DNA from: a virus
Length of the DNA stretch: 64,000 nt
IMG/VR virus record: IMGVR_UViG_3300015374_000001
Coordinates: 1 to 64,000 of that record
Reading direction: 5' to 3' (one strand)
Shown: one piece after another, positions 1-64,000 of the stretch
Layout of the letters: each line of letters begins with the position of its first letter
Numbering within the stretch: position 1 is the stretch's first letter
Position numbers and translations under genes: made by a program
The notes under the pieces: generated by a model
What the model was told of the DNA's origin: nothing
Databases searched by the model: none
What the model saw: the letters and a program-made list of their open reading frames with translations, nothing else

Positions 1-210
1 AGGACAAAGCCATACCTATCTCATTCCTTTGACATTAAATCAACACTCTATTTAGCAATATGGAAAGGATGCTTTACACCTTATCCTGCATACCTAAGCC
101 ATATATGCCACTTGTCACGATTATACTGCAAAGTTTCTATGGTGGAACACTCTACCTATACCCTCAGATAATCCTCAGATATGGTAGTCCTTCTAGCGCA
201 CACTCAAGGC

Positions 211-239
211 ATATTATCAAATTAATTAATAGGTGTCAA
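211..239 (-). promoter_or_regulatory. sigma70/SigA-type promoter
   Basis: Minus strand TTGACA-17-TAATAT. Confidence 0.65.
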
Positions 240-255
240 GAGCGCGTGACTAAAC

Positions 256-414
256 TTAATCTTCGTCTTCATAGTCTGGCTTTGTGATGCCTTCGTCAGG
301 CATGCGAACCAGGAGGGTAGCGTCTGCCGTATAGATAGCTAGGCTACCGTTATTTGAGTCTTGCGTGACCTTATCTGCATAGACCCAAATGATGCGTTTT
401 TCTTGGTCATTCAT
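256..414 (-). CDS. 52-aa leaderless early protein (MNDQEKRIIWVYAD...DYEDED), not in ORF track
   Basis: Open frame ATG(414) to TAA(256); ATG is 7 nt downstream of the -10 box at 422-427. Confidence 0.7.
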   Translation of the reverse strand: MNDQEKRIIWVYADKVTQDSNNGSLAIYTADATLLVRMPDEGITKPDYEDED

Positions 415-421
415 TAATTAC

Positions 422-450
422 ACCCTACTGGCATCCTTGCCAATTGTCAA
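422..450 (-). promoter_or_regulatory. strong SigA-type promoter giving a leaderless mRNA
   Basis: TTGACA-17-TAGGGT with upstream A/T tract. Confidence 0.75.
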
Positions 451-464
451 GTCCTTTTTCTAAA

Positions 465-833
465 TTAATTCTGCCCCGATGCCCATGTCTCAGGCATGTA
501 GTCCAGGGTGACAGTCTTACCCGCACGGTCGCGGATACCTGCCCTCATCTCAAGGCGCACTACAACCTTGAGTGCAGCTTGCTTGTCCTTGCCAGGCTCA
601 GCATCGTTCCATGCCTGCCGTGCCTTATCGAGCGCGGCAAGCAGACTGCCGCTAGGCTCGTTATTGACTTGATCCTTGATCCGCTTGCTAGCAGACTTGG
701 ATCGCCGGTTACGTGAAGCCCTCTTGCGCTTGCTAACCGTGAGGTTATCCCAGCCGTCACCCGTGCAGACCACGGCGGAAGGCATGACACCTATCGTTAG
801 CTTTGCATCGGGCGACAGTCGCGGATAACGCAT
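465..833 (-). CDS. basic hypothetical early protein
   Basis: 122-aa ORF with AGGAG RBS, downstream of three tandem promoters. Confidence 0.75.
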   Translation of the reverse strand: MRYPRLSPDAKLTIGVMPSAVVCTGDGWDNLTVSKRKRASRNRRSKSASKRIKDQVNNEPSGSLLAALDKARQAWNDAEPGKDKQAALKVVVRLEMRAGIRDRAGKTVTLDYMPETWASGQN

Positions 834-863
834 CGGTCGCTCCTATTTTATTTTATGACATTC

Positions 864-935
864 GAGAGTAGAGAGGGATAGCCTGCCCCTTCATATTGCA
901 GGATTCATTTTTCGGAATCCCTCTCATTTACTCTC
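864..935 (-). promoter_or_regulatory. structured 5' leader (long interrupted hairpin)
   Basis: GAGAGTA..GAGAGGGAT pairs with ATCCCTCTC.TACTCTC; inner CCTGC/GCAGG stem. Confidence 0.6.
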
Positions 936-946
936 AACCTTTTACT

Positions 947-975
947 ACTCTATCACCTGCCGTGCTACTTGTCAA
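947..975 (-). promoter_or_regulatory. strong SigA-type promoter
   Basis: TTGACA-17-TAGAGT, TG extension, A/T-rich upstream. Confidence 0.8.
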
Positions 976-1060
976 GTCAATTTATGAAAAAGATTGGCGG
1001 ATCAAGTAGCTCACTAGGGAGACTGTCCGATTCCTTTTCTTTAACTTGACTGTCCAGCGA

Positions 1061-1090
1061 AGCCTATCACACTTCAATGCTACTTGTCAA
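1061..1090 (-). promoter_or_regulatory. strong SigA-type promoter
   Basis: TTGACA-18-TAGGCT; shares CTTGACAAGTAGCA with the 947-975 promoter. Confidence 0.8.
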
Positions 1091-1187
1091 GAGACTTTTT
1101 GAAAAATTCTTTTTGAGCCGGGAGGTCAACGCACGAGGCGGAATGTCCCTGGTCTCACTTAGACCCTTCAATCAATCTCTGCCAGGA

Positions 1188-1216
1188 AGACTATCGAACC
1201 TGGCGACCAGGGTCAA
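1188..1216 (-). promoter_or_regulatory. SigA-type promoter
   Basis: TTGACC-17-TAGTCT. Confidence 0.65.
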
Positions 1217-1250
1217 TGGGCACGTGCACAAGAAATCTAAAGATTGCATT

Positions 1251-1320
1251 TGAATCAATTGTTACAAAGTCTCCCTGGTCTACTAATACCCGCGCGTAGA
1301 TGTAACAATTGTCACAAAGT
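1251..1320. repeat. 15-bp direct repeat pair with palindromic operator-like site
   Basis: CAATTGT(T/C)ACAAAGT at 1256 and 1306; TGTAACAATTGTCACA at 1301-1316. Confidence 0.6.
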
Positions 1321-1525
1321 TAATCAAAAGGTCCTATTTACTCAAAATCCTCTATTTGATAAAACGATTTTGATTAATCGGGGCACCCTGATTCCTCAAG
1401 GACCACCCTGGCATCCTGGCCCCTACGGTAGTAGCCGAGACTCCCAAAATTGTGGGAAATATTATTTTGGTGAAGTATGGTGACAAGAGGCATGAATCAA
1501 TCCGGGTGGGCGAGGTGTACTTCAT

Positions 1526-1831
1526 TTAATCAATCTTCGGCGGGCGTTCGGGTACCCATAACCTTCCCTCAGCATCTCGCTCAGCTAGGCGAGTGATATC
1601 AGGCACCAGCAGTTTGCCATCATTGGTTCCTTCAGCGATGGTCTGCCAGTCCCGATAGTATTTGCCTCTATCTTCTACTTGTAATATCCACTTCTCGAAA
1701 CTCACGCGCAGCCGCAGTTTTCCTATGAAAAGCAGAGTCTCATCTGGATTAAATAGGAGTTCAACTATCGACTTGCCTTCGTTCCATTCAACCTCAAGCT
1801 CATCTTCTTTTTCATCTAGTTCAATTTTCAT
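1526..1831 (-). CDS. hypothetical protein
   Basis: ORF in tightly packed leftward operon. Confidence 0.7.
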   Translation of the reverse strand: MKIELDEKEDELEVEWNEGKSIVELLFNPDETLLFIGKLRLRVSFEKWILQVEDRGKYYRDWQTIAEGTNDGKLLVPDITRLAERDAEGRLWVPERPPKID

Positions 1832-2082
1832 TTATCTAATCCTGGCGGGTCGTACAGTGGGTCTTCGATTCCAATTAACTTTAAGGCAGTGCGCCGTAGG
1901 TTGTCAGCATCTTGATATCGGTTATATAGACGCTTAAAGTCCTCACGGCCTATGTCTTTTTCTTTCATATAACCCTTGATACGGCGTTGTTCTTCCTCGA
2001 TATGCGGGATAGACAGAGCAGCAGAGATGATACTGATCGCCGGTGGGTTGATTGCTTTTGCTAGTTCTTCTACATTTGTCAT
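1828..2082 (-). CDS. hypothetical protein
   Basis: Start moved to ATG 2082 (ATGA overlap with upstream gene). Confidence 0.65.
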   Translation of the reverse strand: MTNVEELAKAINPPAISIISAALSIPHIEEEQRRIKGYMKEKDIGREDFKRLYNRYQDADNLRRTALKLIGIEDPLYDPPGLDK

Positions 2083-2228
2083 ATGACGATCACCGTCCAC
2101 CATTCTTCGTTTTCACGTGCTCGAATAAAATGCGAGATGCGCGTATTTCCTAGCCCGACCCGCTCGGTTGCGATGTGGTAGTAGGTTCCACAAAACCAAT
2201 ATTCCCTGACCGTTACCTGTGTCTCCAT
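2079..2228 (-). CDS. 49-aa hypothetical (METQVTVREYWF...), not in ORF track
   Basis: AGGAGG RBS; stop overlaps next start. Confidence 0.7.
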   Translation of the reverse strand: METQVTVREYWFCGTYYHIATERVGLGNTRISHFIRARENEEWWTVIVI

Positions 2229-2278
2229 ATAACCTCCTGATCTTGTCCTGAAATTTAAGTTGCGAGCGATAGCTTCCG

Positions 2279-2623
2279 CTAGCTGGGTTCACTAATGAAG
2301 TTTTCAAGCAAGTAGGCCGCGAATTTTTTGTTGTCGATCTTGAGATATTCTTGCGCCATTTGTTTTTCTACTTCCGCGATGTTCTCTTCGAACCAACGGA
2401 GGAAAGCTGGCTCGAAATCCTTGGTGGCCAGGAGAGCAACAGGAACCGCTGCTGAGTAGGTTCCTATGTCGCGCTCGACGGTTGGTTTAATGACTTGGAT
2501 CAGCACCACGATCTGATCAGGCCAGAGCCCTCCCAGGTATTCTTTATCGTAGACATTAAATAGCCAGCCAGGCTTATAGGTGATCCGGTCTAGGATTCGT
2601 GATACGTCATTTAGTTCAATCAT
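2279..2623 (-). CDS. hypothetical protein (ITYKPGW motif)
   Basis: Operon packing; motif recalled from actinophage hypotheticals. Confidence 0.7.
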   Translation of the reverse strand: MIELNDVSRILDRITYKPGWLFNVYDKEYLGGLWPDQIVVLIQVIKPTVERDIGTYSAAVPVALLATKDFEPAFLRWFEENIAEVEKQMAQEYLKIDNKKFAAYLLENFISEPS

Positions 2624-2849
2624 CTATGCGCTCCATCCTGAATACGTGGTCCATAATAAATAAATAGCAGCGAGTAGTTGGATCTGTCTCGAATTTGGTT
2701 ACTTCTACTGGATCTTCCTTGGTCAGCTTGTATGTTCCCGCGCGCAGCCAGCCGCCCGGTGGGAATTTAACTATCAAGCCCTCTTCTTGATACCCCTCAG
2801 CTAGAAGCGCTTCAAAGAAAGCCCTATCTTGTTGTTTGGTTAATTCCAT
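2616..2849 (-). CDS. hypothetical protein
   Basis: Operon packing. Confidence 0.65.
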   Translation of the reverse strand: MELTKQQDRAFFEALLAEGYQEEGLIVKFPPGGWLRAGTYKLTKEDPVEVTKFETDPTTRCYLFIMDHVFRMERIDD

Positions 2850-3276
2850 CTAGCATTCTTCCTATCTCTTTGCTGTGCTGTTGTTCTTGTTTGATTCTGT
2901 GTTCCATCTTGTCTTTGTGTGCCTGCTGCTCGTGGAAGTTTTCGTTGGCCATATATAGAACCGCTATCACGGCTAATATATAAATACTACAAAGGATCAG
3001 CACAAAACGGGTGTGCTGAGATAAATACCATGGGTACTTGCGCACCTTAGGAGGTTTGGGCAGAGCCTCGATCAGAGTCGCGCGAGCGGCAAAGTCATCT
3101 ACCCAATACTCCTGCCGCAGGTCGGGCAGATGCAGGGAGTTTACGATTTCAGGCTGTTTACTATCGTCGTAAATTGGCTCTTCTGGTGAACGATAAGGCG
3201 AATGATAAGTAATGATCTGATCTACATCGTATGTCTCAGGGTCTACGAATATTTTATTGTTATTGTTCCACCGCAT
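2824..3276 (-). CDS. membrane protein
   Basis: One hydrophobic segment FVLILCSIYILAVIAVLYMA; start moved to ATG 3276. Confidence 0.6.
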   Translation of the reverse strand: MRWNNNNKIFVDPETYDVDQIITYHSPYRSPEEPIYDDSKQPEIVNSLHLPDLRQEYWVDDFAARATLIEALPKPPKVRKYPWYLSQHTRFVLILCSIYILAVIAVLYMANENFHEQQAHKDKMEHRIKQEQQHSKEIGRMLDGINQTTR

Positions 3277-3442
3277 CGATTTTCTTCCAGGGCATCCTGA
3301 ATTCGACCCGATATGAGTATTGATCGTCGTTTTCGTCTTTAAATACGACCTGATAGGAGGATCGGATGCTTTTGCGTTCGGCCAGCATCGCATCGGCGAC
3401 CTGATCAGGTACCTCGACACAAATTAATGCTTCTAGCTTCAT
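3260..3442 (-). CDS. hypothetical protein
   Basis: Operon packing, RBS. Confidence 0.65.
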   Translation of the reverse strand: MKLEALICVEVPDQVADAMLAERKSIRSSYQVVFKDENDDQYSYRVEFRMPWKKIDAVEQ

Positions 3443-3454
3443 TTATTATCCTAA

Positions 3455-3655
3455 TCAGTCTGGTATATAGGGGTGAGCGCTAGCAACTAGCTCACCGTCA
3501 TAGCGCCGGTAGAATTTGCGTATCTCTTCTTTGCCGCTGGCCAAGGTGATCGCTTCGATTGAGTTCTCGGCCATAATGAGGATAGATTTCTGTATTTCAA
3601 TATATTGTGATTTCAGCGTAGAACTATCCGCAAAATGCACCTCGAATGCTGGCAT
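3455..3655 (-). CDS. hypothetical protein
   Basis: GGAGGTG RBS, TAATG overlap. Confidence 0.7.
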   Translation of the reverse strand: MPAFEVHFADSSTLKSQYIEIQKSILIMAENSIEAITLASGKEEIRKFYRRYDGELVASAHPYIPD

Positions 3656-3852
3656 TAACTCACCTCCACGTTAAAATCGACGTTAAATCCTTCTATTTCT
3701 TCAGTTGACATATCCAGATCAGCAACAAACCCTTTAACGTGAGCTTTGATTGCGTCGTCTAGACGGCTTTGCTCGCGGAATGGTAGATCCCAATACTTTT
3801 CTTCGCCTTCTTCATCAAATTCGGCGTTGACATAGATTTGTACGTCGGCCAT
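3655..3852 (-). CDS. small acidic hypothetical protein
   Basis: GGAGG RBS, TGATG overlap. Confidence 0.7.
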   Translation of the reverse strand: MADVQIYVNAEFDEEGEEKYWDLPFREQSRLDDAIKAHVKGFVADLDMSTEEIEGFNVDFNVEVS

Positions 3853-4133
3853 CAGTTTGCCTCCACTCTAATATCGTGATAATGGCAGCAGGCACCTTCG
3901 GCATGATTAACTAAACAACGCTTGCCTTTGTTACGAACGCCTTTTTGGAACCAGTCGCGGCAATTCGGACATTGCTCGGCTCCCTGGTAGCGCTCATCTT
4001 GCCAGTCTTCGAATGCTTCATCAGCAAGTAGGTGGAGTCCCGCGCGGGTATACATGAAGTGCTCTACCAGCGCGATCATCTCTTTTTTAACTATTTGCTT
4101 CTGCTTTGCTAGATCAATAGGTTCTGCTGGCAT
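3852..4133 (-). CDS. hypothetical protein with CxxC (possible Zn binding)
   Basis: CPNC...C...CCH. Confidence 0.65.
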   Translation of the reverse strand: MPAEPIDLAKQKQIVKKEMIALVEHFMYTRAGLHLLADEAFEDWQDERYQGAEQCPNCRDWFQKGVRNKGKRCLVNHAEGACCHYHDIRVEAN

Positions 4134-4311
4134 AAATTGGCCCCCAAATAGATCCGCCTACGTAGAATCCTGTTGCTGCGGCTGCGCCCGTGTAGAAATA
4201 TGTCTTTGCGCTTTGAACATCTCCAAAAATTGCCCCGACGAGATACCAAACAGCAACTAGAAATGCTCCATACGCTAGTGCGTTAGCTAATATTCTCCAT
4301 TTGCTTGTCAT
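4114..4311 (-). CDS. small two-TM membrane protein
   Basis: Start moved to ATG 4311 (TAATG overlap); two hydrophobic segments. Confidence 0.6.
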   Translation of the reverse strand: MTSKWRILANALAYGAFLVAVWYLVGAIFGDVQSAKTYFYTGAAAATGFYVGGSIWGPIYASRTY

Positions 4312-4388
4312 TACCACCGTCCCCAATAGATTCGACACATAATTGCTAGTAAAATTAATGCTATTATTACCGTAATTGCGTAAGTCAC
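4311..4388 (-). CDS. 25-aa hydrophobic peptide (MTYAITVIIALILLAIMCRIYWGRW), not in ORF track
   Basis: GTGA overlap upstream and TAATG overlap downstream. Confidence 0.6.
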   Translation of the reverse strand: MTYAITVIIALILLAIMCRIYWGRW

Positions 4389-4720
4389 GGCCCAATCCGG
4401 CCCAGGTGAGCTACCCAATACTTGCCTACGTGCGCTGCGCCTAATCGCCTAGCTTTGTCAGACATGATTATGTCGTAGTGTGCGCGACTTGCCATCCATT
4501 CTTCTACGATTTGCTTAGAGCTTTTCTGGCCATCGCCAAGTACCTCACCGGCCCACCAGAATTTCTTATTGACATGGATCACAGCATCATGCTTCAGAAC
4601 ATGCGTCCTATTTAACTTTTTGGCCATGCGCCGGGCCGATAAACGGAGCAGCCGACCCTTTTTGAGCGGCTTTTTCTTACGCTCCCTGCGTTCCTTATTT
4701 ACATACTCAAGTACGGTCAC
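4385..4720 (-). CDS. CAP/SCP-domain protein
   Basis: VNKER...H...GEVL...IVEEWMASRAHYDIIM...LG...YWV matches the CAP signature. Confidence 0.8.
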   Translation of the reverse strand: MTVLEYVNKERRERKKKPLKKGRLLRLSARRMAKKLNRTHVLKHDAVIHVNKKFWWAGEVLGDGQKSSKQIVEEWMASRAHYDIIMSDKARRLGAAHVGKYWVAHLGRIGP

Positions 4721-4904
4721 TGGTGCGCTCCCTTGGGTTCATGGCAGACCATGTTTCCCATTCAACCTGCTCGATCACTATTTTCTCAGGTAAGCCCACG
4801 AGCTTATCGTGAACATCGCCCACCGCAGAGAAAATTCCAGAGTGGAAAGTCTCGATAGCTTGATTCTGGCCTTCATCGTAAATAGCTTTAACTGAATATC
4901 CCAT
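4707..4904 (-). CDS. hypothetical protein
   Basis: Operon packing. Confidence 0.6.
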   Translation of the reverse strand: MGYSVKAIYDEGQNQAIETFHSGIFSAVGDVHDKLVGLPEKIVIEQVEWETWSAMNPRERTSDRT

Positions 4905-5128
4905 TATTTCTCATCCTCATAGGGCAGTACGTACTTTTCCATAAAAATGATGGCCGTTTCTAAGGATCGATGACCAACAGGCGTGATAGCTGTCTCAGGA
5001 AAGCCAACCGTCCCGCCAAGCCCATAGACAAACCAGCGCTTGCCACGACCCTCTTTGAATTCATATTCACCGTTTTTGGTCTGCCAGTGCCCCGGCTTGA
5101 TCTTGGTAAGTGGCCTAATTTTGTCCAT
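4904..5128 (-). CDS. hypothetical protein
   Basis: Operon packing. Confidence 0.65.
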   Translation of the reverse strand: MDKIRPLTKIKPGHWQTKNGEYEFKEGRGKRWFVYGLGGTVGFPETAITPVGHRSLETAIIFMEKYVLPYEDEK

Positions 5129-5324
5129 TCACCACATCTCCTACGTGCGTGGGCGAGACACCGGCCCGTACAGCGATCTTTCTGTAGGTAAATCCGGCAT
5201 TGACCATTCTTTTAATCACTTCATCGCGGTCATCGCGGGACTTTTTCAGCTTCTTTTCACAGTTCTGGACCGTATTTACCGATTCGTCTAGCTCACGAAT
5301 CAGAGATTCATTATTTTCTTCCAC
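5115..5324 (-). CDS. small HTH DNA-binding protein
   Basis: GFTYRKIAVRAGVSPTHVGDV; AAGGAG RBS before GTG 5324. Confidence 0.75.
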   Translation of the reverse strand: MEENNESLIRELDESVNTVQNCEKKLKKSRDDRDEVIKRMVNAGFTYRKIAVRAGVSPTHVGDVVNGQN

Positions 5325-5691
5325 TGATCTTTCTCCTTTCAATCTCGCGCAGAGCTATTTCCTTACAGGCGAGCGCAGAGCGATGGCGCGGAGTACCTTC
5401 AAGAGCCAAGTCTGCTGTTTCTTGAGAAAGCTTGACTAGCTCTGCCGGGTGAGGATGGTTCATAGCGAATTCAAGGTTCTCCCTGTAAATCCTGATTGCG
5501 TCATTAAATTCATGATTGAGCATCGCTCCTGAGCTACTAAATGGCATTGCCGCCAGATGGCAGGCATCACAGATGATCGTATCGCCATCCCAGGTGGCAT
5601 CGTCACTCAGAAGTTCTTCATCTTCATAAAATAGATGGCCGTCAAGGCAATCTTCTGAGATTCCAGCCCTACATTTAATTATCTCTTGCAT
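5311..5691 (-). CDS. hypothetical protein, Cys-containing
   Basis: GGAGG RBS; C...C...CDAC. Confidence 0.7.
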   Translation of the reverse strand: MQEIIKCRAGISEDCLDGHLFYEDEELLSDDATWDGDTIICDACHLAAMPFSSSGAMLNHEFNDAIRIYRENLEFAMNHPHPAELVKLSQETADLALEGTPRHRSALACKEIALREIERRKISGRK

Positions 5692-5698
5692 ATCCCTC

Positions 5699-6493
5699 CT
5701 ATACCGGTTCGTGATCTGGCCTGTGATACTGCCGACAGCTACCTTTGATTATGCAACTAGCTAGCGTGAAACACTCCATGCAACTGTCCTTGATAGTAAA
5801 TTCAGGTACAAATTTACCTTCAGGGACAACGCATCCTATACCCGCATAAGGAACAGTTTCAGTTAATGGCTCTGGCAGGTGCAAGTCTTCACAAATTTCA
5901 AAGGCTTGTTTGGTTGTACGAAGCTGTCGCCACAATTTATGTACGCCCATATCGCCCATTGCCTGAGATTGCACATCAAGAATGTCATGAAATGCAACAA
6001 ACCGAGACAGTGGACCGTACATCATCCAGTCTCGGGTGACACCGGGATAGCTGTGATCGCCGTCGATAAAAAGAAAGTCGATCTGGTGCCCCTGTAATTG
6101 ATTTGTCAAAGCAACCAGCATAGCCGCTGAATGAGAATCACCAACCAGCATCCTAAATTCTTGGCTACGATTAACTGCAAAAATCTCTAGCTGTGTAGCA
6201 ACATGAACATCAAATGCGCCACCGGGAGCACCGGGATCATCTATACCAATAAATAAAGACCCTTGTGGGCAAGCTTGCATCCAAGCCCACATCGTTCCGC
6301 CCCGATGCAGGCCGATTTCTACAACTATCTTCGGCTTCAGAATAGATAAAATCTGTAGGAGCGTGGCTAGCTCCTTCTCTTTCTGAAGCGCTTGAAGTTC
6401 ACGGACGGCATATTTGGCTATTCCTTCAGCCGTAGCCCAATCCATCGCACCATTTTGTTTGATATCCATAGGCATATCCCTAGAACTATCCAC
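5699..6493 (-). CDS. class I SAM-dependent methyltransferase (Methyltransf_24-like)
   Basis: VEIGxxxGGT, IGID, GDS, IDFLFIDGDHSY, FHDI motifs. Confidence 0.85.
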   Translation of the reverse strand: MDSSRDMPMDIKQNGAMDWATAEGIAKYAVRELQALQKEKELATLLQILSILKPKIVVEIGLHRGGTMWAWMQACPQGSLFIGIDDPGAPGGAFDVHVATQLEIFAVNRSQEFRMLVGDSHSAAMLVALTNQLQGHQIDFLFIDGDHSYPGVTRDWMMYGPLSRFVAFHDILDVQSQAMGDMGVHKLWRQLRTTKQAFEICEDLHLPEPLTETVPYAGIGCVVPEGKFVPEFTIKDSCMECFTLASCIIKGSCRQYHRPDHEPV

Positions 6494-6500
6494 CCTTCCA

Positions 6501-6662
6501 TTAATTCAAGCTGATCGGCTGCGTGATGACAGCTTCGTTTTCGTCCTGCTCAGCGTCAGCCGCCAGATCGGCCTTGAGCTTGTCCATTTGCACGTTCCAA
6601 ATCGCCCGTTCCCATAGCCTCCCCATGTAGAAACAGGCCACTACCAGCAGAATCCTCTTCAT
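6501..6662 (-). CDS. 53-aa protein with N-terminal hydrophobic segment (MKRILLVVACFYMGRLW...), not in ORF track
   Basis: GGGAGG RBS; first gene after the 6692-6720 promoter. Confidence 0.7.
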   Translation of the reverse strand: MKRILLVVACFYMGRLWERAIWNVQMDKLKADLAADAEQDENEAVITQPISLN

Positions 6663-6691
6663 CGAACCTCCCTTGATGGACTAGTCCCCGT

Positions 6692-6720
6692 ATGCTACTG
6701 TGATAGCGGCAAGCTGTCAA
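6692..6720 (-). promoter_or_regulatory. SigA-type promoter of leftward early operon
   Basis: TTGACA-17-TAGCAT at the divergence point. Confidence 0.75.
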
Positions 6721-6725
6721 GGGGG

Positions 6726-6923
6726 GTGGACATGCCTCTAGAACACAAGATTATTTGTAAAATAACCGAGATAGAACGTATCCCGCGTATCACTCAAGGC
6801 AATGGGCACGAATTAGTTCTAGTCTTTGAGGGCGAGCTTAGGAGGAATACGAAAGATTGGATCGAACAAGCCATCAAGAGGGAGAACATCACCATCGTTC
6901 AGAATAAAAAGCTAATAGGTTAG
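6726..6923 (+). CDS. hypothetical protein
   Basis: First ORF of rightward cluster. Confidence 0.6.
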   Translation: MDMPLEHKIICKITEIERIPRITQGNGHELVLVFEGELRRNTKDWIEQAIKRENITIVQNKKLIG

Positions 6924-6929
6924 GTAGAT

Positions 6930-7415
6930 ATGTCAGACGAAGCAGGAATGCCACAAAAGGAAATCAAGACTCGCAGAGTCACTGCCATTACCTTTCGCAT
7001 GGTCGAGATGGCAGAGCGTTTCCTTCAGACCCGCGAATTTGTTGATCCCGCCAGCAGCCCGGTTGATGCTCAGCCACAGATCCAGTTTCCTTTATTCGGC
7101 GGTGAGATGACGCTTGAGACTGTTCCGGGCGAGCACGTTGTCTGGTGTCAGGGTGGAACTAATGATCAAACCATCCGCCGCGTCGAGAAGCCGAACGGTG
7201 ACGGCACCATTCTCACCAAGATTTATTCAATTCAAGCGATCTTAGCCCGCGAGCAGGAATTTGAGGTGCCAATTGAGCAAGAGGCGCAAGGGGAGGAAGC
7301 TCCGCAAATTATCCTTCCACGAACGGCAAGCGAAGAAGAAGCACAACCAAAGAACGGATCGAGCCGAGAAAATAGCGGCGAAGCAAAAGACGATTCCGGG
7401 GGAGAAGACGGCTAA
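6930..7415 (+). CDS. hypothetical protein with acidic tail
   Basis: 161-aa ORF. Confidence 0.7.
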   Translation: MSDEAGMPQKEIKTRRVTAITFRMVEMAERFLQTREFVDPASSPVDAQPQIQFPLFGGEMTLETVPGEHVVWCQGGTNDQTIRRVEKPNGDGTILTKIYSIQAILAREQEFEVPIEQEAQGEEAPQIILPRTASEEEAQPKNGSSRENSGEAKDDSGGEDG

Positions 7416-7439
7416 AGAAAAGAAAATGCCTGGTGTCTG

Positions 7440-7703
7440 ATGGAACCTGATCTTAATAACCAAATAGAAACTCGTGTACCGTTCCGAGTGCAATTAAACT
7501 TCAGTGCGGCTGTCAGTGTCGATGATGAAGATCTTGCTGAATTCACTGAAGTCTATGAACGTATGATTGAAACGGCTGAGAAGTTAGGCATGCACTTAGA
7601 ATTTGGTTATATAATGCCGATGGAGCGCGGTGACGTTATCCCAGGCGGCGGACTTGATGAGGATCTACGTCTTAGCGCACGGCCAGCACTGACGCAGCCA
7701 TGA
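7440..7703 (+). CDS. hypothetical protein
   Basis: Operon packing. Confidence 0.65.
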   Translation: MEPDLNNQIETRVPFRVQLNFSAAVSVDDEDLAEFTEVYERMIETAEKLGMHLEFGYIMPMERGDVIPGGGLDEDLRLSARPALTQP

Positions 7704-7900
7704 GTGAGAATCAGGAACTCTTAGTTAATTCAGCGGAGCGAGCACATATCGCTTTTGATGAATATATAGCTGCAAGACGAGTAGCCGTAGAAAATCCTGC
7801 TCAAAAATTTCTTGAGATTGATCGTTGGCATGAGCTTCAAGCTCGAATGCGCGATTTAGGTTATTACTTAGAGCTAAATGCTAAAAACAGATCTGAATGA
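7700..7900 (+). CDS. hypothetical protein
   Basis: ATGA overlap. Confidence 0.65.
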   Translation: MSENQELLVNSAERAHIAFDEYIAARRVAVENPAQKFLEIDRWHELQARMRDLGYYLELNAKNRSE

Positions 7901-8126
7901 GCGGCAGCAGGCATGTTTGAGGTTCCTTGTGACCAAGGGCGAGCCGGTGAAGCTGGATCGGTTTGTGTTTCCTCAAGAGGAATCTCGGTCTGTATTGCCA
8001 AAGACAACCATTGCGGCGTTATTTATTGTTAGGAGTCTTATCGATATGGGTCTAGTCAGGAGGGTAGGCAAGACAGAAATTGCATACGAAAGCACAGATA
8101 AAGCGAAGGAATTGGAGCTAATTTAA
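7878..8126 (+). CDS. putative winged-helix DNA-binding protein
   Basis: LNERQ...SLIDMGLV...YESTDKAKE pattern. Confidence 0.6.
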   Translation: MLKTDLNERQQACLRFLVTKGEPVKLDRFVFPQEESRSVLPKTTIAALFIVRSLIDMGLVRRVGKTEIAYESTDKAKELELI

Positions 8127-8356
8127 TGGCCGATAAAACGATCAAGGCCAGGGACATTAAGGTGGGGGATGAACTCCACCTGCGATTTGCAGGAGGGGAT
8201 GATTATTTCGAAGTAGATCGCGTTGAAGTAATTCCCGATCAGACAGATGATCCGAATCGGGAAGACACAGTTAAATGGCAGGCATCCAACAGCATTGGTC
8301 AGTTTGAAGATATTTGCAGCGCTGACCAAGATGTAGATATCAAGGTAAAGGAGTAA
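8126..8356 (+). CDS. small beta-barrel-like hypothetical
   Basis: IKARDIKVGD; TAATG overlap. Confidence 0.65.
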   Translation: MADKTIKARDIKVGDELHLRFAGGDDYFEVDRVEVIPDQTDDPNREDTVKWQASNSIGQFEDICSADQDVDIKVKE

Positions 8357-8358
8357 AT

Positions 8359-8589
8359 ATGAGCACTACGATTTATACGATGGGCGGCGGCGAGTTTGAG
8401 CTTAGCGACGATGAGAAGTTCAATAAGGTTCGTAAGCGTCTGAACGATCTGGCGGCTGGTGAGCACGAAGACGATCCTTTTACTCATTTCCAGTTTCACG
8501 ATGAGCAGGGTGGTCGTATCTCGATTAACCCCGATAAGGTCATTGCGATTCACTCTACGCTTCGCACCGATCAGGCCGAAGAAGAGTAA
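8359..8589 (+). CDS. hypothetical protein
   Basis: AAGGAG RBS. Confidence 0.7.
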   Translation: MSTTIYTMGGGEFELSDDEKFNKVRKRLNDLAAGEHEDDPFTHFQFHDEQGGRISINPDKVIAIHSTLRTDQAEEE

Positions 8590-8594
8590 ACAAA

Positions 8595-9446
8595 ATGGAA
8601 CTGCCGCCATTCGATAAGGTGGCATCGAATGTGCTGGGGGCCGTGGAAGATCTTCTGCGGTCCCCACTCGTTCGGGGTGCCTACGATAAATTAGATAGAA
8701 CCACGAAGCCTTACCCGGCTCCTGAAGATGTAGAAACCGAATACCTTGTACGTCAGGCGATGCTAGATGGTCGCTTGCCTAGTATTATTGAAAATGCTTC
8801 TAAGCTCGCAAACGAAGCATTAAAGTTCGAGCACGTTATCGCTGATGATGATTCGAGTCAGATGCGACGGCTCGTTACTTTGCGTGATTGTCTTCAGCAA
8901 GTTTCTTCTCTGCTCAAGGGCGAGAAGATCGATGATTTTGTTCATGATCACACTGAAGGACGGCATTGGACGCCTGGTACTACTAGGCTCACGTGGCCTA
9001 GCATGCCGAGTGTGAAAGTCAAAAAAGCTGGTAACGCTTCAGATCAGCTTGTTCCTGTCGGGACTGTGGATATTTTTCCGCCTCAAGCTGCTGCATTTAC
9101 GCTTCCTGCCGATGGCAGAACAATTAAACGGGACGATTATCCTGATTTCAAAGGCGTTCCAGACGGTTGGACATACAGGCATGATGCAGACGGCAAACTT
9201 TGGCTTGATCTTCCTGATGAGCGCGAGAACGTAATTGATATCGATGTATCTGATGAGGGCGATGTAACCGCTCCTGTTATAGATGCAGCGGCAGACGCTA
9301 TTGATCGCGGCAATGCTTTTAGTTATATTAAGCGAATTCGTAATATATCTGCTGATAACACTGCCGATATCAATGATGATTGGGATAAAGTCAATACTCT
9401 CGCTGTTGATGCGATGAATATATTGAAGGGCGATAGAGATGCCTAG
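8595..9446 (+). CDS. hypothetical protein with degenerate tail-collar-like segment
   Basis: VPVGTV...LPADGRTIKRDDYPDF. Confidence 0.65.
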   Translation: MELPPFDKVASNVLGAVEDLLRSPLVRGAYDKLDRTTKPYPAPEDVETEYLVRQAMLDGRLPSIIENASKLANEALKFEHVIADDDSSQMRRLVTLRDCLQQVSSLLKGEKIDDFVHDHTEGRHWTPGTTRLTWPSMPSVKVKKAGNASDQLVPVGTVDIFPPQAAAFTLPADGRTIKRDDYPDFKGVPDGWTYRHDADGKLWLDLPDERENVIDIDVSDEGDVTAPVIDAAADAIDRGNAFSYIKRIRNISADNTADINDDWDKVNTLAVDAMNILKGDRDA

Positions 9447-9846
9447 TGCAGAACAGATGCAGAGAAACTATGCTGCGCTCGCGGAGCAAGCGGAGAAACT
9501 GTGTGCTACGGCCGTGGTCTTTTCAGACAAAGTAGAAAATCCGGTCTGGAAGGATGGTTTGCTGGCAGAAGTTGAGCAGCTTCGTGAGTTAATTAAGATA
9601 GCTCCCCGGCGTTCACCCTGGAATGGGGAGCTTCACGAAGACGATTTAGAAATTACTTTTTACAGAGCGCCGGGACAAACTATTAAAGAAGAACCACGTG
9701 GAGTCATCATTCGGCATAAACCTACTGACATTACACGGGAATCTTATAGCCAAATTAGTCAAATGTCTAATCGTGAAGTCGTGATTGGCGCTCTTACGAA
9801 AGCAGTTGGCGAGCACTATGCCGACCAAGGCGAATACGCAAATTAA
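9439..9846 (+). CDS. release-factor (RF-1 domain 3)-like protein, GGQ replaced by PGQ
   Basis: DDLEITFYRAPGQ-8-VIIRHKPT-10-SQMSN aligns by eye with RF1 DLRIDTFRSSGAGGQ-8-IRITHLPT-10-SQHKN. Confidence 0.7.
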   Translation: MPSAEQMQRNYAALAEQAEKLCATAVVFSDKVENPVWKDGLLAEVEQLRELIKIAPRRSPWNGELHEDDLEITFYRAPGQTIKEEPRGVIIRHKPTDITRESYSQISQMSNREVVIGALTKAVGEHYADQGEYAN

Positions 9847-10756
9847 TTGGCAGAACGTGCTGCTGTCGGCCAGCGCGATTGTCAAGTCCTACGATACTGG
9901 CGTGACGCTGCGCCAGCTTTTCTACAGGCTTGTTTCGGAGCAGATGATTCCTAACTCCGTGAGCGCGTACAAGGTTTTGTCTCGCAAAACCGCAGAGGCT
10001 CGCCGAGAGGGATGGTTTCCATCGCTCATCGATAGAACACGCGCCATTGAAGTTAATCAATCATTTGATGACCCTAACGATGCGCTGTACTGGCTTTGGA
10101 AAATCTATCGTCGTGATCGAACAGAAAATCAAGAATGGTCTGTTTATCTCGGCGTTGAAAAGCACGGTATGGTTGTCCAGCTACAAGATTGGTTTGGTGA
10201 TTATGGTTTACCTATCCTGGCGCTCGGAGGTTATTCGTCGCAAACTTTTGTTGATGTTGTCGCGGATGACGTAATTAATCAAGGCCGCAACAGTGTTCTG
10301 CTCTACGCTGGCGACTTTGATCCAAGCGGAGTGGATATCGACCGTGATTTTTTGGATCGCACGGGTATTTTCACTGATGTTAGGCGAGTCGCGTTAAGAG
10401 AAGACCAGCTTGAGAAATATAATTTACCTCCGTTGCCTGGTAAAGAGTGGGATTCACGAGCAGAAAGCTTCATGGCTCAATATGGCGAGCTAATGCAGGT
10501 TGAATTAGATGCACTTCCACCTGAAACTATGCGCGGTCTTTACAAGGAAGCGCTGGACGAATTCTTTGATTATGAGGCTTGGGAAGAGGTTAAGAAGCAA
10601 GAGGATGAAGAATTAATCAAGCTCGACCAAACCAGGGAAGAATTCGGCCTCTCCACGAAGGATCTGATGCGCGGTAGAATGAAGGCTGCCAACACGCAAA
10701 CGCTGGATGCAATGGCACGCCTGATACGCGACATAAAGAAGGAGAGGAAGAGGTGA
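9818..10756 (+). CDS. Toprim-domain protein, topoisomerase VI A/DUF2399-like
   Basis: TLRQLFYRL, VEK, GYSS, LYAGDFDPSG, ELDAL motifs; start moved to ATG 9818. Confidence 0.8.
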   Translation: MPTKANTQINWQNVLLSASAIVKSYDTGVTLRQLFYRLVSEQMIPNSVSAYKVLSRKTAEARREGWFPSLIDRTRAIEVNQSFDDPNDALYWLWKIYRRDRTENQEWSVYLGVEKHGMVVQLQDWFGDYGLPILALGGYSSQTFVDVVADDVINQGRNSVLLYAGDFDPSGVDIDRDFLDRTGIFTDVRRVALREDQLEKYNLPPLPGKEWDSRAESFMAQYGELMQVELDALPPETMRGLYKEALDEFFDYEAWEEVKKQEDEELIKLDQTREEFGLSTKDLMRGRMKAANTQTLDAMARLIRDIKKERKR

Positions 10757-11037
10757 TCGACTTTGCTTTGTGGGAGGATTGTGAAGCTCGCCACCGCGCC
10801 GCCGCCTCCAATTCCGTGGCTCTTAGGGATTTTGTTTTCGACCGATGGGCCGAAGTCGAGGCAGCCTGCGAATTTAATAATCCTGACAACTGGTCGGAAG
10901 CGAGAATCATAATCGCTACCGATGAAGGTCTGGCAGATTGCTCTATTTATTTGCCAAAGAACCTTGAAGATGAGGAATGGCTTGGGATGCTGATTTGGTG
11001 TTTCGAGTCAGGAACCTATGAAGCAGCCGAAGACTAG
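10753..11037 (+). CDS. hypothetical protein
   Basis: GTGA overlap, RBS. Confidence 0.65.
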   Translation: MIDFALWEDCEARHRAAASNSVALRDFVFDRWAEVEAACEFNNPDNWSEARIIIATDEGLADCSIYLPKNLEDEEWLGMLIWCFESGTYEAAED

Positions 11038-11353
11038 TTGCCCGCGCTGCGGATCTAAACAGCGTTTCCCTCTCCGCACAGAAGACATGGGCGAGGGAAT
11101 TAAGCGGGAATTTATTCGGTGCAATATGTGTCGCATGGAGCGCGACATTAATTACACCACGGATAGGCTTCAACAGTTACGTGGCAAGCGAGCACGTTGT
11201 AGGCGCATGATCGGTCACGAGAAGGATTCCCACGGTGCAGTCTCCGATGCAACCAACCGTGTGATGATCAGAATCGTGCAGGATATAAAAGAAGAATCGG
11301 CGTATATAGCCAGAAAGATTTTTGAACGAAATGCTCACGTTCCGCCAGCTTGA
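11018..11353 (+). CDS. zinc-ribbon protein
   Basis: CPRC...CNMC. Confidence 0.7.
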   Translation: MKQPKTSCPRCGSKQRFPLRTEDMGEGIKREFIRCNMCRMERDINYTTDRLQQLRGKRARCRRMIGHEKDSHGAVSDATNRVMIRIVQDIKEESAYIARKIFERNAHVPPA

Positions 11354-11570
11354 GATGGTCGTGCATGTGGCCAATGGCTTAACGACCGCTGAGATAGCGG
11401 AACATATGCATTTGTCTCAAAGCTCTGTGCAGCAGACACTAGACAAAGCTCGCACCCGCGCGAGCGCGAAGACTCTCCCTCACCTCGTCAGCATTGTGAT
11501 CGCCAGTGGCGCTCTTGAATGGAATGAAGACAAGTCCACGAGAGGGGTACCTGATGCTGATAGCAACTAG
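11322..11570 (+). CDS. LuxR-type HTH regulator (stand-alone)
   Basis: LTFRQLEMVVHVANGLTTAEIAEHMHLSQSSV. Confidence 0.85.
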   Translation: MNEMLTFRQLEMVVHVANGLTTAEIAEHMHLSQSSVQQTLDKARTRASAKTLPHLVSIVIASGALEWNEDKSTRGVPDADSN

Positions 11571-11727
11571 CACGCTTGTAGCTTTTATACATTTAATCAT
11601 TGGTGGAGTCGTATGGACTGCGCTGATGTATTGGATCGCCAAGCGTCACAAGTCGCCGCTTACCGAGGCTGAGCAAGAGGAATACGAGCGCGCCCGGATC
11701 TGGTCGCACTACAACGGCGGCTATTAA
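11554..11727 (+). CDS. small membrane protein
   Basis: Hydrophobic N-terminus; GAGGGG RBS before ATG 11554. Confidence 0.6.
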   Translation: MLIATSTLVAFIHLIIGGVVWTALMYWIAKRHKSPLTEAEQEEYERARIWSHYNGGY

Positions 11728-11731
11728 TGCA

Positions 11732-11758
11732 GAAGACCCGCCACTAGGACAGGCCTTC
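11732..11758 (-). terminator. hairpin between convergent genes
   Basis: Minus strand GAAGGCCTGTC-CTAGT-GGCGGGTCTTC pairs fully with GU wobbles. Confidence 0.55.
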
Positions 11759-11778
11759 CACACTTCACGGGCAACCGC

Positions 11779-12030
11779 TTAAACTAAACCCATTAGCTCA
11801 GCGAGGCTTTCGATGGGCTTCGGCTGAGTCAGTAATTCCTTGATTTCAGAAGGAGTCAGGCCAGAGGCCGCAGACACTTCGTCAATCGAGTAGCCCGAGT
11901 CGCGGACCATCGAAATAGCCGCCTGCTCAAGCATGGAGCGCTTACCAGCGGTCATCACTTCCGCTCGAATGAGCCCATGAGAGAGCATCGTGAGGGTGTC
12001 AAGTGCCTGTGACATGATTCCTCCTTTCAC
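11779..12030 (-). CDS. small HTH protein
   Basis: GYSIDEVSAASGLTPSEIKEL; true start probably MSQALD after AAGGAGG. Confidence 0.7.
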   Translation of the reverse strand: MKGGIMSQALDTLTMLSHGLIRAEVMTAGKRSMLEQAAISMVRDSGYSIDEVSAASGLTPSEIKELLTQPKPIESLAELMGLV

Positions 12031-12140
12031 AGCGGGATCATATCTGGTTCTGTGGCTTATTCAAGCCACATTTGCAGAATTCTACTATATTTTGTTACTT
12101 GACTTCCATTTGATTGCCTGTATTTGCCGTAAGCTAGCCC

Positions 12141-12431
12141 GTGGTGGCCGCAACAGGCAATCAATCCTCTGATGGATCTTCACTAATTGACGCTCGTGGC
12201 AGGGTGACCTGTCCCAATTGTGAAATCCCCAGGCACTTGATGTGGTACAAGCGCTTGGAGCAGATCGAGAAGTACGCCATGGAGACAAATCCAATCCTTC
12301 AATGCCCGCACTACAAGCCGACAGGCTGCGGTCACATTTTCTCCCCCGGCGATCACTCCCTGTTGCTCTCCGTACTAGCGCCACCTCAATCAAATGGGAA
12401 GCCTCAGGAGGTAGCGGCTAGTGGAGCATGA
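12141..12431 (+). CDS. zinc-ribbon protein
   Basis: CPNC...CPH...CGH. Confidence 0.6.
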   Translation: MVAATGNQSSDGSSLIDARGRVTCPNCEIPRHLMWYKRLEQIEKYAMETNPILQCPHYKPTGCGHIFSPGDHSLLLSVLAPPQSNGKPQEVAASGA

Positions 12432-13671
12432 GCGCATAGAGCTTTTTGAATTATTCCTTTCAGATGATGGCGCTGTCTCGGAACCTGATGACAACGGCCT
12501 CATTTGGAAGGATTGTTTACGTGAGGGGACGTTTGCGATGACGCCCACACCGGGCGGCGCAATTAAACAGCCCTTCACTGTGGTAGCGGATGGTGAGACT
12601 GATCCGGCCAATAAGATCATCTCCATGGCCGATATCGAGGATTCGTTTAAGAATCGCTCGTTCGAGCATGTAACTATTCCGCTCAACCACAAAGACAAAG
12701 AACTTGACAATACGGGTTTTGTAAAAGGACTTCGCCGGGTCACCAAGCAAATCGGCGGTGTACCTCGCACCGTATTGCAGGCCGGTCTTGAGTTCACTGA
12801 GCCAGATGTAAAAGGCAAGGTAGAACGCGGGACCATTCCGAATGTGTCTAGCGGTATTTTCACTAATTTCACTCGCAAAGCTGATGCGAAGAAATTCCGT
12901 GCCGCTCTCAAGCACGTTTGTCTGACCAACACTCCTTTTATCAATAACCTTGATCCGTTCCCGGCCATTGCGGCTAGCGACGGCATCGATGCAGAAGATA
13001 TCGATGTTGAGGCGTACACCTTCGCTGAAGAGGAAGGTGGAGGGGACGGCAAGACGGCCGAATTAGTTTGGGATGAAACCCAATCTATGAATTGGCGTCG
13101 TGATCAAATTCGGTCGATCCTTGAACCTCAGCGTGGAGAAGACGATGCGCCTAGTCCCTTCATGATCTTCGTTGAAGATATCGCTGAGGATTCTGCATTA
13201 ATTTCCCAGGAGGGGCAGGGAGAAGTTAATCGCTTCATAGTTCCCTACTCCATTGAAGGTGGGGAAGTGAGGCTTGCACCGCCGATCCGATGGACTGAGG
13301 TTCATCAGGCGATGGTTGCAGCTTCGGACGACGATCCTATTTATTCGAATGATCTGAGGCTTAAGCTTACAGATGCACTTGAATCGGTCGTCGGCAAAGA
13401 AGCGAGCGGTTATCGAATTGATGATGTAACTCATGATGACCGCGTAAAAATTGTCAGCAAGGTTACGGATGCTGCCTGGCTGGCACGGTTTTATGCAAGT
13501 GATGAGGAAGTCCGTATTTCTCCCTCCGCTAACTGGCATAAAATCTCAGAGGGCAAGAAGTTCGAGCTTAGCGATAAGCCCCGCGAGCCCTCAGTCAGTA
13601 AACCCAAAGTTGGTGGGACTCTTGCTGAGGCTCGCCGCAAACGTGCTCAATTAATGGGCCGCACTATTTAA
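12421..13671 (+). CDS. capsid maturation protease (Mu gpI-like) with C-terminal extension
   Basis: H...G...VS...LKHVCLTNTPFI motif; upstream of scaffold and capsid. Confidence 0.75.
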   Translation: MEHERIELFELFLSDDGAVSEPDDNGLIWKDCLREGTFAMTPTPGGAIKQPFTVVADGETDPANKIISMADIEDSFKNRSFEHVTIPLNHKDKELDNTGFVKGLRRVTKQIGGVPRTVLQAGLEFTEPDVKGKVERGTIPNVSSGIFTNFTRKADAKKFRAALKHVCLTNTPFINNLDPFPAIAASDGIDAEDIDVEAYTFAEEEGGGDGKTAELVWDETQSMNWRRDQIRSILEPQRGEDDAPSPFMIFVEDIAEDSALISQEGQGEVNRFIVPYSIEGGEVRLAPPIRWTEVHQAMVAASDDDPIYSNDLRLKLTDALESVVGKEASGYRIDDVTHDDRVKIVSKVTDAAWLARFYASDEEVRISPSANWHKISEGKKFELSDKPREPSVSKPKVGGTLAEARRKRAQLMGRTI

Positions 13672-13689
13672 TTGAAGGAGGTGTAGCTA

Positions 13690-14235
13690 ATGGCCGGATT
13701 TCTTGAAACCCTCGACGCTCTTGAGCTTACTGACGAGCAGAAGGAACAGCTTCGTCAGGGGCATGATGAGGAATTAACCCCTCTTCAGGAGGCTCAGCGT
13801 CTTTCCGCCGCTCAGGCGCGGAGGGCAGCCGTCGATAAGGAAATTGAGGAATTAGGCAAGCTCGGTTTTTCCGATCAACCAGGGATGCTCAAGTATGCGC
13901 GTCGAGTTTTTCTCTCGGATGATCAGGAGCCGGGTATCGTCCTGCTCAGCGATGGTGATCTTGAGCTTGACAAGGATGAACAAATTGGAGCTAAATCCCG
14001 TGAGGAAGTCTCCACGGCCGATGTGCTCCGTAAATTCATTTCCTTGATTCCTCGTGATGACGATGGCAAGCTGGCGCTCAGCGACCAGATCCTTGCTTCG
14101 GATGACATTGAGGAAAAGCCCGAGGAAGAAGAGGGAGCGGACGAAGAAAAGGCTAAGGCTGAATCGCGTAAGCGCGCTTCGAAGCTTATTGGCCGTCCGA
14201 TCACTCGCAAGGGCCGGGGAGGTGAAGACGCCTAA
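13690..14235 (+). CDS. putative head scaffolding protein
   Basis: Helical acidic protein with basic tail between protease and decoration genes. Confidence 0.6.
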   Translation: MAGFLETLDALELTDEQKEQLRQGHDEELTPLQEAQRLSAAQARRAAVDKEIEELGKLGFSDQPGMLKYARRVFLSDDQEPGIVLLSDGDLELDKDEQIGAKSREEVSTADVLRKFISLIPRDDDGKLALSDQILASDDIEEKPEEEEGADEEKAKAESRKRASKLIGRPITRKGRGGEDA

Positions 14236-14615
14236 TGGCATGGAATATTCGCACTTCGCGTGTTGTTACTCCTAGCCTTGAGATTTTCAAGAAGCCACCG
14301 AATGCTCAGGGCTTTGATTCAATCGTGATCGATGCGACCGCAATTACTGCGGTTTCAGGCGTTCGCAAGCTGGTCGCCGGTACTCCATTAACTAAAGATG
14401 GAGTGACGAACCAGTTTAAGCGTATGACTGTTGGTACGGAAACGTGCGCGGGTATTCTCGCTCACGATGTTGAGGTTCCTGACGGTACCTCTGCTTCCGA
14501 CCTTCCGGCTGCGCTTGCATTCCACGGAGAGGTTTTCCGTGCGAACCGTATTGTTGACTATGGCACGCTTGGTACAGATATTCGTACAGATCTGCCCACG
14601 TGCTTATTCCAGTAG
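14235..14615 (+). CDS. head decoration protein (lambda gpD-like)
   Basis: LVAGTPL...GIL..DV...HG pattern; directly before capsid. Confidence 0.75.
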   Translation: MAWNIRTSRVVTPSLEIFKKPPNAQGFDSIVIDATAITAVSGVRKLVAGTPLTKDGVTNQFKRMTVGTETCAGILAHDVEVPDGTSASDLPAALAFHGEVFRANRIVDYGTLGTDIRTDLPTCLFQ

Positions 14616-14635
14616 AGGGGAGGTGAATTCCCGAT

Positions 14636-15697
14636 ATGGCATTTATTGACGATATTCTCGAACAGTCCAACCTGACCGACGCAATTGTTGGTCCGCTTGA
14701 GACTGAGATGGAGACTGCTCCCCGGCTTGGGGATCAGATCGCTCCTATTCAAGATATCGACGGCCAGTACGTTTCTATGCGAGTCGAAGACCTGCATGCA
14801 TTCGGTATTGGTCAATTCAGGGCACCGGAAGCAACGCCGCCCCTGATGGATATCACTGGTCGAGAAGAGCGCGAGGAAGTCATTGAGCTTGCGCACCTGG
14901 ACGAAATGCACCGCATTTCTCCAATTAGGTGGGAGCGGCTTAATTCGACGGACGAAGCGGTTGTTTCGAAAGAAGCCCGCCGCCTCATTGAAATCGGCCA
15001 GATCCTTGAGCGTCGTAATGAGCGCCTGACTGAATGGATGCGTTGGCAGGCATTTAGTGGCCAATTAACCATTGAGTATCAGGAGCGCAATACCGCTCTC
15101 GTTATTGATTACCCGCTGCCGTCCGGTCACAAGCCGACCGTGACTACAGGCTGGGACGATTTAACTGACTCCGACCCGGTTGCAGATATGCGCGCTTGGT
15201 CGAGGCAGATCGGTAATTCAAGTGGCACGCCAGGCACGATTTTCCATATGACTGGTGATGACCTTGAGAATGTAATTAATAACGAAAAGCTCCGCCTTTA
15301 CTTTAATGTTGAGGCTGGGCAGCCGTTCCTCCCGACTCAGGAAGATGTTGAACGTCTTCTGCCGCCGGGTAGCTCCATCGTGCAGCAGGACGCTGCGTAT
15401 CGCGCCGAGTCGGTTGGTGCCGCTAAGGCTCCCGCCGATCACACGCGCTACCTGCCTGTGGGCAAGGTATTAGTTACGACCGCCTACACGCTGGATGGAG
15501 TTCCGATTGCTGATACGCCGAACGGTGATGTGGAAATTGCCACGGGCTACAACACCACCGCTCTGCTGAAGGGTCCGCAGTCGGAAGTGATCATGAAGGG
15601 CGAGGGTGCCTACCAGCGCATGCTGCGTCAGGCGTCCCGTCGAATTGTCCGCCTGCGTCGGCCGGAGGCTTTCCTTTACGCCGACATTCTGCCGTAG
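14636..15697 (+). CDS. major capsid protein (gpE-like)
   Basis: 353 aa, EWMRWQAFSG, IDY, WD...DP..D; strong RBS. Confidence 0.85.
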   Translation: MAFIDDILEQSNLTDAIVGPLETEMETAPRLGDQIAPIQDIDGQYVSMRVEDLHAFGIGQFRAPEATPPLMDITGREEREEVIELAHLDEMHRISPIRWERLNSTDEAVVSKEARRLIEIGQILERRNERLTEWMRWQAFSGQLTIEYQERNTALVIDYPLPSGHKPTVTTGWDDLTDSDPVADMRAWSRQIGNSSGTPGTIFHMTGDDLENVINNEKLRLYFNVEAGQPFLPTQEDVERLLPPGSSIVQQDAAYRAESVGAAKAPADHTRYLPVGKVLVTTAYTLDGVPIADTPNGDVEIATGYNTTALLKGPQSEVIMKGEGAYQRMLRQASRRIVRLRRPEAFLYADILP

Positions 15698-15714
15698 GGG
15701 AGGTGAATTAATTA

Positions 15715-16434
15715 ATGGCTAAGGGTAAAGTTGTCGAAGTGCTGGTTGATGAAATTACTATCCCTAAGTCGGTGCGTACACTGACTCAGGATGATGGTAA
15801 TACTTATCACCAGCAAGTCGGCACTACTTATTTCAAGGGAGACAAGGTTCCGACTGACGAGGTTTCGCCACCGGTCCTTGAGGCTCTTGAAGACAGTGAC
15901 CACCGCAACCATGATTCTTTAAGCAAAAAGCTCAAGCTCGGCTCGGGCGATGCTCACGAGAATCTGGCTGTTCGCCTTGGTCTGCCATTCGACGGTTACG
16001 ATGACATGGACGAGGAAGATATTCTCGACGCCATGCGCGTGCTGCCATCTCCTACGGTTGTTGCAATTCAGACCTACGAGAGGCAGAACGAAAACCGCGA
16101 CAGCATTGTCACCTACAACATCGGCTATGGAATTAATAACGATGATTTTGTGGATGGCAACGTTGGCTCCGACGTTGAAGACGGAGAAGGTGAAGATAAG
16201 GCCGTCAGCCGAATTAAAACTCGCCGCGTGACCGATACGGAAGTTGAGGCAGGCGAGGGCTATACCGGCACTGGCGATCCACAAGTCCCCTACGGAGAAT
16301 CCGAAGAGGATAAGCCAAAGAAGAGTGCTAAGCGGCGTGGCCGTCGCACGCGCTCTAGCTCTGGCGGATCGTCGCGTGGCCGTAAAGCTGGCGGGGATGG
16401 GGAGTCCTCGTCTGGCGACTCCGCGGACAATTAA
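15715..16434 (+). CDS. hypothetical head-associated protein with LPFDGYDD...YE...R domain
   Basis: Position after capsid; basic/Ser-rich tail. Confidence 0.7.
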   Translation: MAKGKVVEVLVDEITIPKSVRTLTQDDGNTYHQQVGTTYFKGDKVPTDEVSPPVLEALEDSDHRNHDSLSKKLKLGSGDAHENLAVRLGLPFDGYDDMDEEDILDAMRVLPSPTVVAIQTYERQNENRDSIVTYNIGYGINNDDFVDGNVGSDVEDGEGEDKAVSRIKTRRVTDTEVEAGEGYTGTGDPQVPYGESEEDKPKKSAKRRGRRTRSSSGGSSRGRKAGGDGESSSGDSADN

Positions 16435-16463
16435 TTCGCGGAGCAAGGGGGAAAGGTTAATCG

Positions 16464-16976
16464 GTGCCAGTAGAAGGAATAATTGCCAAGAATGCCAGGG
16501 CTTATTTGCCCTCGACTTGGCGTGCTCTAGAAAGCGCTTCCTTCTACGGCACCGATTATCTACAGCAGCTTCGTGACAACGTAGCTCTGAGTTTATTCGG
16601 TGATATCAATCTCACTGACACCGAAGAAAGCCAATTAGATCCCCTTGTTAAGGAATATGCAGGTATTTGTTTAGCCCTTGAGGTAGTAACTCCGGGGCTT
16701 GATTATTGGGCAAACGAAGCGACACTTTCTACTGCGGCTCGTGGTAGGGAAGAAGTAAAGACCTGGGCCAATCGCGCTGCTGAGCTTCGAGAATTAAGGA
16801 AATTACTCGTTGATAAAAAGGCAGAACTTTGGCCGGAAGTCGAACAGTTGCTTCCCGTTAGGCGTACTCATCATGGAAGTGTCCCCCAGGTAGCGCTTCT
16901 GGATAGTGGACACACGACGCCTAACCCGTATGACTTTGAGCGCCCCTATGCAGATCCGACAGAGGTGCCTCAATAA
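16464..16976 (+). CDS. putative head-tail adaptor
   Basis: Synteny and size only. Confidence 0.55.
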   Translation: MPVEGIIAKNARAYLPSTWRALESASFYGTDYLQQLRDNVALSLFGDINLTDTEESQLDPLVKEYAGICLALEVVTPGLDYWANEATLSTAARGREEVKTWANRAAELRELRKLLVDKKAELWPEVEQLLPVRRTHHGSVPQVALLDSGHTTPNPYDFERPYADPTEVPQ

Positions 16977-17572
16977 TGCCCACGTTGCAAGATGGAATCG
17001 GATTAGAGCAGGTTATAGACGAAATAATTTTCGCTATAGCCGAAGGAATTAATGACAAGATAGATGAATTGCAACCGATATGGGATGCACGGGATAGTGC
17101 TCGTGCTACTCGTTTAGGAATTCCAATTGTAAATCATCTAGTCGAGCATGTATTGCCAGAGAATATAGTTACTGGTGATATTCCTTCTTTAGTCCAAGAA
17201 GATCTTCCAACGACTCATTACCCAAACGTCTGCGTGATTCCTGACACCACGCAACCTGATCCCGAAGACCCGTCCATTGATCAGTACGATGTTTTACAAA
17301 ATGCTGTAGACATTCATGCACTGGTCAAGGCTGATTCAACCGAGGGGGCAAATTACACTTATTGGCGCGCGGTAAGGACAGCCGAAGCGCTCGATCTATT
17401 AATTTCGAGCGACAGGAAGCTGTCGGCGAAGCTACGCGGGGTATCCAACCCTCAAATAGTTCAGCAATCGCCTCCTTTTGATTGGGAGCCTGGCGGCCAC
17501 GGGGAAAAGTGGTGGTGGCGGGCAGCGCGCATTCGCTATTTAATTAAGAGCTACAAGCAGCCGAGTTTTTAG
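16976..17572 (+). CDS. putative tail terminator/completion protein
   Basis: Synteny; YPxVxV motif. Confidence 0.5.
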   Translation: MPTLQDGIGLEQVIDEIIFAIAEGINDKIDELQPIWDARDSARATRLGIPIVNHLVEHVLPENIVTGDIPSLVQEDLPTTHYPNVCVIPDTTQPDPEDPSIDQYDVLQNAVDIHALVKADSTEGANYTYWRAVRTAEALDLLISSDRKLSAKLRGVSNPQIVQQSPPFDWEPGGHGEKWWWRAARIRYLIKSYKQPSF

Positions 17573-17581
17573 GAGGTGCAT

Positions 17582-17824
17582 ATGGCTAATTATCGGTACA
17601 CCAGCAACAAGCGTGCGGATGACCAGACTACGCGAATCATTCTTGAAGGATCGTCGTCTGACCCCAAGCGCTACGTTGATCTTGGTGGCGAGATTGAATT
17701 AAGTGATAAGGAAGTTCAGCAGCTTAATAAGCATCATCGCTTAACCCAGGTCGATGAACAGAGCAAATCAGCCGCTTCTGCTGAGGCAGAAGAAAAGCCC
17801 GCGAGTGGTCGCGGACGGAATTAA
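17582..17824 (+). CDS. small hypothetical virion-region protein
   Basis: AGGAGG RBS. Confidence 0.7.
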   Translation: MANYRYTSNKRADDQTTRIILEGSSSDPKRYVDLGGEIELSDKEVQQLNKHHRLTQVDEQSKSAASAEAEEKPASGRGRN

Positions 17825-17843
17825 TAGGGAGGTGAATCAATAG

Positions 17844-18500
17844 ATGGCATTTCTTAGGGGTGCTCAGACTGTTAACTATATCGACGAGGATTCCCTTGGA
17901 TTCGTCCAGGGACCGGCGCGACTTCTTATCGCTCCTGTCGATCAGGCTTGGCCTGATGGCATCGAAGATATCATTAAATTAGTCGATTCACCAGCGGGGA
18001 CGCAGTACGATCCCGTTACTGGATGGGATGAGGGCGGTTTCACTAAAACCGGCATCAACATCGTCCGTAACAACGCTGAGGAAGAGTACGACGTTGACCA
18101 AATTCCGACGGCGGTTTCTTCTCGCCCGACGAACTGGGATATGAACGTTGGTACCCAGCTTGCAGAGGCCACGCTTGAGACTTATAAAATGGCGTGGGAG
18201 CTTGGACCAATTTCTACGGTCACCAAGACCGATCCTCAACCGGATGAGCGTCACGTGGGTATGGGCGCACCAATTAGTTACGTGCAGAAGCGCGTGGCGG
18301 TGCTCTTCCAATTCCCAGGCGGCTGGATTCGCGCATTTGTTTTCCGCGTCTGCCAGCGCATGCCACAAGAGTCGGGCTTCACTTATCAGAAGACTGGCGA
18401 GCAGGTTTCGCTTCCGACCCGTTGGCGTGCTCTCGCTGATACCGCTGTGACTGACGAAGATACTCGCTTCGGTGAGATTTTCGAACAGATTCCTGAGTAA
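17844..18500 (+). CDS. major tail (tube) protein
   Basis: QGPARL...W..GGFT..G...DVDQ...LAEATLE; synteny. Confidence 0.8.
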   Translation: MAFLRGAQTVNYIDEDSLGFVQGPARLLIAPVDQAWPDGIEDIIKLVDSPAGTQYDPVTGWDEGGFTKTGINIVRNNAEEEYDVDQIPTAVSSRPTNWDMNVGTQLAEATLETYKMAWELGPISTVTKTDPQPDERHVGMGAPISYVQKRVAVLFQFPGGWIRAFVFRVCQRMPQESGFTYQKTGEQVSLPTRWRALADTAVTDEDTRFGEIFEQIPE

Positions 18501-18520
18501 TAAATTAAATAAGAGGGTCA

Positions 18521-18620
18521 GTCATTAGGACGGCTCTCGCTTCAGATCCAGACCAATAGAGGCGATTGATGAAGCACGGGAGCTATGACAAGAGAAGGGG
18601 GCCAATGCGCTCCCTTCTCT
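18521..18620 (+). terminator. long interrupted hairpin plus terminator-like stem after tail tube gene
   Basis: GTCAT/ATGAC, GCTCTCG/CGGGAGC, GCTTCA/TGAAGC stacked; then AGAGAAGGG/CCCTTCTCT. Confidence 0.6.
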
Positions 18621-18634
18621 GCGTCTAAAAGCAG

Positions 18635-19159
18635 ATGGCACAGGAAATAGAAATTACATTCGAAGGACTTGGCCATATTTTATTGGCGATTGACCGTGTT
18701 GGTAACCGCAGCAGCCGAGTCTTGCGTAATTACATTGAGCGTGTCGGCCAGACCGGTGCATATTGGATGCGTTTCTATGCACCAGATGGAGAAACTGCTT
18801 TTGCCGGTGGCCGGAGCCTAACTAGCAGGATTAAATCAAGTGGTTCTCAATGGCGTCCGGGTGGTCTAGGTGGGGGCGGAGAATGGGAAGTCGTCACGGG
18901 CGTTCAGCAAGGTGGAGGCCGCTACCCTATTTACGTTAATAGCGGTACAGGTCTTTACCGAGTTAATGCACCTTCTTTAATTCGTGCCAAGCCAGGACGA
19001 GTAATGACTTTCCAGAAGAAAGGCGAGCCACGTAGGTTCGTTAGGTTCACACGAGGGCAAAGGGCGCAGCCGTTCCTGTATCTCTCGTGGCAGCAGGTTT
19101 TACTTTATTCACGTGCGACCACGCACCGAGTCGGCGTCGAGCTACTGCACGGCGTCTAG
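18635..19159 (+). CDS. neck/tail completion protein (HK97 gp10-like)
   Basis: YPIYVNSGTG...GQRAQPFL motif. Confidence 0.7.
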   Translation: MAQEIEITFEGLGHILLAIDRVGNRSSRVLRNYIERVGQTGAYWMRFYAPDGETAFAGGRSLTSRIKSSGSQWRPGGLGGGGEWEVVTGVQQGGGRYPIYVNSGTGLYRVNAPSLIRAKPGRVMTFQKKGEPRRFVRFTRGQRAQPFLYLSWQQVLLYSRATTHRVGVELLHGV

Positions 19160-19183
19160 GCCAGCAAAGGAGGCCGAACAACC

Positions 19184-20014
19184 ATGGAAATCGATACTAA
19201 GCCAAACGAAGAAGTGCAAGAACAAGACGAAGAGGTTACTGATTTTCCCAAAAAGCCTGAGCCCCAGGTGGAGGAAGAGCCCCAGGCTGAAGCGTCTGAA
19301 GAAAAGGGTGATGATCGGCCACAACCTGATCCGACCCACACCGAGGATGAAGTAATTGAATTACTTGATCCGATTGCTGAGAAGAAGTCGTACACGATTG
19401 GCAAGCCGCCCGAGCATGGTGGCAAGAAAAACGAGTACGAGGTTTACACTCAGCAACCGCTTGGCCATATTGATTTACTTAAGTTCTATGCGCTGATCGG
19501 GAATGTCATTTCTGAGTCCATCAAGGCAGGCGGTACGGCTGTGATGGGGATGGATGATGTGTTCGGGCCGGATGCTGGCTCGATTCGCCAGCGGATCGGC
19601 GCTCTCACCAATCAGGATTTAACAGATGCCAGTGGTTTCGCCACAGTGCTGTTCAAGGTGATGGCATTCTCTCCTGATTTCGTGCTGGACTTTAATTGCA
19701 TCGCTCTTGAGGTTCCTAATTCTGAGCGGCAATGGGCACGTGCGGTGATGAGCATGCCTTATCGCCCTGAGGAAGATAAATGGGGACTGACGGCAGAGCA
19801 GAGTCAGGAAATTCTTGAACGTTTTGTTGATCAGAACTTCGAGGATATTCGCCGTTTTTTCGTAGAGAGTCTGCCCGCGATAGCGAAGCGAACGGTTCAC
19901 GCGGAGCGGCGCAGGCAGGAAGCGATGAAGGCGAAGGAATCCAAGCGTCCCGAATCCGAACCAGCGCCATCGAAGCCCTTGAAGCCTACACCTCCTGCCA
20001 CCCCGAGCGAATAG
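19184..20014 (+). CDS. tail assembly chaperone (gpG-like)
   Basis: Upstream of tape measure; contains slippery T TTT TTC at 19855-19861. Confidence 0.7.
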   Translation: MEIDTKPNEEVQEQDEEVTDFPKKPEPQVEEEPQAEASEEKGDDRPQPDPTHTEDEVIELLDPIAEKKSYTIGKPPEHGGKKNEYEVYTQQPLGHIDLLKFYALIGNVISESIKAGGTAVMGMDDVFGPDAGSIRQRIGALTNQDLTDASGFATVLFKVMAFSPDFVLDFNCIALEVPNSERQWARAVMSMPYRPEEDKWGLTAEQSQEILERFVDQNFEDIRRFFVESLPAIAKRTVHAERRRQEAMKAKESKRPESEPAPSKPLKPTPPATPSE

Positions 20015-20445
20015 ATGAAGTCAAGCGTTGGCCATATAATAAATTCATGGCGTTTTATAACGCTATGGTTCGGCGGCAAGCCGTCGAGGAAATGGTGCAA
20101 CGCAAAAACCTCATCGTCGCGGCAGTCCATTCCAATCCTAATTGGGATGAAGAAGGAAACGACAAGGAAGGATTTTTCAAGAACCTTGAGTATGGCTTTA
20201 ATCAAGCGATGGAGTACATCTACCATCCCGAGTTAATTGAACGGGATCGGAAGAAAAAAGAGGAAGTCATCGATTGGAGCCATCCTTTCTGGCAAGCAGC
20301 TAAGCGCAATATCCAACGGACCCATGAACGATATGGGCGACCAAACGATAAGCGTTCGATAATTGATTTAGCTGAGCAAGAAGAAGAAACTAAAGAGCGT
20401 ATAGCCGCAGCCGACAAAATGATCAAGAGCATTGACCAGATGTAA
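19861..20445 (+). CDS. tail assembly chaperone gpT part, reached by -1 frameshift
   Basis: -1 frame is open from the slippery site through ORF 20047-20445. Confidence 0.75.
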   Translation, partial: RRESARDSEANGSRGAAQAGSDEGEGIQASRIRTSAIEALEAYTSCHPERIDEVKRWPYNKFMAFYNAMVRRQAVEEMVQRKNLIVAAVHSNPNWDEEGNDKEGFFKNLEYGFNQAMEYIYHPELIERDRKKKEEVIDWSHPFWQAAKRNIQRTHERYGRPNDKRSIIDLAEQEEETKERIAAADKMIKSIDQM

Positions 20446-23400
20446 ATGAATCCCGACGTTGAGTATATTCTTCGGATCATCCTTCGCGCACGCGATGAGA
20501 TGGCCGCTGTTTTGGCGAAGGCTAAGACAGAGCTTCGGGCATTCACTGGTGAATCAAATAAGGCAGAGCAATCCCTAACCAAATTAAGTAACCGGTTAGG
20601 CGGATTTAACACTCGTCTGCATGCTCTTGGCAATCGGCTCGATGATGTTGAAGGACGATTAAAACGCTTCGGCGATCAGCAGGGACGATTAGGTAATTTA
20701 ACCGAAGCTGTTGTACCAAACATCGATAAGCAAGAGCGTTCTACCCGTCGGCTCAGTGGAGCTACACGAGACGTAGACCGTGACGTTAATGTAGTTTCAC
20801 GTACATTAAATAGATTTGCTAATACGATTGGTTCGACAGGCGACAACATCGCCTCGCTCGATAACCGTCTGCGTGGTATGGCGGTTCTCGGTGCTCTGGT
20901 TTTCTTCAATCAATTAACGAGTGCTGCTATTGGCCTTGGTGGCTCGCTCGTTTCTCTCGGCGGATCTGCTGTATATGCCGGGGGAGCAATCGGTGGTGGA
21001 CTTGTCGCCGGTGTTGCTCAGGCTCTCCCGGCCATCGGCCTGCTAGCTGGTGCGTTGCTTCGTGTCAATCAAGTTTTTGATGCGGTCGGCAAGCTGCAAG
21101 ATGTAAACCTTCAGAAATTCGCCAGGCAAGATAAGGCGGCAAAGAGCACTGCTGATTCCGCAGACACTTTGGCGAATGCTCAAGATGGAGTTGTAAGCGC
21201 ACTACAGAGAGTCAGCGATGCTCAAGATGCTGCTGTTCAGTCTCAGGAAGCATTAAATGAAGCGCGCAAACAAGCCAAGCGTGATATCGAGGATTTGGTT
21301 CTAGCTGAGCGGGGTGCTCGTTTATCTGAAGAGGAAGCTCAGCGGCGAGTTTCTGAAGCTGTACGTGAAGGTAACGTTGGTCAATTAGAACAATTACGCC
21401 TTGATGCAGACGAGGCACGCATTCGTCGGCAGCGTGCGGTACAAGATGCAAATGAAGCTCGCCGCCAAGGTGTTCGTGGTAGCCCCCAGGTTGTCGATGC
21501 ACGGCGCAGTTTGCAAGATGCTCGTCGGCAAGTCACGGAGGCAGAGCAAGCAGTAGTTAAATCTCAGCGCGCTGTCGATACTGCTCGTCGTGGAGCACAA
21601 GCCGCAGCTAAAGATACATTTGCTGCTGCTGGTGCTCTTCAATTCATGCTTCAACAAATGTCGCCAGCAGAACGGCGTTTGTATGAAGCAAGCCGTCGCA
21701 TTCTCAGGACATTTAATACTGATTTCCGTGGCGTCACTGATGTAATAGTCGATTCGTTCACTCGTGGAGTAAATCGAGCAGATCAGATCCTTCAGCGGCC
21801 AGATGTTCTTCGTTCTGCTCAGCGTTTAGCTAATCAATTGGCAAGGCAGATGAATCGTGTTTTCGATTCATTTACTTCACCGCGCCAGCTTCGTCAGTTC
21901 GAGCGGATCACCAAGGATAGTCGAGAGAATCTTGAACCGATAGCAGATATTGCAATTGATATCGGCCATGCGTTTGCCAACATTGCTGAGTTTGCTGGTC
22001 CTGCGCTTAGCAAATTCCTTGAGTTCGCAAAAGAATTAGCTCAAGACTTCCGCGAGCTTACCGGCAACCGGGAAGAGATGGAGAGTTTCTTCCTGCGTGG
22101 AGAGAAACATCTTGAGGCTTGGGTAAAACTTGCGCTGGCTGTTGTAAATCTATTCGCTGCTTTAACCGGCGCGAGTGCTGGTACGGGTCTTCGTACCATC
22201 GAAGATGCTACTCGTGGAATAAATGGATGGGCCGAGAGCCTACGCAAGAACGGCAAGGAAGCTACTCAATTCTTTGAGGATGCTCGTCGCGTTACCTATG
22301 CGCTTTGGGAAGTAGTTAAAGCTGTAGGAGTTGTTTTCTTCGAGATTTTCCAGGCCAATGGCGCTGATAGAGTCGAACAATTCGCCAAGTTATTTGAAGA
22401 AACACTTGTTCCAGCGATTGCTCAAGCTGCCGATGTTCTTGGTTTCTTCACAGATATTCTTCTTAAATTCCTAGACATTCCTGTCATTGGTGATTTAACT
22501 AAGTATGCTGTTACATTCTTGCTTGTCGCCAAGGCAGTTACAGGATTGTCGGCTGCTTTTGCTGGTGCGCTTGGTCTTACTTCGCACTTTGTCCAATTAA
22601 TAGATCTGTTCCCTGGCATGAATCGTGGCCTGGGAACGATGGGTACTCAGGTCAGCGGATTACGCGGGTCTTTTTCTACTCTTGGCGCTGCAATTAAAAC
22701 AGCTTTTACTACCCGCAGCTTCACGCCGCTGCTTGATTTTCTTCGTGGCTTGCCTGGCCGAATTCGTGGAGCCCGTACAGCAGCATCAGAGGGAACGGTA
22801 GTTAGCAGGACTGGCAGGACTCCCCCGCCTGTAGCTGGCGGACGACGGCCTCCTGCTGCTGGTACACGCGGCGGAAGATTCGGCGGAGTAGTTGCTACTG
22901 GTGGCGGTGGAATTTTCAGCGCAGTTGGTGGCACTATCGCTCTGACTGTTGGATCAATTATTGCCACCAAGATCGTTACTGATTTAATGACTAGCAAAGA
23001 GTCATTCTCTCAGCGACCGCAGCGGCTCACTCCACAGTTACAACGACAAGCGCGTGAGAATAGAAGTAAACCGGATCAGATTCTTGAAGATATATTCGGG
23101 GCTCAGGCTCGTACTTTGTCTGAGGCGATTCGACCAGGGTTCTTTGAAACCGCCTTTGGTTTATTTAATGACTCTGGCAAGGCTAACAAATTAGCTGACA
23201 ATATTGAGGGCATCGAGAAAAAGGTACGTCGGCTTCAGCAAGCTGGCGATCTTCCTGGCCTGCGGCGTTTAGTTGAGCGCATTCGTAACATGGGCGAAGA
23301 AATCGGTGGTGGCCGTGGTCGTTTGCTCGATAACTTCGCTGACACTATTGAGAAAATGGCGATTAAGGGTACCGAAGGGCTTGAGAAGCTTCGGTCTGGA

Positions 23401-26400
23401 TTCCGCCGCCTCAGGCTTGGTTCTGACACAAATCTCGAGGATTTAAAGAAAACAGTCAATGCCAATATTGCTTCGATATCGGCCAACATGGGGCTTCATT
23501 CCAAGGAAGGCCAAGAAGCTCTTTCCAAGAACTTTGATTTAGCATCAAAGAATATCCGTAGGATGATGCGTAATGGCACGATCAGCACATCTGAGGGTAT
23601 GCAAGAAATTCGCCGTCTGCTGAGAGTGCAGTCCAAAGCAGGCGTCGATGCCATGTCGAGCAGTTTCCTTTCTGCTCAGAACACCATTGCTCGCACGATG
23701 AGCAATGCCGAAGGATTAACTCGCAAGGGAATGCGAGCGATGCGAAAGCTCATGGCTGAGCAAATGCGTGGTTTTGGATTTAGTGAAGAGCAAATCCAGC
23801 GTTCCTTGCGTCTGACTGATGCTGGCGAGCGTCGTGATCCGCTTACAGGTAAATCACCTGAGACTCTTGGCGGTCACGCTGGCGGTGGTTGGCTTGGTAT
23901 GCGCGGTGAGCGCGGAGCCGATGGTACGGCTGGCATGATTAAGGGTCATCCTGTCGGCCGTGGCGAATTAGTAATTGCCAATGGTCCGCAGGCCGGTGTA
24001 ATTGATGCTGCTCTGCATGCACAGTACGGCTATGGCATCGATGAGCTACATAGGAAAATACGTGGTGCTCATGCTGGCGAGCTTCCTCAAGGCTTTGCTC
24101 GTGGTGGAGATTTGTTTGACGGCCACCCCTCTAATGTCTCGCCGGGTCTTAAAAAATTAATCGCGGTGATGAAGGGACGCTGGCCTGGCCTTGGAGTTAG
24201 TTCAACTACAGATCACTCAGTAAATACGACTTCAGGAAATCGTTCTGACCATACGCCCGATGCTTCGGGTGTCGGCCATGCGGTTGACCTTTCTTCTCCT
24301 GATTACGCTTACATGAACGCGGCGGCTCAGTGGGTTCGGCTTTCTGGTTTGTACCGCCAGATTAAGCAAGGTATTCATAACCCGAACCTGGCGATTCAGG
24401 ATGGACAAATTCAAGCGCCTCCTGGCCGGTTTGCTGGCCATACGTGGACTGAGCACCTTGACCATATCCATCTTGCCATTGCTGGTGCATTAAATACGAA
24501 GCGCGTTAAGGGTGGACGGTTCGCTGCTCGTGCAGCAGGTACAGTTGCAGCGACTATTGCAGGGATCAAGCGCTTGCAAGTTGAGGGTACTGGCAAGGAC
24601 AGCGCACTTGGACAAATTACTCAACGCGGCCTTGATGTAGTTCGCAAGGCAGCCAATCGTCGTCTTCGTAGTCTTGCTGGTGAATTTACTCCCGGTGGCG
24701 GCACAGTTCTGCATGGGTCAGGAAATGTCGAGCGCGCATTTGCTCAAGTAGCCAAGCGACTTTCTACTTCTCGCGTTGCAACGCTGGCGCTTGGTGAAGC
24801 TGGCTTTGCTGAATCGGGAATGACAGACTCGCCTGGCGGGGATCGTAGTTCCGAAGGTTCTTTGCAATTACTTGCATCTACAGCGCAGGGTCTAGGCGTA
24901 GATCCACATGATGAAAAAGCTGTTGCCTCTCTGTTCCTCACACGAGGATTTTATGGAAGAGGCGGTGCCAACCAACTTGCGCGTCAGGGCTTGCCTGCCC
25001 ATATGGTTGCTCAGAGCACGCAGGGATCTGCATTTGCTGATGGCTCGAACTACAAAGCTCAAGAGGGAAATGCTCGCGCCTGGATGAAGCGCTATGGTCT
25101 GGCTCTCGGTGGCAGGATACGTGGATTTGCTCAAGGCGGGCAAATCGATGGTAACAAAAAGGGCGATGGTCAGCTTTTCCTTGGGCACGTTGGCGAATGG
25201 GTATTAACTGAGCGTCATCAGGAATTACTTGCACGTGCGCTTGGTTTAACTAGAGAAGCAATTGCCAAATTACTAGGGCTAGGCGTTGGTGGAGAAGAAA
25301 TTGGTGGTGGCGGCACCAAGCGCGGCGGAGTAAATCAAGCTGCATACGCTGGCGATAGCCTCGGTGTAGGCACTACTCAATTCGGTGGTCTTCGTGGACG
25401 GCTACAAGGCGTTAGATTATTCTCAGCAGTCCAAGGTGGTAAACCTTCAATCTGGGGTGTCGGTCAATTGCGGCAAATGCTAGGCGATCATCCTGGCATA
25501 GATGTAGGTGTGCTTGACATGGGCACTAACGACGGGACCGCTGCGGGTAATTTAGCTGGTTCAATCAATGCAGCTAAACGGATGCTGCGCGGGAAGCCAT
25601 TGGTCATGGCTACTATCGTTCGTGCTGCAACAGATGCAGCAGCAAAAAATCGTTTAATTCGCAACCGTGCTGATCGTGTAGTTGATTGGGCACGAATAGC
25701 TGGCCCTTATGTGCGCGGAGATGGAATTCATCCAAATACCGCTGGCTACAGACGGCGTGCTTCTATGTTTGCAGGAGCTATTCGTGGATTCGCTGGCGGT
25801 GGAATCATCGGTGGCTTTGGACCGAGCACCACTTCTGGCCCCAGTGGTCGTGGGTCTTTTTCGAATAGTAATGTTCCTTTCGGACCATTATTAATTGATA
25901 GTAGTTTCGTTCGCACAGAACTTCGTTCAATCACGAAGGATCTTGGCGACTTCATGCGCTTCGTCTTCAAGTCTGCCAGCGCGGTCACTGAGTCGATTAA
26001 ATCGATGCGCAGTGACCAGAATGAGATTGAGCGGCTGACGAATGCGATCCACAATTTACGCAAGGGCGATGAGAATCAACAGCAGCGGCGAGCGATCACG
26101 CAATTCACTAATCGCTTAAACAAGATCAAAAATCGCCAAGATGAATCATGGAAGCTCTACCAGCTTCACCTAGAAGGATTAACCGGTGATAATGGTTTGC
26201 TTCAGCAGCAGCAAGATGCGCTGACAGCATTTGCAGAAAATCTTGCTCGCCGTACTTTGTCTGCCACATTTGTTGGTGGCCGTGGCGGTCGTGTCACTCG
26301 TGCATTAACTGATGAGCAGGTTTCCCGTCGAGAACTTCGTGATTTAAGGACTCGTCTACCGCGCGAGCGTACTTTCCTGCGCCGGTTGGGTCGGGCCGAA

Positions 26401-27900
26401 GATGAAACTCGTGATGTAACGATGGCTGAGCAGCGTGTGGCGGATCGTTCTGAGCGCCAAGCTAAGGCAGTTGAAAAAAGGATTAAGCGGCTTCAGCGCG
26501 GCGAGGAAGACAAAGATCAAAAGAACAAGATCAAGAATCTTCAAAATGAGCTTGCTGATATCCGGCGCACCGGTAGTGAAGCTCAAAAGCGTGCCGATAC
26601 TTCGCGTGCCGGTCTAAAGAATATCCGTGATCGCATGCTGGCACAGCAGCAGTTGGTGGCTGAGCTTCTGCAATCTATTTGGGAAGCCCAAGTCAATGCT
26701 CAGCAGGCCATCGTAGATAAAATTAATCGCAATGCCGAGCGTGCCAATCGATTTGTAGATGCCGTACAACGTCTGGCTGATCTGACTGGCCGTGAAGATT
26801 TGTTCCGGGCTTCTGCTCAGGGTGGCCGTTCGGTAATGCAGAATCAAATAAGCCAATTGCAACGGCAGCTTTTCTCGGCCCGCAAGATCGGTGCCAACGA
26901 TTTAGCTGATCAAATCGAAGACCAGATAGCGGAGTTGCAGACGGCTATAGCTGATTCGATTCAGCAGGAATTGCGGGATGCGGCAGACAGGATCAACAAC
27001 AGGGCTCAGCGTAGGCTTGGTAGGCTCGATTTATTTGAGCGAATGGCACAAGCCCTTGGCACGGTTGGTCTACAAGGTGGAGTTTCTGTTGGCGGTGAGA
27101 CATTATCTCGTGCCGCAGTTTTCCAGCAGCGGCAAGCTGCACTTCAGCAGCAACGTGGCGAGCTACAGGGATTAATCTTCAGTGCTGGTAGGGCTGGCAA
27201 CTTGCAATTAGTTCAAGATCTGACCGATCAGCTTGCTGAGCTAGATGTAACTATCAAGGAAAATACTGCGGCGTTCTTCGATGCGCGTGTTGAGGAAGTA
27301 AATCAGCGAGCGAGCTTCAAGCTCAGCATCAATGATCTGAATAAGCAAGTCGTGGATCTGACCGGCCAAATCTCTGGCCAGGTAAATCAGACTGAGCTTT
27401 TACGTCTAGCCCAAGAGCGCGGGAATATTCTCGGTGAGCAGCGTGGATCACTTGAACAACTTCTGGCTGAGGCTAGGGCAACAGGTAATCAGCAAGACAT
27501 AAATGATCTGACGCAGGCATTACTTGAGAATCAGGTTGCTGTCCTGCAAAACACTGTCGCTATTAATGAACTTAATGGCACGGCTAATGAGCCACAGACA
27601 TTTACTTCAACTTCGTGGCAGTGGTTCCGGCAAGCTCTGTTCACTGGCCTTGGTCAACCGCTTCCTCAGTATCAGATCCCTGGTGCTGCCAGCGGAGCGA
27701 TGATCACAAATTCCGGCCTATTAATGGGTCACTCTGGCGAATCTATCCGGCCAGCTACGCTCTCCCGCCCGCGCTGGAACGCAATGGACAATCAGGGTGG
27801 AAATACCTTCATGTTCGATATTACGGAACAGCCAACAGAAACCGACTACGAATTCCTTGGCGAAACAATTGCGCGCAAGGTCAAGACAGCAGGTGTTTGA
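20446..27900 (+). CDS. tape measure protein with embedded peptidase-, lysozyme- and SGNH-like domains
   Basis: 2484 aa, helical Ala/Gly-rich with TM-like segments and FAxGG repeats; synteny. Confidence 0.92.
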   Translation: MNPDVEYILRIILRARDEMAAVLAKAKTELRAFTGESNKAEQSLTKLSNRLGGFNTRLHALGNRLDDVEGRLKRFGDQQGRLGNLTEAVVPNIDKQERSTRRLSGATRDVDRDVNVVSRTLNRFANTIGSTGDNIASLDNRLRGMAVLGALVFFNQLTSAAIGLGGSLVSLGGSAVYAGGAIGGGLVAGVAQALPAIGLLAGALLRVNQVFDAVGKLQDVNLQKFARQDKAAKSTADSADTLANAQDGVVSALQRVSDAQDAAVQSQEALNEARKQAKRDIEDLVLAERGARLSEEEAQRRVSEAVREGNVGQLEQLRLDADEARIRRQRAVQDANEARRQGVRGSPQVVDARRSLQDARRQVTEAEQAVVKSQRAVDTARRGAQAAAKDTFAAAGALQFMLQQMSPAERRLYEASRRILRTFNTDFRGVTDVIVDSFTRGVNRADQILQRPDVLRSAQRLANQLARQMNRVFDSFTSPRQLRQFERITKDSRENLEPIADIAIDIGHAFANIAEFAGPALSKFLEFAKELAQDFRELTGNREEMESFFLRGEKHLEAWVKLALAVVNLFAALTGASAGTGLRTIEDATRGINGWAESLRKNGKEATQFFEDARRVTYALWEVVKAVGVVFFEIFQANGADRVEQFAKLFEETLVPAIAQAADVLGFFTDILLKFLDIPVIGDLTKYAVTFLLVAKAVTGLSAAFAGALGLTSHFVQLIDLFPGMNRGLGTMGTQVSGLRGSFSTLGAAIKTAFTTRSFTPLLDFLRGLPGRIRGARTAASEGTVVSRTGRTPPPVAGGRRPPAAGTRGGRFGGVVATGGGGIFSAVGGTIALTVGSIIATKIVTDLMTSKESFSQRPQRLTPQLQRQARENRSKPDQILEDIFGAQARTLSEAIRPGFFETAFGLFNDSGKANKLADNIEGIEKKVRRLQQAGDLPGLRRLVERIRNMGEEIGGGRGRLLDNFADTIEKMAIKGTEGLEKLRSGFRRLRLGSDTNLEDLKKTVNANIASISANMGLHSKEGQEALSKNFDLASKNIRRMMRNGTISTSEGMQEIRRLLRVQSKAGVDAMSSSFLSAQNTIARTMSNAEGLTRKGMRAMRKLMAEQMRGFGFSEEQIQRSLRLTDAGERRDPLTGKSPETLGGHAGGGWLGMRGERGADGTAGMIKGHPVGRGELVIANGPQAGVIDAALHAQYGYGIDELHRKIRGAHAGELPQGFARGGDLFDGHPSNVSPGLKKLIAVMKGRWPGLGVSSTTDHSVNTTSGNRSDHTPDASGVGHAVDLSSPDYAYMNAAAQWVRLSGLYRQIKQGIHNPNLAIQDGQIQAPPGRFAGHTWTEHLDHIHLAIAGALNTKRVKGGRFAARAAGTVAATIAGIKRLQVEGTGKDSALGQITQRGLDVVRKAANRRLRSLAGEFTPGGGTVLHGSGNVERAFAQVAKRLSTSRVATLALGEAGFAESGMTDSPGGDRSSEGSLQLLASTAQGLGVDPHDEKAVASLFLTRGFYGRGGANQLARQGLPAHMVAQSTQGSAFADGSNYKAQEGNARAWMKRYGLALGGRIRGFAQGGQIDGNKKGDGQLFLGHVGEWVLTERHQELLARALGLTREAIAKLLGLGVGGEEIGGGGTKRGGVNQAAYAGDSLGVGTTQFGGLRGRLQGVRLFSAVQGGKPSIWGVGQLRQMLGDHPGIDVGVLDMGTNDGTAAGNLAGSINAAKRMLRGKPLVMATIVRAATDAAAKNRLIRNRADRVVDWARIAGPYVRGDGIHPNTAGYRRRASMFAGAIRGFAGGGIIGGFGPSTTSGPSGRGSFSNSNVPFGPLLIDSSFVRTELRSITKDLGDFMRFVFKSASAVTESIKSMRSDQNEIERLTNAIHNLRKGDENQQQRRAITQFTNRLNKIKNRQDESWKLYQLHLEGLTGDNGLLQQQQDALTAFAENLARRTLSATFVGGRGGRVTRALTDEQVSRRELRDLRTRLPRERTFLRRLGRAEDETRDVTMAEQRVADRSERQAKAVEKRIKRLQRGEEDKDQKNKIKNLQNELADIRRTGSEAQKRADTSRAGLKNIRDRMLAQQQLVAELLQSIWEAQVNAQQAIVDKINRNAERANRFVDAVQRLADLTGREDLFRASAQGGRSVMQNQISQLQRQLFSARKIGANDLADQIEDQIAELQTAIADSIQQELRDAADRINNRAQRRLGRLDLFERMAQALGTVGLQGGVSVGGETLSRAAVFQQRQAALQQQRGELQGLIFSAGRAGNLQLVQDLTDQLAELDVTIKENTAAFFDARVEEVNQRASFKLSINDLNKQVVDLTGQISGQVNQTELLRLAQERGNILGEQRGSLEQLLAEARATGNQQDINDLTQALLENQVAVLQNTVAINELNGTANEPQTFTSTSWQWFRQALFTGLGQPLPQYQIPGAASGAMITNSGLLMGHSGESIRPATLSRPRWNAMDNQGGNTFMFDITEQPTETDYEFLGETIARKVKTAGV

Positions 27901-29447
27901 TGGATATTGCGCAGTATCTATCTGGCGATCCCAAGCTATTACTAGATGGCGATTTGAGTATGCCCGAGCTTGGCATTCAGGCGAAGCTTGAGTACAAGGG
28001 CGACATAATCAATCAAGCTGGTGTTGTAGATCGTGTGTTCATTAAAAGCATCAGTGGTTTAGGCGATCCTGATCTGAGGCTAGTGAATGAATCTAATCCT
28101 GGTGCTCATGGCGAGACTCCATTTGATTCATTTTATGGCGGACGCACACTTACTCTCAATGGACAAATCGAAGCAGCTAAATTCTCAAAGCTCGAAACAA
28201 TGAAGCGTGGCCTCAAGGCCATGTTCAATGATTTAACTGAAGGTCCGCTAGTCTTCCGTACTGGCGATCCAGCGCGCGATGTGATGATCAATTGCCGTAA
28301 GGGTCAACCGATGGCGATGGATGATCAGCAAGACGGTTTCTACATCAAGCGGCCATTCCAGATTTTCCTGCGTGCGTCCGATCCACGTTTCGTGAGCTAC
28401 ATAGAAGAGAACCGGAGTTTCAATATTGGCTTTGCTGATGCCAACTTTGCCGATCTAACTAAATACACCTTTGTATCTGGCCAAGCTAATGTCTCGGTGG
28501 TTGGTGGCGATTTAACTGCTACCGGTTCAGCAGGTGTTAACCGTCGAATTGTTTATAACGGCCAGAACTTTTTAGATCCTAAGGTTTCAACTGGTGTCCA
28601 GACGCCTACTCCTGGTGCTGGTCAGAGTTATCAGTGGGGCCACATGGCCAAGTACGTTGATGCAAATAATCATGTTTATGCCAACGTACAGCGAGACTCA
28701 GCCGGTGTGTCTACGCTTGTTCTGCAAGTAACTGTCGGAGGCACCAACCAAGCTCTTTCATTTGATTCTCAGACTGCTGCTCAAATAACTGGCTGGTCAA
28801 ATAACTCATTACGATGGATGAGAAGCACGATGATAGGCAACGTATTAACTGTTCAACTCTGGACTGGCGATCCAGATGTAGGCGGCAGCACCATGATTCA
28901 TACAGCGACAAAAACGCTTACGGGCACAGCAGCTACAGCGTTAGGTACGGGAGTATCCGGCAAGGGCGGACCTTCTGCTGCTTGGATCGGCAGCGACTCA
29001 ACTGCTTTAGTTAAAATACTTACTTGGCGTGTGGCTGAGAACGGTGCTTTTGCTGGAACGATATTCACGGTTCCTAACAAAGGTGACTGGCTAGCTGAGC
29101 CTACTATTAAAATATATGGGCCGGTTAACTCGACTGTAGCCGGTGGTACAGCGGCGACCATCACAAATAACGCTACTGGTCAATCGATCACGATTAAATC
29201 TCCTGCGGGGAGTACGACCGCTGTACCGTCGAATGCATATCTGAAGATCGATACGCGCGACACAGGTGGACGCAAGATCCAAGAATTCCTTGTAGCGGGC
29301 GATTCTTTGGTTGGCAACCGGTTTGATCGTATCTCGATTGACAGCGACATGATCAAGCTGCAACCAGGCAATAATGCAATCTCAGTGAACTTTGTAACTG
29401 GAACTGTAACGCGGATAGATATGGCGTACCGCCATACCTTTTTATAA
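27900..29447 (+). CDS. distal tail protein (Dit) with inserted beta-rich domain
   Basis: GGRTLTLNG, F.ASDP, VPNKGDWLAEPTIKIYGP, LQPGNNAI; TGATG overlap with tape measure. Confidence 0.8.
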   Translation: MDIAQYLSGDPKLLLDGDLSMPELGIQAKLEYKGDIINQAGVVDRVFIKSISGLGDPDLRLVNESNPGAHGETPFDSFYGGRTLTLNGQIEAAKFSKLETMKRGLKAMFNDLTEGPLVFRTGDPARDVMINCRKGQPMAMDDQQDGFYIKRPFQIFLRASDPRFVSYIEENRSFNIGFADANFADLTKYTFVSGQANVSVVGGDLTATGSAGVNRRIVYNGQNFLDPKVSTGVQTPTPGAGQSYQWGHMAKYVDANNHVYANVQRDSAGVSTLVLQVTVGGTNQALSFDSQTAAQITGWSNNSLRWMRSTMIGNVLTVQLWTGDPDVGGSTMIHTATKTLTGTAATALGTGVSGKGGPSAAWIGSDSTALVKILTWRVAENGAFAGTIFTVPNKGDWLAEPTIKIYGPVNSTVAGGTAATITNNATGQSITIKSPAGSTTAVPSNAYLKIDTRDTGGRKIQEFLVAGDSLVGNRFDRISIDSDMIKLQPGNNAISVNFVTGTVTRIDMAYRHTFL

Positions 29448-31856
29448 ATGGCTGACTTTAGAACTGGCGAAAATTTCTTTGACGAGTCTTTCCGTACTCG
29501 CTGGACCACAGTAGATCCAGGCACAGTAGTACAGACTCACAATAATCAGCTTCAGATCGTTGGCACTGGCGGCGCTAGCTGGTTTCTGAATGGACTTGTC
29601 GATGATGATGGCGACGGCACGCTTAAATTCAAGCTAAGCCGTGATCCCAATACGTATAGGGCACTGCTATTCCGGCGCGCGAGTCTGAGCGCAGGACAGG
29701 CATCGATGTGGATGCTGGCTTTCCAAGGCGATGGTAAGCTCATCCTATATAAAGTAAATGATGCTAACTCTGCTTCACAGGTAGCTGAGTACACAGGCAA
29801 CAAAATAAGCACCGATCCAGAAGAGACATATTGGATCAGAGGGCGAGTTGAAGGCAATAAAATAACGGCTCAGCTTTTCATCAGTGATCCGTTCTTGTCT
29901 TCGGTGCTGCCGACCTACGAATTCAGCTATGACATTGTTGCTGGTGATCAAGCTGAGCTGGGCGCAGGAGTAAACGGGCAATTCGGTGTTCGTTTGTTTG
30001 ACTCTGAGCAGCAGGATTCTGGAATCTCATTAGTCGTTTTCCGAGGGCTTGACCCTTTAGCTGAAACGCTAGACACGATTCCGATCAGCACTCCTGATCA
30101 TATTTGGAAATATATTCTCGCCGATAGCAAGACGTTAACGCCAATAGCTGATGTAACTCATTACGCAAAAGGCAAACAGCTTAGCGTGATCGGCAATAAA
30201 GCTGGCTCGTGTAGTTTTTCTGTGCCGGTTGATCATGAAGACTGGATAGGCATAGAAGAAGGTAAGCACGCGATAATTTGTTATCGCAAGGGTGTACCGA
30301 TTTGGTCAGGCATCATCTGGAATATGAAAGAAGGTCTGCCTGAGAATCAAATGTCGGTCAGTGCAGTTGGTTGGTACGACACACTTAATAACCGCCAATT
30401 GCGTCGTGACTTAGTGATCGGCTCAGAGGCTTCTAAAGTCATTCCTGGCGAAATAGTATTGAGGATTCTGGATGAGGTTAATTTAAAGCAGCGGCGGCAT
30501 TGGTCAGCGACAAACAGCAGACCAGGCTCTAATCCAGTTTTTTCTGTAGCTCTTCAACAAGAAGCTGGTTCTGTTGCTCAGGGAGTTACAGATATCACTA
30601 ATGCTCCCGGCAATACTGCTGGCGGAACCCCGAATAGCTTATTTGGCATTCCAGATGGAATGGCTCTTCATGCCTTTTTCACATTGCCTAGCTTTACGGT
30701 TGGCTTAGAGGGCAACATCATTAGTGCATTAGGAATCAAGAATGATTCTGCGCCGCCTTCTGGTGCCAATGTTTATGCACAGAGAAACTTTTATGTAACT
30801 GTTCAATACGTAAAAGCTATCCCGCCCGCTATACCTAATGACGCAACTCAAATAACTTTTTGGGCTAATTATACTCCTGGCTCGACACCTAGCGGAGCAG
30901 CAGCACCCGCTGGAAATGTCCAAGGCACCACAGGAGTAATAACAGGTGTTTTCCCGGCTTATGTTCGTATCCTTAGGCAGGGAACTAATTTAATAGGCCA
31001 ATGGTCTAAGGACAATATTGACTGGACGACCATCGCTACCTTTGCTGCGCCGTGGGATATGCTCGATGGCGTGTCGGCTGGTGGCCAGCTTTTCACTAGG
31101 GCTTGGGGTAGCCTTTACAACCCGCCGACCAATAACAATCGTCAATTCTTCAATATTAACTTTATTAGGATTGGCGAACCTGAGCCGCTGCAACCGAGCT
31201 ACGTATCACGCGGAACCCAAGGTGATAACTCCGCTACTCGTTGGACTAAATATTCTAAAGATGATGTTATTCAGAACTTGATTAATAACGCTGTGGATAT
31301 CGAAAATGGTATTGATTTTACTATCGATCCCATAACGCGGCAGATGAACACTAAGCCAGGTTCTTTGCAAACAGTAGATTCGCGTAAGAAGCCCGGAGTG
31401 GTATTTGGTTACAACTGGGGGCCACGTAATATTCAAAAGTTTGACCGCGAGAATGACTTCTCTGTGGTCAGGAATAGATTTACTGCTAAGGGCAAGTATG
31501 GAACGGGGCTCCAAGAAAGCGCGGCATCAGAAGATGCGTACAACATCGTGATGGAAGAGACTGCTCAGCTTTCTGAAGTCGTTGACAATAATGTGTTAGT
31601 CACTTTCGCGGCGGGAGAAGTGGCGCTTCGAGATACGCCACGTAAAATTTATTCATTCATACCATTCGCGTGGACACAGGATAGTTCTGTTCCTGAACCA
31701 TTTGTTGATTACACAGTCGGCGATCAGATCAGTCTCTTTGCCAAGCATGGCGAGCGCATCAAAATAGAAGGACTGCCGGTGAGGATCTTCGGCATCAATA
31801 TCGATATCAGTGATGACGGGACTGAGCGTGTGAGTTCACTACAGGTGTCGCCATGA
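29448..31856 (+). CDS. baseplate hub/minor tail protein (Tal/gp37-like) with extra beta domains
   Basis: IWSGII...VSAVGW and DYTVGD motifs; synteny. Confidence 0.7.
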   Translation: MADFRTGENFFDESFRTRWTTVDPGTVVQTHNNQLQIVGTGGASWFLNGLVDDDGDGTLKFKLSRDPNTYRALLFRRASLSAGQASMWMLAFQGDGKLILYKVNDANSASQVAEYTGNKISTDPEETYWIRGRVEGNKITAQLFISDPFLSSVLPTYEFSYDIVAGDQAELGAGVNGQFGVRLFDSEQQDSGISLVVFRGLDPLAETLDTIPISTPDHIWKYILADSKTLTPIADVTHYAKGKQLSVIGNKAGSCSFSVPVDHEDWIGIEEGKHAIICYRKGVPIWSGIIWNMKEGLPENQMSVSAVGWYDTLNNRQLRRDLVIGSEASKVIPGEIVLRILDEVNLKQRRHWSATNSRPGSNPVFSVALQQEAGSVAQGVTDITNAPGNTAGGTPNSLFGIPDGMALHAFFTLPSFTVGLEGNIISALGIKNDSAPPSGANVYAQRNFYVTVQYVKAIPPAIPNDATQITFWANYTPGSTPSGAAAPAGNVQGTTGVITGVFPAYVRILRQGTNLIGQWSKDNIDWTTIATFAAPWDMLDGVSAGGQLFTRAWGSLYNPPTNNNRQFFNINFIRIGEPEPLQPSYVSRGTQGDNSATRWTKYSKDDVIQNLINNAVDIENGIDFTIDPITRQMNTKPGSLQTVDSRKKPGVVFGYNWGPRNIQKFDRENDFSVVRNRFTAKGKYGTGLQESAASEDAYNIVMEETAQLSEVVDNNVLVTFAAGEVALRDTPRKIYSFIPFAWTQDSSVPEPFVDYTVGDQISLFAKHGERIKIEGLPVRIFGINIDISDDGTERVSSLQVSP

Positions 31857-32560
31857 GTACAGTAATTCTCACAGACACGCTCGAACGCATGCTGCGTGAA
31901 ATGCAGAAGGAAATCGATGAGCTTAAACGTGGTGCTGCCATACCTGTTGGCGCAGAGATGCGTTGGCCGCGTTTAATCGATCAAAGCGGAAACATAAATG
32001 AAAACACAGCTAATCGTCCGCCTGATGGATGGTTAGAGAGAAATGGCGACACCCTCTCACGCACCACCTTTAATAGCTTATTTGCTGAGATTGGGACAAG
32101 CCATGGCGCGGGTGATGGATCTACTACATTTGCTTTGCCTGGCGGGTGGAAAGATCTAACGCTAGGCACTAACTGGCGCAGGTTAAGTAATGATCCTATT
32201 TATCAGCCTCAATGCCTGAAGCTAGCTGACGGTTTAGTTTTATTGCGTGGGATTGTCGAGCGCACAAATTCTGTTTATACGCTGCCATCGACAATTTATA
32301 CTTTACCAGCCGGATATCTGCCAGAGAAAAACTTCTTTATCTGGCGTGGTCACCAAGATACTGGCGCTAACTTTGCTCAGCTTCGTATGTTTATAAATGC
32401 GACTACAGGGGTGGCGGTTATTGATCAAGAGCAAGGAACGAATAACAAGCAGTTCTTAGGATCAGGAGGTGCCGCAAATGGTTGCTTCTATTACTTGGAT
32501 GGAACCATTTTCAAGGCATCAAATGCAGGGGCTCCTGAGACTACAATAATTAAAACCTAA
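31853..32560 (+). CDS. tail fibre with collar domain
   Basis: IPVG...PDGWL..NG..LSR..F..LFAEIGT..GAGDGSTTFALP; ends IIKT. Confidence 0.85.
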   Translation: MSTVILTDTLERMLREMQKEIDELKRGAAIPVGAEMRWPRLIDQSGNINENTANRPPDGWLERNGDTLSRTTFNSLFAEIGTSHGAGDGSTTFALPGGWKDLTLGTNWRRLSNDPIYQPQCLKLADGLVLLRGIVERTNSVYTLPSTIYTLPAGYLPEKNFFIWRGHQDTGANFAQLRMFINATTGVAVIDQEQGTNNKQFLGSGGAANGCFYYLDGTIFKASNAGAPETTIIKT

Positions 32561-32835
32561 TGCCCGATCAGCCTTCGAGAAGAAGAAGCAAGAGCGCGCG
32601 GCGAAGTGATGCTGTTGTTGGATTTATTATCCCATTCTTCTTTATCACCATCGCTAGCTATCAGCAGGTGACTCAAGGCAAGATCGATAAATACGTATTA
32701 GGCGCGCTGCTCGTGTTCGGATTAGGCGCATTGGGTTGGCGAATAGATGTTCTGTTTGAAAAATATCTAGAGGCGAAGGCTGCTTCTGTTCGGCCGCTTG
32801 AGAGGCGGGACGAGGAAGTGGAAGATGGAGCTTAG
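32560..32835 (+). CDS. putative holin (two TM)
   Basis: Two hydrophobic helices, charged termini, after tail genes. Confidence 0.5.
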   Translation: MPDQPSRRRSKSARRSDAVVGFIIPFFFITIASYQQVTQGKIDKYVLGALLVFGLGALGWRIDVLFEKYLEAKAASVRPLERRDEEVEDGA

Positions 32836-32847
32836 GCGAACATATCC

Positions 32848-33252
32848 ATGGCTAATAAATTGGCTAAAAGATCATCCTTTCACGTGGGCCGGGTGGATGC
32901 TGGGACTCCTGATCTACCTGTTGGTGATTCTGCCATGAAAAGTAGTTGGATAGACAAAGGAGCAGAGTGGTGGGACAAACTGGGCAATATTCTTAATAGG
33001 CGCCCAATTCAATTTATTCTGACTACTGTTGGAGTGATCGCAGTAGTCATTGCATTCACTATTTTGTTTACCAGAAGTATCGAGAACACAGCAACCCTGC
33101 ATGAGATTCGTGAACAATTTTGTGCTGGCCCCAGGCCGATGACTGATATAGAAAATGAGAAGCGTTGTAATGAATTGTTTGACAAGCTTCTTGAAACTCC
33201 GACCCATTCACAGCGGCAAAAGTTGAAGGAGCTAATAAAGTCAGGAGAATAA
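32848..33252 (+). CDS. single-TM membrane protein with Cys pair
   Basis: TM then C...C; start uncertain. Confidence 0.65.
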   Translation: MANKLAKRSSFHVGRVDAGTPDLPVGDSAMKSSWIDKGAEWWDKLGNILNRRPIQFILTTVGVIAVVIAFTILFTRSIENTATLHEIREQFCAGPRPMTDIENEKRCNELFDKLLETPTHSQRQKLKELIKSGE

Positions 33253-33654
33253 ATGATTTGGCCGTTAAAGCGTAGACACCGAGAAGACGATGTAATAGAT
33301 GATGTTGAATACGCGCTGCAAGAGGCGTGGTTATCTCGGCACGGTCTAACGCGCTTTGTCAGATTCATCCTGACGATATTGATTGCCTTTGTTTCGGTTA
33401 CAGGATTTATTCAGACCAAAGAGCGCGACCGGTGTGAGCAGAGCAAAGCGTTCGTCGGTCTTTATGCCCAATTCCTTGAGCAGCAAGTCGAGTTCAGGAA
33501 GGAAGCCAATAAGAAGCTAGGGCCAAATGATCCTTTGCGTCCGACTGCTGAGGCTGCATTAAAGAATTACCAGACGCAACTTAAATTGCTTCATGATTCT
33601 GGTGATATCAATTGTAATGATGAGTACCCGATTCTGCCGCTCATAGGTATTTAA
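33253..33654 (+). CDS. single-TM membrane protein with Cys pair
   Basis: TM then RC...NC. Confidence 0.7.
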   Translation: MIWPLKRRHREDDVIDDVEYALQEAWLSRHGLTRFVRFILTILIAFVSVTGFIQTKERDRCEQSKAFVGLYAQFLEQQVEFRKEANKKLGPNDPLRPTAEAALKNYQTQLKLLHDSGDINCNDEYPILPLIGI

Positions 33655-34016
33655 TGACTATTTCTACTCAACGCTTCATCTGGTGGGCCTCCGCAGTAAT
33701 TCTGTCTGTGGTGATTGCTCTGATCATAGGTTCAGAAACGAACCGTGACAATCTAATCAACGGTTGTAAACGCAATGGTGATTTCAAAGCAACAGAAGCT
33801 CGCGCCTGGGAAGAGGCTGCGCGGGCTCGTACTAGGGAAGGTGAACTAGGCACAGCAGCAACTTATACGGCTACAGCTAGGCAAATTAGGTTAACAATTC
33901 CAATGCCAAGTGACTGGACCGAAGAGAAAGACGGAAGGAGAGGTGAAGATCTAAATGTGGTAGACGAAGGGTGTCATGAAGCATTCCCTTCTGTTCTGCC
34001 TGGGATTTTAGATTAA
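33654..34016 (+). CDS. single-TM membrane protein with Cys pair
   Basis: TM then GC...GC. Confidence 0.7.
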   Translation: MTISTQRFIWWASAVILSVVIALIIGSETNRDNLINGCKRNGDFKATEARAWEEAARARTREGELGTAATYTATARQIRLTIPMPSDWTEEKDGRRGEDLNVVDEGCHEAFPSVLPGILD

Positions 34017-34019
34017 ATA

Positions 34020-34724
34020 ATGATGGATCGGGCCTCACATTTTTGGGTAACCGTTAAGGATCGCCCACTGGCCCTAATTGGCGCAATAATAGGACTTGCG
34101 ATTTTCGTATTTGCAGTTGTAAATGTGGTGCAAATCAGAACCAAAGTGATCAAGGTAGAGCAATCATCGCCATGTCTCGGGCTAACCACCCGGCAATGCG
34201 CGTTTAAGTTATTGGCTGCTCTGCCAGTCAAGGAGCGCCACCAGATAGAGCGCCAGTATCAGCAGGATATAAATAAAGAACTAGCTAAGCGACTGGTAGA
34301 GGATCGTCGTCAGCAATTAGCTAATCAGGATGGAGGCACCGGAGGGACAGGAGGAACCGGTGGTGGAACCGGAGGATCAGGCGGGCAAATTAATCCGCGA
34401 GGCGGTGATGGAGGGGGAGGAAACCTCACGCCGGGAACGCCGGGACAACCAAATCAACAAACGCCTAGCAATCCTAGTAACCCTACTGTTCCTCCTAACA
34501 GCAGGAACCCTAGTAATCCTAATAATCCTCCTAGCGTAGACGTTCCACCGGTAGACGTTCCTCCAATTAATTTACCACCGGTAGATGTTCCTCCGATTCA
34601 TGTTCCTCCAATCCAAGTGCCACGGCTAGTCCCACAAGTCCCCGACCAGAATTTACTCCCAAAAGTAGAAACTCCAAAGGTGTGCGTTGATATTGATTTA
34701 GTTCAGCCAGGTCTACAATGTTAA
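34020..34724 (+). CDS. single-TM protein with Gly-rich and Pro-rich (VPP) repeats
   Basis: TM, two Cys pairs, GGT and xVPP repeats. Confidence 0.7.
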   Translation: MMDRASHFWVTVKDRPLALIGAIIGLAIFVFAVVNVVQIRTKVIKVEQSSPCLGLTTRQCAFKLLAALPVKERHQIERQYQQDINKELAKRLVEDRRQQLANQDGGTGGTGGTGGGTGGSGGQINPRGGDGGGGNLTPGTPGQPNQQTPSNPSNPTVPPNSRNPSNPNNPPSVDVPPVDVPPINLPPVDVPPIHVPPIQVPRLVPQVPDQNLLPKVETPKVCVDIDLVQPGLQC

Positions 34725-34844
34725 GTCTTGTTCCGGTGGTCCGCGCATCGGGACAGGTGCCGCTCCCCCGGAGGTTGCTCCCCATGGTTTCTTCGCCGCG
34801 CCGTGGGTCGATGCGCCTCCGGGGTTGAGCGCAAAAGGAGAGAG

Positions 34845-35066
34845 ATGACACTTATTCCCACAAAAATTACGCCAAGCCGAGAGGCCAGGCATCTATTTAT
34901 GTCCATGGTAAATTATTCTGATGGTGGCTTAATTAACTTAACGAATACCTTGGCGTTAGCCACTGCCAGAAAATGCGCGGGCATGGACGATCACGAGGCC
35001 GTAGAAGAGCTATGCAGAGCCGGTTGGATAGAAGCTGGCGAAGACGGCGGCTGGCTGCTACACTGA
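34845..35066 (+). CDS. small hypothetical protein (possible winged helix)
   Basis: AAGGAG RBS before ATG 34845; AVEELCRAGWI. Confidence 0.65.
   Translation: MTLIPTKITPSREARHLFMSMVNYSDGGLINLTNTLALATARKCAGMDDHEAVEELCRAGWIEAGEDGGWLLH
35036..35064 (+). promoter_or_regulatory. extended -10 promoter for sRNA candidate
   Basis: TGGCGA-17-TACACT with TG extension. Confidence 0.55.
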
Positions 35067-35070
35067 CGCT

Positions 35071-35215
35071 GCGCTCAAGGTTCAAGCGATCAAACTACCG
35101 GGGCGGTAGCGAGTCAAAGGGGATCTGAGCGCGTTCACATATCCGGCAGCTAATGACCATGACGCTGTTCGGAGGGTGACAAGGGGCGGTCCCAAAAAGG
35201 GCCGTCCTTTGTCTT
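35071..35215 (+). ncRNA. candidate ~145-nt small RNA
   Basis: Own promoter, three stem-loops, terminal GACAAGGGGCGGTCCC/GGGCCGTCCTTTGTC hairpin, no credible ORF. Confidence 0.55.
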
Positions 35216-35252
35216 GGTGGACTAGTCACTGCCTATGAGCTATGATAGCGGC

Positions 35253-36740
35253 GTGAAGCGTGCGCGTGTGGTCGTGGACAGTCATCTTCGCTTGGGCGAA
35301 GACTTTTCTGTGCCATTTCATGAATTGTGCATGGAAGTGATGACGCTTGACAACGAGAAGCACTACAAAGCACGAGCGGCGAACCGCTGGGATTGGCAGA
35401 ATATCCCTAAGACCATTTCTCTCTACAGTATTGAGGATGATCATTTAGTTATTCCTCGGGGCTTTGCGCTAAAGCTAAAGCAATGGCTGCGCGAGGATTG
35501 GGATACACGGGTGCGCTGGATAGATCGCACAGTATGGGAAGAGGGTCCGCACTTTGGCGCAGAAGAGTTTGAATTCCGTAATCACCAGTTGGATGCTGCT
35601 GAAGCGTTTTGGAAGCACCGCCAGGGAATTTACAAATCACCTACTGGAAGCGGCAAGAGCGGTGCTGTTGCTGGATTCCTTTGGCTTCATCATCCTAAGC
35701 GTGCGATTGTTATGGTTGACCGTATTAATCTCGTAGATCAGTGGATTGCGGACTTTAAAAAATTATGTGGAGACAAACTAAACATTGGGGCAATTGGTTC
35801 CGGGCAGTGGTCCGAAGGCCAGGTGACTATAGCTACCGTGCAAACGCTGCACAAGCGGCGCGAGCACTTAAAGAAGGAAGGCTGGTTCAATCAATTCAGC
35901 GCGATGTTCTTGGACGAGAGCCATCACGCAACAGCACAGATGTATCGAGAGCTAGTGAGTCTGTTCCCGGCGAGGATCAGAATCGGCATGAGCGCCACTC
36001 CTGACCAAACAGGGGATTTCGCCATAGCCCTAAACGTCCTTGGGCCGGTCTTCCATGAAGATACATACGACGAAATTAGAGAGGCCGGATTTATTCTCAC
36101 CCCTAAGGTGAAAGTGATCCATACTCCATACCGCTTTAATTATTGGGGCGATCACACTGTTAAGGCAAATGAGGAATGTGATATCCCCAACTGCCCAAAG
36201 ATCGGCACGCCTCACTCACACAAGAATAATTACGGGAAGCTTCGGGCAGATATCGTCCAAGATCTTGAGCGTAATAGGCTGATTGCCAGCACGATCATGG
36301 AATGGCATGGCAAGCATCAACTTGTGGTCAGTTCAGAAACCAAGCATTTAGATGAAATGATTTCTGCGACGGTTGACCAGGGGCTTGCGATGGAAGATTG
36401 CTTCAAGCTCACTGGCAATGATGCGCGCGGACGTAGAGCAGAGATTCGCAAAATGTTTGTGGAAGCGCCACAAGGCGTGTTGTTTTCTACGGTAGCTGGC
36501 GAGGCATTAAATATTCCTGAGATTGATTGTGCTCATCTGGCCTTCCCAACCAAGAATGCCAAGGCGACAGAGCAGAAATTAGGGCGTGCTGTGCGTATTC
36601 ATGAGGGTAAGCCTGGTGCAACTATCATCGATTATGCGGATACTCTTGTTCGAGTTTTAGCAAAACAGTTCAAATCGCGGAGGTGGAAATGTTATGAGCC
36701 ACTAGGGTTAGAAGTAGAGATACTTGATTTCAGTAATTGA
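35253..36740 (+). CDS. superfamily 2 helicase (UvsW/Rad25-like)
   Basis: PTGSGKS, LDESHH, GMSATP, QKLGRAVR; likely leaderless GTG 6 nt after TGGACT-17-TATGAT. Confidence 0.9.
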   Translation: MKRARVVVDSHLRLGEDFSVPFHELCMEVMTLDNEKHYKARAANRWDWQNIPKTISLYSIEDDHLVIPRGFALKLKQWLREDWDTRVRWIDRTVWEEGPHFGAEEFEFRNHQLDAAEAFWKHRQGIYKSPTGSGKSGAVAGFLWLHHPKRAIVMVDRINLVDQWIADFKKLCGDKLNIGAIGSGQWSEGQVTIATVQTLHKRREHLKKEGWFNQFSAMFLDESHHATAQMYRELVSLFPARIRIGMSATPDQTGDFAIALNVLGPVFHEDTYDEIREAGFILTPKVKVIHTPYRFNYWGDHTVKANEECDIPNCPKIGTPHSHKNNYGKLRADIVQDLERNRLIASTIMEWHGKHQLVVSSETKHLDEMISATVDQGLAMEDCFKLTGNDARGRRAEIRKMFVEAPQGVLFSTVAGEALNIPEIDCAHLAFPTKNAKATEQKLGRAVRIHEGKPGATIIDYADTLVRVLAKQFKSRRWKCYEPLGLEVEILDFSN

Positions 36741-36853
36741 GTCACAGTGGCGAAATACGCGGAAGTGTGTTAGGCTGCCCTCAGCGGTGCTCAGACCCGC
36801 TGGACTCGCAGCCTCGGGCAAAGGGCTTGAGGTGCAAAAGTACGGAGGTAGTT

Positions 36854-37429
36854 TTGTTTCAACGAAGGATTCTTTGGATAGTCGGACTTGCCTTAGTGGC
36901 AGCCGCTATCGCTGTGCCTGCCGGTGCGGCTAATTTAATCACCGGCAAGTCGGTCAAGAATAGTTCTCTGACCGGCAAGGACATTAAGAATAAATCCCTC
37001 ACGAAGAAAGATTTCAAGGGATCTATTACTGGTCCGCGTGGTCCGCAGGGACCGGCTGGCCCGCAGGGTGTGCCTGGCAGCAAGGGTGAACTCGGTAATA
37101 CTGGCCCTCAGGGTCCGGGTACCGATCAGCCCGCACTGCCTGGTTTAACTTATCATGTGGGTGAGTCTGAGGAAGTTGGAGTTAACGGAGCTAACGGCTC
37201 GAATATCGTTCAGGTGTCGGCATCTTGCGATCCTGGCGAAATTGCTGTTGGTGGCTGGACTTCATTCGAGCAGGCCGGGGATAACGAGCCCAACTCTTTC
37301 GTCGTGTTTGCGACGTTAGTGCTTGACTCGCCCGACGCTCAGTCGTATTTCGCAATCGTCTTTAATCCAGACGGTTTCGATGAAGATGTGGCTACCCCGC
37401 ATATCGCGTGCGTGCCGCAGACTGCCTAA
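36854..37429 (+). CDS. secreted collagen-like protein
   Basis: GGAGG RBS + TTG 36854, signal peptide, ITGKSVKNSSLTGKDIKN, GXY repeats. Confidence 0.8.
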   Translation: MFQRRILWIVGLALVAAAIAVPAGAANLITGKSVKNSSLTGKDIKNKSLTKKDFKGSITGPRGPQGPAGPQGVPGSKGELGNTGPQGPGTDQPALPGLTYHVGESEEVGVNGANGSNIVQVSASCDPGEIAVGGWTSFEQAGDNEPNSFVVFATLVLDSPDAQSYFAIVFNPDGFDEDVATPHIACVPQTA

Positions 37430-37443
37430 TTAGGTAGACTAAT

Positions 37444-37519
37444 AGAGCCGGGGTTGTATCTGTGGCTGGGATTCTTCACCTAGCCTTAGAAGAGCAGATA
37501 CAGCCTCGGCTCTTCTTTT
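37444..37519 (+). terminator. long-stem intrinsic terminator with inner hairpin
   Basis: AGAGCCGGGGTTGTATCTG/CAGATACAGCCTCGGCTCT plus T tract. Confidence 0.7.
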
Positions 37520-37530
37520 GATACAATCGT

Positions 37531-37668
37531 AAGGCCCTAACAATACCCAACAAAATAGGGTGTTCAGGGTCTTATCAGGTGACCAGGGGGAATCGCGTCG
37601 GAGGGCGGGTTAAATTCATGTGCAGCCTAACCCTCGTTACTAGATACGGTCGCGCCCCCTGGTTCACC
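37531..37668 (+). ncRNA. structured RNA/leader (two hairpins)
   Basis: TG-A-TACAAT upstream; AAGGCCCT/AGGGTCTT and GGTGACCAGGGGG/CCCCCTGGTTCACC stems. Confidence 0.5.
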
Positions 37669-37669
37669 C

Positions 37670-37744
37670 ATGTTTATTTTCTTTATTTCCCTGCTAGCCT
37701 TCGCACTATTGATAGTGGTCATAGTGCTTAAACAATTCATCTAA
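37670..37744 (+). CDS. 24-aa hydrophobic peptide (MFIFFISLLAFALLIVVIVLKQFI), not in ORF track
   Basis: TAATG overlap with rnhA; no SD sequence. Confidence 0.5.
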   Translation: MFIFFISLLAFALLIVVIVLKQFI

Positions 37745-38232
37745 TGCGCGGAAAACTGTTTTTTGATGGCGGCTGCCGACCTTCTAACCCCGGTCCTGCG
37801 GGATTTGCATGCGTCATTCAAATGGAGAATGGCGACGAGTACACCCTAGCTCGACACATCGGTTTCAAAACCAATAACGAAGCCGAATATTATGGCCTCA
37901 TTGTAGGAGTTAAATATGCTGCTGAGTGTGGAGCTACAGAACTTGAGATTTTTACTGATTCAAAACTGGTTGAAGGGCAAATCAATCAGGGTTGGAAGAG
38001 AAAAGATTTCAAGATGAAATGTCTTGCAGCAGAAGCAGAAGATGTTTTACGTAAACATTTCGAAGATAGCTGGGAATTAAACTGGCACAGAAGAGAGAAT
38101 AATTCTCTGGCAGATGAACTCTGTACCAAAGCTATCTTAGCTGGGCAGCTAGCGAATCCATTTGTTAGAAAAACTGCGGTCACAGCCGCAGATATTAGGT
38201 CTATGGACCCCTTTAGCCGCCCTTCAACTTAA
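37744..38232 (+). CDS. rnhA: ribonuclease HI
   Basis: FDGG..NPG, TNNEAEY, DSKLV, R..N..AD. Confidence 0.92.
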   Translation: MRGKLFFDGGCRPSNPGPAGFACVIQMENGDEYTLARHIGFKTNNEAEYYGLIVGVKYAAECGATELEIFTDSKLVEGQINQGWKRKDFKMKCLAAEAEDVLRKHFEDSWELNWHRRENNSLADELCTKAILAGQLANPFVRKTAVTAADIRSMDPFSRPST

Positions 38233-38364
38233 TAATTAGTTGAACCCATGCCCATCGTGTTTCACCACGGGCTAATATCCCCTCTAACGGGATAAGCGAC
38301 GAGTCCTTGGCGACAAATTCGGTCAACCTTGAGGTATCGCCCGCGAGAGTGCTACACTGCGGCA

Positions 38365-38473
38365 GTCGCTCTCGACACAGGCGACACCCTAGCACACCCC
38401 CGTTACCCCTCACTGCCTTTGTACCCTCACTCCGAAGGCAGACCCCTGAAGCGCGGTAGCGGGGGTGTGCTGC
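38365..38473 (+). ncRNA. candidate ~110-nt small RNA with C-rich loops
   Basis: TTGAGG-18-TACACT (TG-extended) upstream; 17-bp stem AGCACACCCCCGTTACC/GGTAGCGGGGGTGTGCT. Confidence 0.55.
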
Positions 38474-38477
38474 TTCA

Positions 38478-38490
38478 TGCTATGATCCCG
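38478..38490 (+). promoter_or_regulatory. extended -10 motif TGCTATGATCCCG
   Basis: Repeated at 43087 and 52538. Confidence 0.6.
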
Positions 38491-38494
38491 CGTC

Positions 38495-39097
38495 ATGGCG
38501 TCACGGCAATGGACCCCTCCCAAAGAGGATGGATTTATTTATATAGACGAGCTATGCGAAATAATCCATCGCAGAAACTCGACTGTCCGTAAATGGGAAC
38601 GCGAAGGTCGGCTACCTAAACGGCTAATGCCTCAGCGTCGAATCAGGAATTGGCGAGCTTGGACACACAAGCAAGTCCATGGCAAGAACGGAATTGTTGA
38701 ATGGATGAAGAAAAACAATCTTCATCCCGGTTCTGCTTTATCTCGATACCAACCTGATGAGGATGATATTAAAAAGCATGTAAGCCACATGCGTAAGCCT
38801 CGTTATTTGCAGCCTGTTCATATGGACATGGCAAGACAATGGGCAAATCGTGGCTGGTATATCGAGCAGATTGCAGAAGAGCTTTTACCGATCACTCGCT
38901 ATCAGTCGATTGAAGGTTTGATTCGCGCTCTTACCCAAGCATTTAAGTTAGAGGGATTTGAGATTCCGCCAAGTGCTTTAAGAGAAGAGCGACAGAAGCA
39001 GAAGAAAAAGAATTATTCTCAGACTTCTGGTGCTAAGGCACAGCGTCGTTTGCGGGCGCAACGTAAAGCAGAAGCCGCTAAACAAAACGCGGCATAG
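38495..39097 (+). CDS. MerR-type HTH DNA-binding protein
   Basis: IDELCEII.R..STVRKWEREGRLP...R...WR.W. Confidence 0.75.
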   Translation: MASRQWTPPKEDGFIYIDELCEIIHRRNSTVRKWEREGRLPKRLMPQRRIRNWRAWTHKQVHGKNGIVEWMKKNNLHPGSALSRYQPDEDDIKKHVSHMRKPRYLQPVHMDMARQWANRGWYIEQIAEELLPITRYQSIEGLIRALTQAFKLEGFEIPPSALREERQKQKKKNYSQTSGAKAQRRLRAQRKAEAAKQNAA

Positions 39098-39110
39098 AGA
39101 AAGGATCGTT

Positions 39111-39572
39111 TTGGCGCAAACAGTTAAGCGCAGGCGTCGTACTGCTCCGGCTAAAGGAAAGGCCAAGGTCAGCAGGACGAAGCCACGAGTAGAAGACACG
39201 GAATCTAGCCGGAATAAAGTTGTTAAATCAGTGGAGCATCGCGGCGTTAAAATAGAAGAGGGCCATGTTATCGGCGAGAACGGTCTTCCGGCGATTAAAA
39301 TTACCAATCAGGGCTCGGAGCTTGTCCCTGTTGCACAGTACGCGAATGTTACGATTGGGCCTGTTGCTGTCACCCGTTGGGTTGAAGATCCTGGTCTTCA
39401 TAAAATTACCGGTGTCGATCCTGACGACTTTGATGATGAGCAGGAATCGATTGCCGCTGCCCACAAAAACAACATCGCGGTCGGGCAAGCTCTACTTGAG
39501 GAAGTAATCGCGGAAGATCGGGAAGCTGTCGAGGAATCTGTGCGGAAGCAGAACCAGAAGGATAAGAAGTAA
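39111..39572 (+). CDS. hypothetical protein with Arg-rich N-terminus
   Basis: AAGGA RBS + TTG 39111. Confidence 0.7.
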   Translation: MAQTVKRRRRTAPAKGKAKVSRTKPRVEDTESSRNKVVKSVEHRGVKIEEGHVIGENGLPAIKITNQGSELVPVAQYANVTIGPVAVTRWVEDPGLHKITGVDPDDFDDEQESIAAAHKNNIAVGQALLEEVIAEDREAVEESVRKQNQKDKK

Positions 39573-39573
39573 A

Positions 39574-40977
39574 TTGGATGCTGAGCGGGGGCTAATCAGC
39601 AAAATAATTCAATCTGGCGATCTTGATACAGCGATTGCACGAGGAATTGAGTTAGATCATTTCGCTGATGAGGAATGCGAAGAGATATATGATTTCCTGC
39701 TAGACCATTGGCGGAAGTACAAATCTACCGCAACAGCCAAGGTTGTCCGCAAAGAATTCCCTGATTTCAAGGTAGCGGTAGATCGCAACACCCTCCCCTA
39801 TTTCATTGATCAATTCGTAACGACTGTCAAGGAGCGCGAGGCAATTGATCTTGTCCGCGACTTCCACGAAGCTCTAGAAGATCCAGAGCAGATTAATGAA
39901 ATAGAGCTAGTTGCGCTTGAGATGGCTCGCAAGCTGGTAGATGTAGTGCCAGCACCCCGCGTCAAGAAATTTTCTGAGGGGCTTGAGCGGATAAAGGAAT
40001 ACGATAAGCGTAAGAAGGAAGGGATGCCGCCAGGTGTGATGATGGGTATTCCCTCTTTTGACCGGGAAACGCTTGGAGCACAGCCGCATGAATTGGTTAC
40101 TGTAGTCGCCTATCTAGGCGTGGGAAAATCAAAGCTTCTACAGCATGTCGCGTATTCAGCTTATTTGCAGAAAAAGACGGCTGTATATATCTCCCTTGAG
40201 ATGGAAGCCGAAGCAATCCTACGTTCGCTTGACACTATGGCCACTAATTTTAAATACCATTCGCTCAAAGCCCTCGAACTTGATATTGGGGATCGTGAGC
40301 AATGGGAAAAGCTGGCCGAACAGGCTCACGAGGATCGACACGAGCGCGATATCTACATCATTGACGATATCCGAAACTGCACTGTCGATAATGTGGCAGC
40401 AAAACTCTTGCGGTACAAGCCAGATGTAGTAATTACGGACTACATGGAATTAATGCGGACGCCGAAAGGAATTGGGGGAGCGCATTGGGAACAGGTCCAA
40501 TACACGACGCAGGGTCTTAAGCAAAATGCGAGACTCTTTCGCGTCCCTCATATCTCGGCTGCTCAGCTTAACCGCGAGGGCGGCAAGGGTGAGGCTAGCC
40601 TTGCGAACGTTTCCTATCAATCTGTTGGCAAGGACTCCGATTTACTTATTGGACTCAATCAGGACGAGGAAGACGAAGCGCAGCAGGAAATGAAGGCTAT
40701 GCTGCTCAAGAACAGGGACGGTCGCAAGACCAGTACGAAACTGCGCTGGCAGTTAGAGCGCCATGTCATCCAAGAAAAAGGCGTGGCCGAACGCTTCCCT
40801 GAAAGAAATGATGATGGTAAGCTGAAGAATCCCAAGTTCAAGGGACGTAAGACTAGGCGAGAGCAAGATAAATTGCAGGTCGCGGATGAACTCAAAGGCG
40901 AAGATAATCCATGGAAGCCAAGAAAGCGTATGCGGGGATCGGCTCGCGCAAAACCCCGCAGTCGATCCTTAACTTAA
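39574..40977 (+). CDS. dnaB: replicative helicase (DnaB-like)
   Basis: AYLGVGKS, ISLEM, DYMEL, AQLNR, DSD, KNRDG. Confidence 0.9.
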   Translation: MDAERGLISKIIQSGDLDTAIARGIELDHFADEECEEIYDFLLDHWRKYKSTATAKVVRKEFPDFKVAVDRNTLPYFIDQFVTTVKEREAIDLVRDFHEALEDPEQINEIELVALEMARKLVDVVPAPRVKKFSEGLERIKEYDKRKKEGMPPGVMMGIPSFDRETLGAQPHELVTVVAYLGVGKSKLLQHVAYSAYLQKKTAVYISLEMEAEAILRSLDTMATNFKYHSLKALELDIGDREQWEKLAEQAHEDRHERDIYIIDDIRNCTVDNVAAKLLRYKPDVVITDYMELMRTPKGIGGAHWEQVQYTTQGLKQNARLFRVPHISAAQLNREGGKGEASLANVSYQSVGKDSDLLIGLNQDEEDEAQQEMKAMLLKNRDGRKTSTKLRWQLERHVIQEKGVAERFPERNDDGKLKNPKFKGRKTRREQDKLQVADELKGEDNPWKPRKRMRGSARAKPRSRSLT

Positions 40978-41498
40978 TGTGTCTACTCGGCAAGTCATTT
41001 GCCGATCATGACTGGATACTCAGAACAGGCGGTGCTGATGGCGCTGATCATGCATTTGCCATGGGCTGTGAGTCTGATTTAATTGATTACTCCGGTCGCG
41101 GCGGTGTGTTGGAGCTATACCTGCCGTGGGATGGATTTAATGGATTGCACTCCAAGTGGTGTCCGCCCAAGCGCGAGGCATATGAGCTTGCCGCAGAAAT
41201 CCATCCGGCTTGGCTAAAGTGCAGTGAGGCAGCGCAAAAGCTACATGCCCGCAACATGCATCAGGTACTCGGATGGGATTTAGACGATCCGGTGAAGATG
41301 GTTATTTGCTGGACGCCTGATGGAGCTACAGACGAAACTGGCACTAGTACAGGCGGCACAGGTCAAGCGATTCGGCTGGCCAATATGTACGAGATACCAG
41401 TCTTTAATTTATATTGGGTGCAACATAAAATGCGTGCTATGCGGCAGATCATCAATGAAGACGATGATCCTTGGGGCGTGGTGGCGAATAATCTATGA
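40911..41498 (+). CDS. SLOG-family (DprA-like) protein
   Basis: YAGIGSRKTP, LRTGGADGAD, GGTGQAIRLA, IPVFNL. Confidence 0.8.
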   Translation: MEAKKAYAGIGSRKTPQSILNLMCLLGKSFADHDWILRTGGADGADHAFAMGCESDLIDYSGRGGVLELYLPWDGFNGLHSKWCPPKREAYELAAEIHPAWLKCSEAAQKLHARNMHQVLGWDLDDPVKMVICWTPDGATDETGTSTGGTGQAIRLANMYEIPVFNLYWVQHKMRAMRQIINEDDDPWGVVANNL

Positions 41499-41977
41499 AA
41501 GCCTATGATCCCCCGCCAGAAGACGCTAAAGAGATTAATGAATTCACCTGGCGCGATGGACAACGCTGGATACATGGCGTTCCTAGCAACTTTTATATTG
41601 AGCCTGATGGTACGTCTGTTGAGATGGAGTTTCAGGCTGCTAAGACAAAGAACCCATTTGAAAAGAAATACATTTTTTCTTCGCCTACGCCGGGAGTCGC
41701 CAAGCAGCGCGGCAAAGAAGTCACGTTACTGAAGAATTGGGATGGTATTAAAGTAAAGGTGATGGAGGGCCTGGTCCGTCAGAAGTTCAATGACCATCCT
41801 GAGCTTGCCGCCTGGCTACTGGCTACCGGCGAGGCGATTCTACGGGAAGACAATACGTGGCACGATCAGTATTGGGGCAACTGCACGTGCTACGAGCGTA
41901 AGCATTTCTATAGGATCGGCGAGAATCATTTGGGCAAGATCCTGATGAAGATCCGCAAAGAATTAAATGCCGCGTAG
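41495..41977 (+). CDS. NADAR (YbiA-like) family protein
   Basis: E..FQAAK, W...K..VM...V..KF..H..L...LLATG, D.YWG, G.NHLGKILMKIR. Confidence 0.9.
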   Translation: MKAYDPPPEDAKEINEFTWRDGQRWIHGVPSNFYIEPDGTSVEMEFQAAKTKNPFEKKYIFSSPTPGVAKQRGKEVTLLKNWDGIKVKVMEGLVRQKFNDHPELAAWLLATGEAILREDNTWHDQYWGNCTCYERKHFYRIGENHLGKILMKIRKELNAA

Positions 41978-43094
41978 ACGTAGACTCAAAGCAAGCGAAT
42001 GGCTGCACAAGGTCGATGTGCAGGACTTCCTTGAAACGCTTGACATAATGAATATATCTCAGGCGCGTACCGATGAGCTTAAATTCTCTTGCCCCTTCTC
42101 AGGCCATTCGCACGGCGACGAGAACCCATCGGCCTACATGAACACGGGTGTAGTCGAGCCAGAGCGAGCTACTAAATGGAAGTGCCACGGCTGCAATCGC
42201 TCAGGCAATGCCATCTCGTTCCTCTCAGAGCACGAGGATATAAGTAAATTTGAAGCTGCTACCTGGCTGCGGCGAGAGTATGCCAGCGATTTCCGTTCTC
42301 CAAAGGGCGGCACTATCTCGGCAGAGTTTGAACAGCGGCGTAGGAAGTTCGAGGAAATGCGACAGCGCTCCTACGAAGCTGATCCATACCTAGACGAAGC
42401 TTGTCTATATCCTTTTGCGGTGAATTGGGATAAGGTACAGCAGGATGATTCTGATGCCGCTCAGTATTTAATTGGTCGTGGATTCGAGATAGATACTCTC
42501 AAGGAATGGGAAATCGGCTATGACGCAACCTCCGAAAGATGGGTTATCCCCGTGCGGGATAAGGATGGATTACTTGTGGGGTTCAAGGCACGTGCCTGGC
42601 GAGAAGGTCATAAACCTAAGTACCTCGTCCTGGGCGGACGTAGCTATGATTTTTCAACTTTTGACAAGTCTCACCATGTCTTCGGGCTCCACAGAGCAGC
42701 AGGAAGCTTTTCAGCGATTATTTGCGAAGGAGAATTAAATGTCATAGCAATGAATCAGATGGGTTTACATAACGCCATTTCGATCAGCGGTTCTAGCATG
42801 AGCGATAGGCAAGCTAAACTGATCCGCGATCATTTTACTTTGGCGTATTTATTTCTGGATCACGACAATGCAGGACACGCCGCGACCTGGGGATGGACAA
42901 GCAAGGACGGCACAGAGCATCGTGGAATTGTGGACCTTTTAGAACCGTTCATGAAGGTCTATATCGTCGGTCCGCATGAAGGCGATCCGGCAGATATGAT
43001 GCGGGATGGCAAGGACGATGAAGCTCAGCAGCTAATCGATAATGCCGAGGCCAGTACAAACTACGTTGCAATCCCCGATAGTCCCGTGCTATGA
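41967..43094 (+). CDS. dnaG: DNA primase (CHC2 Zn finger + Toprim)
   Basis: CPF..H.D.NPS...CHGC, PKYL, CEG, FLDHDNAG, DPAD. Confidence 0.9.
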   Translation: MPRRRRLKASEWLHKVDVQDFLETLDIMNISQARTDELKFSCPFSGHSHGDENPSAYMNTGVVEPERATKWKCHGCNRSGNAISFLSEHEDISKFEAATWLRREYASDFRSPKGGTISAEFEQRRRKFEEMRQRSYEADPYLDEACLYPFAVNWDKVQQDDSDAAQYLIGRGFEIDTLKEWEIGYDATSERWVIPVRDKDGLLVGFKARAWREGHKPKYLVLGGRSYDFSTFDKSHHVFGLHRAAGSFSAIICEGELNVIAMNQMGLHNAISISGSSMSDRQAKLIRDHFTLAYLFLDHDNAGHAATWGWTSKDGTEHRGIVDLLEPFMKVYIVGPHEGDPADMMRDGKDDEAQQLIDNAEASTNYVAIPDSPVL

Positions 43095-43099
43095 TCCCG
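43087..43099 (+). promoter_or_regulatory. extended -10 motif TGCTATGATCCCG
   Basis: TTGCAA-18-TATGAT upstream of SSB. Confidence 0.6.
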
Positions 43100-43150
43100 T
43101 CAAGTACGAAACGTCTTCGGACAGCTTATTAAAGCTTAGGAGTAAATAAA

Positions 43151-43969
43151 TTGGCAAGAACAAGATCCCGCACAGAAAAGCCAGGCCGCACTTTAGGAAA
43201 AGTTGCACGTGCCAAAAAGCGCGTCGATAGCAAAATGAGCGGCGGCAAGAAATTTTTGACGATTGAAGACGGCGAAACTGTTGTCATGCGTTTTCTTGAA
43301 GAGGGCGAAGACTTCAAGGATGCATATGTGCATAACACGCCTTTCGAGCGCGACGATGGAAGTACGTATTATCTCGACGTTCCCTGTCTCGATCAGGATG
43401 AAAAAGGTGTGCCTTGCCCTGGCTGCCGCGACGAGCTAGATATTAGATATAAATTCTATGTCTGCGCTATCGTCCGTGATTATCCTGAAGTCGATGACAA
43501 CGGCAAGGTTCTTGATGAAAAAGATCAGGTTGTTGTCTGGACTGGTGGCGTCAAGGTTGGAGATAAATTAGCTAAGAAGCATTCTCGATATGGTCTTATG
43601 TCGCGGGATTGGGAAATCACCCGTGATGGCGTTAAGCTCAAGACCGAATATGAAATTGAGCCTGCCGGTGATGGCGCTGAGCCAATGTCGAAGGAAGACA
43701 AGCAACTGGCAGAAACAAAGCCTGATTTAACCTTCTATGTGAAGCCGCCAGAGTTCGAAGAGTTTTATGTCTCTCCGAAGGATCGCGGAGATGCCAAAGC
43801 AGTAGAGGAAGGCAAGAAAGCAAATCCATGGGGAGAGCGTAAAAAGTCTGGTGGGAAGACAAAAGCAAAATTCCGTAGTAGCCGTAGTAGCGGCGAGGAT
43901 GGAGAAACAAAGGTGCGCTCCGGGCGAAAGCGCTCTAAAGGCACCACTAAAGTTCGTCGCCGCCGGTAG
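43151..43969 (+). CDS. single-stranded DNA-binding protein (gp32-like, Zn)
   Basis: FL.I.DGE...RFL...H...C...CPGC...ITR.G...T.Y; replication context. Confidence 0.75.
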   Translation: MARTRSRTEKPGRTLGKVARAKKRVDSKMSGGKKFLTIEDGETVVMRFLEEGEDFKDAYVHNTPFERDDGSTYYLDVPCLDQDEKGVPCPGCRDELDIRYKFYVCAIVRDYPEVDDNGKVLDEKDQVVVWTGGVKVGDKLAKKHSRYGLMSRDWEITRDGVKLKTEYEIEPAGDGAEPMSKEDKQLAETKPDLTFYVKPPEFEEFYVSPKDRGDAKAVEEGKKANPWGERKKSGGKTKAKFRSSRSSGEDGETKVRSGRKRSKGTTKVRRRR

Positions 43970-44004
43970 GCGACAGGGCATTTAACCAGCAAAGGAGGTA
44001 CATA

Positions 44005-44514
44005 ATGCCTATTTATAAAATCTATGTCGCCGATGACGACGAAAACCTTGAGTCTTTAGGTGAGGTTGACGCGGCGGATAGCGCTGAGGCCCTTGAAGGG
44101 TTTCTTGATGCAGCGACAGAGCAAGGTGTGGAAGTTGACTACGAAGCTGGATTTGAAGTAATTGAGGAATCCAGCATCGAGCATGTTGATGTTGAGGAAG
44201 AGCCACAGCCGCCCAAGCTGATTGTTAGCGTGGGTAGCGCGGCTGCTAAGCCGAAGCGTGGCCGTCCGAAGGGTTCTGGCCGTAAGCCTGGTCGGCCTAA
44301 GAAGGAAACGGCTGAGGAAGCTCCGAAGCGGCGTGGTCGCCCACCGGGTAGCGGTAAGAAGCGCGGTCCCGGTCGCCCCAAGGGTTCGACTAATAAAAAG
44401 ACCACCACAAAGTCAGCGCCTAAAAAGAGCGGGCGTGGGCCGGGTCGCCCGAAGGGGAGCAAGAACAAAACCCGTAAGTCTCCGTTCAAGGGCGGCGGCT
44501 CGGACGACGAGTAA
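44005..44514 (+). CDS. AT-hook (HMGA-like) protein with acidic N-terminal domain
   Basis: Five GRP cores: KRGRPKGS, PGRPKK, RRGRPPGS, PGRPKGS x2. Confidence 0.85.
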   Translation: MPIYKIYVADDDENLESLGEVDAADSAEALEGFLDAATEQGVEVDYEAGFEVIEESSIEHVDVEEEPQPPKLIVSVGSAAAKPKRGRPKGSGRKPGRPKKETAEEAPKRRGRPPGSGKKRGPGRPKGSTNKKTTTKSAPKKSGRGPGRPKGSKNKTRKSPFKGGGSDDE

Positions 44515-44536
44515 TAAATAAACTCGTGCCCGAGGA

Positions 44537-44576
44537 AGGATGGGGATCGGTTTCGGCCGGTCCCCGTTCTACTTTC
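44537..44576 (+). terminator. intrinsic terminator
   Basis: GGATGGGGATCGG/CCGGTCCCCGTTC hairpin followed by TACTTT. Confidence 0.7.
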
Positions 44577-44589
44577 AAAGGAGGTTTTT

Positions 44590-44976
44590 ATGGATCGTAA
44601 CGAGTTTGAAGATTTTGTTGAAGGCCACTATCAGGATATTATGGGCCTGAATAAAACTAAAGGCCATGAATATGCCGGTGATGAAGACGCTCTTGCTAAC
44701 TTCAAAGAAGTGGCTAAGGAACATGGTATTACCCCCGAACAGGCTTGGGGCGTTTATACATCAAAACACTGGAAGGCGATCCAGAGTTTTATCCGTGAAG
44801 GCCAGGTTCACAGTGAGCCGATTGAGGGACGAATCCAAGATGTGATTCTTTATTGTTTCCTTCTGCTTGGTTTAATTGAAGATGGCACCATTGAAGTTGA
44901 AGAAGAACGCATCACAGGAGCAGAAGAGGTGACCCGCGAGTTTACTCCATTGACACCACTCTCTGAGAACAACTAA
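44590..44976 (+). CDS. DUF1599/nucleotide-modification-associated-like helical protein
   Basis: KGHEYA..D.LANF...KH...RI.D.I.Y..LL pattern. Confidence 0.6.
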   Translation: MDRNEFEDFVEGHYQDIMGLNKTKGHEYAGDEDALANFKEVAKEHGITPEQAWGVYTSKHWKAIQSFIREGQVHSEPIEGRIQDVILYCFLLLGLIEDGTIEVEEERITGAEEVTREFTPLTPLSENN

Positions 44977-45248
44977 TGCCCAAGCAAGAAGAATTAGTTA
45001 GCAATGCGCCTTTGCGCGAGGCATTCGAGAACAGCGGTATGAGAGCTTATGATTTAGCTATTGCGATTGACTGGCGCAAAGGACCAAAGAGGAAGCCAGA
45101 TACTCAGCGCGTACAGAGAGTTCTAGGCTTAGCTCCGTATTACAATTCCTACAACAGCAGGAAGGCATTTGCTAAATCACTTACGATTGACAATGCCATT
45201 AAAATAGGGTCTGTTCTGAATCTCGATCCAGTGGATATCGGAGTATGA
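44976..45248 (+). CDS. putative HTH protein
   Basis: GM...DLA...VQRVLG...LNLDPVDIG. Confidence 0.6.
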   Translation: MPKQEELVSNAPLREAFENSGMRAYDLAIAIDWRKGPKRKPDTQRVQRVLGLAPYYNSYNSRKAFAKSLTIDNAIKIGSVLNLDPVDIGV

Positions 45249-45466
45249 GCGACGAGAAAGCATATGAAGAAAAATTGCCGACGCCTGGTACCTGGCCAGA
45301 GTGCGAGGTAGGTCAGTGGTACAGGGTTCTCCATGAATGGGATAAAGGAAAAGTAGGTAATTGCATCAGCACTAGCGAGACACTCTTTGGCCATCGCCAT
45401 GCTCGCTTGAGGTTCAAGGATGGCCACGAGCGAGGTTTCCGCACACATGATTTGCAGTTAGTTTAA
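45245..45466 (+). CDS. small SH3-like hypothetical
   Basis: Overlapping start/stop; VG...V...GKVG...LRF.DG. Confidence 0.6.
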   Translation: MSDEKAYEEKLPTPGTWPECEVGQWYRVLHEWDKGKVGNCISTSETLFGHRHARLRFKDGHERGFRTHDLQLV

Positions 45467-48400
45467 TGGGTCTAGCTCACCTTCATAAACACTCGGAATT
45501 TTCATCCATTGATGGGACCGGCAACGCTAATCAATATACCAAGCAAGGCTATAAATTCGAGCAAGAATTTATGGCTATTACCGACCATGGTAGATTGGGC
45601 GGCGTATTGGATCATGTCTACGTTTGTCAGAATCCTGATAAGTTTGACGATCCAGACGACCCGACTAAGAAGCGCGGTAAAGACGAAAAGTTAATACCGC
45701 TGCTCGGGATGGAAGCGTACTGGCGCGATAACCGCTTTCAGGAACAGAAGAGTTACAGCAGTGCAAATCATTTAACTCTGATCGCTGGCAGTCTCCGTGG
45801 TTGGCGGACATTGATGCGTCTATCGAGCAAGGCGTGGATTCCTATCGACCGCAAGGGCGGCTTCAAGGGCAAACCCTGCATCGATTGGGAAATGCTAGAG
45901 GCAGACCACGAGGATTTAATTGTTTGTTCTGGCTGTTTCGCTAGTCCACTTTCTCAATTAATCCTGGCCGGTGATCAATCAGGCGCAGATGAGTATTGCT
46001 CACGCATGCAGAACCTTCTAGGTGATCGCTTTTGGGGCGAGATAATGCCTCACGATCTAGATGAGCAGCGTTCAATCAATGAAGGCGTAATAAACTTATC
46101 TCAGGAGCATGGCTTTGGCGTCGTCGCAACAGGTGATGTGCATATTCCGTATCAAGAGTGGGAAGATACGGCGCTTGTGCTCAAGATGGTCAGCACAAAA
46201 CAGACGCTCTCCAAGCGCGCCAAAAAGCAAGAGGCTGGCGAAGACGTATACGGAGAGCGGATCGACACCATTTACTTAAGCCCGGAAGACGAGTTCCGCG
46301 AGCAGTTTGCTGAGTACCACGAGGATATCGATGAGGATATTGTCGATGAGGCGATAGCAAATACTGAAGTGTTGGCTCGCTCAGTCAAGCATTTTGTTAT
46401 CAGTAATGCCACTAAGCTGCCCAAGGTAGCTAAGACTTCACTAGATGCAGAGCGTATCGTCAAGCGTTGGTGCAAAGAGAGTCAATACCCAACGGGCAAG
46501 CCAAAGAATTGGCAGGAATATCGTGACCGATACAACTATGAATTCAAAGTGCTCCGAGACAAAGGTGTGTTGGACTATTTCATCTTGGTCGGAGATATGG
46601 TCCGCTGGGCAAAGAGCAGAGATGCGTTACCCGGTTCTGACAAGCGTAAGCGGCCTATCCGGGTGGGTCTTGGAAGAGGTTCTGCGGCAGGGTGTCTTAT
46701 CTCGTATCTCATCGGCATCACCGCAATTGATCCAATTGCCTGGGGTCTGTTGTTTGAGAGGTTTCTGAATCCTGATCGTGTCGGGATGCCGGATATTGAT
46801 CTTGACTTCGAGACTGACTTAAATGATTTCGAAACTCTCGACGGCAAAATGGTGGACGGCCGCGAGATGGTCAAGGAATATCTCAAGGCCAAGTATGGTG
46901 ACGATCACGTAGCGGATATCATTGCCTATCAGACCTTCGCTCCGCGCGTGACAATCAAAGAGGTTGCAGCTACACAGGATCTTCCTTATGGATTCATCAA
47001 AAAAGTCACAGATTCAATCGGAGATACAGAGCGCGATCTTGAAAAGATTGCAGCAGAAAATGGATTGGTTCGTAAACTCAAGACAGAACACCCCTACGTA
47101 TGGGAACAGTGCTTACGGCTCGAAGATCAAATACTCCGAGATACCCGACATGCAGGCGGCGTGCTCATTACCCCCCGGCCAACAAATGAGTATATGCCTA
47201 CTCAGATCGGAAATGATGAGATTACAACAGTCACAGCATGGGCGGATCGTGCCGATTTCCAAATTATCAGTGATTACGGATTTGTAAAGATTGACGTACT
47301 CGGTGTCAAGGGATTAGCGAAGCAGCAACTATGCGTAGATTTAATTGCTGATCACTATGGCGACATAGTTGAACCGAATGATCTACCGGCTCTGCGCGAT
47401 CCATACAACGCAGATCAAAAAGCGCTAGACGCATTTACTCAAGGATTGACTCTAGGTGTCTTCCAGTTCTCCGGGCGAGGGATCACAAATCTCCTGCGCC
47501 ACATCAAACCAGACAGCACCATCGACATTGCCGTTGCTAATGCCCTTTATCGGCCTGGCCCTATTAAAATTGCATTTGAATATGGGGATCGAAAGAACGG
47601 GAAGATACCCGAGGCCGATTGGTATTGGCACGATGCCGTCGAGCCCATCTTAAAAGAAACCTGTGGCCTGATTGCCTTCCAAGAGCAGGTTATGGAAATT
47701 ACTAAGGTCATCGGTAATTTCACGGGTGGGCAAGCAGACTCAATGCGTAAGGCAATCTCGAAGCTCTACCGGCTCCCTGGTGACCAGGCACGAGCATTCA
47801 TGCAGGGCTTCAAGGATCAATGGTTAGAGGGGTGTGAATCAAATGGCTTGGACGAAACCGCTGCCGGGGTTATCTGGGATGCCATCCTTGAATTCGCCGG
47901 ATACGGATTCAACAAATCCCACAGCGCCAGCTACGCCTTGCAGGCATATCAGGATATGTGGCTCAAAGTTAATTATCCCCTTGCGTTTTATGCGGCCACT
48001 CTTACCATCGAACGAAAAGCAAAAGCCGAAGAGGATGCCGAATGGAAGCGAGGGATCTTCCGCGAAGCAGAATTATTCGACGTAAAGATTGATCCGCCCG
48101 ATGTAAATGCCAGCGAGCGCGGATTCATTATCGATGGCGACCGGCTGCGTTATGGACTAGTCAGCGTCAAGGGCTTAGGAGGATTGACAGTTGATCAAGT
48201 CAAAGAGGTACGTCCAGTCTCTTCATTTGATGATTTTGCTAGGCGTACCCCAAGCAACTTCGGAGCCGATAATGCCGCCGCACTTGTTAAAGCTGGCGCA
48301 TTCGATTCCCTTGGAGAAGATCGGGAAGCGTTACTAGCCAAGACTCGGCGCTGGGCAAAGAACAAATACAACGTGGTGATGGCGTGCGGGTGTAAGAAGA

Positions 48401-49089
48401 TGCGGACGGGCGAGCCAGAGGAATGGAAGAAACCTGCCATTTGTGAGAAGCACGATTCGACTGAGATTAAGGAAATGATTGAAGTCGATCCGTACTACAC
48501 CTATGCGGAGCACATTAAGTTCCACTACATGAAGGACAAGGAACCGCCTGAGCAGGAATTGATCGAGCCTTCTCAGAACGAAATCCTTGAGATGGAAAAA
48601 GAAGTGCTCGGTAATGTTGTGTCGCGTGAGACTGTGGTGCATCGCTATCAGGAATTCATTGAAGATCGTATTTTCTCTACAGCAGAGATAGAGGATCTGC
48701 CGCACAAGCCTGAGGATCACAAACCCTGGTGCGACTGTGATGAATGCGAGGCAGCAAATATCGTGGTGGGCGGCGAGATATTGGCGGTCAAGCCTATTGT
48801 CACTAAGAAGCAAAAGAAGGAAATGGCTTTTGTTGATCTTGCCTTCGGAGCAGATCAATATGCGATCACGATATTCCCGAAGGCATGGGCCGAGAACAAG
48901 CACAAGATTAAAGACGCATCAGTGATCTTGGTGGCAGGCTTTAAGGACAATCGCAATCAGATTGTAGCTCAGCACATAGATGATGTTGAGACAATTGCAG
49001 TGGGCGAACAGCGGCGGAAGACGAAGGCAAGTCTTAAGAAAACAACGCGGAAGAAGGCGGGGACTAACCCATGGCTGAAGGCAGCTTAG
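45466..49089 (+). CDS. dnaE: DNA polymerase III alpha subunit
   Basis: PHP HLHKH..S..DG/TDHG, GRGSAAG, FERFLNPDR..MPDIDLDF, KIDVLG, YGFNKSH, OB fold; no intein. Confidence 0.95.
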   Translation: MGLAHLHKHSEFSSIDGTGNANQYTKQGYKFEQEFMAITDHGRLGGVLDHVYVCQNPDKFDDPDDPTKKRGKDEKLIPLLGMEAYWRDNRFQEQKSYSSANHLTLIAGSLRGWRTLMRLSSKAWIPIDRKGGFKGKPCIDWEMLEADHEDLIVCSGCFASPLSQLILAGDQSGADEYCSRMQNLLGDRFWGEIMPHDLDEQRSINEGVINLSQEHGFGVVATGDVHIPYQEWEDTALVLKMVSTKQTLSKRAKKQEAGEDVYGERIDTIYLSPEDEFREQFAEYHEDIDEDIVDEAIANTEVLARSVKHFVISNATKLPKVAKTSLDAERIVKRWCKESQYPTGKPKNWQEYRDRYNYEFKVLRDKGVLDYFILVGDMVRWAKSRDALPGSDKRKRPIRVGLGRGSAAGCLISYLIGITAIDPIAWGLLFERFLNPDRVGMPDIDLDFETDLNDFETLDGKMVDGREMVKEYLKAKYGDDHVADIIAYQTFAPRVTIKEVAATQDLPYGFIKKVTDSIGDTERDLEKIAAENGLVRKLKTEHPYVWEQCLRLEDQILRDTRHAGGVLITPRPTNEYMPTQIGNDEITTVTAWADRADFQIISDYGFVKIDVLGVKGLAKQQLCVDLIADHYGDIVEPNDLPALRDPYNADQKALDAFTQGLTLGVFQFSGRGITNLLRHIKPDSTIDIAVANALYRPGPIKIAFEYGDRKNGKIPEADWYWHDAVEPILKETCGLIAFQEQVMEITKVIGNFTGGQADSMRKAISKLYRLPGDQARAFMQGFKDQWLEGCESNGLDETAAGVIWDAILEFAGYGFNKSHSASYALQAYQDMWLKVNYPLAFYAATLTIERKAKAEEDAEWKRGIFREAELFDVKIDPPDVNASERGFIIDGDRLRYGLVSVKGLGGLTVDQVKEVRPVSSFDDFARRTPSNFGADNAAALVKAGAFDSLGEDREALLAKTRRWAKNKYNVVMACGCKKMRTGEPEEWKKPAICEKHDSTEIKEMIEVDPYYTYAEHIKFHYMKDKEPPEQELIEPSQNEILEMEKEVLGNVVSRETVVHRYQEFIEDRIFSTAEIEDLPHKPEDHKPWCDCDECEAANIVVGGEILAVKPIVTKKQKKEMAFVDLAFGADQYAITIFPKAWAENKHKIKDASVILVAGFKDNRNQIVAQHIDDVETIAVGEQRRKTKASLKKTTRKKAGTNPWLKAA

Positions 49090-49784
49090 AAACTATGCAC
49101 GCGCGCCGTAAAGTTAAACAGGCGCTAGGTAATTTCTTTAGAGAGATGGAGCTTGAAGTTGAGCCGCTAGCTAAGAATGCGACCAAGCAGGATATACGTC
49201 ATCGCATCAAGAAAGCTCATTTTTATTTAGGTGATATCGAGAAGGATCAGACTGGCGATTTCGATAGTCATTTCCTACGCCGACTAGATCATCCTAATGC
49301 GGCTCATCTAAATACTCGTGGGCAATTGATCCGTGGCAGAGTCAGGCGTAGGCGGCGACGCAACAATACGGCTCGTGGTATAGCGATGAAGTTATTCCGT
49401 GTCTGTAGCAAAATTTCTGATGCGCGGCCACGTTATGTATACGGCGGTGGACATGGGCCACTGCTTAGATTAATGCGGTCCAATGCCAATATGGATTGCT
49501 CATCATCTACCTCACTCGCGCTCAAGCGTGCAGGCATGTTCAGTTTTCCTATCGCTTGGGTATCCGGCATGTTCGGTGGCTGGGGCCAAGAGGGCAAGGG
49601 TGATTGGTTCACTGTTTGTTGGCACAGCGGGCATGTATTTATTGAATTCTATAACTTGCCTAACAAGGGCGACTATTATCGCTTTGACACATCGCCGTGG
49701 GGTGATGGCGAAAGTGGTGCTCGTTTGAGAGATGGTGAGCGCGGATACGCACAATTTAAGTTCCGCCATCTCCCTGGACTTTAG
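49071..49784 (+). CDS. NlpC/P60-family peptidoglycan hydrolase (probable endolysin)
   Basis: YVYGGGHG...DCSSSTSLAL...GHVF...RFDTS (Cys-His dyad). Confidence 0.75.
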   Translation: MAEGSLETMHARRKVKQALGNFFREMELEVEPLAKNATKQDIRHRIKKAHFYLGDIEKDQTGDFDSHFLRRLDHPNAAHLNTRGQLIRGRVRRRRRRNNTARGIAMKLFRVCSKISDARPRYVYGGGHGPLLRLMRSNANMDCSSSTSLALKRAGMFSFPIAWVSGMFGGWGQEGKGDWFTVCWHSGHVFIEFYNLPNKGDYYRFDTSPWGDGESGARLRDGERGYAQFKFRHLPGL

Positions 49785-49795
49785 AAAGGAATAAG

Positions 49796-51013
49796 TTGCC
49801 GGTAGATCCTAGCCGCAAGGATGATTTCCTTGCCAAAATGCAAAGGTCGCTTGGGCCAGAGAGCGTCATCCGTGGCGCTGAATTAATTGCTCTGCCGCCG
49901 ATCAAGCTGCCGTTTATGTCCCCGATGCTCACTTGGGCGACTACAGGAGGAATCCCGTGGGGGCATGTCTGCCGCTGGTATGGGCCAGAGCACTCAGGCA
50001 AGAGCCTCACAAACCTTGGATTAATTTGGGTAGCTCAGCATTACCACGAGGTACTTGAAGAGCAGTACGAATATCAGATCAAAGCAGTTGAAGGAAATAA
50101 TAAGTTCAAGGCGAAGAATAAGAAGGCCGAACTTAAGAAGCTGCTCGATAGATACCCCGAACAGCTTTCAGTAATGATGTGGGATACCGAGGGCAGATTC
50201 GATCCCCATTTTGCTGAAGCGATCGGTATCGATGCTAAGCAGATCGAGCTATCGAATCACACGATCATTGAGGAAATTTGTGCGGGCATTCACGATGGCT
50301 GGAATTCATTCCATATCCAGATAGTCGATAGTGCCTCAGCTACGCAAGCGGTGATGGAAGCTGGCATCAAACCTGGCGAATATACTCAAGGCGCTGGCCC
50401 ACAAGCTTGGACTAAATGGCTCAAGCAGGCGCTCAAGGACCGCGACCGTAACGAGAACGTATTAATTATGGTAGATCAGCTTCGGAGCCAGCTTGGTCAA
50501 GCTCGAAACAAGGGACCGGCGACAGCGCCTCCGGGCATCCGCGCTCTGCGCCATCAGGCGTCCGTAGCAATTGAGTATGAAGCTGCCAAGCGCCTGTATC
50601 GGGATAAGAACGGAAACCTCACAGACGATTGGGAAAAAGCCGATCCTGATATCCGCTCATTAGGTACCGACGGCAAAGAGCCACACGGAGTACAGATGAG
50701 TTGCAAGATCGTAAAAAATTCAACCGGGCGACCGTGGCGCAATGCCAAGATGCGTTTCGCATTTCCAGTGATGGATCACAGGACCGGTGAGGTTAGATTC
50801 CCAATTGGTTTTGATCATGTCTGGGAATTACTTGAAATAGGTCTTCACTTTGACATAATCGAGAAGGGCGGTGGTGGAATGCATTACGTCCTTGATGAAG
50901 ATTTTGATCAGACCGGCGAGAAGTACAAAGGCGAATCAGCTATGCGTGTAGCACTGGCAGAAGATGAAGATTTGCAGGATCGAATCCTCACGCGCATGTA
51001 TCGAGATATGTGA
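49796..51013 (+). CDS. recA: RecA-like recombinase
   Basis: GGIP.G...YGPEHSGKS, DTEG.FD, IVDS, QLR, G.RALRH.AS, KIVKN. Confidence 0.9.
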   Translation: MPVDPSRKDDFLAKMQRSLGPESVIRGAELIALPPIKLPFMSPMLTWATTGGIPWGHVCRWYGPEHSGKSLTNLGLIWVAQHYHEVLEEQYEYQIKAVEGNNKFKAKNKKAELKKLLDRYPEQLSVMMWDTEGRFDPHFAEAIGIDAKQIELSNHTIIEEICAGIHDGWNSFHIQIVDSASATQAVMEAGIKPGEYTQGAGPQAWTKWLKQALKDRDRNENVLIMVDQLRSQLGQARNKGPATAPPGIRALRHQASVAIEYEAAKRLYRDKNGNLTDDWEKADPDIRSLGTDGKEPHGVQMSCKIVKNSTGRPWRNAKMRFAFPVMDHRTGEVRFPIGFDHVWELLEIGLHFDIIEKGGGGMHYVLDEDFDQTGEKYKGESAMRVALAEDEDLQDRILTRMYRDM

Positions 51014-51234
51014 TGCTTAGATTGCTAGTCCCAATAGTAGGTTTATTAGCTGTTCTAGTTATTCTTACAGCTACTAATTTACCGTTGAAGAATTTTGATG
51101 GCAATCTCTTTGAACCCGGTTGTGATTGGGGCAACCCTCATTGTGAGCGCGAAGACTATAGGGATATGTGTACTAAACATATTTCAATTACAGACGGTGA
51201 ATATGTACGTTGGTGCAAAGGTAGGCATTGGTGA
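51010..51234 (+). CDS. small secreted/membrane Cys-rich protein
   Basis: Signal-like N-terminus, four Cys. Confidence 0.6.
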   Translation: MMLRLLVPIVGLLAVLVILTATNLPLKNFDGNLFEPGCDWGNPHCEREDYRDMCTKHISITDGEYVRWCKGRHW

Positions 51235-51437
51235 CCAATCCATTCCTTGAGAAAGCCAACAACCCCTTCTTTAAGAAAAAGAAGCGCGTGCGAGTTACAT
51301 GGCAGCACTCCTATGGCGAGAGCGAGCACGTAGGCAAGGTCGTATTTGAAGACAAGAAACACCTGCACGTGCGTAATGCTCAAGGCGTGATGCTTTATTT
51401 CTTCAAGAAGATCCCTCACAAGTTAGAAGTTCTGTAA
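51228..51437 (+). CDS. small basic protein with two NPF motifs (Sm/SH3-like)
   Basis: TNPF...NNPFF then beta-rich core. Confidence 0.6.
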   Translation: MVTNPFLEKANNPFFKKKKRVRVTWQHSYGESEHVGKVVFEDKKHLHVRNAQGVMLYFFKKIPHKLEVL

Positions 51438-52531
51438 TGGGAATCACGAGAAGCGAAATGTTTGCACGCTTTGGCGTGATGCAGCAGGTAGATGAGGTAA
51501 CCGAAGCTGCCTATAAAATGCTTGAGCAGCAGTTATGGGAAGCTGGCGGCGATGATCCTCACGGCGAGCCTTGGCATGTGTCCTTTCATGCGTCGAGCTT
51601 CCCTGGTGGCGAGAATACCGCTTGTGGCCGCGCAGCTATTTATTCATTGATGGACGTTCCTAAACAATTCCAGTTCAGCCGTCGCTCACGGCAATTCATG
51701 GACATGGGCAAAGACATGGAGGATCAAATTGTTCGCCGCTGGCATCGGGCTGGCTTTCTACTCACACCTCCCCCTGAAGCGCCAACGCAATATCGTTTCG
51801 AAGACTCCGACTCCTGGCTTACCGGTTCGCCGGATGGAGTCATCATCAAACCGCGAGAAACCTCGCCGCACGTAGTAGATGTTAAATGTGTCCGCGATAA
51901 TACAGTTGATGAAATGCGGAATCTGATTCGTCAAGCCACTCCACGGCATGTAGCTCAGTTAAAAGTTTATATTGCTTTTGCCCATGAAGAGCATCCTTGG
52001 CGGAAGGTCAAGCGTTGCTTCAATAGCAGGCGACTCATCTTTGAATTGATAAATGGTGATGAGCGGATTGAAGTTTGCCCGCAGCATGGACAGAATCCAG
52101 AATGCGTGGTCGAGGAAGAGCTAGAGCGTCCCTATTCTGGCTCGCTGTACTACGTCAGTTTCGATGATCCCAAGAAAACCTTTGAGTGGTACTACGAATA
52201 TGACGAGGCTTTTATTCAAGAGGGGCGGGAAATCCTTCAAGGCTGGAAGGAACACTTCCTCAACAGCACCCTTCCGCAGACCAATTTCCAAAAGAAACGC
52301 TGGTCCCACCCATTTAATTGGCAGTGGTCTAAGCCGGAATTCCCTTGCCAGTATTGCGACATGAAAAAGGTCTGCCAAGAAGACCATAACGATGCTCTAG
52401 AAAGCGGTAAATTAATTAATCTAGAGGATAGTCACGCAATTTTTCACGGTCAAAAGGTTCGAAAGGACTACAGCTACGAACAGGCCCGCGAGCGCGTTCT
52501 ACGGCGCTGGGGGCTACTAGACGCGGCCTGA
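51437..52531 (+). CDS. PD-(D/E)XK exonuclease, Cas4/AddB-like Cys cluster
   Basis: C.R..., G.PDG...VVDVK, QL.VY, CQYC....C. Confidence 0.8.
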   Translation: MGITRSEMFARFGVMQQVDEVTEAAYKMLEQQLWEAGGDDPHGEPWHVSFHASSFPGGENTACGRAAIYSLMDVPKQFQFSRRSRQFMDMGKDMEDQIVRRWHRAGFLLTPPPEAPTQYRFEDSDSWLTGSPDGVIIKPRETSPHVVDVKCVRDNTVDEMRNLIRQATPRHVAQLKVYIAFAHEEHPWRKVKRCFNSRRLIFELINGDERIEVCPQHGQNPECVVEEELERPYSGSLYYVSFDDPKKTFEWYYEYDEAFIQEGREILQGWKEHFLNSTLPQTNFQKKRWSHPFNWQWSKPEFPCQYCDMKKVCQEDHNDALESGKLINLEDSHAIFHGQKVRKDYSYEQARERVLRRWGLLDAA

Positions 52532-52537
52532 GAACCG

Positions 52538-52550
52538 TGCTATGATCGCG
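52538..52550 (+). promoter_or_regulatory. extended -10 motif TGCTATGATCGCG
   Basis: TAGACG-17-TATGAT. Confidence 0.6.
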
Positions 52551-52584
52551 CTCAGGCTAAACCCGGTACGAATGGAGGTACCTC

Positions 52585-54075
52585 TTGCTTGACAGTCTCA
52601 AGATTTCCGATGTAAATGCCCAGGCAATTCTGGCACTCGGAATCGCATTTGATGTATTTGATGATGACATTCCTGAGTCTCCGAAGGATCGGATGGAAGA
52701 GGCTCATAAATTAGTCGCCTTTGGAATTGAGGGTTTGCAAGGCGGCACAGATGATGAGGAAGTCGTTGAACAAATTAATGCCATCCTCGCGGCTGGTGGC
52801 GTTGAAGTAGACGGCGACGACGCGGAATTAGTTACTTTCGGCGAAGCTCCTGATCAGGATGAGCTTGAAGAACTTCTCTCGGAGCATGAAGTTGAGTTCG
52901 AATTTGAAGAAAGTGACGAGGAAGAAGAGGGCGACGAGGAAGAGGAAGTCGCCTTTGATGTTGACGACATAATTGAAGATTGGTCGTCAATGAAGTTGAA
53001 GGATGCCAAGGAAACTCTGACTGAGCTTCTGGCAGAGGAAGACGAAGAAGAGCAGCTTTCGTTTGAGGAAATTACCGCGCTGCTCGAATATGAGAACGAG
53101 CAGGACAAGCCTCGCAAGTCCATCGTCACTCTGCTTGAGGGAGCCCTTGAGGAATTCGAGGGTGAGGAAGAGGAAGAACCTGAAGGCGAGGAAGAGGGCG
53201 AAGAGTCTGAAGAGGAAGGCGAAGAGGAAGAGCCCGAAGGCGAATTTGATGAAGAGCCGTATGAGGGCTACGACGAAGCCAAGGTTGGGGATCTGAAGGA
53301 AGTCATTGATGACGAAGATCGCACGGCCGAAGAGCTTGAGTACATCGCCGGATACGAAGAGGCTCACAAAAATCGCTCTACCATTCTCAAGCGTGTCAAT
53401 GACCGCATTGAGGAATTAAGTGAAGAGCCAGAGGCCGAGGGCGAGGAAGAGCCTGAGGAAGAGCCGGAAGAGAAGCCCGCTAAGAAGCGTGGCGGTAAGA
53501 AGGCTAAGAAGGTTGATGCAGAGGAAATTGATGGCGACGAGCTTGAGGAAAATCTCCCGCCGCACTTCGCTGAATTAATCTCCGAGGATCACGCTATCGG
53601 CGTGGCCGAGGAACTTGGCCTGAAGCCTGCTGATGACGAATATGAGCAGGAAGAGCTTCCGGCTATGCCTGACGATATCGCCGCAGAGGATCGCGGGGAA
53701 TTGTCTAATCTCATGGCTCAGTACACAGCAGCGCATGGAACGGCTGCTTGGCTTGGGGCTCAGCAGTACACGCTTTCGAGCGGGTATGAGGAAGTGGCAG
53801 ACTATTATGAAAATGCCGCATTCCTTGAGGCCGATGGTAGCGAGGCCACTAAGAAGGCGTCGGCCAAGACTGACGGCCGGGTGGTCTACTTCCGCAGCCA
53901 GCAGAAAAAGGCATACAACCAGTACGTTGTCATGCGCGATGTGAAGGACACGCTCAAGCGGCGTATAGAGACAATTAGCCGTGTGGGCGGATTCAAGGTC
54001 GATGCGGATGACGCTGAGGCTCAGTCGGCACCGGCAAAGCCCAAGGGACGCAGGACTCGCAGCCGTTCTAAGTAA
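52585..54075 (+). CDS. very acidic protein with two repeated helical domains and possibly UvsY-like C-terminus
   Basis: Poly-E tracts; YE..(DKP/HKN)R repeats; helical C-terminus near recA. Confidence 0.75.
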   Translation: MLDSLKISDVNAQAILALGIAFDVFDDDIPESPKDRMEEAHKLVAFGIEGLQGGTDDEEVVEQINAILAAGGVEVDGDDAELVTFGEAPDQDELEELLSEHEVEFEFEESDEEEEGDEEEEVAFDVDDIIEDWSSMKLKDAKETLTELLAEEDEEEQLSFEEITALLEYENEQDKPRKSIVTLLEGALEEFEGEEEEEPEGEEEGEESEEEGEEEEPEGEFDEEPYEGYDEAKVGDLKEVIDDEDRTAEELEYIAGYEEAHKNRSTILKRVNDRIEELSEEPEAEGEEEPEEEPEEKPAKKRGGKKAKKVDAEEIDGDELEENLPPHFAELISEDHAIGVAEELGLKPADDEYEQEELPAMPDDIAAEDRGELSNLMAQYTAAHGTAAWLGAQQYTLSSGYEEVADYYENAAFLEADGSEATKKASAKTDGRVVYFRSQQKKAYNQYVVMRDVKDTLKRRIETISRVGGFKVDADDAEAQSAPAKPKGRRTRSRSK

Positions 54076-54288
54076 ATGAACGGCACACCGAAGAAAGACG
54101 AGATGGAGAGGGAGGCGGGCACTTCGCTCGCCTCCCGCATTGTGGGCACGACCATCACGGTATTTGTTTTAATGCTGTTCGCATTGGTCGTGTTCACGCT
54201 CGCCGCATTCGTCTACGGCATGGGCGAGGAAATACTGCCAGCGGTCAGACAGGCTGGCACTGACACAATTGAATGGGTTTTCTCATGA
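54076..54288 (+). CDS. small membrane protein
   Basis: Long hydrophobic segment. Confidence 0.65.
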   Translation: MNGTPKKDEMEREAGTSLASRIVGTTITVFVLMLFALVVFTLAAFVYGMGEEILPAVRQAGTDTIEWVFS

Positions 54289-54407
54289 ATTGGTTCAGGA
54301 GTTTGATCTTGAACTATTGGACTAAATGTCCATTGCACGGATGGGTATTTGTAGGTCGCCATGACTACTGCCCACTGTGTAAGGCCTATGGGTATTGGGA
54401 TGGATGA
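54285..54407 (+). CDS. 40-aa Zn-finger-like peptide (CPLH...CPLC), not in ORF track
   Basis: ATGA overlap; CxxH/CxxC. Confidence 0.55.
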   Translation: MNWFRSLILNYWTKCPLHGWVFVGRHDYCPLCKAYGYWDG

Positions 54408-54582
54408 AGAGCCAGACACAGTTAGCCCAATTCCTCCTGACCGCCTGGTGATGATCCACTGCCAAGACATTGGTGATTTAGTACGGCATTACTGCGGAGT
54501 CGGCTCAAGCAATGTTCGAGCTTGCGATTTGCCTCATGGTTGCCCGAAGGTTGTATATATCCGTGAAGGCGAGAAGGCGTAA
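54400..54582 (+). CDS. small Cys/His hypothetical
   Basis: Start moved to ATG 54400. Confidence 0.55.
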   Translation: MDEEPDTVSPIPPDRLVMIHCQDIGDLVRHYCGVGSSNVRACDLPHGCPKVVYIREGEKA

Positions 54583-54935
54583 TGGCTCTCTATGAGTTGC
54601 GTATACGCGCAGGCCAATTTAGTTTATCGATAGACGATAAGCCTTTTGTAGTAGACCCCACGATTGATCATACATTTAAATTTTATATGTCTGATGATCC
54701 TGCGAAGAGGTTGAGAGAAGCCGCCAGTGAACTTTTACGGCTTAAGGATGGGCCACGCGACGATGCTTACCAGACGGCTAAGGAACCGGCATGGCAGGCG
54801 CTTCGTGAGGCTTTGGCTTCTTCTCCTATGCCTGTGAAGCCAGAGGACAAGCCACCGTTCCCTTGCCTGGAACGCGACAAGCCAACGCGGCACGGTCCGT
54901 ATGGCCCTGAGGGGGAAGAGAGAAAAGGAGAGTGA
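54582..54935 (+). CDS. hypothetical protein
   Basis: TAATG overlap. Confidence 0.65.
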   Translation: MALYELRIRAGQFSLSIDDKPFVVDPTIDHTFKFYMSDDPAKRLREAASELLRLKDGPRDDAYQTAKEPAWQALREALASSPMPVKPEDKPPFPCLERDKPTRHGPYGPEGEERKGE

Positions 54936-55153
54936 GGCTTTTAGTAATAACATTAATGGTCTTTTCTAGTGGTGGCCATATAAATAATCATCATCCAAAA
55001 GCGTGTGCGGCGCTTTCACCTAATGCGTTGCAACGTTTACACCCCAATACTAGATGTGCAAGAAAAGCGCGGAGGAATGTGTCATGGAAGATTCGAGCAG
55101 TCAGTTTTCCGCTAGTCAATGGTGGCAGCGAATTCCTGTTTTTGCGAAGGTAG
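54932..55153 (+). CDS. small secreted-like hypothetical
   Basis: AAGGAG RBS, GTGA overlap. Confidence 0.5.
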   Translation: MRLLVITLMVFSSGGHINNHHPKACAALSPNALQRLHPNTRCARKARRNVSWKIRAVSFPLVNGGSEFLFLRR

Positions 55154-55764
55154 TAATTGTTTTAATCGTCGCGTTCCTGTTATTTTGGATCGGTTCCTTT
55201 TTCATCGGAACTAACGCGAATGCAGCAGGGCCGACGCAGCAACAAATAGATCAGGTAAATTATTGTATGGCAGTGCCCGGAGGCTGCCCTTCTTTAGGGA
55301 TTGTCACTTGGCCTGAGGAAAACACACCATCGGCCGGAGCGATTGCCTCGGGACCGAACGCAGGTGCAGCCTGTAAGTACGGCCTTAAGAATAAGTGGAG
55401 TTTGACTGCTTATTTTAAAACGATGGCTGTGGGTCAGAGTGTTCATGATTGGTGCTTTAAGAATGGCCGAATTGTCAAGCGAAATTCAACTAAATCAGTG
55501 AGCGTAAATGACTGGGGCCATTTCCTGCTCCGGTTCGTCGCTGTAGATCAGTGGGGGCACAATTATTGTGTCTACGCTCATCCAAGTGACACTTATCCGA
55601 CTAGCTGCGTGTATCGAGCACTTGGGATAATTGGTTGTTGTGCTGGAAAAGCATGGATTCAATCAACTAGCAGGTGTGCGGCGACAAGGATTTGTGCTTA
55701 TGTTTGCGGGCCGAAGGGTGCCTATCACTCTCGGCAAATCGTCATGGGCAATTGCCCTAGTTAG
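55084..55764 (+). CDS. membrane-anchored/secreted Cys-rich protein
   Basis: GGAGG RBS; TM then a 12-Cys domain. Confidence 0.7.
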   Translation: MEDSSSQFSASQWWQRIPVFAKVVIVLIVAFLLFWIGSFFIGTNANAAGPTQQQIDQVNYCMAVPGGCPSLGIVTWPEENTPSAGAIASGPNAGAACKYGLKNKWSLTAYFKTMAVGQSVHDWCFKNGRIVKRNSTKSVSVNDWGHFLLRFVAVDQWGHNYCVYAHPSDTYPTSCVYRALGIIGCCAGKAWIQSTSRCAATRICAYVCGPKGAYHSRQIVMGNCPS

Positions 55765-55787
55765 TTAATAGGCTAGAGGCTAAACCA

Positions 55788-56267
55788 ATGCGGGTGTTAG
55801 GTATTGATCCATCTAGCTCTTGCGTTGGTTTAGCCCTAGTCGTAGATGGGGAATTGGCTTATACACGGATCTGGAAACCAAGCAAGCCCAAGGATACTCA
55901 CGCAAACAAATTAAAAGAGTACGAGGGCTGGCTAAAATTTCAGGTCAAGTTAGCTAATCCAGATATTGCAGCAGTAGAGCAATTAAATTATGCAACACGC
56001 AGGATAGATGTAGTACGAGTAATTTCGTATTATGAGGGCGTCAGTCTCCTTGTTTGTGCAAAACGAGTAGCAATCGTAAAGTCAATCATGGTTTCGACTG
56101 CACGCGCTCATACGCTTGGCAAGGGCAATCTATCAAAGGAAGATTCGTTCAAGCAGGTCAAGCGTCTATTTCCGAAGCATAAATTTAGACACTTTGACCA
56201 AGGGGGAGGGGACGAATCAGATGCCGCGATCCTCGCAATCGCAGCGCCTTCTGTCGCTGAGCAATAA
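55788..56267 (+). CDS. ruvC: Holliday junction resolvase (RuvC-like)
   Basis: MRVLGIDPS, AVE, G.G...KE, DESDA. Confidence 0.85.
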   Translation: MRVLGIDPSSSCVGLALVVDGELAYTRIWKPSKPKDTHANKLKEYEGWLKFQVKLANPDIAAVEQLNYATRRIDVVRVISYYEGVSLLVCAKRVAIVKSIMVSTARAHTLGKGNLSKEDSFKQVKRLFPKHKFRHFDQGGGDESDAAILAIAAPSVAEQ

Positions 56268-56467
56268 TGAATATGCCTTTGGCTTCACTTTATACAATTT
56301 GCATAAAAACTTAGGCGCAATTTGTAGAGAAAGTGAAGCTTCTGAGGCTAGAGTTACCCTTCATACTGGCGACGGAAGCCCGTATGATGTAATATTTAGG
56401 GAAGGCTCTATATTTGTTGAATCAGATAGGGGCTTCTCTGAGATGAATAACGCAATTCAGCCTTTTA

Positions 56468-56495
56468 TTGACCAGTTTGGTTAAGCTGCTATACT
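56468..56495 (+). promoter_or_regulatory. promoter of packaging operon
   Basis: TTGACC-16-TATACT with TG extension. Confidence 0.6.
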
Positions 56496-56504
56496 GCCGC
56501 GCAA

Positions 56505-57212
56505 ATGGCTACAGAGCAGGCATTAGAGCCAATTGGGGGCGAGGATGATCTGGACGTTGGAATAACTGTCCAGCAGGTTCAGGCTCTCGACAAATTGGCT
56601 GAGCTAGGAGCCGAACCATATGGGGGCAAAGGCCCATACCACTCGGACCCTAAGATACGCGCGCTACAGCTTGTAGCTGAAGGTCGGCTTGGAGGAAATC
56701 AACGCGCCGGTCGCACGGGAGTTAGGAAAAAGCGCGCTTCACAAATTGTCTCGGATTGGGCAAGAGACAAGAAGATTGAGCAAATCAAGGCCGCTTATAA
56801 CCAAGCGCTTGACAGTGACAATGAACGCACTGCCATGGATGCAGCTAATCGCCTGCTCGATCTAGAGACAAAGAATGTCGAGATTGAACTTAAGGAGCAT
56901 CAGTCTGATATCGACCAGATGGATAGAGAGGATTTGATAGTTGCCTTCCTTGAAGTCCTCAACCGAGAAGACACCCAAGAAACAATTAAAGACTTCATCC
57001 CCGGCACCGCGCAAGAAATTAAAACGGAAGCGCTCACAACCGGAAACGGAAACCCCTCAGCCGAAGCAAATGGAGATTCCTCCGATGCTGGCAGCAATGG
57101 GGTACACAATGGAGCGGCTTCAGCAGATGCCGGTGGAGGATCTGAGGGAGTTAGTAAAGCGCGCCCGAAGTCTCTCAAAAAAGTTAAAAGACGACGGCCC
57201 GCAAAACGATGA
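56505..57212 (+). CDS. putative terminase small subunit
   Basis: Immediately upstream of large terminase; AMDAANRLLD helix. Confidence 0.6.
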   Translation: MATEQALEPIGGEDDLDVGITVQQVQALDKLAELGAEPYGGKGPYHSDPKIRALQLVAEGRLGGNQRAGRTGVRKKRASQIVSDWARDKKIEQIKAAYNQALDSDNERTAMDAANRLLDLETKNVEIELKEHQSDIDQMDREDLIVAFLEVLNREDTQETIKDFIPGTAQEIKTEALTTGNGNPSAEANGDSSDAGSNGVHNGAASADAGGGSEGVSKARPKSLKKVKRRRPAKR

Positions 57213-59028
57213 AGAGCTACATACTTGGTTAAAGAAAAACCTGCGGCTGGATATCCCACGGCACTCTGTCTGTGAGGATCACCAGTCGCCTTTTGATTTC
57301 TTTGCAGACCTGTATTTCGAGCGCCTGCATGTAGAAATTGATGGGGAAACCTATCCTGTTAACGGTGCGCTCGCGCTGGCGAATCGCGGCGGTTTCAAGA
57401 CAACTTCTGTAGCGGCTCTCCATTTTACTAATTGTACCTTCAAGCCAGGTTGCGGCTGCCTGAGCTTCGGCGCTACCCAACCACAGGGTATGCGTACTTA
57501 CACAAATGTAGAAGAGTGGGGCTACGAGCATGACCCGGACACCGGACGGCGAACCGATAAAGTTCAGGATTTCCTTAGGGACGCTCCGAAGAAGTCACAT
57601 ACAGAATGGAAGACTGGTTCGGAAATTGAGGTTGTGTCTGGTACTGAAGAATCAGTCTCCGGTCCTCACCCGCAGAAAGCCCACGCGGATGAAATTGATC
57701 AAATGACTCATGGCCAGTGGAACCAGTCGCGCGGCATGGCGGTATCTCGTGCAGCGACAGGTCCACTACCCGCCTTTATGGAGCATATGCATGGCGTCAT
57801 TCCTCCGCAGAACATCGCCACCTCCACGCGCAACAGCCTCAAGGGCTTGATGCAGGAGCTATTAGATGAAATAGATGAAGATATTGCGTCTGGCAATATC
57901 CCTCGATACATCGTCTACATCTGGTGCATTTGGGAAACCATCGCTGAAGTGCCTAATTGTCGGCAGGCACCAGCTAAGGAACGTGAAGCTCGCCTTAAAG
58001 AACTTGGCCGTGACCCCAAAGAGCTTTGCATGTGCAATAAAGTTAATAAGGGGCGCATCAAGGTTAAGGGTGAAGATGGTGATGAGACTTTTGTAACGCG
58101 CACTCTTGAAGGTGTTTGTGAAGGCAAAGCATTTAGGGCTCGCGGCGTTAAGCCCTATCAGGATTTAGTCACAGCATTTAAGGAAAACCCACCTGGCAAC
58201 TGGGTTCTACAGCATGAATGTAGAGAAGGCCGAGATGAAAATGTTTACATTGATGAGTGGGACCTAAGTACGTATGGAATCAGAAATTACGAGCCTCGTC
58301 CAGAGTACGGACCGATCTACATGGGGATCGACTGGGGCGGTACCAACCCTTATGCTGTTTTGTGGATTCAATATCTCAGAGTTGATGTGCCAGCGTGGGA
58401 CTTTAATTATGACCCCATTTGGATCAGTAAAGATACCTATGTTGGATTTAGAGAAATTTATGCTGCCTCCACAATGGACACAGGCTTACTCGCTTCACAG
58501 GTAGTCCGTATCGAGAACGCCTATCGTGAAGAATTTCCTGGCTTTAATGTAAAGAACCGCTTCGCTGATATGCAGGGTCGAGGCGACAGGCTTTTATTCC
58601 AGCGCAAGGGGCTCAAGACAACCTGGCCGATCAAGACTCGCCAAAAGGATCGATTCATCAGTGCAGTACAAAATCTTGTTATTGATGATCGATGGGTTGT
58701 CGATGCCAGTTGCGAGATGTTTTGTGAAGAGATAGAAGTTTGGCAGCAGAACCCCAACACAAAACTTGAAGTCGATCAGATGAACCACCTCATGTCAGCC
58801 TGGCGGTATGCCATCGCCAATGCTGAATTACTAGAAAATCCAGAGCGCGATAAGGAAGTCAAGGAACGCAAGGCTCGTGAGGCTGAGATGCGCCGTGTGA
58901 GTGGTGTAAAGCGCCTCACACCGGCCGAGATGGACGAGAAGAACATGCCGGTCACAGAGCGTGTAGGAGCGGTTACAATAGACCGCCATATGACTGATTG
59001 GGAGCGCCAAAATGGGAGCCTTAGGTAA
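57070..59028 (+). CDS. terminase large subunit (start uncertain)
   Basis: ANRGGFKT, HADEID, ATST, MGIDWG, NH.M.AWRY. Confidence 0.9.
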   Translation: MEIPPMLAAMGYTMERLQQMPVEDLRELVKRARSLSKKLKDDGPQNDEELHTWLKKNLRLDIPRHSVCEDHQSPFDFFADLYFERLHVEIDGETYPVNGALALANRGGFKTTSVAALHFTNCTFKPGCGCLSFGATQPQGMRTYTNVEEWGYEHDPDTGRRTDKVQDFLRDAPKKSHTEWKTGSEIEVVSGTEESVSGPHPQKAHADEIDQMTHGQWNQSRGMAVSRAATGPLPAFMEHMHGVIPPQNIATSTRNSLKGLMQELLDEIDEDIASGNIPRYIVYIWCIWETIAEVPNCRQAPAKEREARLKELGRDPKELCMCNKVNKGRIKVKGEDGDETFVTRTLEGVCEGKAFRARGVKPYQDLVTAFKENPPGNWVLQHECREGRDENVYIDEWDLSTYGIRNYEPRPEYGPIYMGIDWGGTNPYAVLWIQYLRVDVPAWDFNYDPIWISKDTYVGFREIYAASTMDTGLLASQVVRIENAYREEFPGFNVKNRFADMQGRGDRLLFQRKGLKTTWPIKTRQKDRFISAVQNLVIDDRWVVDASCEMFCEEIEVWQQNPNTKLEVDQMNHLMSAWRYAIANAELLENPERDKEVKERKAREAEMRRVSGVKRLTPAEMDEKNMPVTERVGAVTIDRHMTDWERQNGSLR

Positions 59029-61706
59029 TGCCTGACGAACAGATTAAGTCTTCCCTAGAGAGCGGGGAAATTGGGCCTGAAGAGAAGGCCACAATTGAGA
59101 AGTCTATTAAGCAAAAAGAGCAAGCGCCTCGGATGGAGGAACAGTCCGAGAGCATTGTCGATTGGCGCAGGGTAAGGGATCAACTTGGTGACCCGTTCAA
59201 CCGAGAACGCATCCCTTTTACTAAATTAAGGCAGATGCGGATCGATACCATGATTGCCTTTGCGCTTCACTACATCATGGTCCCGCTCATTCGAGCGCCG
59301 TATCACTTCGAAGCTTTCAATAATCAAGGCCCTAATGCTCAGGTCGCCGCGTTCATGCACGAGGCGTACAAAATGATTCACGGGCCTTATATGGATCAGC
59401 GTCAGGGCGCACTTGAGTTCGGCTTTCAGGCAATGTCGAAGCGCTTCCAGCATAAAAACCCTGGCGGTCTTTTCGTAGATACTGCTGAAGAAAATGATGA
59501 AAATAAAATCAAGCCCACGTGGAGTGAAGGAACGATTGAGCCGATTATCTGGAAGCCGTTCATCGGATTAATTCCAGAGAAGGTTGATCCGGTATGGGAT
59601 AAGGACGGCAACTTTGATGGGATGCTTTATGAATTACCCCAAAGGTCTGCTCAAGCTGGACAGGGTTTCCAGGGCGCTAGCTCTCGCGGCGGGGGCAAGA
59701 CTAAGCAGACTCTTGAAATTGATGTTTATCACTCGCTCTGGATTACCAACGAGAAACATAAATTCTGGGGTTCCATCTACGGGTTTCCTCGAATTTCCTA
59801 CTCATATCCCTACTGGTGGAGCTACTGGTTCCGTTGGGCGATGGCAGATCGTGCCTTCGAGCGAATGGCCATCCCGCCCATGGTTGCGTATCATCCCGTC
59901 GGCTCATACAGCGATCCCGAAGAGCCTGGATCTGAATCAATTCCAAACTGGACCATCGCACTGGAAGCTGCACGTGCCTTGCGTTCTAATTCAATCGCCG
60001 CAGTACCATCCACACTGGCCTCCACTGGTTTAGACGAGCGTGGTACTCAGCTTCGTGAGTGGGAATTTTCTTTTATTGAGCCATCTGGTCGTAACTTCGA
60101 ACTATTAGATAAATCGTTCGGGTATCTCGACAAGATGAAGTTGATCAGCATGTTCATCCCTGAGCAAGCACTGATGGAGGGTGAAGGTGGAACTTCATCT
60201 AGAAATGTCGCTGAGCAATTCGCCGACATATTCATTCAATCTGAAGGAACACTTCAGCAACAGGTTGATCAAGAACAGAATCAATACGTATTTCCACAGA
60301 TCGCCGCAGTCAACTTCCCTGAATTTATGGCTGATGGAGGCATCGTTAGGAAGGTGTCTCATGGTATGTCTGCCGCCGATCAGGAATTCGTCAAGCAGTT
60401 AATTCAATTAATAGGCCAGAATGATCCTGAGAAGCTTGGCGTAGATATCAAGGCAATTCTGGAAGAACTACGCACGCCGGTCTTAGATCCTGTCGCACAA
60501 CAGCAGGAACGTTTACGGGCAATTGCTGATGCTGCCGCAGCACAACCTCCGACCGGCCCGACCGCTGTTCCTGGTCTGTCGATTGCTCAAGCGGGAACCA
60601 ATAACGTGCCGCTTCCCTCTACCGGTGCATCAAATGGCGGCAGCGTGCCTAACGCTACGAATGGCGCAGGCAACCTTGGCTTCAGTGAGCCGCCTAATTT
60701 ATATATTCAGCACGAGCCGCCAATATTCTTGGATGACAACAGTGACTTTATCTCAGGTCTTCCGCCGACCAAGCATTACGCCGATGAAGCAATTAAGGCG
60801 CTGGCTATACAAATGCGCCTTGCTTGGAAGAATCATCTGGCTAGTCTTTACACATCGTTCGCAACTTATATGGCTACTCAGCCAGATTTGGAGTTTGCTG
60901 ATAAAACAAAGATCGGTATCTCGCTTACGCGCGCAAAAGATATCGCAACAGAACTTCTCAAGCATTGGGAATTCGCAACAAGTAAACTTGAATCTATCAC
61001 CACAGCCAGTCGAAACGCTCTGGATCGAATTGTTAAACGCCAGGTACGACAGGAAGCGCTAAGACTGAATACCGAAGTCGAGCTTCCTGAGGATGCATTT
61101 AATAATTGGATTGAGTCTCAGACTGGAAGGCTCATTAAGTCAGTTCATGGCACTGTTCGTGATCAGCTTCACGATTACCTCGTTGGTGCTATTCGTGATG
61201 GTAAAACGATGGGCGAGATGAGCCAGGGGATACGCGAGCATTTTGATGAATTTCCTGACTGGAAGACAACGCAGATAGCTCGTTCGGAAACTCGGGATGC
61301 AGTAAATGCTGCCACGCTGCTGACGGCGCAAGCTGTTGGGGCTCGTTATGTAGCCGCGCGTGATGCTCAGCTTCCTGGGCCGACCGATAAGGAATGCGAG
61401 GATCGGGACGGCAAGCTCTACACCGTGCGCGAGGCATGGGCACAGATCGGCCCGAAGCATACGCATCCGAATGACACGCTCGAATTAGAAATTGTGCCGC
61501 GTGCCAATCTGGTCTTCGAAGATGTTGAGATAATGCCAGAGGATGCACCCGAGGGAGCACTGGCTTTCTTCGATTCAGATAATAGTCGGATCGTATTCCT
61601 CAGCGATGGGGTTGACGATGATCAGCGAGCACAGTACGCCATTGAAGTGGTCCGCCAATTAATTGCTACGGAATCCATGGAGCGCGTCAATGGCCATGCC
61701 GGTTGA
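59028..61706 (+). CDS. portal protein fused to MuF-like minor head domain
   Basis: DUF935-like N-terminal part after terminase; C-terminal IARSET..A.N...C...DG...HPND. Confidence 0.85.
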   Translation: MPDEQIKSSLESGEIGPEEKATIEKSIKQKEQAPRMEEQSESIVDWRRVRDQLGDPFNRERIPFTKLRQMRIDTMIAFALHYIMVPLIRAPYHFEAFNNQGPNAQVAAFMHEAYKMIHGPYMDQRQGALEFGFQAMSKRFQHKNPGGLFVDTAEENDENKIKPTWSEGTIEPIIWKPFIGLIPEKVDPVWDKDGNFDGMLYELPQRSAQAGQGFQGASSRGGGKTKQTLEIDVYHSLWITNEKHKFWGSIYGFPRISYSYPYWWSYWFRWAMADRAFERMAIPPMVAYHPVGSYSDPEEPGSESIPNWTIALEAARALRSNSIAAVPSTLASTGLDERGTQLREWEFSFIEPSGRNFELLDKSFGYLDKMKLISMFIPEQALMEGEGGTSSRNVAEQFADIFIQSEGTLQQQVDQEQNQYVFPQIAAVNFPEFMADGGIVRKVSHGMSAADQEFVKQLIQLIGQNDPEKLGVDIKAILEELRTPVLDPVAQQQERLRAIADAAAAQPPTGPTAVPGLSIAQAGTNNVPLPSTGASNGGSVPNATNGAGNLGFSEPPNLYIQHEPPIFLDDNSDFISGLPPTKHYADEAIKALAIQMRLAWKNHLASLYTSFATYMATQPDLEFADKTKIGISLTRAKDIATELLKHWEFATSKLESITTASRNALDRIVKRQVRQEALRLNTEVELPEDAFNNWIESQTGRLIKSVHGTVRDQLHDYLVGAIRDGKTMGEMSQGIREHFDEFPDWKTTQIARSETRDAVNAATLLTAQAVGARYVAARDAQLPGPTDKECEDRDGKLYTVREAWAQIGPKHTHPNDTLELEIVPRANLVFEDVEIMPEDAPEGALAFFDSDNSRIVFLSDGVDDDQRAQYAIEVVRQLIATESMERVNGHAG

Positions 61707-62802
61707 TAAAAACGGCTTTCCGATTCTGCTGGCCCAAGCTCCGGGCCAGGTAGCCGATCAAGGTGTGCCGTCTGGTGCATCAGTACAGCGCGACACTCAG
61801 CACGGTAACCCTTGGTTCGATCCTAAGACAGGGCGCTTCAGCAACGGGCCTGCCAATATGAAAATAGTTGCGGGTGGTCAGTTATTTGAGAAGCTGATCA
61901 ATGTTTCTCGTCAACTAATTCAGCGCAATATCGAGATGACCAAGGCTGATCAGATCGCGCTCTATCAAGTCGGCAACAGCATCAAGGTTGTATTGCTTGT
62001 GAACGGCTCGCCACGAGCTTCCTTCCAAGTACCGTCAGAAGATACGCCGGAAGATGAATTTAATGTCGCGGAACTAGAAGGGCAGGCTGGCCTCGGTGAT
62101 CCTACTGGACCTAAGAATAGATCTGACTTACCCGATGGAATTGATGAACTCCAATGGGAACGCCGCCTTGACGCAGTTAGAGACTTGGCCCGAACCTCCG
62201 ACACCCTGGAACCAGAAGATGTTAAACAATGGCTTGAAGATCGAGCCAAGGAAATCAGTAGTATCGATATTGATCAATTTATTCGAGATGTAAGAGCCCA
62301 TCGGCTTGACGATCTAGCTGATGCGATAAACACGAACCAGATGACTGCGCAAGAGAAGCGTGGACAAGTCCGTGTAGCTGCTCCGCAGAAATGGATCAAT
62401 GACAACATGCAGGGGCTAGAGGATCATGAAATCCTCAAGCTTGCCAATCGTCTTCAGGCTCGTGGATGGTCTGACGAGGATCTTAAATCAAAGGTATTGG
62501 CGAAGATCAAGGATGAGTCGCGGCGGACTGATCTTGAACAAAAGCTTGGCGAAGAGCCGCAGATACCAGAGCCAGCGCCAGTGCAGCTTGAGGATCTTCA
62601 GATAGCTGAGACTACTGAAGAAAGCCAATGGCAAAAAGACGTACAACAATTCTTTATGGATGCAATGAAGAGTATGCCACCGCCTCAGGTGAATGTAGAA
62701 GTGCCCGTGACTGTTGAGCGTGGCACGACCAATCGTAAAGTCATCCGTGATGAGCGCGGATATATTTCAGAAATAGTGGAGTCAAATGACAGTAGCGATT
62801 GA
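61690..62802 (+). CDS. hypothetical head-associated protein
   Basis: NPWFDPKTGRF motif; C-terminal PPQVNV...RKVIRDERG. Confidence 0.7.
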   Translation: MAMPVDKNGFPILLAQAPGQVADQGVPSGASVQRDTQHGNPWFDPKTGRFSNGPANMKIVAGGQLFEKLINVSRQLIQRNIEMTKADQIALYQVGNSIKVVLLVNGSPRASFQVPSEDTPEDEFNVAELEGQAGLGDPTGPKNRSDLPDGIDELQWERRLDAVRDLARTSDTLEPEDVKQWLEDRAKEISSIDIDQFIRDVRAHRLDDLADAINTNQMTAQEKRGQVRVAAPQKWINDNMQGLEDHEILKLANRLQARGWSDEDLKSKVLAKIKDESRRTDLEQKLGEEPQIPEPAPVQLEDLQIAETTEESQWQKDVQQFFMDAMKSMPPPQVNVEVPVTVERGTTNRKVIRDERGYISEIVESNDSSD

Positions 62803-63148
62803 ATTCGAGCCAGTCGATAGCGATACGCTCAATCTGTCTGAAGAGCTAGAGACAGGCGAAGCCGGTACAGGTCAACTCAAGCAGCTTGAGATAACTAATA
62901 CTGGCGATGAACAAATAGCTGAGATAACCGTGGGCCTTGGTGGCCCTGGTGCTGGCTTTGTGCAGCTTGCAGTTGATAAAAAGAATCAGCCAGGTGTATT
63001 TGCAGCACGCGGCGAAGAGATAGTAATGAAAAACTTGAATCTCCGCAAAGGATCTAAGGTCCGTTTTTGGAGTCGAGCGGCATTCTCTGAAGATGACGCG
63101 CATTTGAATCTGCCATTTGATTACGGCTTTGAGGTGAAGACTCCCTAA
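62786..63148 (+). CDS. hypothetical beta-rich structural protein
   Basis: GGAG RBS; ITNTGD. Confidence 0.65.
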   Translation: MTVAIEFEPVDSDTLNLSEELETGEAGTGQLKQLEITNTGDEQIAEITVGLGGPGAGFVQLAVDKKNQPGVFAARGEEIVMKNLNLRKGSKVRFWSRAAFSEDDAHLNLPFDYGFEVKTP

Positions 63149-64000
63149 TGGCCGACGCACTTGCTAATTTCGCTGATTCATTAGTAGCTACTGCGCCGTC
63201 CCCGGCTAGTTCGGGAACTTCGCTTGTAATGTCTACGGGCGATGGGGCTAATTTCCCCACGCCTCCATTTAATGCAGTTGTATGTCCAGCGAATGTAGCT
63301 CGCCCCAGCTTAGCTAATTCAGAAATCATTCGCTGTACGGCGAAAAGCAGCGATACGCTGAGCACAATCGTAAGAGCACAAGAGGGAACATCGGCTAGAT
63401 CAATTGCTGTAGGGGATCGTATCTATATCCCATTCAGCAAAAAGTATTATGACGATATAAATACTTCAATAGCAGCAAAGCAAGATGCTGATTCTGATCT
63501 AACAGACTTTGCTGCTTTGAGCGGCAATAACAAAATGATCTACCGCGATGGGTCAGGTATTTATCAGGTATCCGACCTAACCGCAGCCGGTAGAGCAATT
63601 TTAGATGACGCTGATGCTACGGCTCAACGCGCGACGTTGGACGTATATTCGACATCGCAGATTACTTTTATTACTTCGACTTATGTGGATCGTACAATTG
63701 CTACTGGAAAGGGTGACATTTTTGCGGCTAGCGCGAATGATAGCCCCGCCATTTTGGCAGCAGGTGCTAATGAATTAGTACCTATTTACGATTCCACTCA
63801 GACGCCTGGATTAAAAACTGGAATACCATTAGCAGCAGTCCGTCATAAAACTCTTGTCGCTAACACTGTAGGTCTGATTCCAGCGAGCACGGCAGCAGGT
63901 AACTACGGATTCAATATGAGCGGTGCCGCTGGTACCACTGTTGGTTCAAACGCCAACGGAGTTTTTATCGTAGATGCAGCAAATGACTGGACTCTTTCTG
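63148..64000 (+). CDS. fibre-like structural protein (partial, runs off window), not in ORF track
   Basis: MADALANFADS...EII......DTL..IVRAQEGT.AR...GD, then KQDADSDLT...LTAAGRAILDDADATAQRATL. Confidence 0.75.
   Translation, partial: MADALANFADSLVATAPSPASSGTSLVMSTGDGANFPTPPFNAVVCPANVARPSLANSEIIRCTAKSSDTLSTIVRAQEGTSARSIAVGDRIYIPFSKKYYDDINTSIAAKQDADSDLTDFAALSGNNKMIYRDGSGIYQVSDLTAAGRAILDDADATAQRATLDVYSTSQITFITSTYVDRTIATGKGDIFAASANDSPAILAAGANELVPIYDSTQTPGLKTGIPLAAVRHKTLVANTVGLIPASTAAGNYGFNMSGAAGTTVGSNANGVFIVDAANDWTLS

What the first reader, a model, noticed from the sequence alone, without database searches (positions are those of the whole stretch)
9439..9846. Release-factor catalytic-domain mimic in which GGQ has become PGQ
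Seen: LHEDDLEITFYRA-PGQ-TIKEEPRG-VIIRHKPT-DITRESYSQI-SQMSNRE keeps RF1/RF2 domain-3 spacing (8 aa from Q to the xxIxHxPT strand, 10 aa from PT to SQxxN). The loop is 3 aa shorter and reads PGQ (9670-9678). There is no codon-recognition domain and no ArfB-like basic tail; an N-terminal helical segment is present instead. Known: GGQ is essential for peptidyl-tRNA hydrolysis and is methylated by PrmC. Inference: a probably inactive mimic that titrates PrmC, blocks termination or rescue, or decoys a translation-linked defence.
Basis: partly seen in the sequence, partly recalled or inferred. Interest (0 to 1): 0.75.

Follow-up and report, generated by a model that had tools for sequence, protein, structure and literature searches.

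The report
Phage release-factor domain without GGQ
An uncultured 94-kb soil phage and its relatives keep a small protein that copies only the peptide-releasing domain of bacterial translation release factors, but its catalytic loop is shortened and no longer conserved, so it most likely works by binding something rather than by cutting peptides off tRNA; what it binds is unknown.

Summary
ORF 9439-9846 (+, 135 aa) is a true homologue of release-factor domain 3. hhalign against full-length RF1/RF2 gives 97.9% probability (E 3.7e-13). The AlphaFold model (pLDDT 94) superposes on RF1, mtRF1, PrfH and mtRF-R at Z 9-10. The loop is 3 residues shorter than in RFs and reads PGQ at 9670-9678.

It belongs to a rare, unnamed family of about 30 sequence clusters, all from metagenomes. 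Members share an acidic N-terminal helical hairpin, a WDG linker and the RF domain.

In this family the loop is the least conserved part, whereas it is the most conserved part in genuine GGQ domains. Q is kept in 23 of 31 members and GQ in 6 of 31. The HxPTG strand and the SQxxN asparagine stay near-invariant. This is purifying selection on the fold without the catalytic motif, not neutral decay.

The gene holds a fixed place in a regulatory-looking operon of a clade of ~95-112-kb uncultured soil phages, always followed by a Zn-ribbon gene and a sigma-region-4 HTH gene.

A non-catalytic binding role is well supported. The target (ribosome, RNA or another protein) is not shown. A conserved PrmC-decoy role is unlikely.

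The scan earlier found different GGQ-less RF domains in Acinetobacter T4-like phages.

The parts
9439..9846 (+). Gene for the 135-aa RF-domain-3-like protein (stop included)
   Evidence: ORF list. N-terminus aligns at M1 in 32 of 34 family members. hhalign to RF1/RF2 97.9%. AF2 pLDDT 94.4.
9425..9430 (+). Shine-Dalgarno-like GAAGGG, 8 nt before the ATG, inside the end of the upstream gene
   Evidence: Read directly from the sequence. Inference only.
9448..9597 (+). N-terminal two-helix hairpin (residues 4-53), acidic across the family
   Evidence: DSSP on the model: H4-29 and H35-53. Net charge of the N-terminal part is -2 here and -2 to -11 in the hairpin-bearing members. Only generic helical-hairpin structural matches. 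Aligns to nothing in RF1/RF2.
9598..9630 (+). Linker with family-specific P56 and W61-[DN]62-G63 motif (WNG here)
   Evidence: P56 in 26/32, W61 in 23/31, D62 in 22/32, G63 in 26/32. P56 aligns with the P of the RF 'V-x-P-E' strand that precedes domain 3.
9631..9828 (+). RF domain-3 (bRF-PH) fold: beta 70-75, loop, beta 88-93, beta 98-102, helix 108-129
9667..9699 (+). Degenerate 'GGQ' loop (residues 77-87, APGQTIKEEPR), with PGQ at 9670-9678; 3 residues shorter than in RFs
   Evidence: Gap placement. Least conserved region of the family (mean top-residue frequency 0.30), against 0.9-1.0 at GGQ in 21 genuine phage-borne GGQ domains.
9715..9729 (+). H93-K-P95-T96-D97, the HxPTG strand/turn of RF domain 3 (G97 is D here)
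   Evidence: H93 in 32/34, P95 in 26/34, T96 in 32/34, G97 in 30/34.
9757..9771 (+). S107-Q-M-S-N111, the SQxxN start of helix alpha7; N111 is the only invariant residue besides M1
   Evidence: N111 in 34/34.
8595..9446 (+). Upstream 283-aa helical protein whose stop overlaps the RF-like start (ATGCCTAG); a lineage-specific companion, not universal
   Evidence: Overlap read from the sequence. Homologues P0044 and P0045 sit on contigs of the same lengths (7014 and 8380 bp) as RF-like P0002 and P0003. L040 has a homologue in the same position. Absent from the two near-complete related genomes G001 and G002. No family hit. AF2 model unusable (pLDDT 43).
8359..8589 (+). Conserved 76-aa gene that precedes the RF-like region in all related loci
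   Evidence: blastp hits in L040, L043, L044 and L045 in the same order.
9785..10756 (+). Toprim/DUF2399 'DNA topoisomerase' gene (phrog_6247), inserted after the RF-like gene only in this phage
   Evidence: phrog_6247 E 3.2e-48. Missing at this place in L040, L043 and L044.
11018..11353 (+). Zn-ribbon protein (phrog_1315), the constant downstream neighbour
   Evidence: Follows the RF-like gene directly in L040, L043, L044 and L045.
11322..11570 (+). 82-aa sigma-70 region-4 / LuxR-type HTH protein, the constant second downstream neighbour and last gene of the operon
   Evidence: Pfam Sigma70_r4_2 E 4.7e-7 and GerE 4.9e-6. 48-58% identical in L040, L043 and L044. Followed by a minus-strand gene at 11779-12030.

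Best explanation
The gene encodes a non-catalytic descendant of release-factor domain 3 (the bRF-PH fold) joined to an acidic helical hairpin. It is a conserved gene in a densely packed operon of small regulatory-looking genes (which I read, by inference, as early) in a clade of ~95-112-kb uncultured soil/rhizosphere phages. Shown: homology and fold; the shortened loop that is not conserved in the family; selection on the rest of the protein; the fixed genomic position. Inferred: the protein acts by binding, not by hydrolysis. The fold's only well-established docking site is the A-site/peptidyl-transferase cleft of the large ribosomal subunit. My preferred mechanism is therefore that it occupies or probes that site during infection without releasing the peptide. 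That would modulate host termination or ribosome rescue (competing with RF1, RF2 or ArfB), with the acidic hairpin supplying a second contact in place of the codon-reading domain. The structural and 'non-catalytic' parts I hold at about 0.85-0.9. The ribosome as target I hold at about 0.35-0.4; the figure given below is for the whole statement.
For: Homology: (97.9%, E 3.7e-13, 81 columns running from the RF V-x-P-E strand to the end of alpha7). Fold: (RF1 6osk Z 10.3, mtRF1 10.3, PrfH 9.4, mtRF-R 9.1). Family: 39 representatives at E<=1e-3 among 1.84 billion, most of them 112-146 aa with the same architecture, plus six more members. Loop: it is the least conserved region here (0.30) and the most conserved in genuine GGQ domains. 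GQ is kept in 6/31 and Q in 23/31, with about 6 independent changes of the Q state. Bulky residues often precede Q. By established knowledge both glycines are needed for release activity (Frolova 1999, Mora 2003 and Shaw & Green 2007, as listed in PMC6514570). Core motifs are retained (H93, T96, G97, N111), as are several basic positions shared with RFs (R76 in 22/34; K/R90 in 26/34). Synteny across four diverged lineages (GC 49-62%; MCP 65-66% identical). Precedents for inactive release-factor-type domains that still act at the ribosome: MRPS35, Dom34 and baeRF-1 (PMC6514570).
Against: No experiment or interaction data exist. The RF-like domain has lost the positive charge of genuine GGQ domains: net -3 here and about 0 in the family, against mostly +3 to +12. 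The accessory part is acidic, which is poor for rRNA or mRNA-channel binding. An isolated domain 3 has no known autonomous ribosome affinity (ArfB needs its basic tail; my own knowledge). The conserved residues could be purely fold determinants. No tRNA, suppressor or other translation gene accompanies it. Its constant neighbours are DNA/RNA-binding-type regulators, not translation factors.
Confidence: 0.4

Rival explanations
1. The fold has been re-used away from the ribosome. The protein would be an RNA- or protein-binding component of the phage's regulatory module, working with the Zn-ribbon protein and the sigma-region-4 HTH protein that always follow it. It could, for example, control the switch to late (head) gene expression or stabilise a transcript.
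For: The run RF-like -> Zn-ribbon (phrog_1315) -> HTH is constant in all five loci that could be read. The operon is rich in small wHTH, Zn-ribbon and HTH genes and ends just before the head module. The domain has lost its basic charge. Precedent: plant PrfB3, an RF2 relative that lost SPF and GGQ and became a petB mRNA-binding stabiliser (PMC5897788).
Against: Gene order in a phage operon is weak evidence of joint function, and all loci belong to one phage clade, so synteny may simply be inherited. There are no fusions or co-occurrence outside the clade. No nucleic-acid-binding motif was found, and the protein is acidic (pI about 5).
Confidence: 0.3
2. A decoy for a host protein that recognises RF domain 3, above all the glutamine methyltransferase PrmC, lowering RF methylation and termination efficiency.
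For: The fold is that of the PrmC substrate domain. Q is retained in the window's protein and in 23/31 members. A short-loop 'YRAPGQ' version recurs in other phage RF-1 architectures: P0024, P0028, P0032 and L031.
Against: The loop that PrmC must bind is the least conserved region. G before Q is present in only 6/31, Q has been lost about 6 times, and loop length varies. The sister sequence P0003 already has PNQ. No PrmC-related gene lies in the context.
Confidence: 0.08
3. It is still a peptidyl-tRNA hydrolase with a non-canonical minimal loop (PGQ), at least in the window's own subclade. That would make it a stand-alone rescue or release enzyme.
For: Q80 and the flanking R76-x-P78 are the best-kept loop positions. 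The window's protein and its 72%-identical relative keep RAPGQ, identical to more distant short-loop RF-1 proteins. Burroughs & Aravind argue that the di-glycine is not strictly required in every RF-PH family (PMC6514570).
Against: The loop is 3 residues shorter, and Pro replaces a Gly whose mutation abolishes activity in RF1, RF2 and eRF1 (references listed). There is no ribosome-anchoring tail or codon-recognition domain. The family tolerates loss of Q and bulky residues next to it. The domain is acidic here.
Confidence: 0.07
4. A decaying remnant of a captured host release-factor gene with no function.
For: The catalytic loop is degenerate, and the Pfam score is below the gathering threshold.
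Against: About 30 clusters at 22-72% identity keep the length, start, hairpin, WDG linker, HxPTG and the invariant N111. The position is fixed in four diverged phage lineages. The gene is translationally coupled, with an intact frame in four independent runs. The AF2 model is very confident.
Confidence: 0.03

Closest known systems
Domain 3 (GGQ / peptidyl-hydrolase domain, Pfam RF-1 PF00472, 'bRF-PH') of bacterial class-I release factors RF1 and RF2
   Same: Same fold and topology (beta, loop, beta, beta, alpha7). Same spacing from Q to the HxPTG strand and from there to SQxxN. Homology extends into the V-x-P-E strand that precedes domain 3 in full-length RFs.
   Different: No domains 1, 2 or 4. 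Loop 3 residues shorter. GGQ absent and the loop not conserved. The domain is roughly neutral or acidic instead of basic. An unrelated acidic helical hairpin sits at the N-terminus. The protein ends right after alpha7, with no switch loop.
Stand-alone GGQ-domain rescue factors: ArfB/YaeJ, ICT1, C12orf65 (mtRF-R), PrfH
   Same: A small protein built around the RF domain-3 fold without stop-codon recognition (structure Z 9.4 for PrfH, 9.1 for mtRF-R).
   Different: Those proteins keep GGQ and carry a basic C-terminal helix (ArfB, ICT1, mtRF-R) or a domain-2-like part with an RtcB partner (PrfH). Here GGQ is lost, the C-terminus is acidic and the extra element is N-terminal. No NCBIfam ArfB or PrfH model matched at E<=1.
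Catalytically inactive release-factor-type domains: mitochondrial MRPS35 (bRF-PH without the glutamine, flanked by helical domains), Dom34/Pelota and baeRF-1 (PMC6514570)
   Same: Loss of the catalytic glutamine or loop with retention of the fold, and addition of helical accessory parts (MRPS35). These are proposed or shown to act non-catalytically at the ribosome.
   Different: Those are cellular or organellar proteins, and Dom34 and baeRF-1 have an unrelated fold. This family is phage-borne and much smaller, and nothing yet ties it to ribosomes. That survey mentions no phage version (0 occurrences of 'phage').
Plant PrfB3 (RF2 relative that lost SPF and GGQ; PMC5897788)
   Same: A release-factor homologue that lost its catalytic motif and was kept for another job in gene expression.
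   Different: PrfB3 is a full-length RF2-like protein of chloroplasts that binds the petB 3' UTR. Here only domain 3 remains.
Other phage RF-1-domain proteins: phrog_20323; BFVD entries from Acinetobacter phage 133, Pseudomonas phage phiPsa347, Mycobacterium phage Phabba; GGQ-less forms in IMG/VR loci L008, L016, L031, L034, L036, L037, L039; the RRW/Trp-loop family noted earlier by this scan in Acinetobacter T4-like phages
   Same: Phage-encoded, domain-3-only, often without GGQ, function untested.
   Different: Different architectures: a bare 68-78-aa domain, or the domain at the N-terminus with C-terminal extensions. None has the acidic hairpin plus WDG linker. The T4-like ones sit in tRNA clusters, whereas this phage window has no tRNA. 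Matches to phrog_20323 are weak (E 1e-4 to 1e-3).

Membership tests
Pfam RF-1 (PF00472) / bRF-PH superfamily | Score at or above Pfam's gathering threshold (35 bits) | tested here: not met
   20.3 bits, E 5.7e-4; 21.5 bits in the six-frame search. Relatives in L043 and L044 are not detected at all at E<=0.01.
Pfam RF-1 (PF00472) / bRF-PH superfamily | Homology by profile-profile comparison, and the same fold | tested here: met
   hhalign 97.9%, E 3.7e-13, 81 columns. Foldseek top 48 PDB hits are all RF-type proteins. VIA Z 10.3.
Catalytically competent class-I release factor domain | Invariant GGQ within a uxGxGGQ loop of canonical length | tested here: not met
   PGQ, loop 3 residues shorter. 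In the family GQ is kept in 6/31 and Q in 23/31, against 21/21 GGQ in the control set, which was selected for GGQ.
Catalytically competent class-I release factor domain | HxPTG strand and SQxxN helix start | tested here: met
   H93, P95 and T96 are present (D replaces G97). S107-Q108-x-x-N111 is present. N111 in 34/34.
Full-length RF1/RF2 | PCRF domain (PF03462) and codon-recognition superdomain with the PxT/SPF motif | tested here: not met
   No PCRF hit at E<=10. hhalign covers only RF columns 214-297. The protein is 135 aa.
ArfB / ICT1 / C12orf65 | GGQ domain followed by a linker and a basic C-terminal helix | tested here: not met
   The protein ends 6 residues after alpha7 with an acidic tail. 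Net charge is -6. No ArfB model hit.
PrfH-RtcB2 ribosome repair pair | GGQ-bearing PrfH next to an RtcB ligase gene | tested here: not met
   GGQ is absent. The neighbours are a helical protein of unknown family and a Toprim protein. RtcB itself was not searched for in the rest of the genome.
phrog_20323 (phage 'RF-1 domain peptide chain release factor') | Significant match to the PHROG profile | tested here: inconclusive
   E 1e-4, 23.1 bits over 65 of 73 profile positions. Relatives score E 8e-7 to 1.4e-3. PHROGs has no curated cut-off, and the profile lacks the hairpin.
PrmC (HemK) substrate or decoy | Recognition and methylation of the loop glutamine by PrmC | not testable with these tools
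   Only indirect: the loop is not conserved in the family.

The most novel reading that the evidence does not exclude
A clade of large soil phages encodes a dedicated, catalytically dead release-factor domain that docks in the 50S A-site/peptidyl-transferase cleft. It would block or re-time peptide release or ribosome rescue (RF1/RF2/ArfB) during infection. That would be a natural protein inhibitor or modulator of translation termination, and part of a wider, undescribed phage habit of re-using GGQ-less RF domains as ribosome-targeting modules fused to varied accessory parts.
Probability: 0.2. Interest if true: 0.8.

Novelty: new variant of a known kind. Interest (0 to 1): 0.55.

Why it matters
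Release-factor domain 3 is one of the most constrained protein elements known, and its GGQ is universal. Here selection keeps the scaffold and lets the catalytic loop drift, in a virus. This implies the scaffold has a second, binding-type use that nobody has characterised. If the target is the ribosome, these proteins would be natural probes or inhibitors of termination and rescue, and a new route of phage takeover or counter-defence. If the target is not the ribosome, they are a second clear case, after plant PrfB3, of a release-factor part recruited to another job. The most complete published survey of this domain (PMC6514570) mentions no phage version, and five literature searches for phage release-factor-like proteins returned nothing on phage versions. 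Databases that transfer the label 'peptide chain release factor' to such genes are probably wrong.

Tried and rejected
1. Close DNA or protein relatives among cultured phages. Megablast of 8-12 kb found none. tblastn of the RF-like protein gave only two unannotated Listeria-phage fragment records. tblastn of the 416-aa head-module protein, the capsid and short-loop P0032 found no match.
4. The search for related loci failed or found nothing with A1, A2, A3 on genome contigs, P0007, P0049 and P0047, A4 and A8 on genome contigs. No prophage copy and hence no host were found.
6. The AF2 model of the upstream partner has pLDDT 43 and was not used for a fold search.
7. The ESM Atlas gave no feature hits, and only generic hairpin matches for residues 1-64.
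8. PADLOC: no defence-family hit for the RF-like protein or its partner.
9. The idea that the hairpin is a remnant of RF domain 1. VIA aligned 112 residues to RF1 1zbt but at rmsd 13.7 A, and hhalign and Pfam see no PCRF signal. Rejected as unsupported.
10. The idea of an obligatory two-subunit unit with the 283-aa upstream protein. Rejected, because the partner is absent from two 96-100% complete related genomes.
11. A link to suppressor tRNAs, as in the T4-like cases. There is no tRNA in the window and no Rfam hit at 6-13 kb.
12. Natural variants for a dN/dS test. Four runs gave identical sequence. No RNA holder is listed.
13. Pfam on fusion partners of other GGQ-less phage RF-1 proteins found no second domain. 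P0030 is a low-complexity repeat false positive.
14. Literature. Five searches for phage release-factor-like proteins returned nothing on phage versions: searches found no paper, and one search found only the Burroughs & Aravind survey.
Full report
THE OBSERVATION. The window is the first 64 kb of a 94,196-bp IMG/VR virus record estimated 83% complete. ORF 9439..9846 (+) encodes 135 aa. A GAAGGG sits 8 nt before its ATG, and the ATG overlaps the stop of the upstream gene (ATGCCTAG). PGQ is encoded at 9670-9678. Eight residues separate Q80 from the VIIRHKPT strand, and ten separate T96 from SQMSN. Contigs of four public rhizosphere runs (2012, 2016, 2023) lie on 8595-9948 with no difference, so the frame is sound.

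IS IT A RELEASE-FACTOR DOMAIN? Single-sequence scores are weak but consistent. Pfam RF-1 gives E 5.7e-4 at 20.3 bits, under the 35-bit cut-off. phrog_20323 'RF-1 domain' gives E 1e-4. NCBIfam prfB/prfA give E 4e-5 to 4e-4. A two-sequence profile against PDB sequences returns 42 hits, 39 of them RF1, RF2 or mtRF1 in one register, with a 3-residue gap directly before Q. With 24 family members against six full-length RF1/RF2, hhalign gives 97.9% probability and E 3.7e-13 over 81 columns. The match runs from the V-x-P-E strand that precedes domain 3 to the end of helix alpha7, again with the 3-residue gap before Q. The AlphaFold2 model is very confident (pLDDT 94.4, pTM 0.71). It shows helices 4-29 and 35-53, strands 70-75, 88-93 and 98-102, and helix 108-129. 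Foldseek's best PDB matches are all RF-type proteins, with rmsd 1.2-2.0 A over about 70 residues for several RF1/RF2 chains. An exhaustive structural scan gives Z 10.3 for RF1 and mtRF1, 9.4 for PrfH and 9.1 for mtRF-R, all over model residues ~59-132. The hairpin finds only generic helical hairpins. Homology to RF domain 3 is therefore established. The hairpin is not derived from any recognisable RF part.

THE FAMILY. An exhaustive HMMER scan of 1.84 billion representatives found 39 proteins at E<=1e-3, most of 112-146 aa with the same two-part build. A further word-indexed profile search added six members. All come from metagenome assemblies, and none carries an informative name (only 'hypothetical protein') or an NCBI accession. 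Column statistics show that N111 is invariant. H93 and T96 are present in 32/34, G97 in 30/34 and G88 in 29/34. P56, W61, D62 and G63 are present in 22-26 of 31-32 sequences. By contrast G79 is present in 9/34 and Q80 in 20/31.

In a 31-member alignment of hairpin-bearing proteins, the loop (residues 77-87) is the least conserved region. Its mean top-residue frequency is 0.30, against 0.43-0.65 elsewhere. In 21 distinct genuine GGQ domains carried by other IMG/VR phages, the same loop is the most conserved part, at 0.9-1.0 at GGQ. On a tree built without the loop columns, Q is present in 23/31 and its absence needs about 6 changes, which is not clustered (shuffled mean 7.2). 'GQ' is present in 6/31. 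The residue before Q is often F, Y, M or L. The window's nearest relatives read PGQ (72% identity) and PNQ (57%). So the protein as a whole is under purifying selection while the canonical catalytic motif is not. Q keeps some residual preference that I cannot explain.

CHARGE. Family members are acidic (pI 4.8-6.9). In the hairpin-bearing members the N-terminal part carries net -2 to -11. The RF-like domain is about neutral: -3 in the window's protein and -4 to +6 in the family. Most genuine GGQ domains carry +3 to +12.

CONTEXT. The gene lies in a tightly packed rightward operon of about 13 small genes (6726-11570). The operon starts at a divergent intergenic region and ends before a minus-strand gene at 11779-12030. 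A new rightward unit then begins at 12141 and leads into the head genes: the 416-aa protein at 12421 and the capsid at 14636.

Five related loci could be read: L040 and L041 (soil metagenome, GC 62.5%) and L043, L044 and L045 (IMG/VR; contigs of 108 kb and 112 kb, 96% and 100% complete). In the four loci long enough to show context (L041 is a 1.5-kb fragment) the order is the same: the 76-aa gene, then variable genes, the RF-like gene, the Zn-ribbon (phrog_1315) and the sigma-region-4 HTH. In L043-L045, which reach that far, the head module follows with capsids 65-66% identical. The Toprim/DUF2399 gene after the RF-like gene is peculiar to the window.

The 283-aa upstream protein has homologues in L040 and, judging by equal contig lengths, beside P0002 and P0003. 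It is absent from the two near-complete relatives, so it is not an obligatory subunit. In every locus the RF-like start overlaps or abuts the stop of whatever gene lies upstream. No tRNA, Rfam family or second RF-1 gene is present. No cultured phage shares the capsid, the 416-aa protein or the RF-like gene, and no prophage copy was found.

WHAT IT MOST LIKELY DOES. Shown: an RF domain-3 fold kept by selection, without the features needed for canonical peptidyl-tRNA hydrolysis. By established knowledge both glycines of GGQ are required (references listed in PMC6514570).

Inferred: it acts by binding. I prefer the ribosomal A-site/peptidyl-transferase cleft as target, because that is the only well-established docking site of this fold. 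Inactive release-factor-type domains acting at ribosomes have precedents in MRPS35, Dom34 and the baeRF-1 families (PMC6514570). Against this stand the lost basic charge, the acidic accessory hairpin and the absence of any translation-related neighbour.

The main rival is re-use away from the ribosome, together with the always-adjacent Zn-ribbon and HTH regulators. Plant PrfB3 shows that a GGQ-less RF relative can become an RNA-binding regulator (PMC5897788). A PrmC decoy is unlikely as a family function because the loop PrmC would bind is the least conserved part. Residual hydrolase activity in the window's own PGQ subclade cannot be excluded but is improbable. Neutral decay is excluded by the conservation pattern.

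WIDER PICTURE. IMG/VR holds several other GGQ-less RF-1 proteins with different builds (L008/9, L016, L031, L034, L036/38, L037, L039). A short-loop 'YRAPGQ' form recurs in P0024, P0028, P0032 and L031. BFVD lists small RF-1 proteins in cultured phages. Earlier agents of this scan described a different GGQ-less family in the tRNA clusters of Acinetobacter T4-like phages. I did not test those claims.

The most complete published survey of this domain does not mention phages, and five literature searches returned nothing on phage versions. I therefore class this as a new variant of a known kind: inactive release-factor domains, here in a new architecture and a new phage clade.

LIMITS. The host is unknown. 

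Noticed in passing
window 9785-10756: A Toprim/DUF2399 protein (phrog_6247 'DNA topoisomerase', E 3.2e-48; weak JetD-like hits in PADLOC) is inserted between the RF-like gene and the Zn-ribbon gene only in this phage. Homologues occur in 76 cultured phage records of very different hosts (Pseudomonas, Xylella, Flavobacterium, Bacteroides and others), mostly unannotated or called topoisomerase.
   Followed up: partly
L040 961-966: In the high-GC relative, the upstream partner's TGA stop is followed immediately and in the same frame by the ATG of the RF-like gene (TGAATG). Read-through of that stop would fuse the two proteins.
   Followed up: no
L008/L009, L016, L031, L034, L036/L038, L037, L039 (IMG/VR loci): At least seven other phage proteins carry an RF-1 domain without GGQ in other architectures (68 to 445 aa, with the domain mostly N-terminal). 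Five were scanned: all pass Pfam's RF-1 threshold, and Pfam finds no second domain.
   Followed up: partly
P0024, P0028, P0032; L031 5998-6486: The exact short loop 'Y-R/S-A-P-G-Q' of the window's protein recurs in RF-1 proteins that lack the hairpin (70, 114, 181 and 162 aa). This hints at an older short-loop phage clade from which the hairpin family may derive.
   Followed up: partly
L043 6548-6985: A 145-aa ORF with a YkuD-type L,D-transpeptidase-like motif (…HGT…SHGCIRV…) sits among the small genes upstream of the RF-like gene in a related 108-kb phage. It has only a weak PHROG hit (phrog_35259, E 4.5e-6).
   Followed up: no
window 11779-12030 (-) and 12141-12431 (+): Two small genes between the RF-like operon and the head module are conserved in L040. 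One is an 83-aa minus-strand protein ending …SAASGLTPSEIKELL. The other is a 96-aa four-cysteine Zn-ribbon protein just upstream of the 416-aa head-module gene. They may mark the regulatory boundary of the late genes.
   Followed up: no
window 5699-6493 (-): A class-I SAM methyltransferase (Methyltransf_24, E 1.3e-8; CmcI-like) is encoded divergently from the operon that holds the RF-like gene. It is not of the PrmC/HemK type.
   Followed up: no
window 8595-9446: The gene caller behind the public protein collection starts this protein 12 residues later (P0043, 271 aa, 100% identical) than the longest ORF does. The window clade carries an insert of about 100 aa (residues ~125-230, beta-rich in a poor model) that the L040 homologue lacks.
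   Followed up: no

Follow-up and report, generated by a model that had tools for sequence, protein, structure and literature searches.

The analysed DNA belongs to an uncultured soil phage with a 94-kb record, and the window, the whole stretch of DNA under analysis, comprises its first 64,000 nt. The features considered here, the last two of which lie beyond the window in the same record, are:

37744-38232, plus strand: RNase HI-type gene (Pfam RVT_3, RNase_H) with C-terminal tail ANPFVRK; NPF at 38155-38163, DPF at 38206-38214.
38495-39097, plus strand: HTH protein (HTH-38495), upstream of DnaB, conserved, with a basic end.
39030-39572, plus strand: protein without a Pfam or PHROG family (39030 protein), upstream of DnaB, conserved, with a basic end.
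39574-40977, plus strand: DnaB-type replicative helicase (Pfam DnaB_C) with peptide EDNPWKPRKR; NPW of the C-terminal tail at 40906-40914.
40911-41498, plus strand: SLOG/DprA-like gene (phrog_768, E=6e-58) with a C-terminal DPW variant (DDDPWG) in acidic context at 41466-41474.
41967-43094, plus strand: DnaG-type primase (Pfam Zn_ribbon_DnaG, DNAG_N, Toprim).
43151-43969, plus strand: phage SSB with a Zn-ribbon (PHROG SSB families, E=2.5e-9) and peptide KANPWGERKK; NPW at 43823-43831, basic tail ending RRRR.
44005-44514, plus strand: AT-hook protein with an acidic N-terminal domain and peptide RKSPFK (44479); SPF variant at 44479-44487, 8 residues from the C-terminus.
45466-49089, plus strand: DnaE-type polymerase (Pfam PHP, pol3 alpha, HhH, OB) ending GTNPWLKAA-stop; NPW at 49066-49074.
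49796-51013, plus strand: UvsX-like recombinase (phrog_97, E=1.9e-22), untagged.
51228-51437, plus strand: 69-aa protein (p51228) with two N-terminal tags, TNPF at 51237 and NNPFFKKKKR at 51261.
52585-54075, plus strand: poly-acidic protein of 496 aa, net charge -109, with a basic C-terminal end.
90751-91386, minus strand: 211-aa protein (p90751) with three NPF+basic copies and one DPW.
92438-92689, minus strand: 83-aa protein (p92438) with C-terminal end VNPWVKH.

The final 22 codons of the DnaB gene overlap the SLOG gene, whose ATG sits within the DnaB NPW codons. The primase is short (net charge -15) and has neither a C-terminal helicase-binding domain nor the tag. No family was assigned from Pfam or PHROGs to p90751, p92438, p51228, the 39030 protein or the acidic protein.

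The feature that these ends share is a tag with the core Asn-Pro-Trp/Phe followed by Lys/Arg, found on flexible ends of the helicase, RNase H, SSB and other replication proteins, with [SD]P[FW] as looser forms. The first-pass annotation had quoted such peptides from the RNase H, DnaB, SSB, DnaE, 51228, SLOG and AT-hook proteins and had placed all of them correctly. It had also proposed comparing their frequency with that in a shuffled proteome. Across the proteome (147 genes, 30,247 aa; 1000 shuffles) NP[WF] was observed 15 times against 3.85±2.0 in the shuffled sets, none of which reached 15, and the refined form NP[WF]x(1-2)[KR] 12 times against 0.79±0.89 (0/1000). Protein termini (first 35 and last 45 residues) held 11 copies versus 1.02±0.97 when shuffling was done within the segment, and the rate per 1000 aa was 0.98 in termini, 0.21 in the interior and 0.06 in non-gene frames. 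Furthermore, 15 of the 24 AAYCCNTGG/TTY words lay in sense frame 0 and no other such word fell within a credible gene in a different sense frame; the signal is at the level of the protein, not of the DNA. Basic tails on the replication proteins, also pointed out previously, were evident from the last 25 residues, whose mean net charge was +2.15 in replication-module proteins and -0.11 elsewhere (Mann-Whitney p=0.006), with values of +10 for DnaE, +8 for SSB and +7 for DnaB.

Four NP[WF] copies were not counted as tail tags. The copy in the NADAR protein belongs to the fold, and relatives have GHPW/GHRI at the aligned position, and the one at 61663 is part of a separate conserved motif, GNPNxDPxTGRF. 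Those of a 91-aa HNH protein (mid-protein) and of a 1694-aa protein (deep interior) fall outside the terminal windows.

Conservation in orthologues was clearest in the helicase. NP[WFY] was present in the C-terminal tail of 68 out of 120 DnaB homologues, often in two copies, which amounts to 84 occurrences in 8,400 tail residues as compared to a single one in 45,157 body residues. Among the best 40 homologues, 37 carried the tag and 16 of them carried it twice. A Lys or Arg stood at +3 from the aromatic residue in 70 of the 84 tail copies, giving the consensus K-x-N-P-[WF]-x-x-[KR], and N445 and P446 were at least 90% conserved in A2. The basic stretch that follows the NPW in the analysed phage may be partly accidental because it is coded by the overlapping 5' end of the SLOG gene in another frame. 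In RNase H orthologues, N138 and P139 were near-invariant and the downstream DPF recurred. AlphaFold2 models place both tags in flexible tails, not docked in cis: DnaB tail residues 410-467 had pLDDT values of 43-57 versus about 90 in the core, and the last predicted helix of RNase H stopped at residue 137, after which the pLDDT dropped from 79 to 33, with values of 60 down to 33 in the tail. The choice between W and F agreed between RNase H and DnaB in 8/8 relatives' loci, which represent few independent lineages. The analysed phage itself is mixed, with F in RNase H and W in DnaB.

A search with a DnaB alignment recovered 4 viral and 23 metagenome loci, and a search with the single DnaB sequence found none. 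DnaB relatives were found in none of 185,579 species genomes and there was no close cultured phage, the best identities being about 30% or less for DnaE and 27% or less for DnaB, with one weak match for SSB. The order of the genes for HTH-38495 and the 39030 protein was conserved in nearly all loci. Judged from these sequences, the tag is gained independently on unrelated replication proteins in different lineages, namely SSB, DnaE, the 39030 homologue, the post-recombinase protein and p90751. In the case of SSB the gain was found in the analysed phage, P0002, P0020 and G002. The protein in post-recombinase position is tagged in the analysed phage, G003 and G006, beginning ..ENPW.. in the latter two, and the 39030 homologue of G002 begins MAEGTNPF. 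The tag of p90751 was present only in the analysed phage, its G006 homologue being untagged, and that of DnaE only in the analysed phage and a relative with 83% identity (P0142), being missing at 38-39% identity and in the loci. Additionally, SPF or SAF tails are kept in the AT-hook proteins of L046, L039, L050 and G003.

In the analysed phage the helicase and SSB share a tail tip (..DNPWKPR and ..ANPWGER), and both are kept in the nearest relative. The SSB peptide KANPWGERKK was retained in a relative at 75% identity, and RRGSxF takes its position in more distant ones. Since SSB mostly has RRGSxF and DnaE is untagged in the clade, one code for all these proteins is complete only in the analysed phage and its nearest relative. 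In a wider phage SSB family, 64 of 130 representatives carried [NS]PF plus basic residues in the last 40 residues, at a median of 5-7 residues from the end; the stretch preceding the tag is neutral to acidic there and many tips have only 1-3 basic residues. Alignments of this wider family diverged too strongly to serve as queries for related loci. A profile search with the 43151 SSB gave no PDB match. Its hhalign comparison with T4 gp32, for which the Zn ligands and the KRKTSYWANILV strand were of interest, had E=0.004 and a probability of only 8.5%, with CPxC and YWANILV in register. SSB N-terminal charge, analysed as a test for the move of a basic cooperativity peptide to the C-terminus, showed no clear difference between sequences with and without the tip, and SSB core columns co-varying with tip presence yielded nothing informative, this comparison being confounded by divergence. 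Dp-1, Flasso and FA88, which are cultured phages, have matching ends on their SSB and DnaB proteins, of the form ..[EDAG][VLAG]F.

The claim that no sliding clamp is encoded in the window can be extended, as beta-clamp and gp45 families were undetected in the whole 94-kb record and no clamp gene was found in four near-complete relatives. Nor was a QxxLF-type clamp motif found after the HhH domain of DnaE.

Taken together, we propose that NP[W/F]x(1-2)[K/R] is a conserved short linear docking motif that tethers its clients to a shared receptor in a DnaE replisome, a reading to which we give a probability of roughly 0.6. In this view, one aromatic side chain and a turn made by Asn-Pro, held out on flexible and mostly basic tails, would fit a pocket of a protein receptor that all of them share. 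In this way the helicase, RNase H, SSB and the AT-hook protein would be tethered to the same replisome site, joined in the analysed phage by DnaE and several small early proteins, and the machine so organised would be a DnaE replisome in which our searches revealed no clamp gene and no canonical clamp-binding motif. As far as alignments and predicted structures can tell, the tag shows the properties of a short linear motif, that is, location in a flexible region, a conserved island and repeated independent appearance. The docking motif suggested in the first-pass annotation was supported, with a conserved island in variable and predicted-flexible tails, near-invariance in DnaB and RNase H, and independent gains. 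Its description as phage-specific was not, because the tag characterises a large uncultured clade, and a much wider phage SSB family commonly has [NS]PF plus basic residues close to the C-terminus. Our literature search found no description of an NPW or NPF motif in phages, and the tag looks like a previously undescribed docking code of a clamp-less replication machine.

Binding of protein by the tag, the existence of a single receptor and its identity are what we infer, and one hub for the tag is plausible. The acidic DnaE (net charge -37) might be this receptor, making it both a client of the tag and a candidate reader; we consider this unlikely, if the foremost single option, and DnaE as the sole receptor is disfavoured since it is tagged itself. 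Somewhat lower we would rate the SSB core, where by analogy the pocket could correspond to the site at which T4 gp32 receives its neighbour's basic peptide and RNase H, and on a par with it another phage protein, for which the primase, the 39030 protein, the UvsX-like recombinase and the C-domain of the acidic protein are candidates. HTH-38495 and the 39030 protein could act as initiator and helicase loader, and both may be considered as receptors. For the acidic C-domain, an Atlas search returned only viral clusters of hypothetical proteins and, at 0.86, a weak lead to UvsY. A universal host protein seems the least probable of these receptors.

The more basic C-tails of the replication module as compared to the rest of the proteome, the extreme charge of the acidic protein and the multivalency of the tag (three copies in p90751, two in p51228 and two in many DnaB tails) could also reflect a charge-driven compartment, the alternative raised in the first-pass annotation with the acidic protein as candidate scaffold. 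It would form when basic tails condense together with the -109 protein, with DNA and the AT-hook protein, or with all of these, NP[WF] being only an aromatic 'sticker'. In line with this, homologues of the acidic protein were found in G001, G003, G004 and G006, where RNase H tags are kept, and none was found in the tagless G005. The genes for HTH-38495, RNase H, NADAR and RuvC are, however, present in and absent from the same relatives. Moreover, Asn and Pro are near-invariant while the charged flanks drift, which fits a pocket and not a coacervate, and the wider-family SSBs are neutral to acidic before the tag. The strict conservation of N-P-aromatic disfavours a purely electrostatic mechanism, and we regard this explanation as improbable.

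We think no better of a nucleic-acid tether, whereby a basic tail with a stacking aromatic would bind ssDNA or RNA-DNA hybrids and so offset the missing clamp. Lys-Trp-Lys peptides are a precedent for a stacking aromatic in basic context, every well-supported carrier acts on DNA, the tagged tails are basic, and the failure to find a clamp gene in the record or the near-complete relatives agrees with such a role. Yet a tether leaves the invariant Asn-Pro without a reason, a second weak DNA-binding peptide would be needless for SSB, and many SSB tips of the wider family have few basic residues and acidic ones before the tag.

A little less probable still is that phage proteins use the tag, as a non-canonical clamp-binding peptide, to reach a universal protein of the host, for instance its beta sliding clamp. 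E. coli Pol III alpha has a second clamp motif at its extreme C-terminus, where the tag of DnaE is located too, and the apparent lack of a phage clamp and of a QxxLF-type motif after HhH would be accommodated. Given that the GC content of the clade ranges from 42 to 65%, a host reader would need to be universal. NP[WF]xxK, however, is unlike QL[SD]LF or QLxLxL, and helicases and SSBs are not known to be clamp clients. The clade was not traced to a host genome either, no DnaB relative having appeared in the species genomes searched.

Lastly, an origin of NPW (AAY CCA TGG) as a by-product of the ribosome-binding site and start codon of an overlapping next gene can be rejected as a general cause and is very improbable, since although CCATGG supplies the ATG of the next gene after purine-rich codons at 40911, 49071 and 92453 (minus strand), three of the five NPW tail tags considered (DnaB, SSB, DnaE, p92438 and the 61672 copy), NPF copies have no room for an ATG, the coding words are biased to frame 0 with unconserved flanks, and orthologues keep the tag without downstream-gene overlap, with W and F interchanging.

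Returning to the docking motif, a broader version of it can be put forward more tentatively, as something that falls somewhat short of being probable: NP[W/F] plus basic residues would be a tail code in general use in a large phage group without cultured members. It would have started out as the C-terminal tip of their SSB family and later spread to the helicase, RNase H, polymerase and host-takeover proteins, with one pocket wiring a clamp-less DnaE replisome. If true, phages would have a new equivalent, reversed in charge, of the hubs that bacteria possess in SSB-Ct and the beta clamp, and one that converges on the human POLE2-NPF system. Replisomes depend on a small number of peptide-pocket codes to stay together, namely clamp-binding motifs, the SSB-Ct tip and the acidic tails of T7. 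A new one would give a handle on how DnaE phages without a clamp gene organise replication, serve as a sequence signature for replisome and takeover proteins among hypothetical phage genes, and supply the design of inhibitors or tools with a natural peptide-receptor pair.

Clamp-binding peptides (QL[SD]LF, the PIP box and T4 gp45-binding tails) resemble the tag in being terminal peptides on a polymerase and primer-processing enzymes. They differ from it in that their sequences are unrelated, K-x-N-P-[WF]-x-x-[KR] containing neither QL[SD]LF nor QLxLxL, in that no clamp gene was found here, and in the helicase and SSB being carriers. The ligands of EH domains and AP-2 in eukaryotic endocytosis (NPF, DP[FW]) share with the tag identical tripeptides, multivalency and a disordered location; the biology is unrelated, the resemblance is one of peptides only, and no EH domain or EF-hand was among the Pfam matches of the 37 proteins scanned. 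Closer to replication, the C-terminal tip of bacterial SSB, ..DDDIPF, is centred on Pro-Phe and tells many DNA enzymes where to bind, and in the wider phage SSB family [NS]PF likewise lies near the C-terminus. In contrast to SSB-Ct, the clients here carry the tip too, the flanks are basic and the free C-terminal carboxylate is not used; in place of an acidic run and a terminal I-P-F, the SSB tail has a charge of +8 and ends RRRR, and in the wider family [NS]PF is followed by R/K. The core of T4 gp32 is a binding site both for the basic peptide of the B-domain and for RNase H (PMC3012046).

In human cells, NPF is a proven docking motif of the replisome: POLE2 reads it in disordered regions of several replisome proteins, the bound NPF forming a compact Asx turn and a preceding basic residue aiding binding (bioRxiv 10.1101/2025.03.17.643635). 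That system is eukaryotic, with a B-subunit of a polymerase as the receptor and no W variant described. The parallel would be a striking convergence and not homology. In phage T7, gp5 binds the DTDF peptide from the tail of gp4 and can accommodate the gp2.5 tail in a model (PMC12339929). As with gp4 and gp2.5, the helicase and SSB of the analysed phage share a flexible tail tip with one essential aromatic, which would tether partners in a replisome apparently without a ring clamp, and the T7-like pattern of SSB and DnaB both ending in ..F also occurs in Dp-1, Flasso and FA88. The flanks are basic here and acidic in T7, the core is N-P-[WF] and not a C-terminal Phe with its carboxylate, and the tag can be internal, N-terminal or repeated, with 2 to more than 40 residues after the aromatic. 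It is also found on RNase H, the AT-hook protein, DnaE and early proteins, and the polymerase is DnaE here and PolA in T7. By analogy, the tag may be the functional counterpart of the shared tails of T7, with the charge reversed and another core.

Conservation across relatives is the principal new result for the tag considered here, that is, NP[W/F] followed by one or more basic residues on the terminal tails of replication proteins. Among 120 metagenomic DnaB homologues (36-78% identity), the last 70 residues contain NP[WFY] in 68, with two copies in 16, and in 37 of the 40 best matches; its density was 84 copies in 8,400 tail residues versus a single copy in 45,157 residues of the bodies. 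The copies give the consensus K-x-N-P-[WF]-x-x-[KR] and lie at a median of 10.5 residues from the C-terminus, and N445 and P446 are conserved at 90% or more in the alignment. RNase H orthologues from 10 loci also keep NP[WF] immediately past the last helix, most of them with a second DPF about 14 residues downstream. In addition, the aromatic type agrees between RNase H and DnaB in all eight relatives' loci that have both (six W/W, two F/F), which represent few independent lineages, and is mixed between the two proteins in the window phage itself. This pattern of conservation across carrier proteins identifies DnaB and RNase H as the ancestral carriers in the clade; in the lineage of the window phage, the tag has come to be carried by nine or more proteins. 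Past the tag, many DnaB homologues (P0021-P0140) end in ..KAA, ..AAA or ..VAA-COOH, and one sub-clade in ..K[AIL]GR-COOH. The Ala-Ala ends and the LKAA end of the window DnaE resemble ssrA-like ends and might be connected with recognition of the ClpX type.

The IMG/VR record (94,196 bp, of which the window covers positions 1 to 64,000; estimated completeness 83%) belongs to a tailed phage, whose structural genes include those for the major capsid protein, a portal-MuF fusion and the tape measure. No close cultured phage was found (DnaE identity about 30% or less, DnaB 27% or less), nor any relative in bacterial genomes. The replication and recombination module lies at 35-56 kb of the window.

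Gene order of the module (35-56 kb, plus strand)
Genes 1-8: SNF2-type helicase, RNase HI, HTH protein, unassigned 39030 protein, DnaB, SLOG/DprA-like protein, NADAR, short DnaG primase
Genes 9-16: SSB, AT-hook protein, DnaE, UvsX-like recombinase, 51228 protein (69 aa), Cas4-type PD-(D/E)XK nuclease, 496-aa poly-acidic protein, RuvC

All the peptides quoted in the first-pass annotation were located where it had placed them, and its shared motif lies far above chance. In 147 genes (30,247 aa), NP[WF] occurs 15 times against 3.85±2.0 expected, a count reached by none of 1000 within-protein shuffles, and NP[WF]x(1-2)[KR] occurs 12 times against 0.79±0.89. Terminal segments (first 35 and last 45 residues) hold 11 copies against 1.02±0.97 when shuffling was done inside the segments, which preserves tail composition. 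Furthermore, 15 of the 24 AAYCCNTGG/TTY words are in sense frame 0, with variable codons and flanking DNA, which indicates selection at the peptide level. The basic ends ascribed to the replication proteins were likewise confirmed, the mean C-terminal net charge being +2.15 in the module and -0.11 in the rest of the proteome (p=0.006). Four copies were not counted as tags: one within the NADAR fold, two beyond the terminal windows (mid-protein in the 91-aa HNH protein and deep inside a 1694-aa protein) and one in the 61663 protein, where it is part of the separate conserved motif GNPNxDPxTGRF. This protein (61663-62802), downstream of portal-MuF, shares the N-terminal motif GNP[WN]xDPxTG[RK]F (~61800-61840) with relatives G001, G003 and G006; the motif is distinct from the basic-tail tag.

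Conservation in orthologues was broad for DnaB and RNase H but did not extend to every carrier. DnaE keeps the tag only in an 83% relative, and the SSB of the clade retains KANPWGERKK only in a 75% relative, whereas more distant clade SSBs have RRGSxF at the tag position and an invariant or near-invariant RRRxR C-terminal end. Outside the window, p90751 (90751-91386, minus strand; 211 aa, early region) carries NPF+basic three times and DPW once, and may link partners multivalently or compete for the receptor of the tag; its homologue in G006 (31% identity) has no tags. Additionally, AT-hook orthologues retain an SPF or SAF tail, and the post-recombinase protein of G003 and G006 has an N-terminal NPW tag positioned like that of p51228; ORF calls in the high-GC relatives are crude. 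In the sub-clade of the window SSB (43151-43969), the N-terminus is strongly basic, most members have poly-Asp runs, and the internal RRGSxF is an RRxS-like site. When 1.84 billion representatives were searched with a profile for the wider SSB family, there were 645 matches. Among 130 full-length representatives, 64 had [NS]P[FWY] followed by R/K inside the last 40 residues (median 5-7 from the end) and a further 27 had [NS][AVISG][FWY], so that [NS]PF+basic near the C-terminus is common in this large, almost wholly uncultured phage SSB family.

In three NPW copies, including the C-terminal VNPWVKH of p92438 (92438-92689, minus strand; 83 aa, outside the window), the ATG of CCATGG is the start codon of an overlapping downstream gene.

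NPW codons containing a downstream start codon
40906-40914, plus strand, window: NPW of DnaB; SLOG/DprA-like gene starts at 40911
49066-49074, plus strand, window: NPW of DnaE; ORF starts at 49071
92450-92458, minus strand, record: NPW of p92438; ORF starts at 92453

Because the SLOG start lies inside the NPW codons, the basic stretch that follows in the window DnaB comes from a different reading frame of the SLOG 5' end. Purine-rich codons precede each of the three start codons, and two have a TAA in the downstream frame 6 nt upstream (TAAYCCATGG). Start-codon overlap was rejected as a general cause of the tag, since NPF copies lack the ATG and orthologues keep the tag without the overlap.

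In line with the absence of a sliding clamp claimed for the window, no beta-clamp or gp45 family was found in the whole record or in four relatives (96-100% estimated completeness). DnaE (45466-49089) shows no QxxLF-type clamp motif C-terminal to the HhH domain, no recognisable clamp-binding pentapeptide, no tau-binding domain and no domain past the OB fold, and the short primase lacks a helicase-binding domain. According to this, the usual bacterial connectors (clamp, tau and the primase helicase-binding domain) are not visible, which leaves room for a tail-based organisation of the replisome. Between HhH and OB, DnaE carries Cys-rich inserts, CGCKK..CEKH and CDCDEC (residues ~960-1100). The poly-acidic protein (52585-54075), encoded between the Cas4-type nuclease and RuvC and as two separate ORFs in G001, has a net charge of -109 and low-complexity runs rich in Glu, together with a KKRGGKKAKK patch and a basic end; for its C-domain, a weak UvsY-like match (0.86) was the sole lead.

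The reading we favour is that the tag serves as a docking SLiM. In AF2 models of DnaB (40-sequence alignment) and RNase H (11 sequences), neither tag docked on its own protein: the DnaB core had pLDDT ~90 and tail 410-467 only 43-57, with NPW in the low-confidence stretch, and the RNase H helix ended at residue 137, with NPF at 138-140 as pLDDT fell from 79 to 33. The Asn-Pro turn would offer a single aromatic residue to a pocket, basic flanks could steer it electrostatically to an acidic surface, and multivalent carriers (p90751, p51228, double-tagged hexameric DnaB) would add avidity. A scaffold or condensate built on the poly-acidic protein and direct tethering of the tagged tails to nucleic acid are less likely possibilities, as both fit poorly with the invariant N-P. 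For the docking SLiM, our best guesses at a receptor, by analogy, are DnaE, which is acidic (net -37) and has a T7 analogue, and the SSB core, which has a T4 analogue and would account for DnaE as a client; further candidates are the primase, the recombinase, the 39030 protein, the acidic protein through its C-domain, and a universal protein of the host.

In T4, the gp32 core is used by both the basic gp32 N-terminal peptide and RNase H, and the acidic gp32 C-domain is a binding site for the primase, the loader and RNase H (PMC3012046). The window SSB aligned weakly with gp32 (E=0.004, probability 8.5%), but Zn cysteines and YWANILV strand were in register. In human cells, POLE2 reads NPF motifs of several replisome proteins, which form an Asx turn within a shallow pocket (bioRxiv 10.1101/2025.03.17.643635). 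In T7, helicase-primase and SSB share an acidic tail with a terminal Phe that docks on the polymerase; PDB 6P7E shows a DTDF peptide from the gp4 tail on gp5, and the gp2.5 tail was modelled on it (PMC12339929). By eye, similar SSB and DnaB ends are paired in three cultured distant relatives with the same SSB type and DnaB.

C-terminal ends in cultured distant relatives
Dp-1 (L071): SSB ..RGRGF, DnaB ..GVEAF
Flasso (L072): SSB ..ETEVF, DnaB ..GEELF
FA88 (L073): SSB ..GADVF, DnaB ..GTEVF

These are Firmicute phages with PolA, and the shared ..[EDAG][VLAG]F-COOH end is unannotated in their records. The terminal Phe common to their SSB and DnaB is T7-like.
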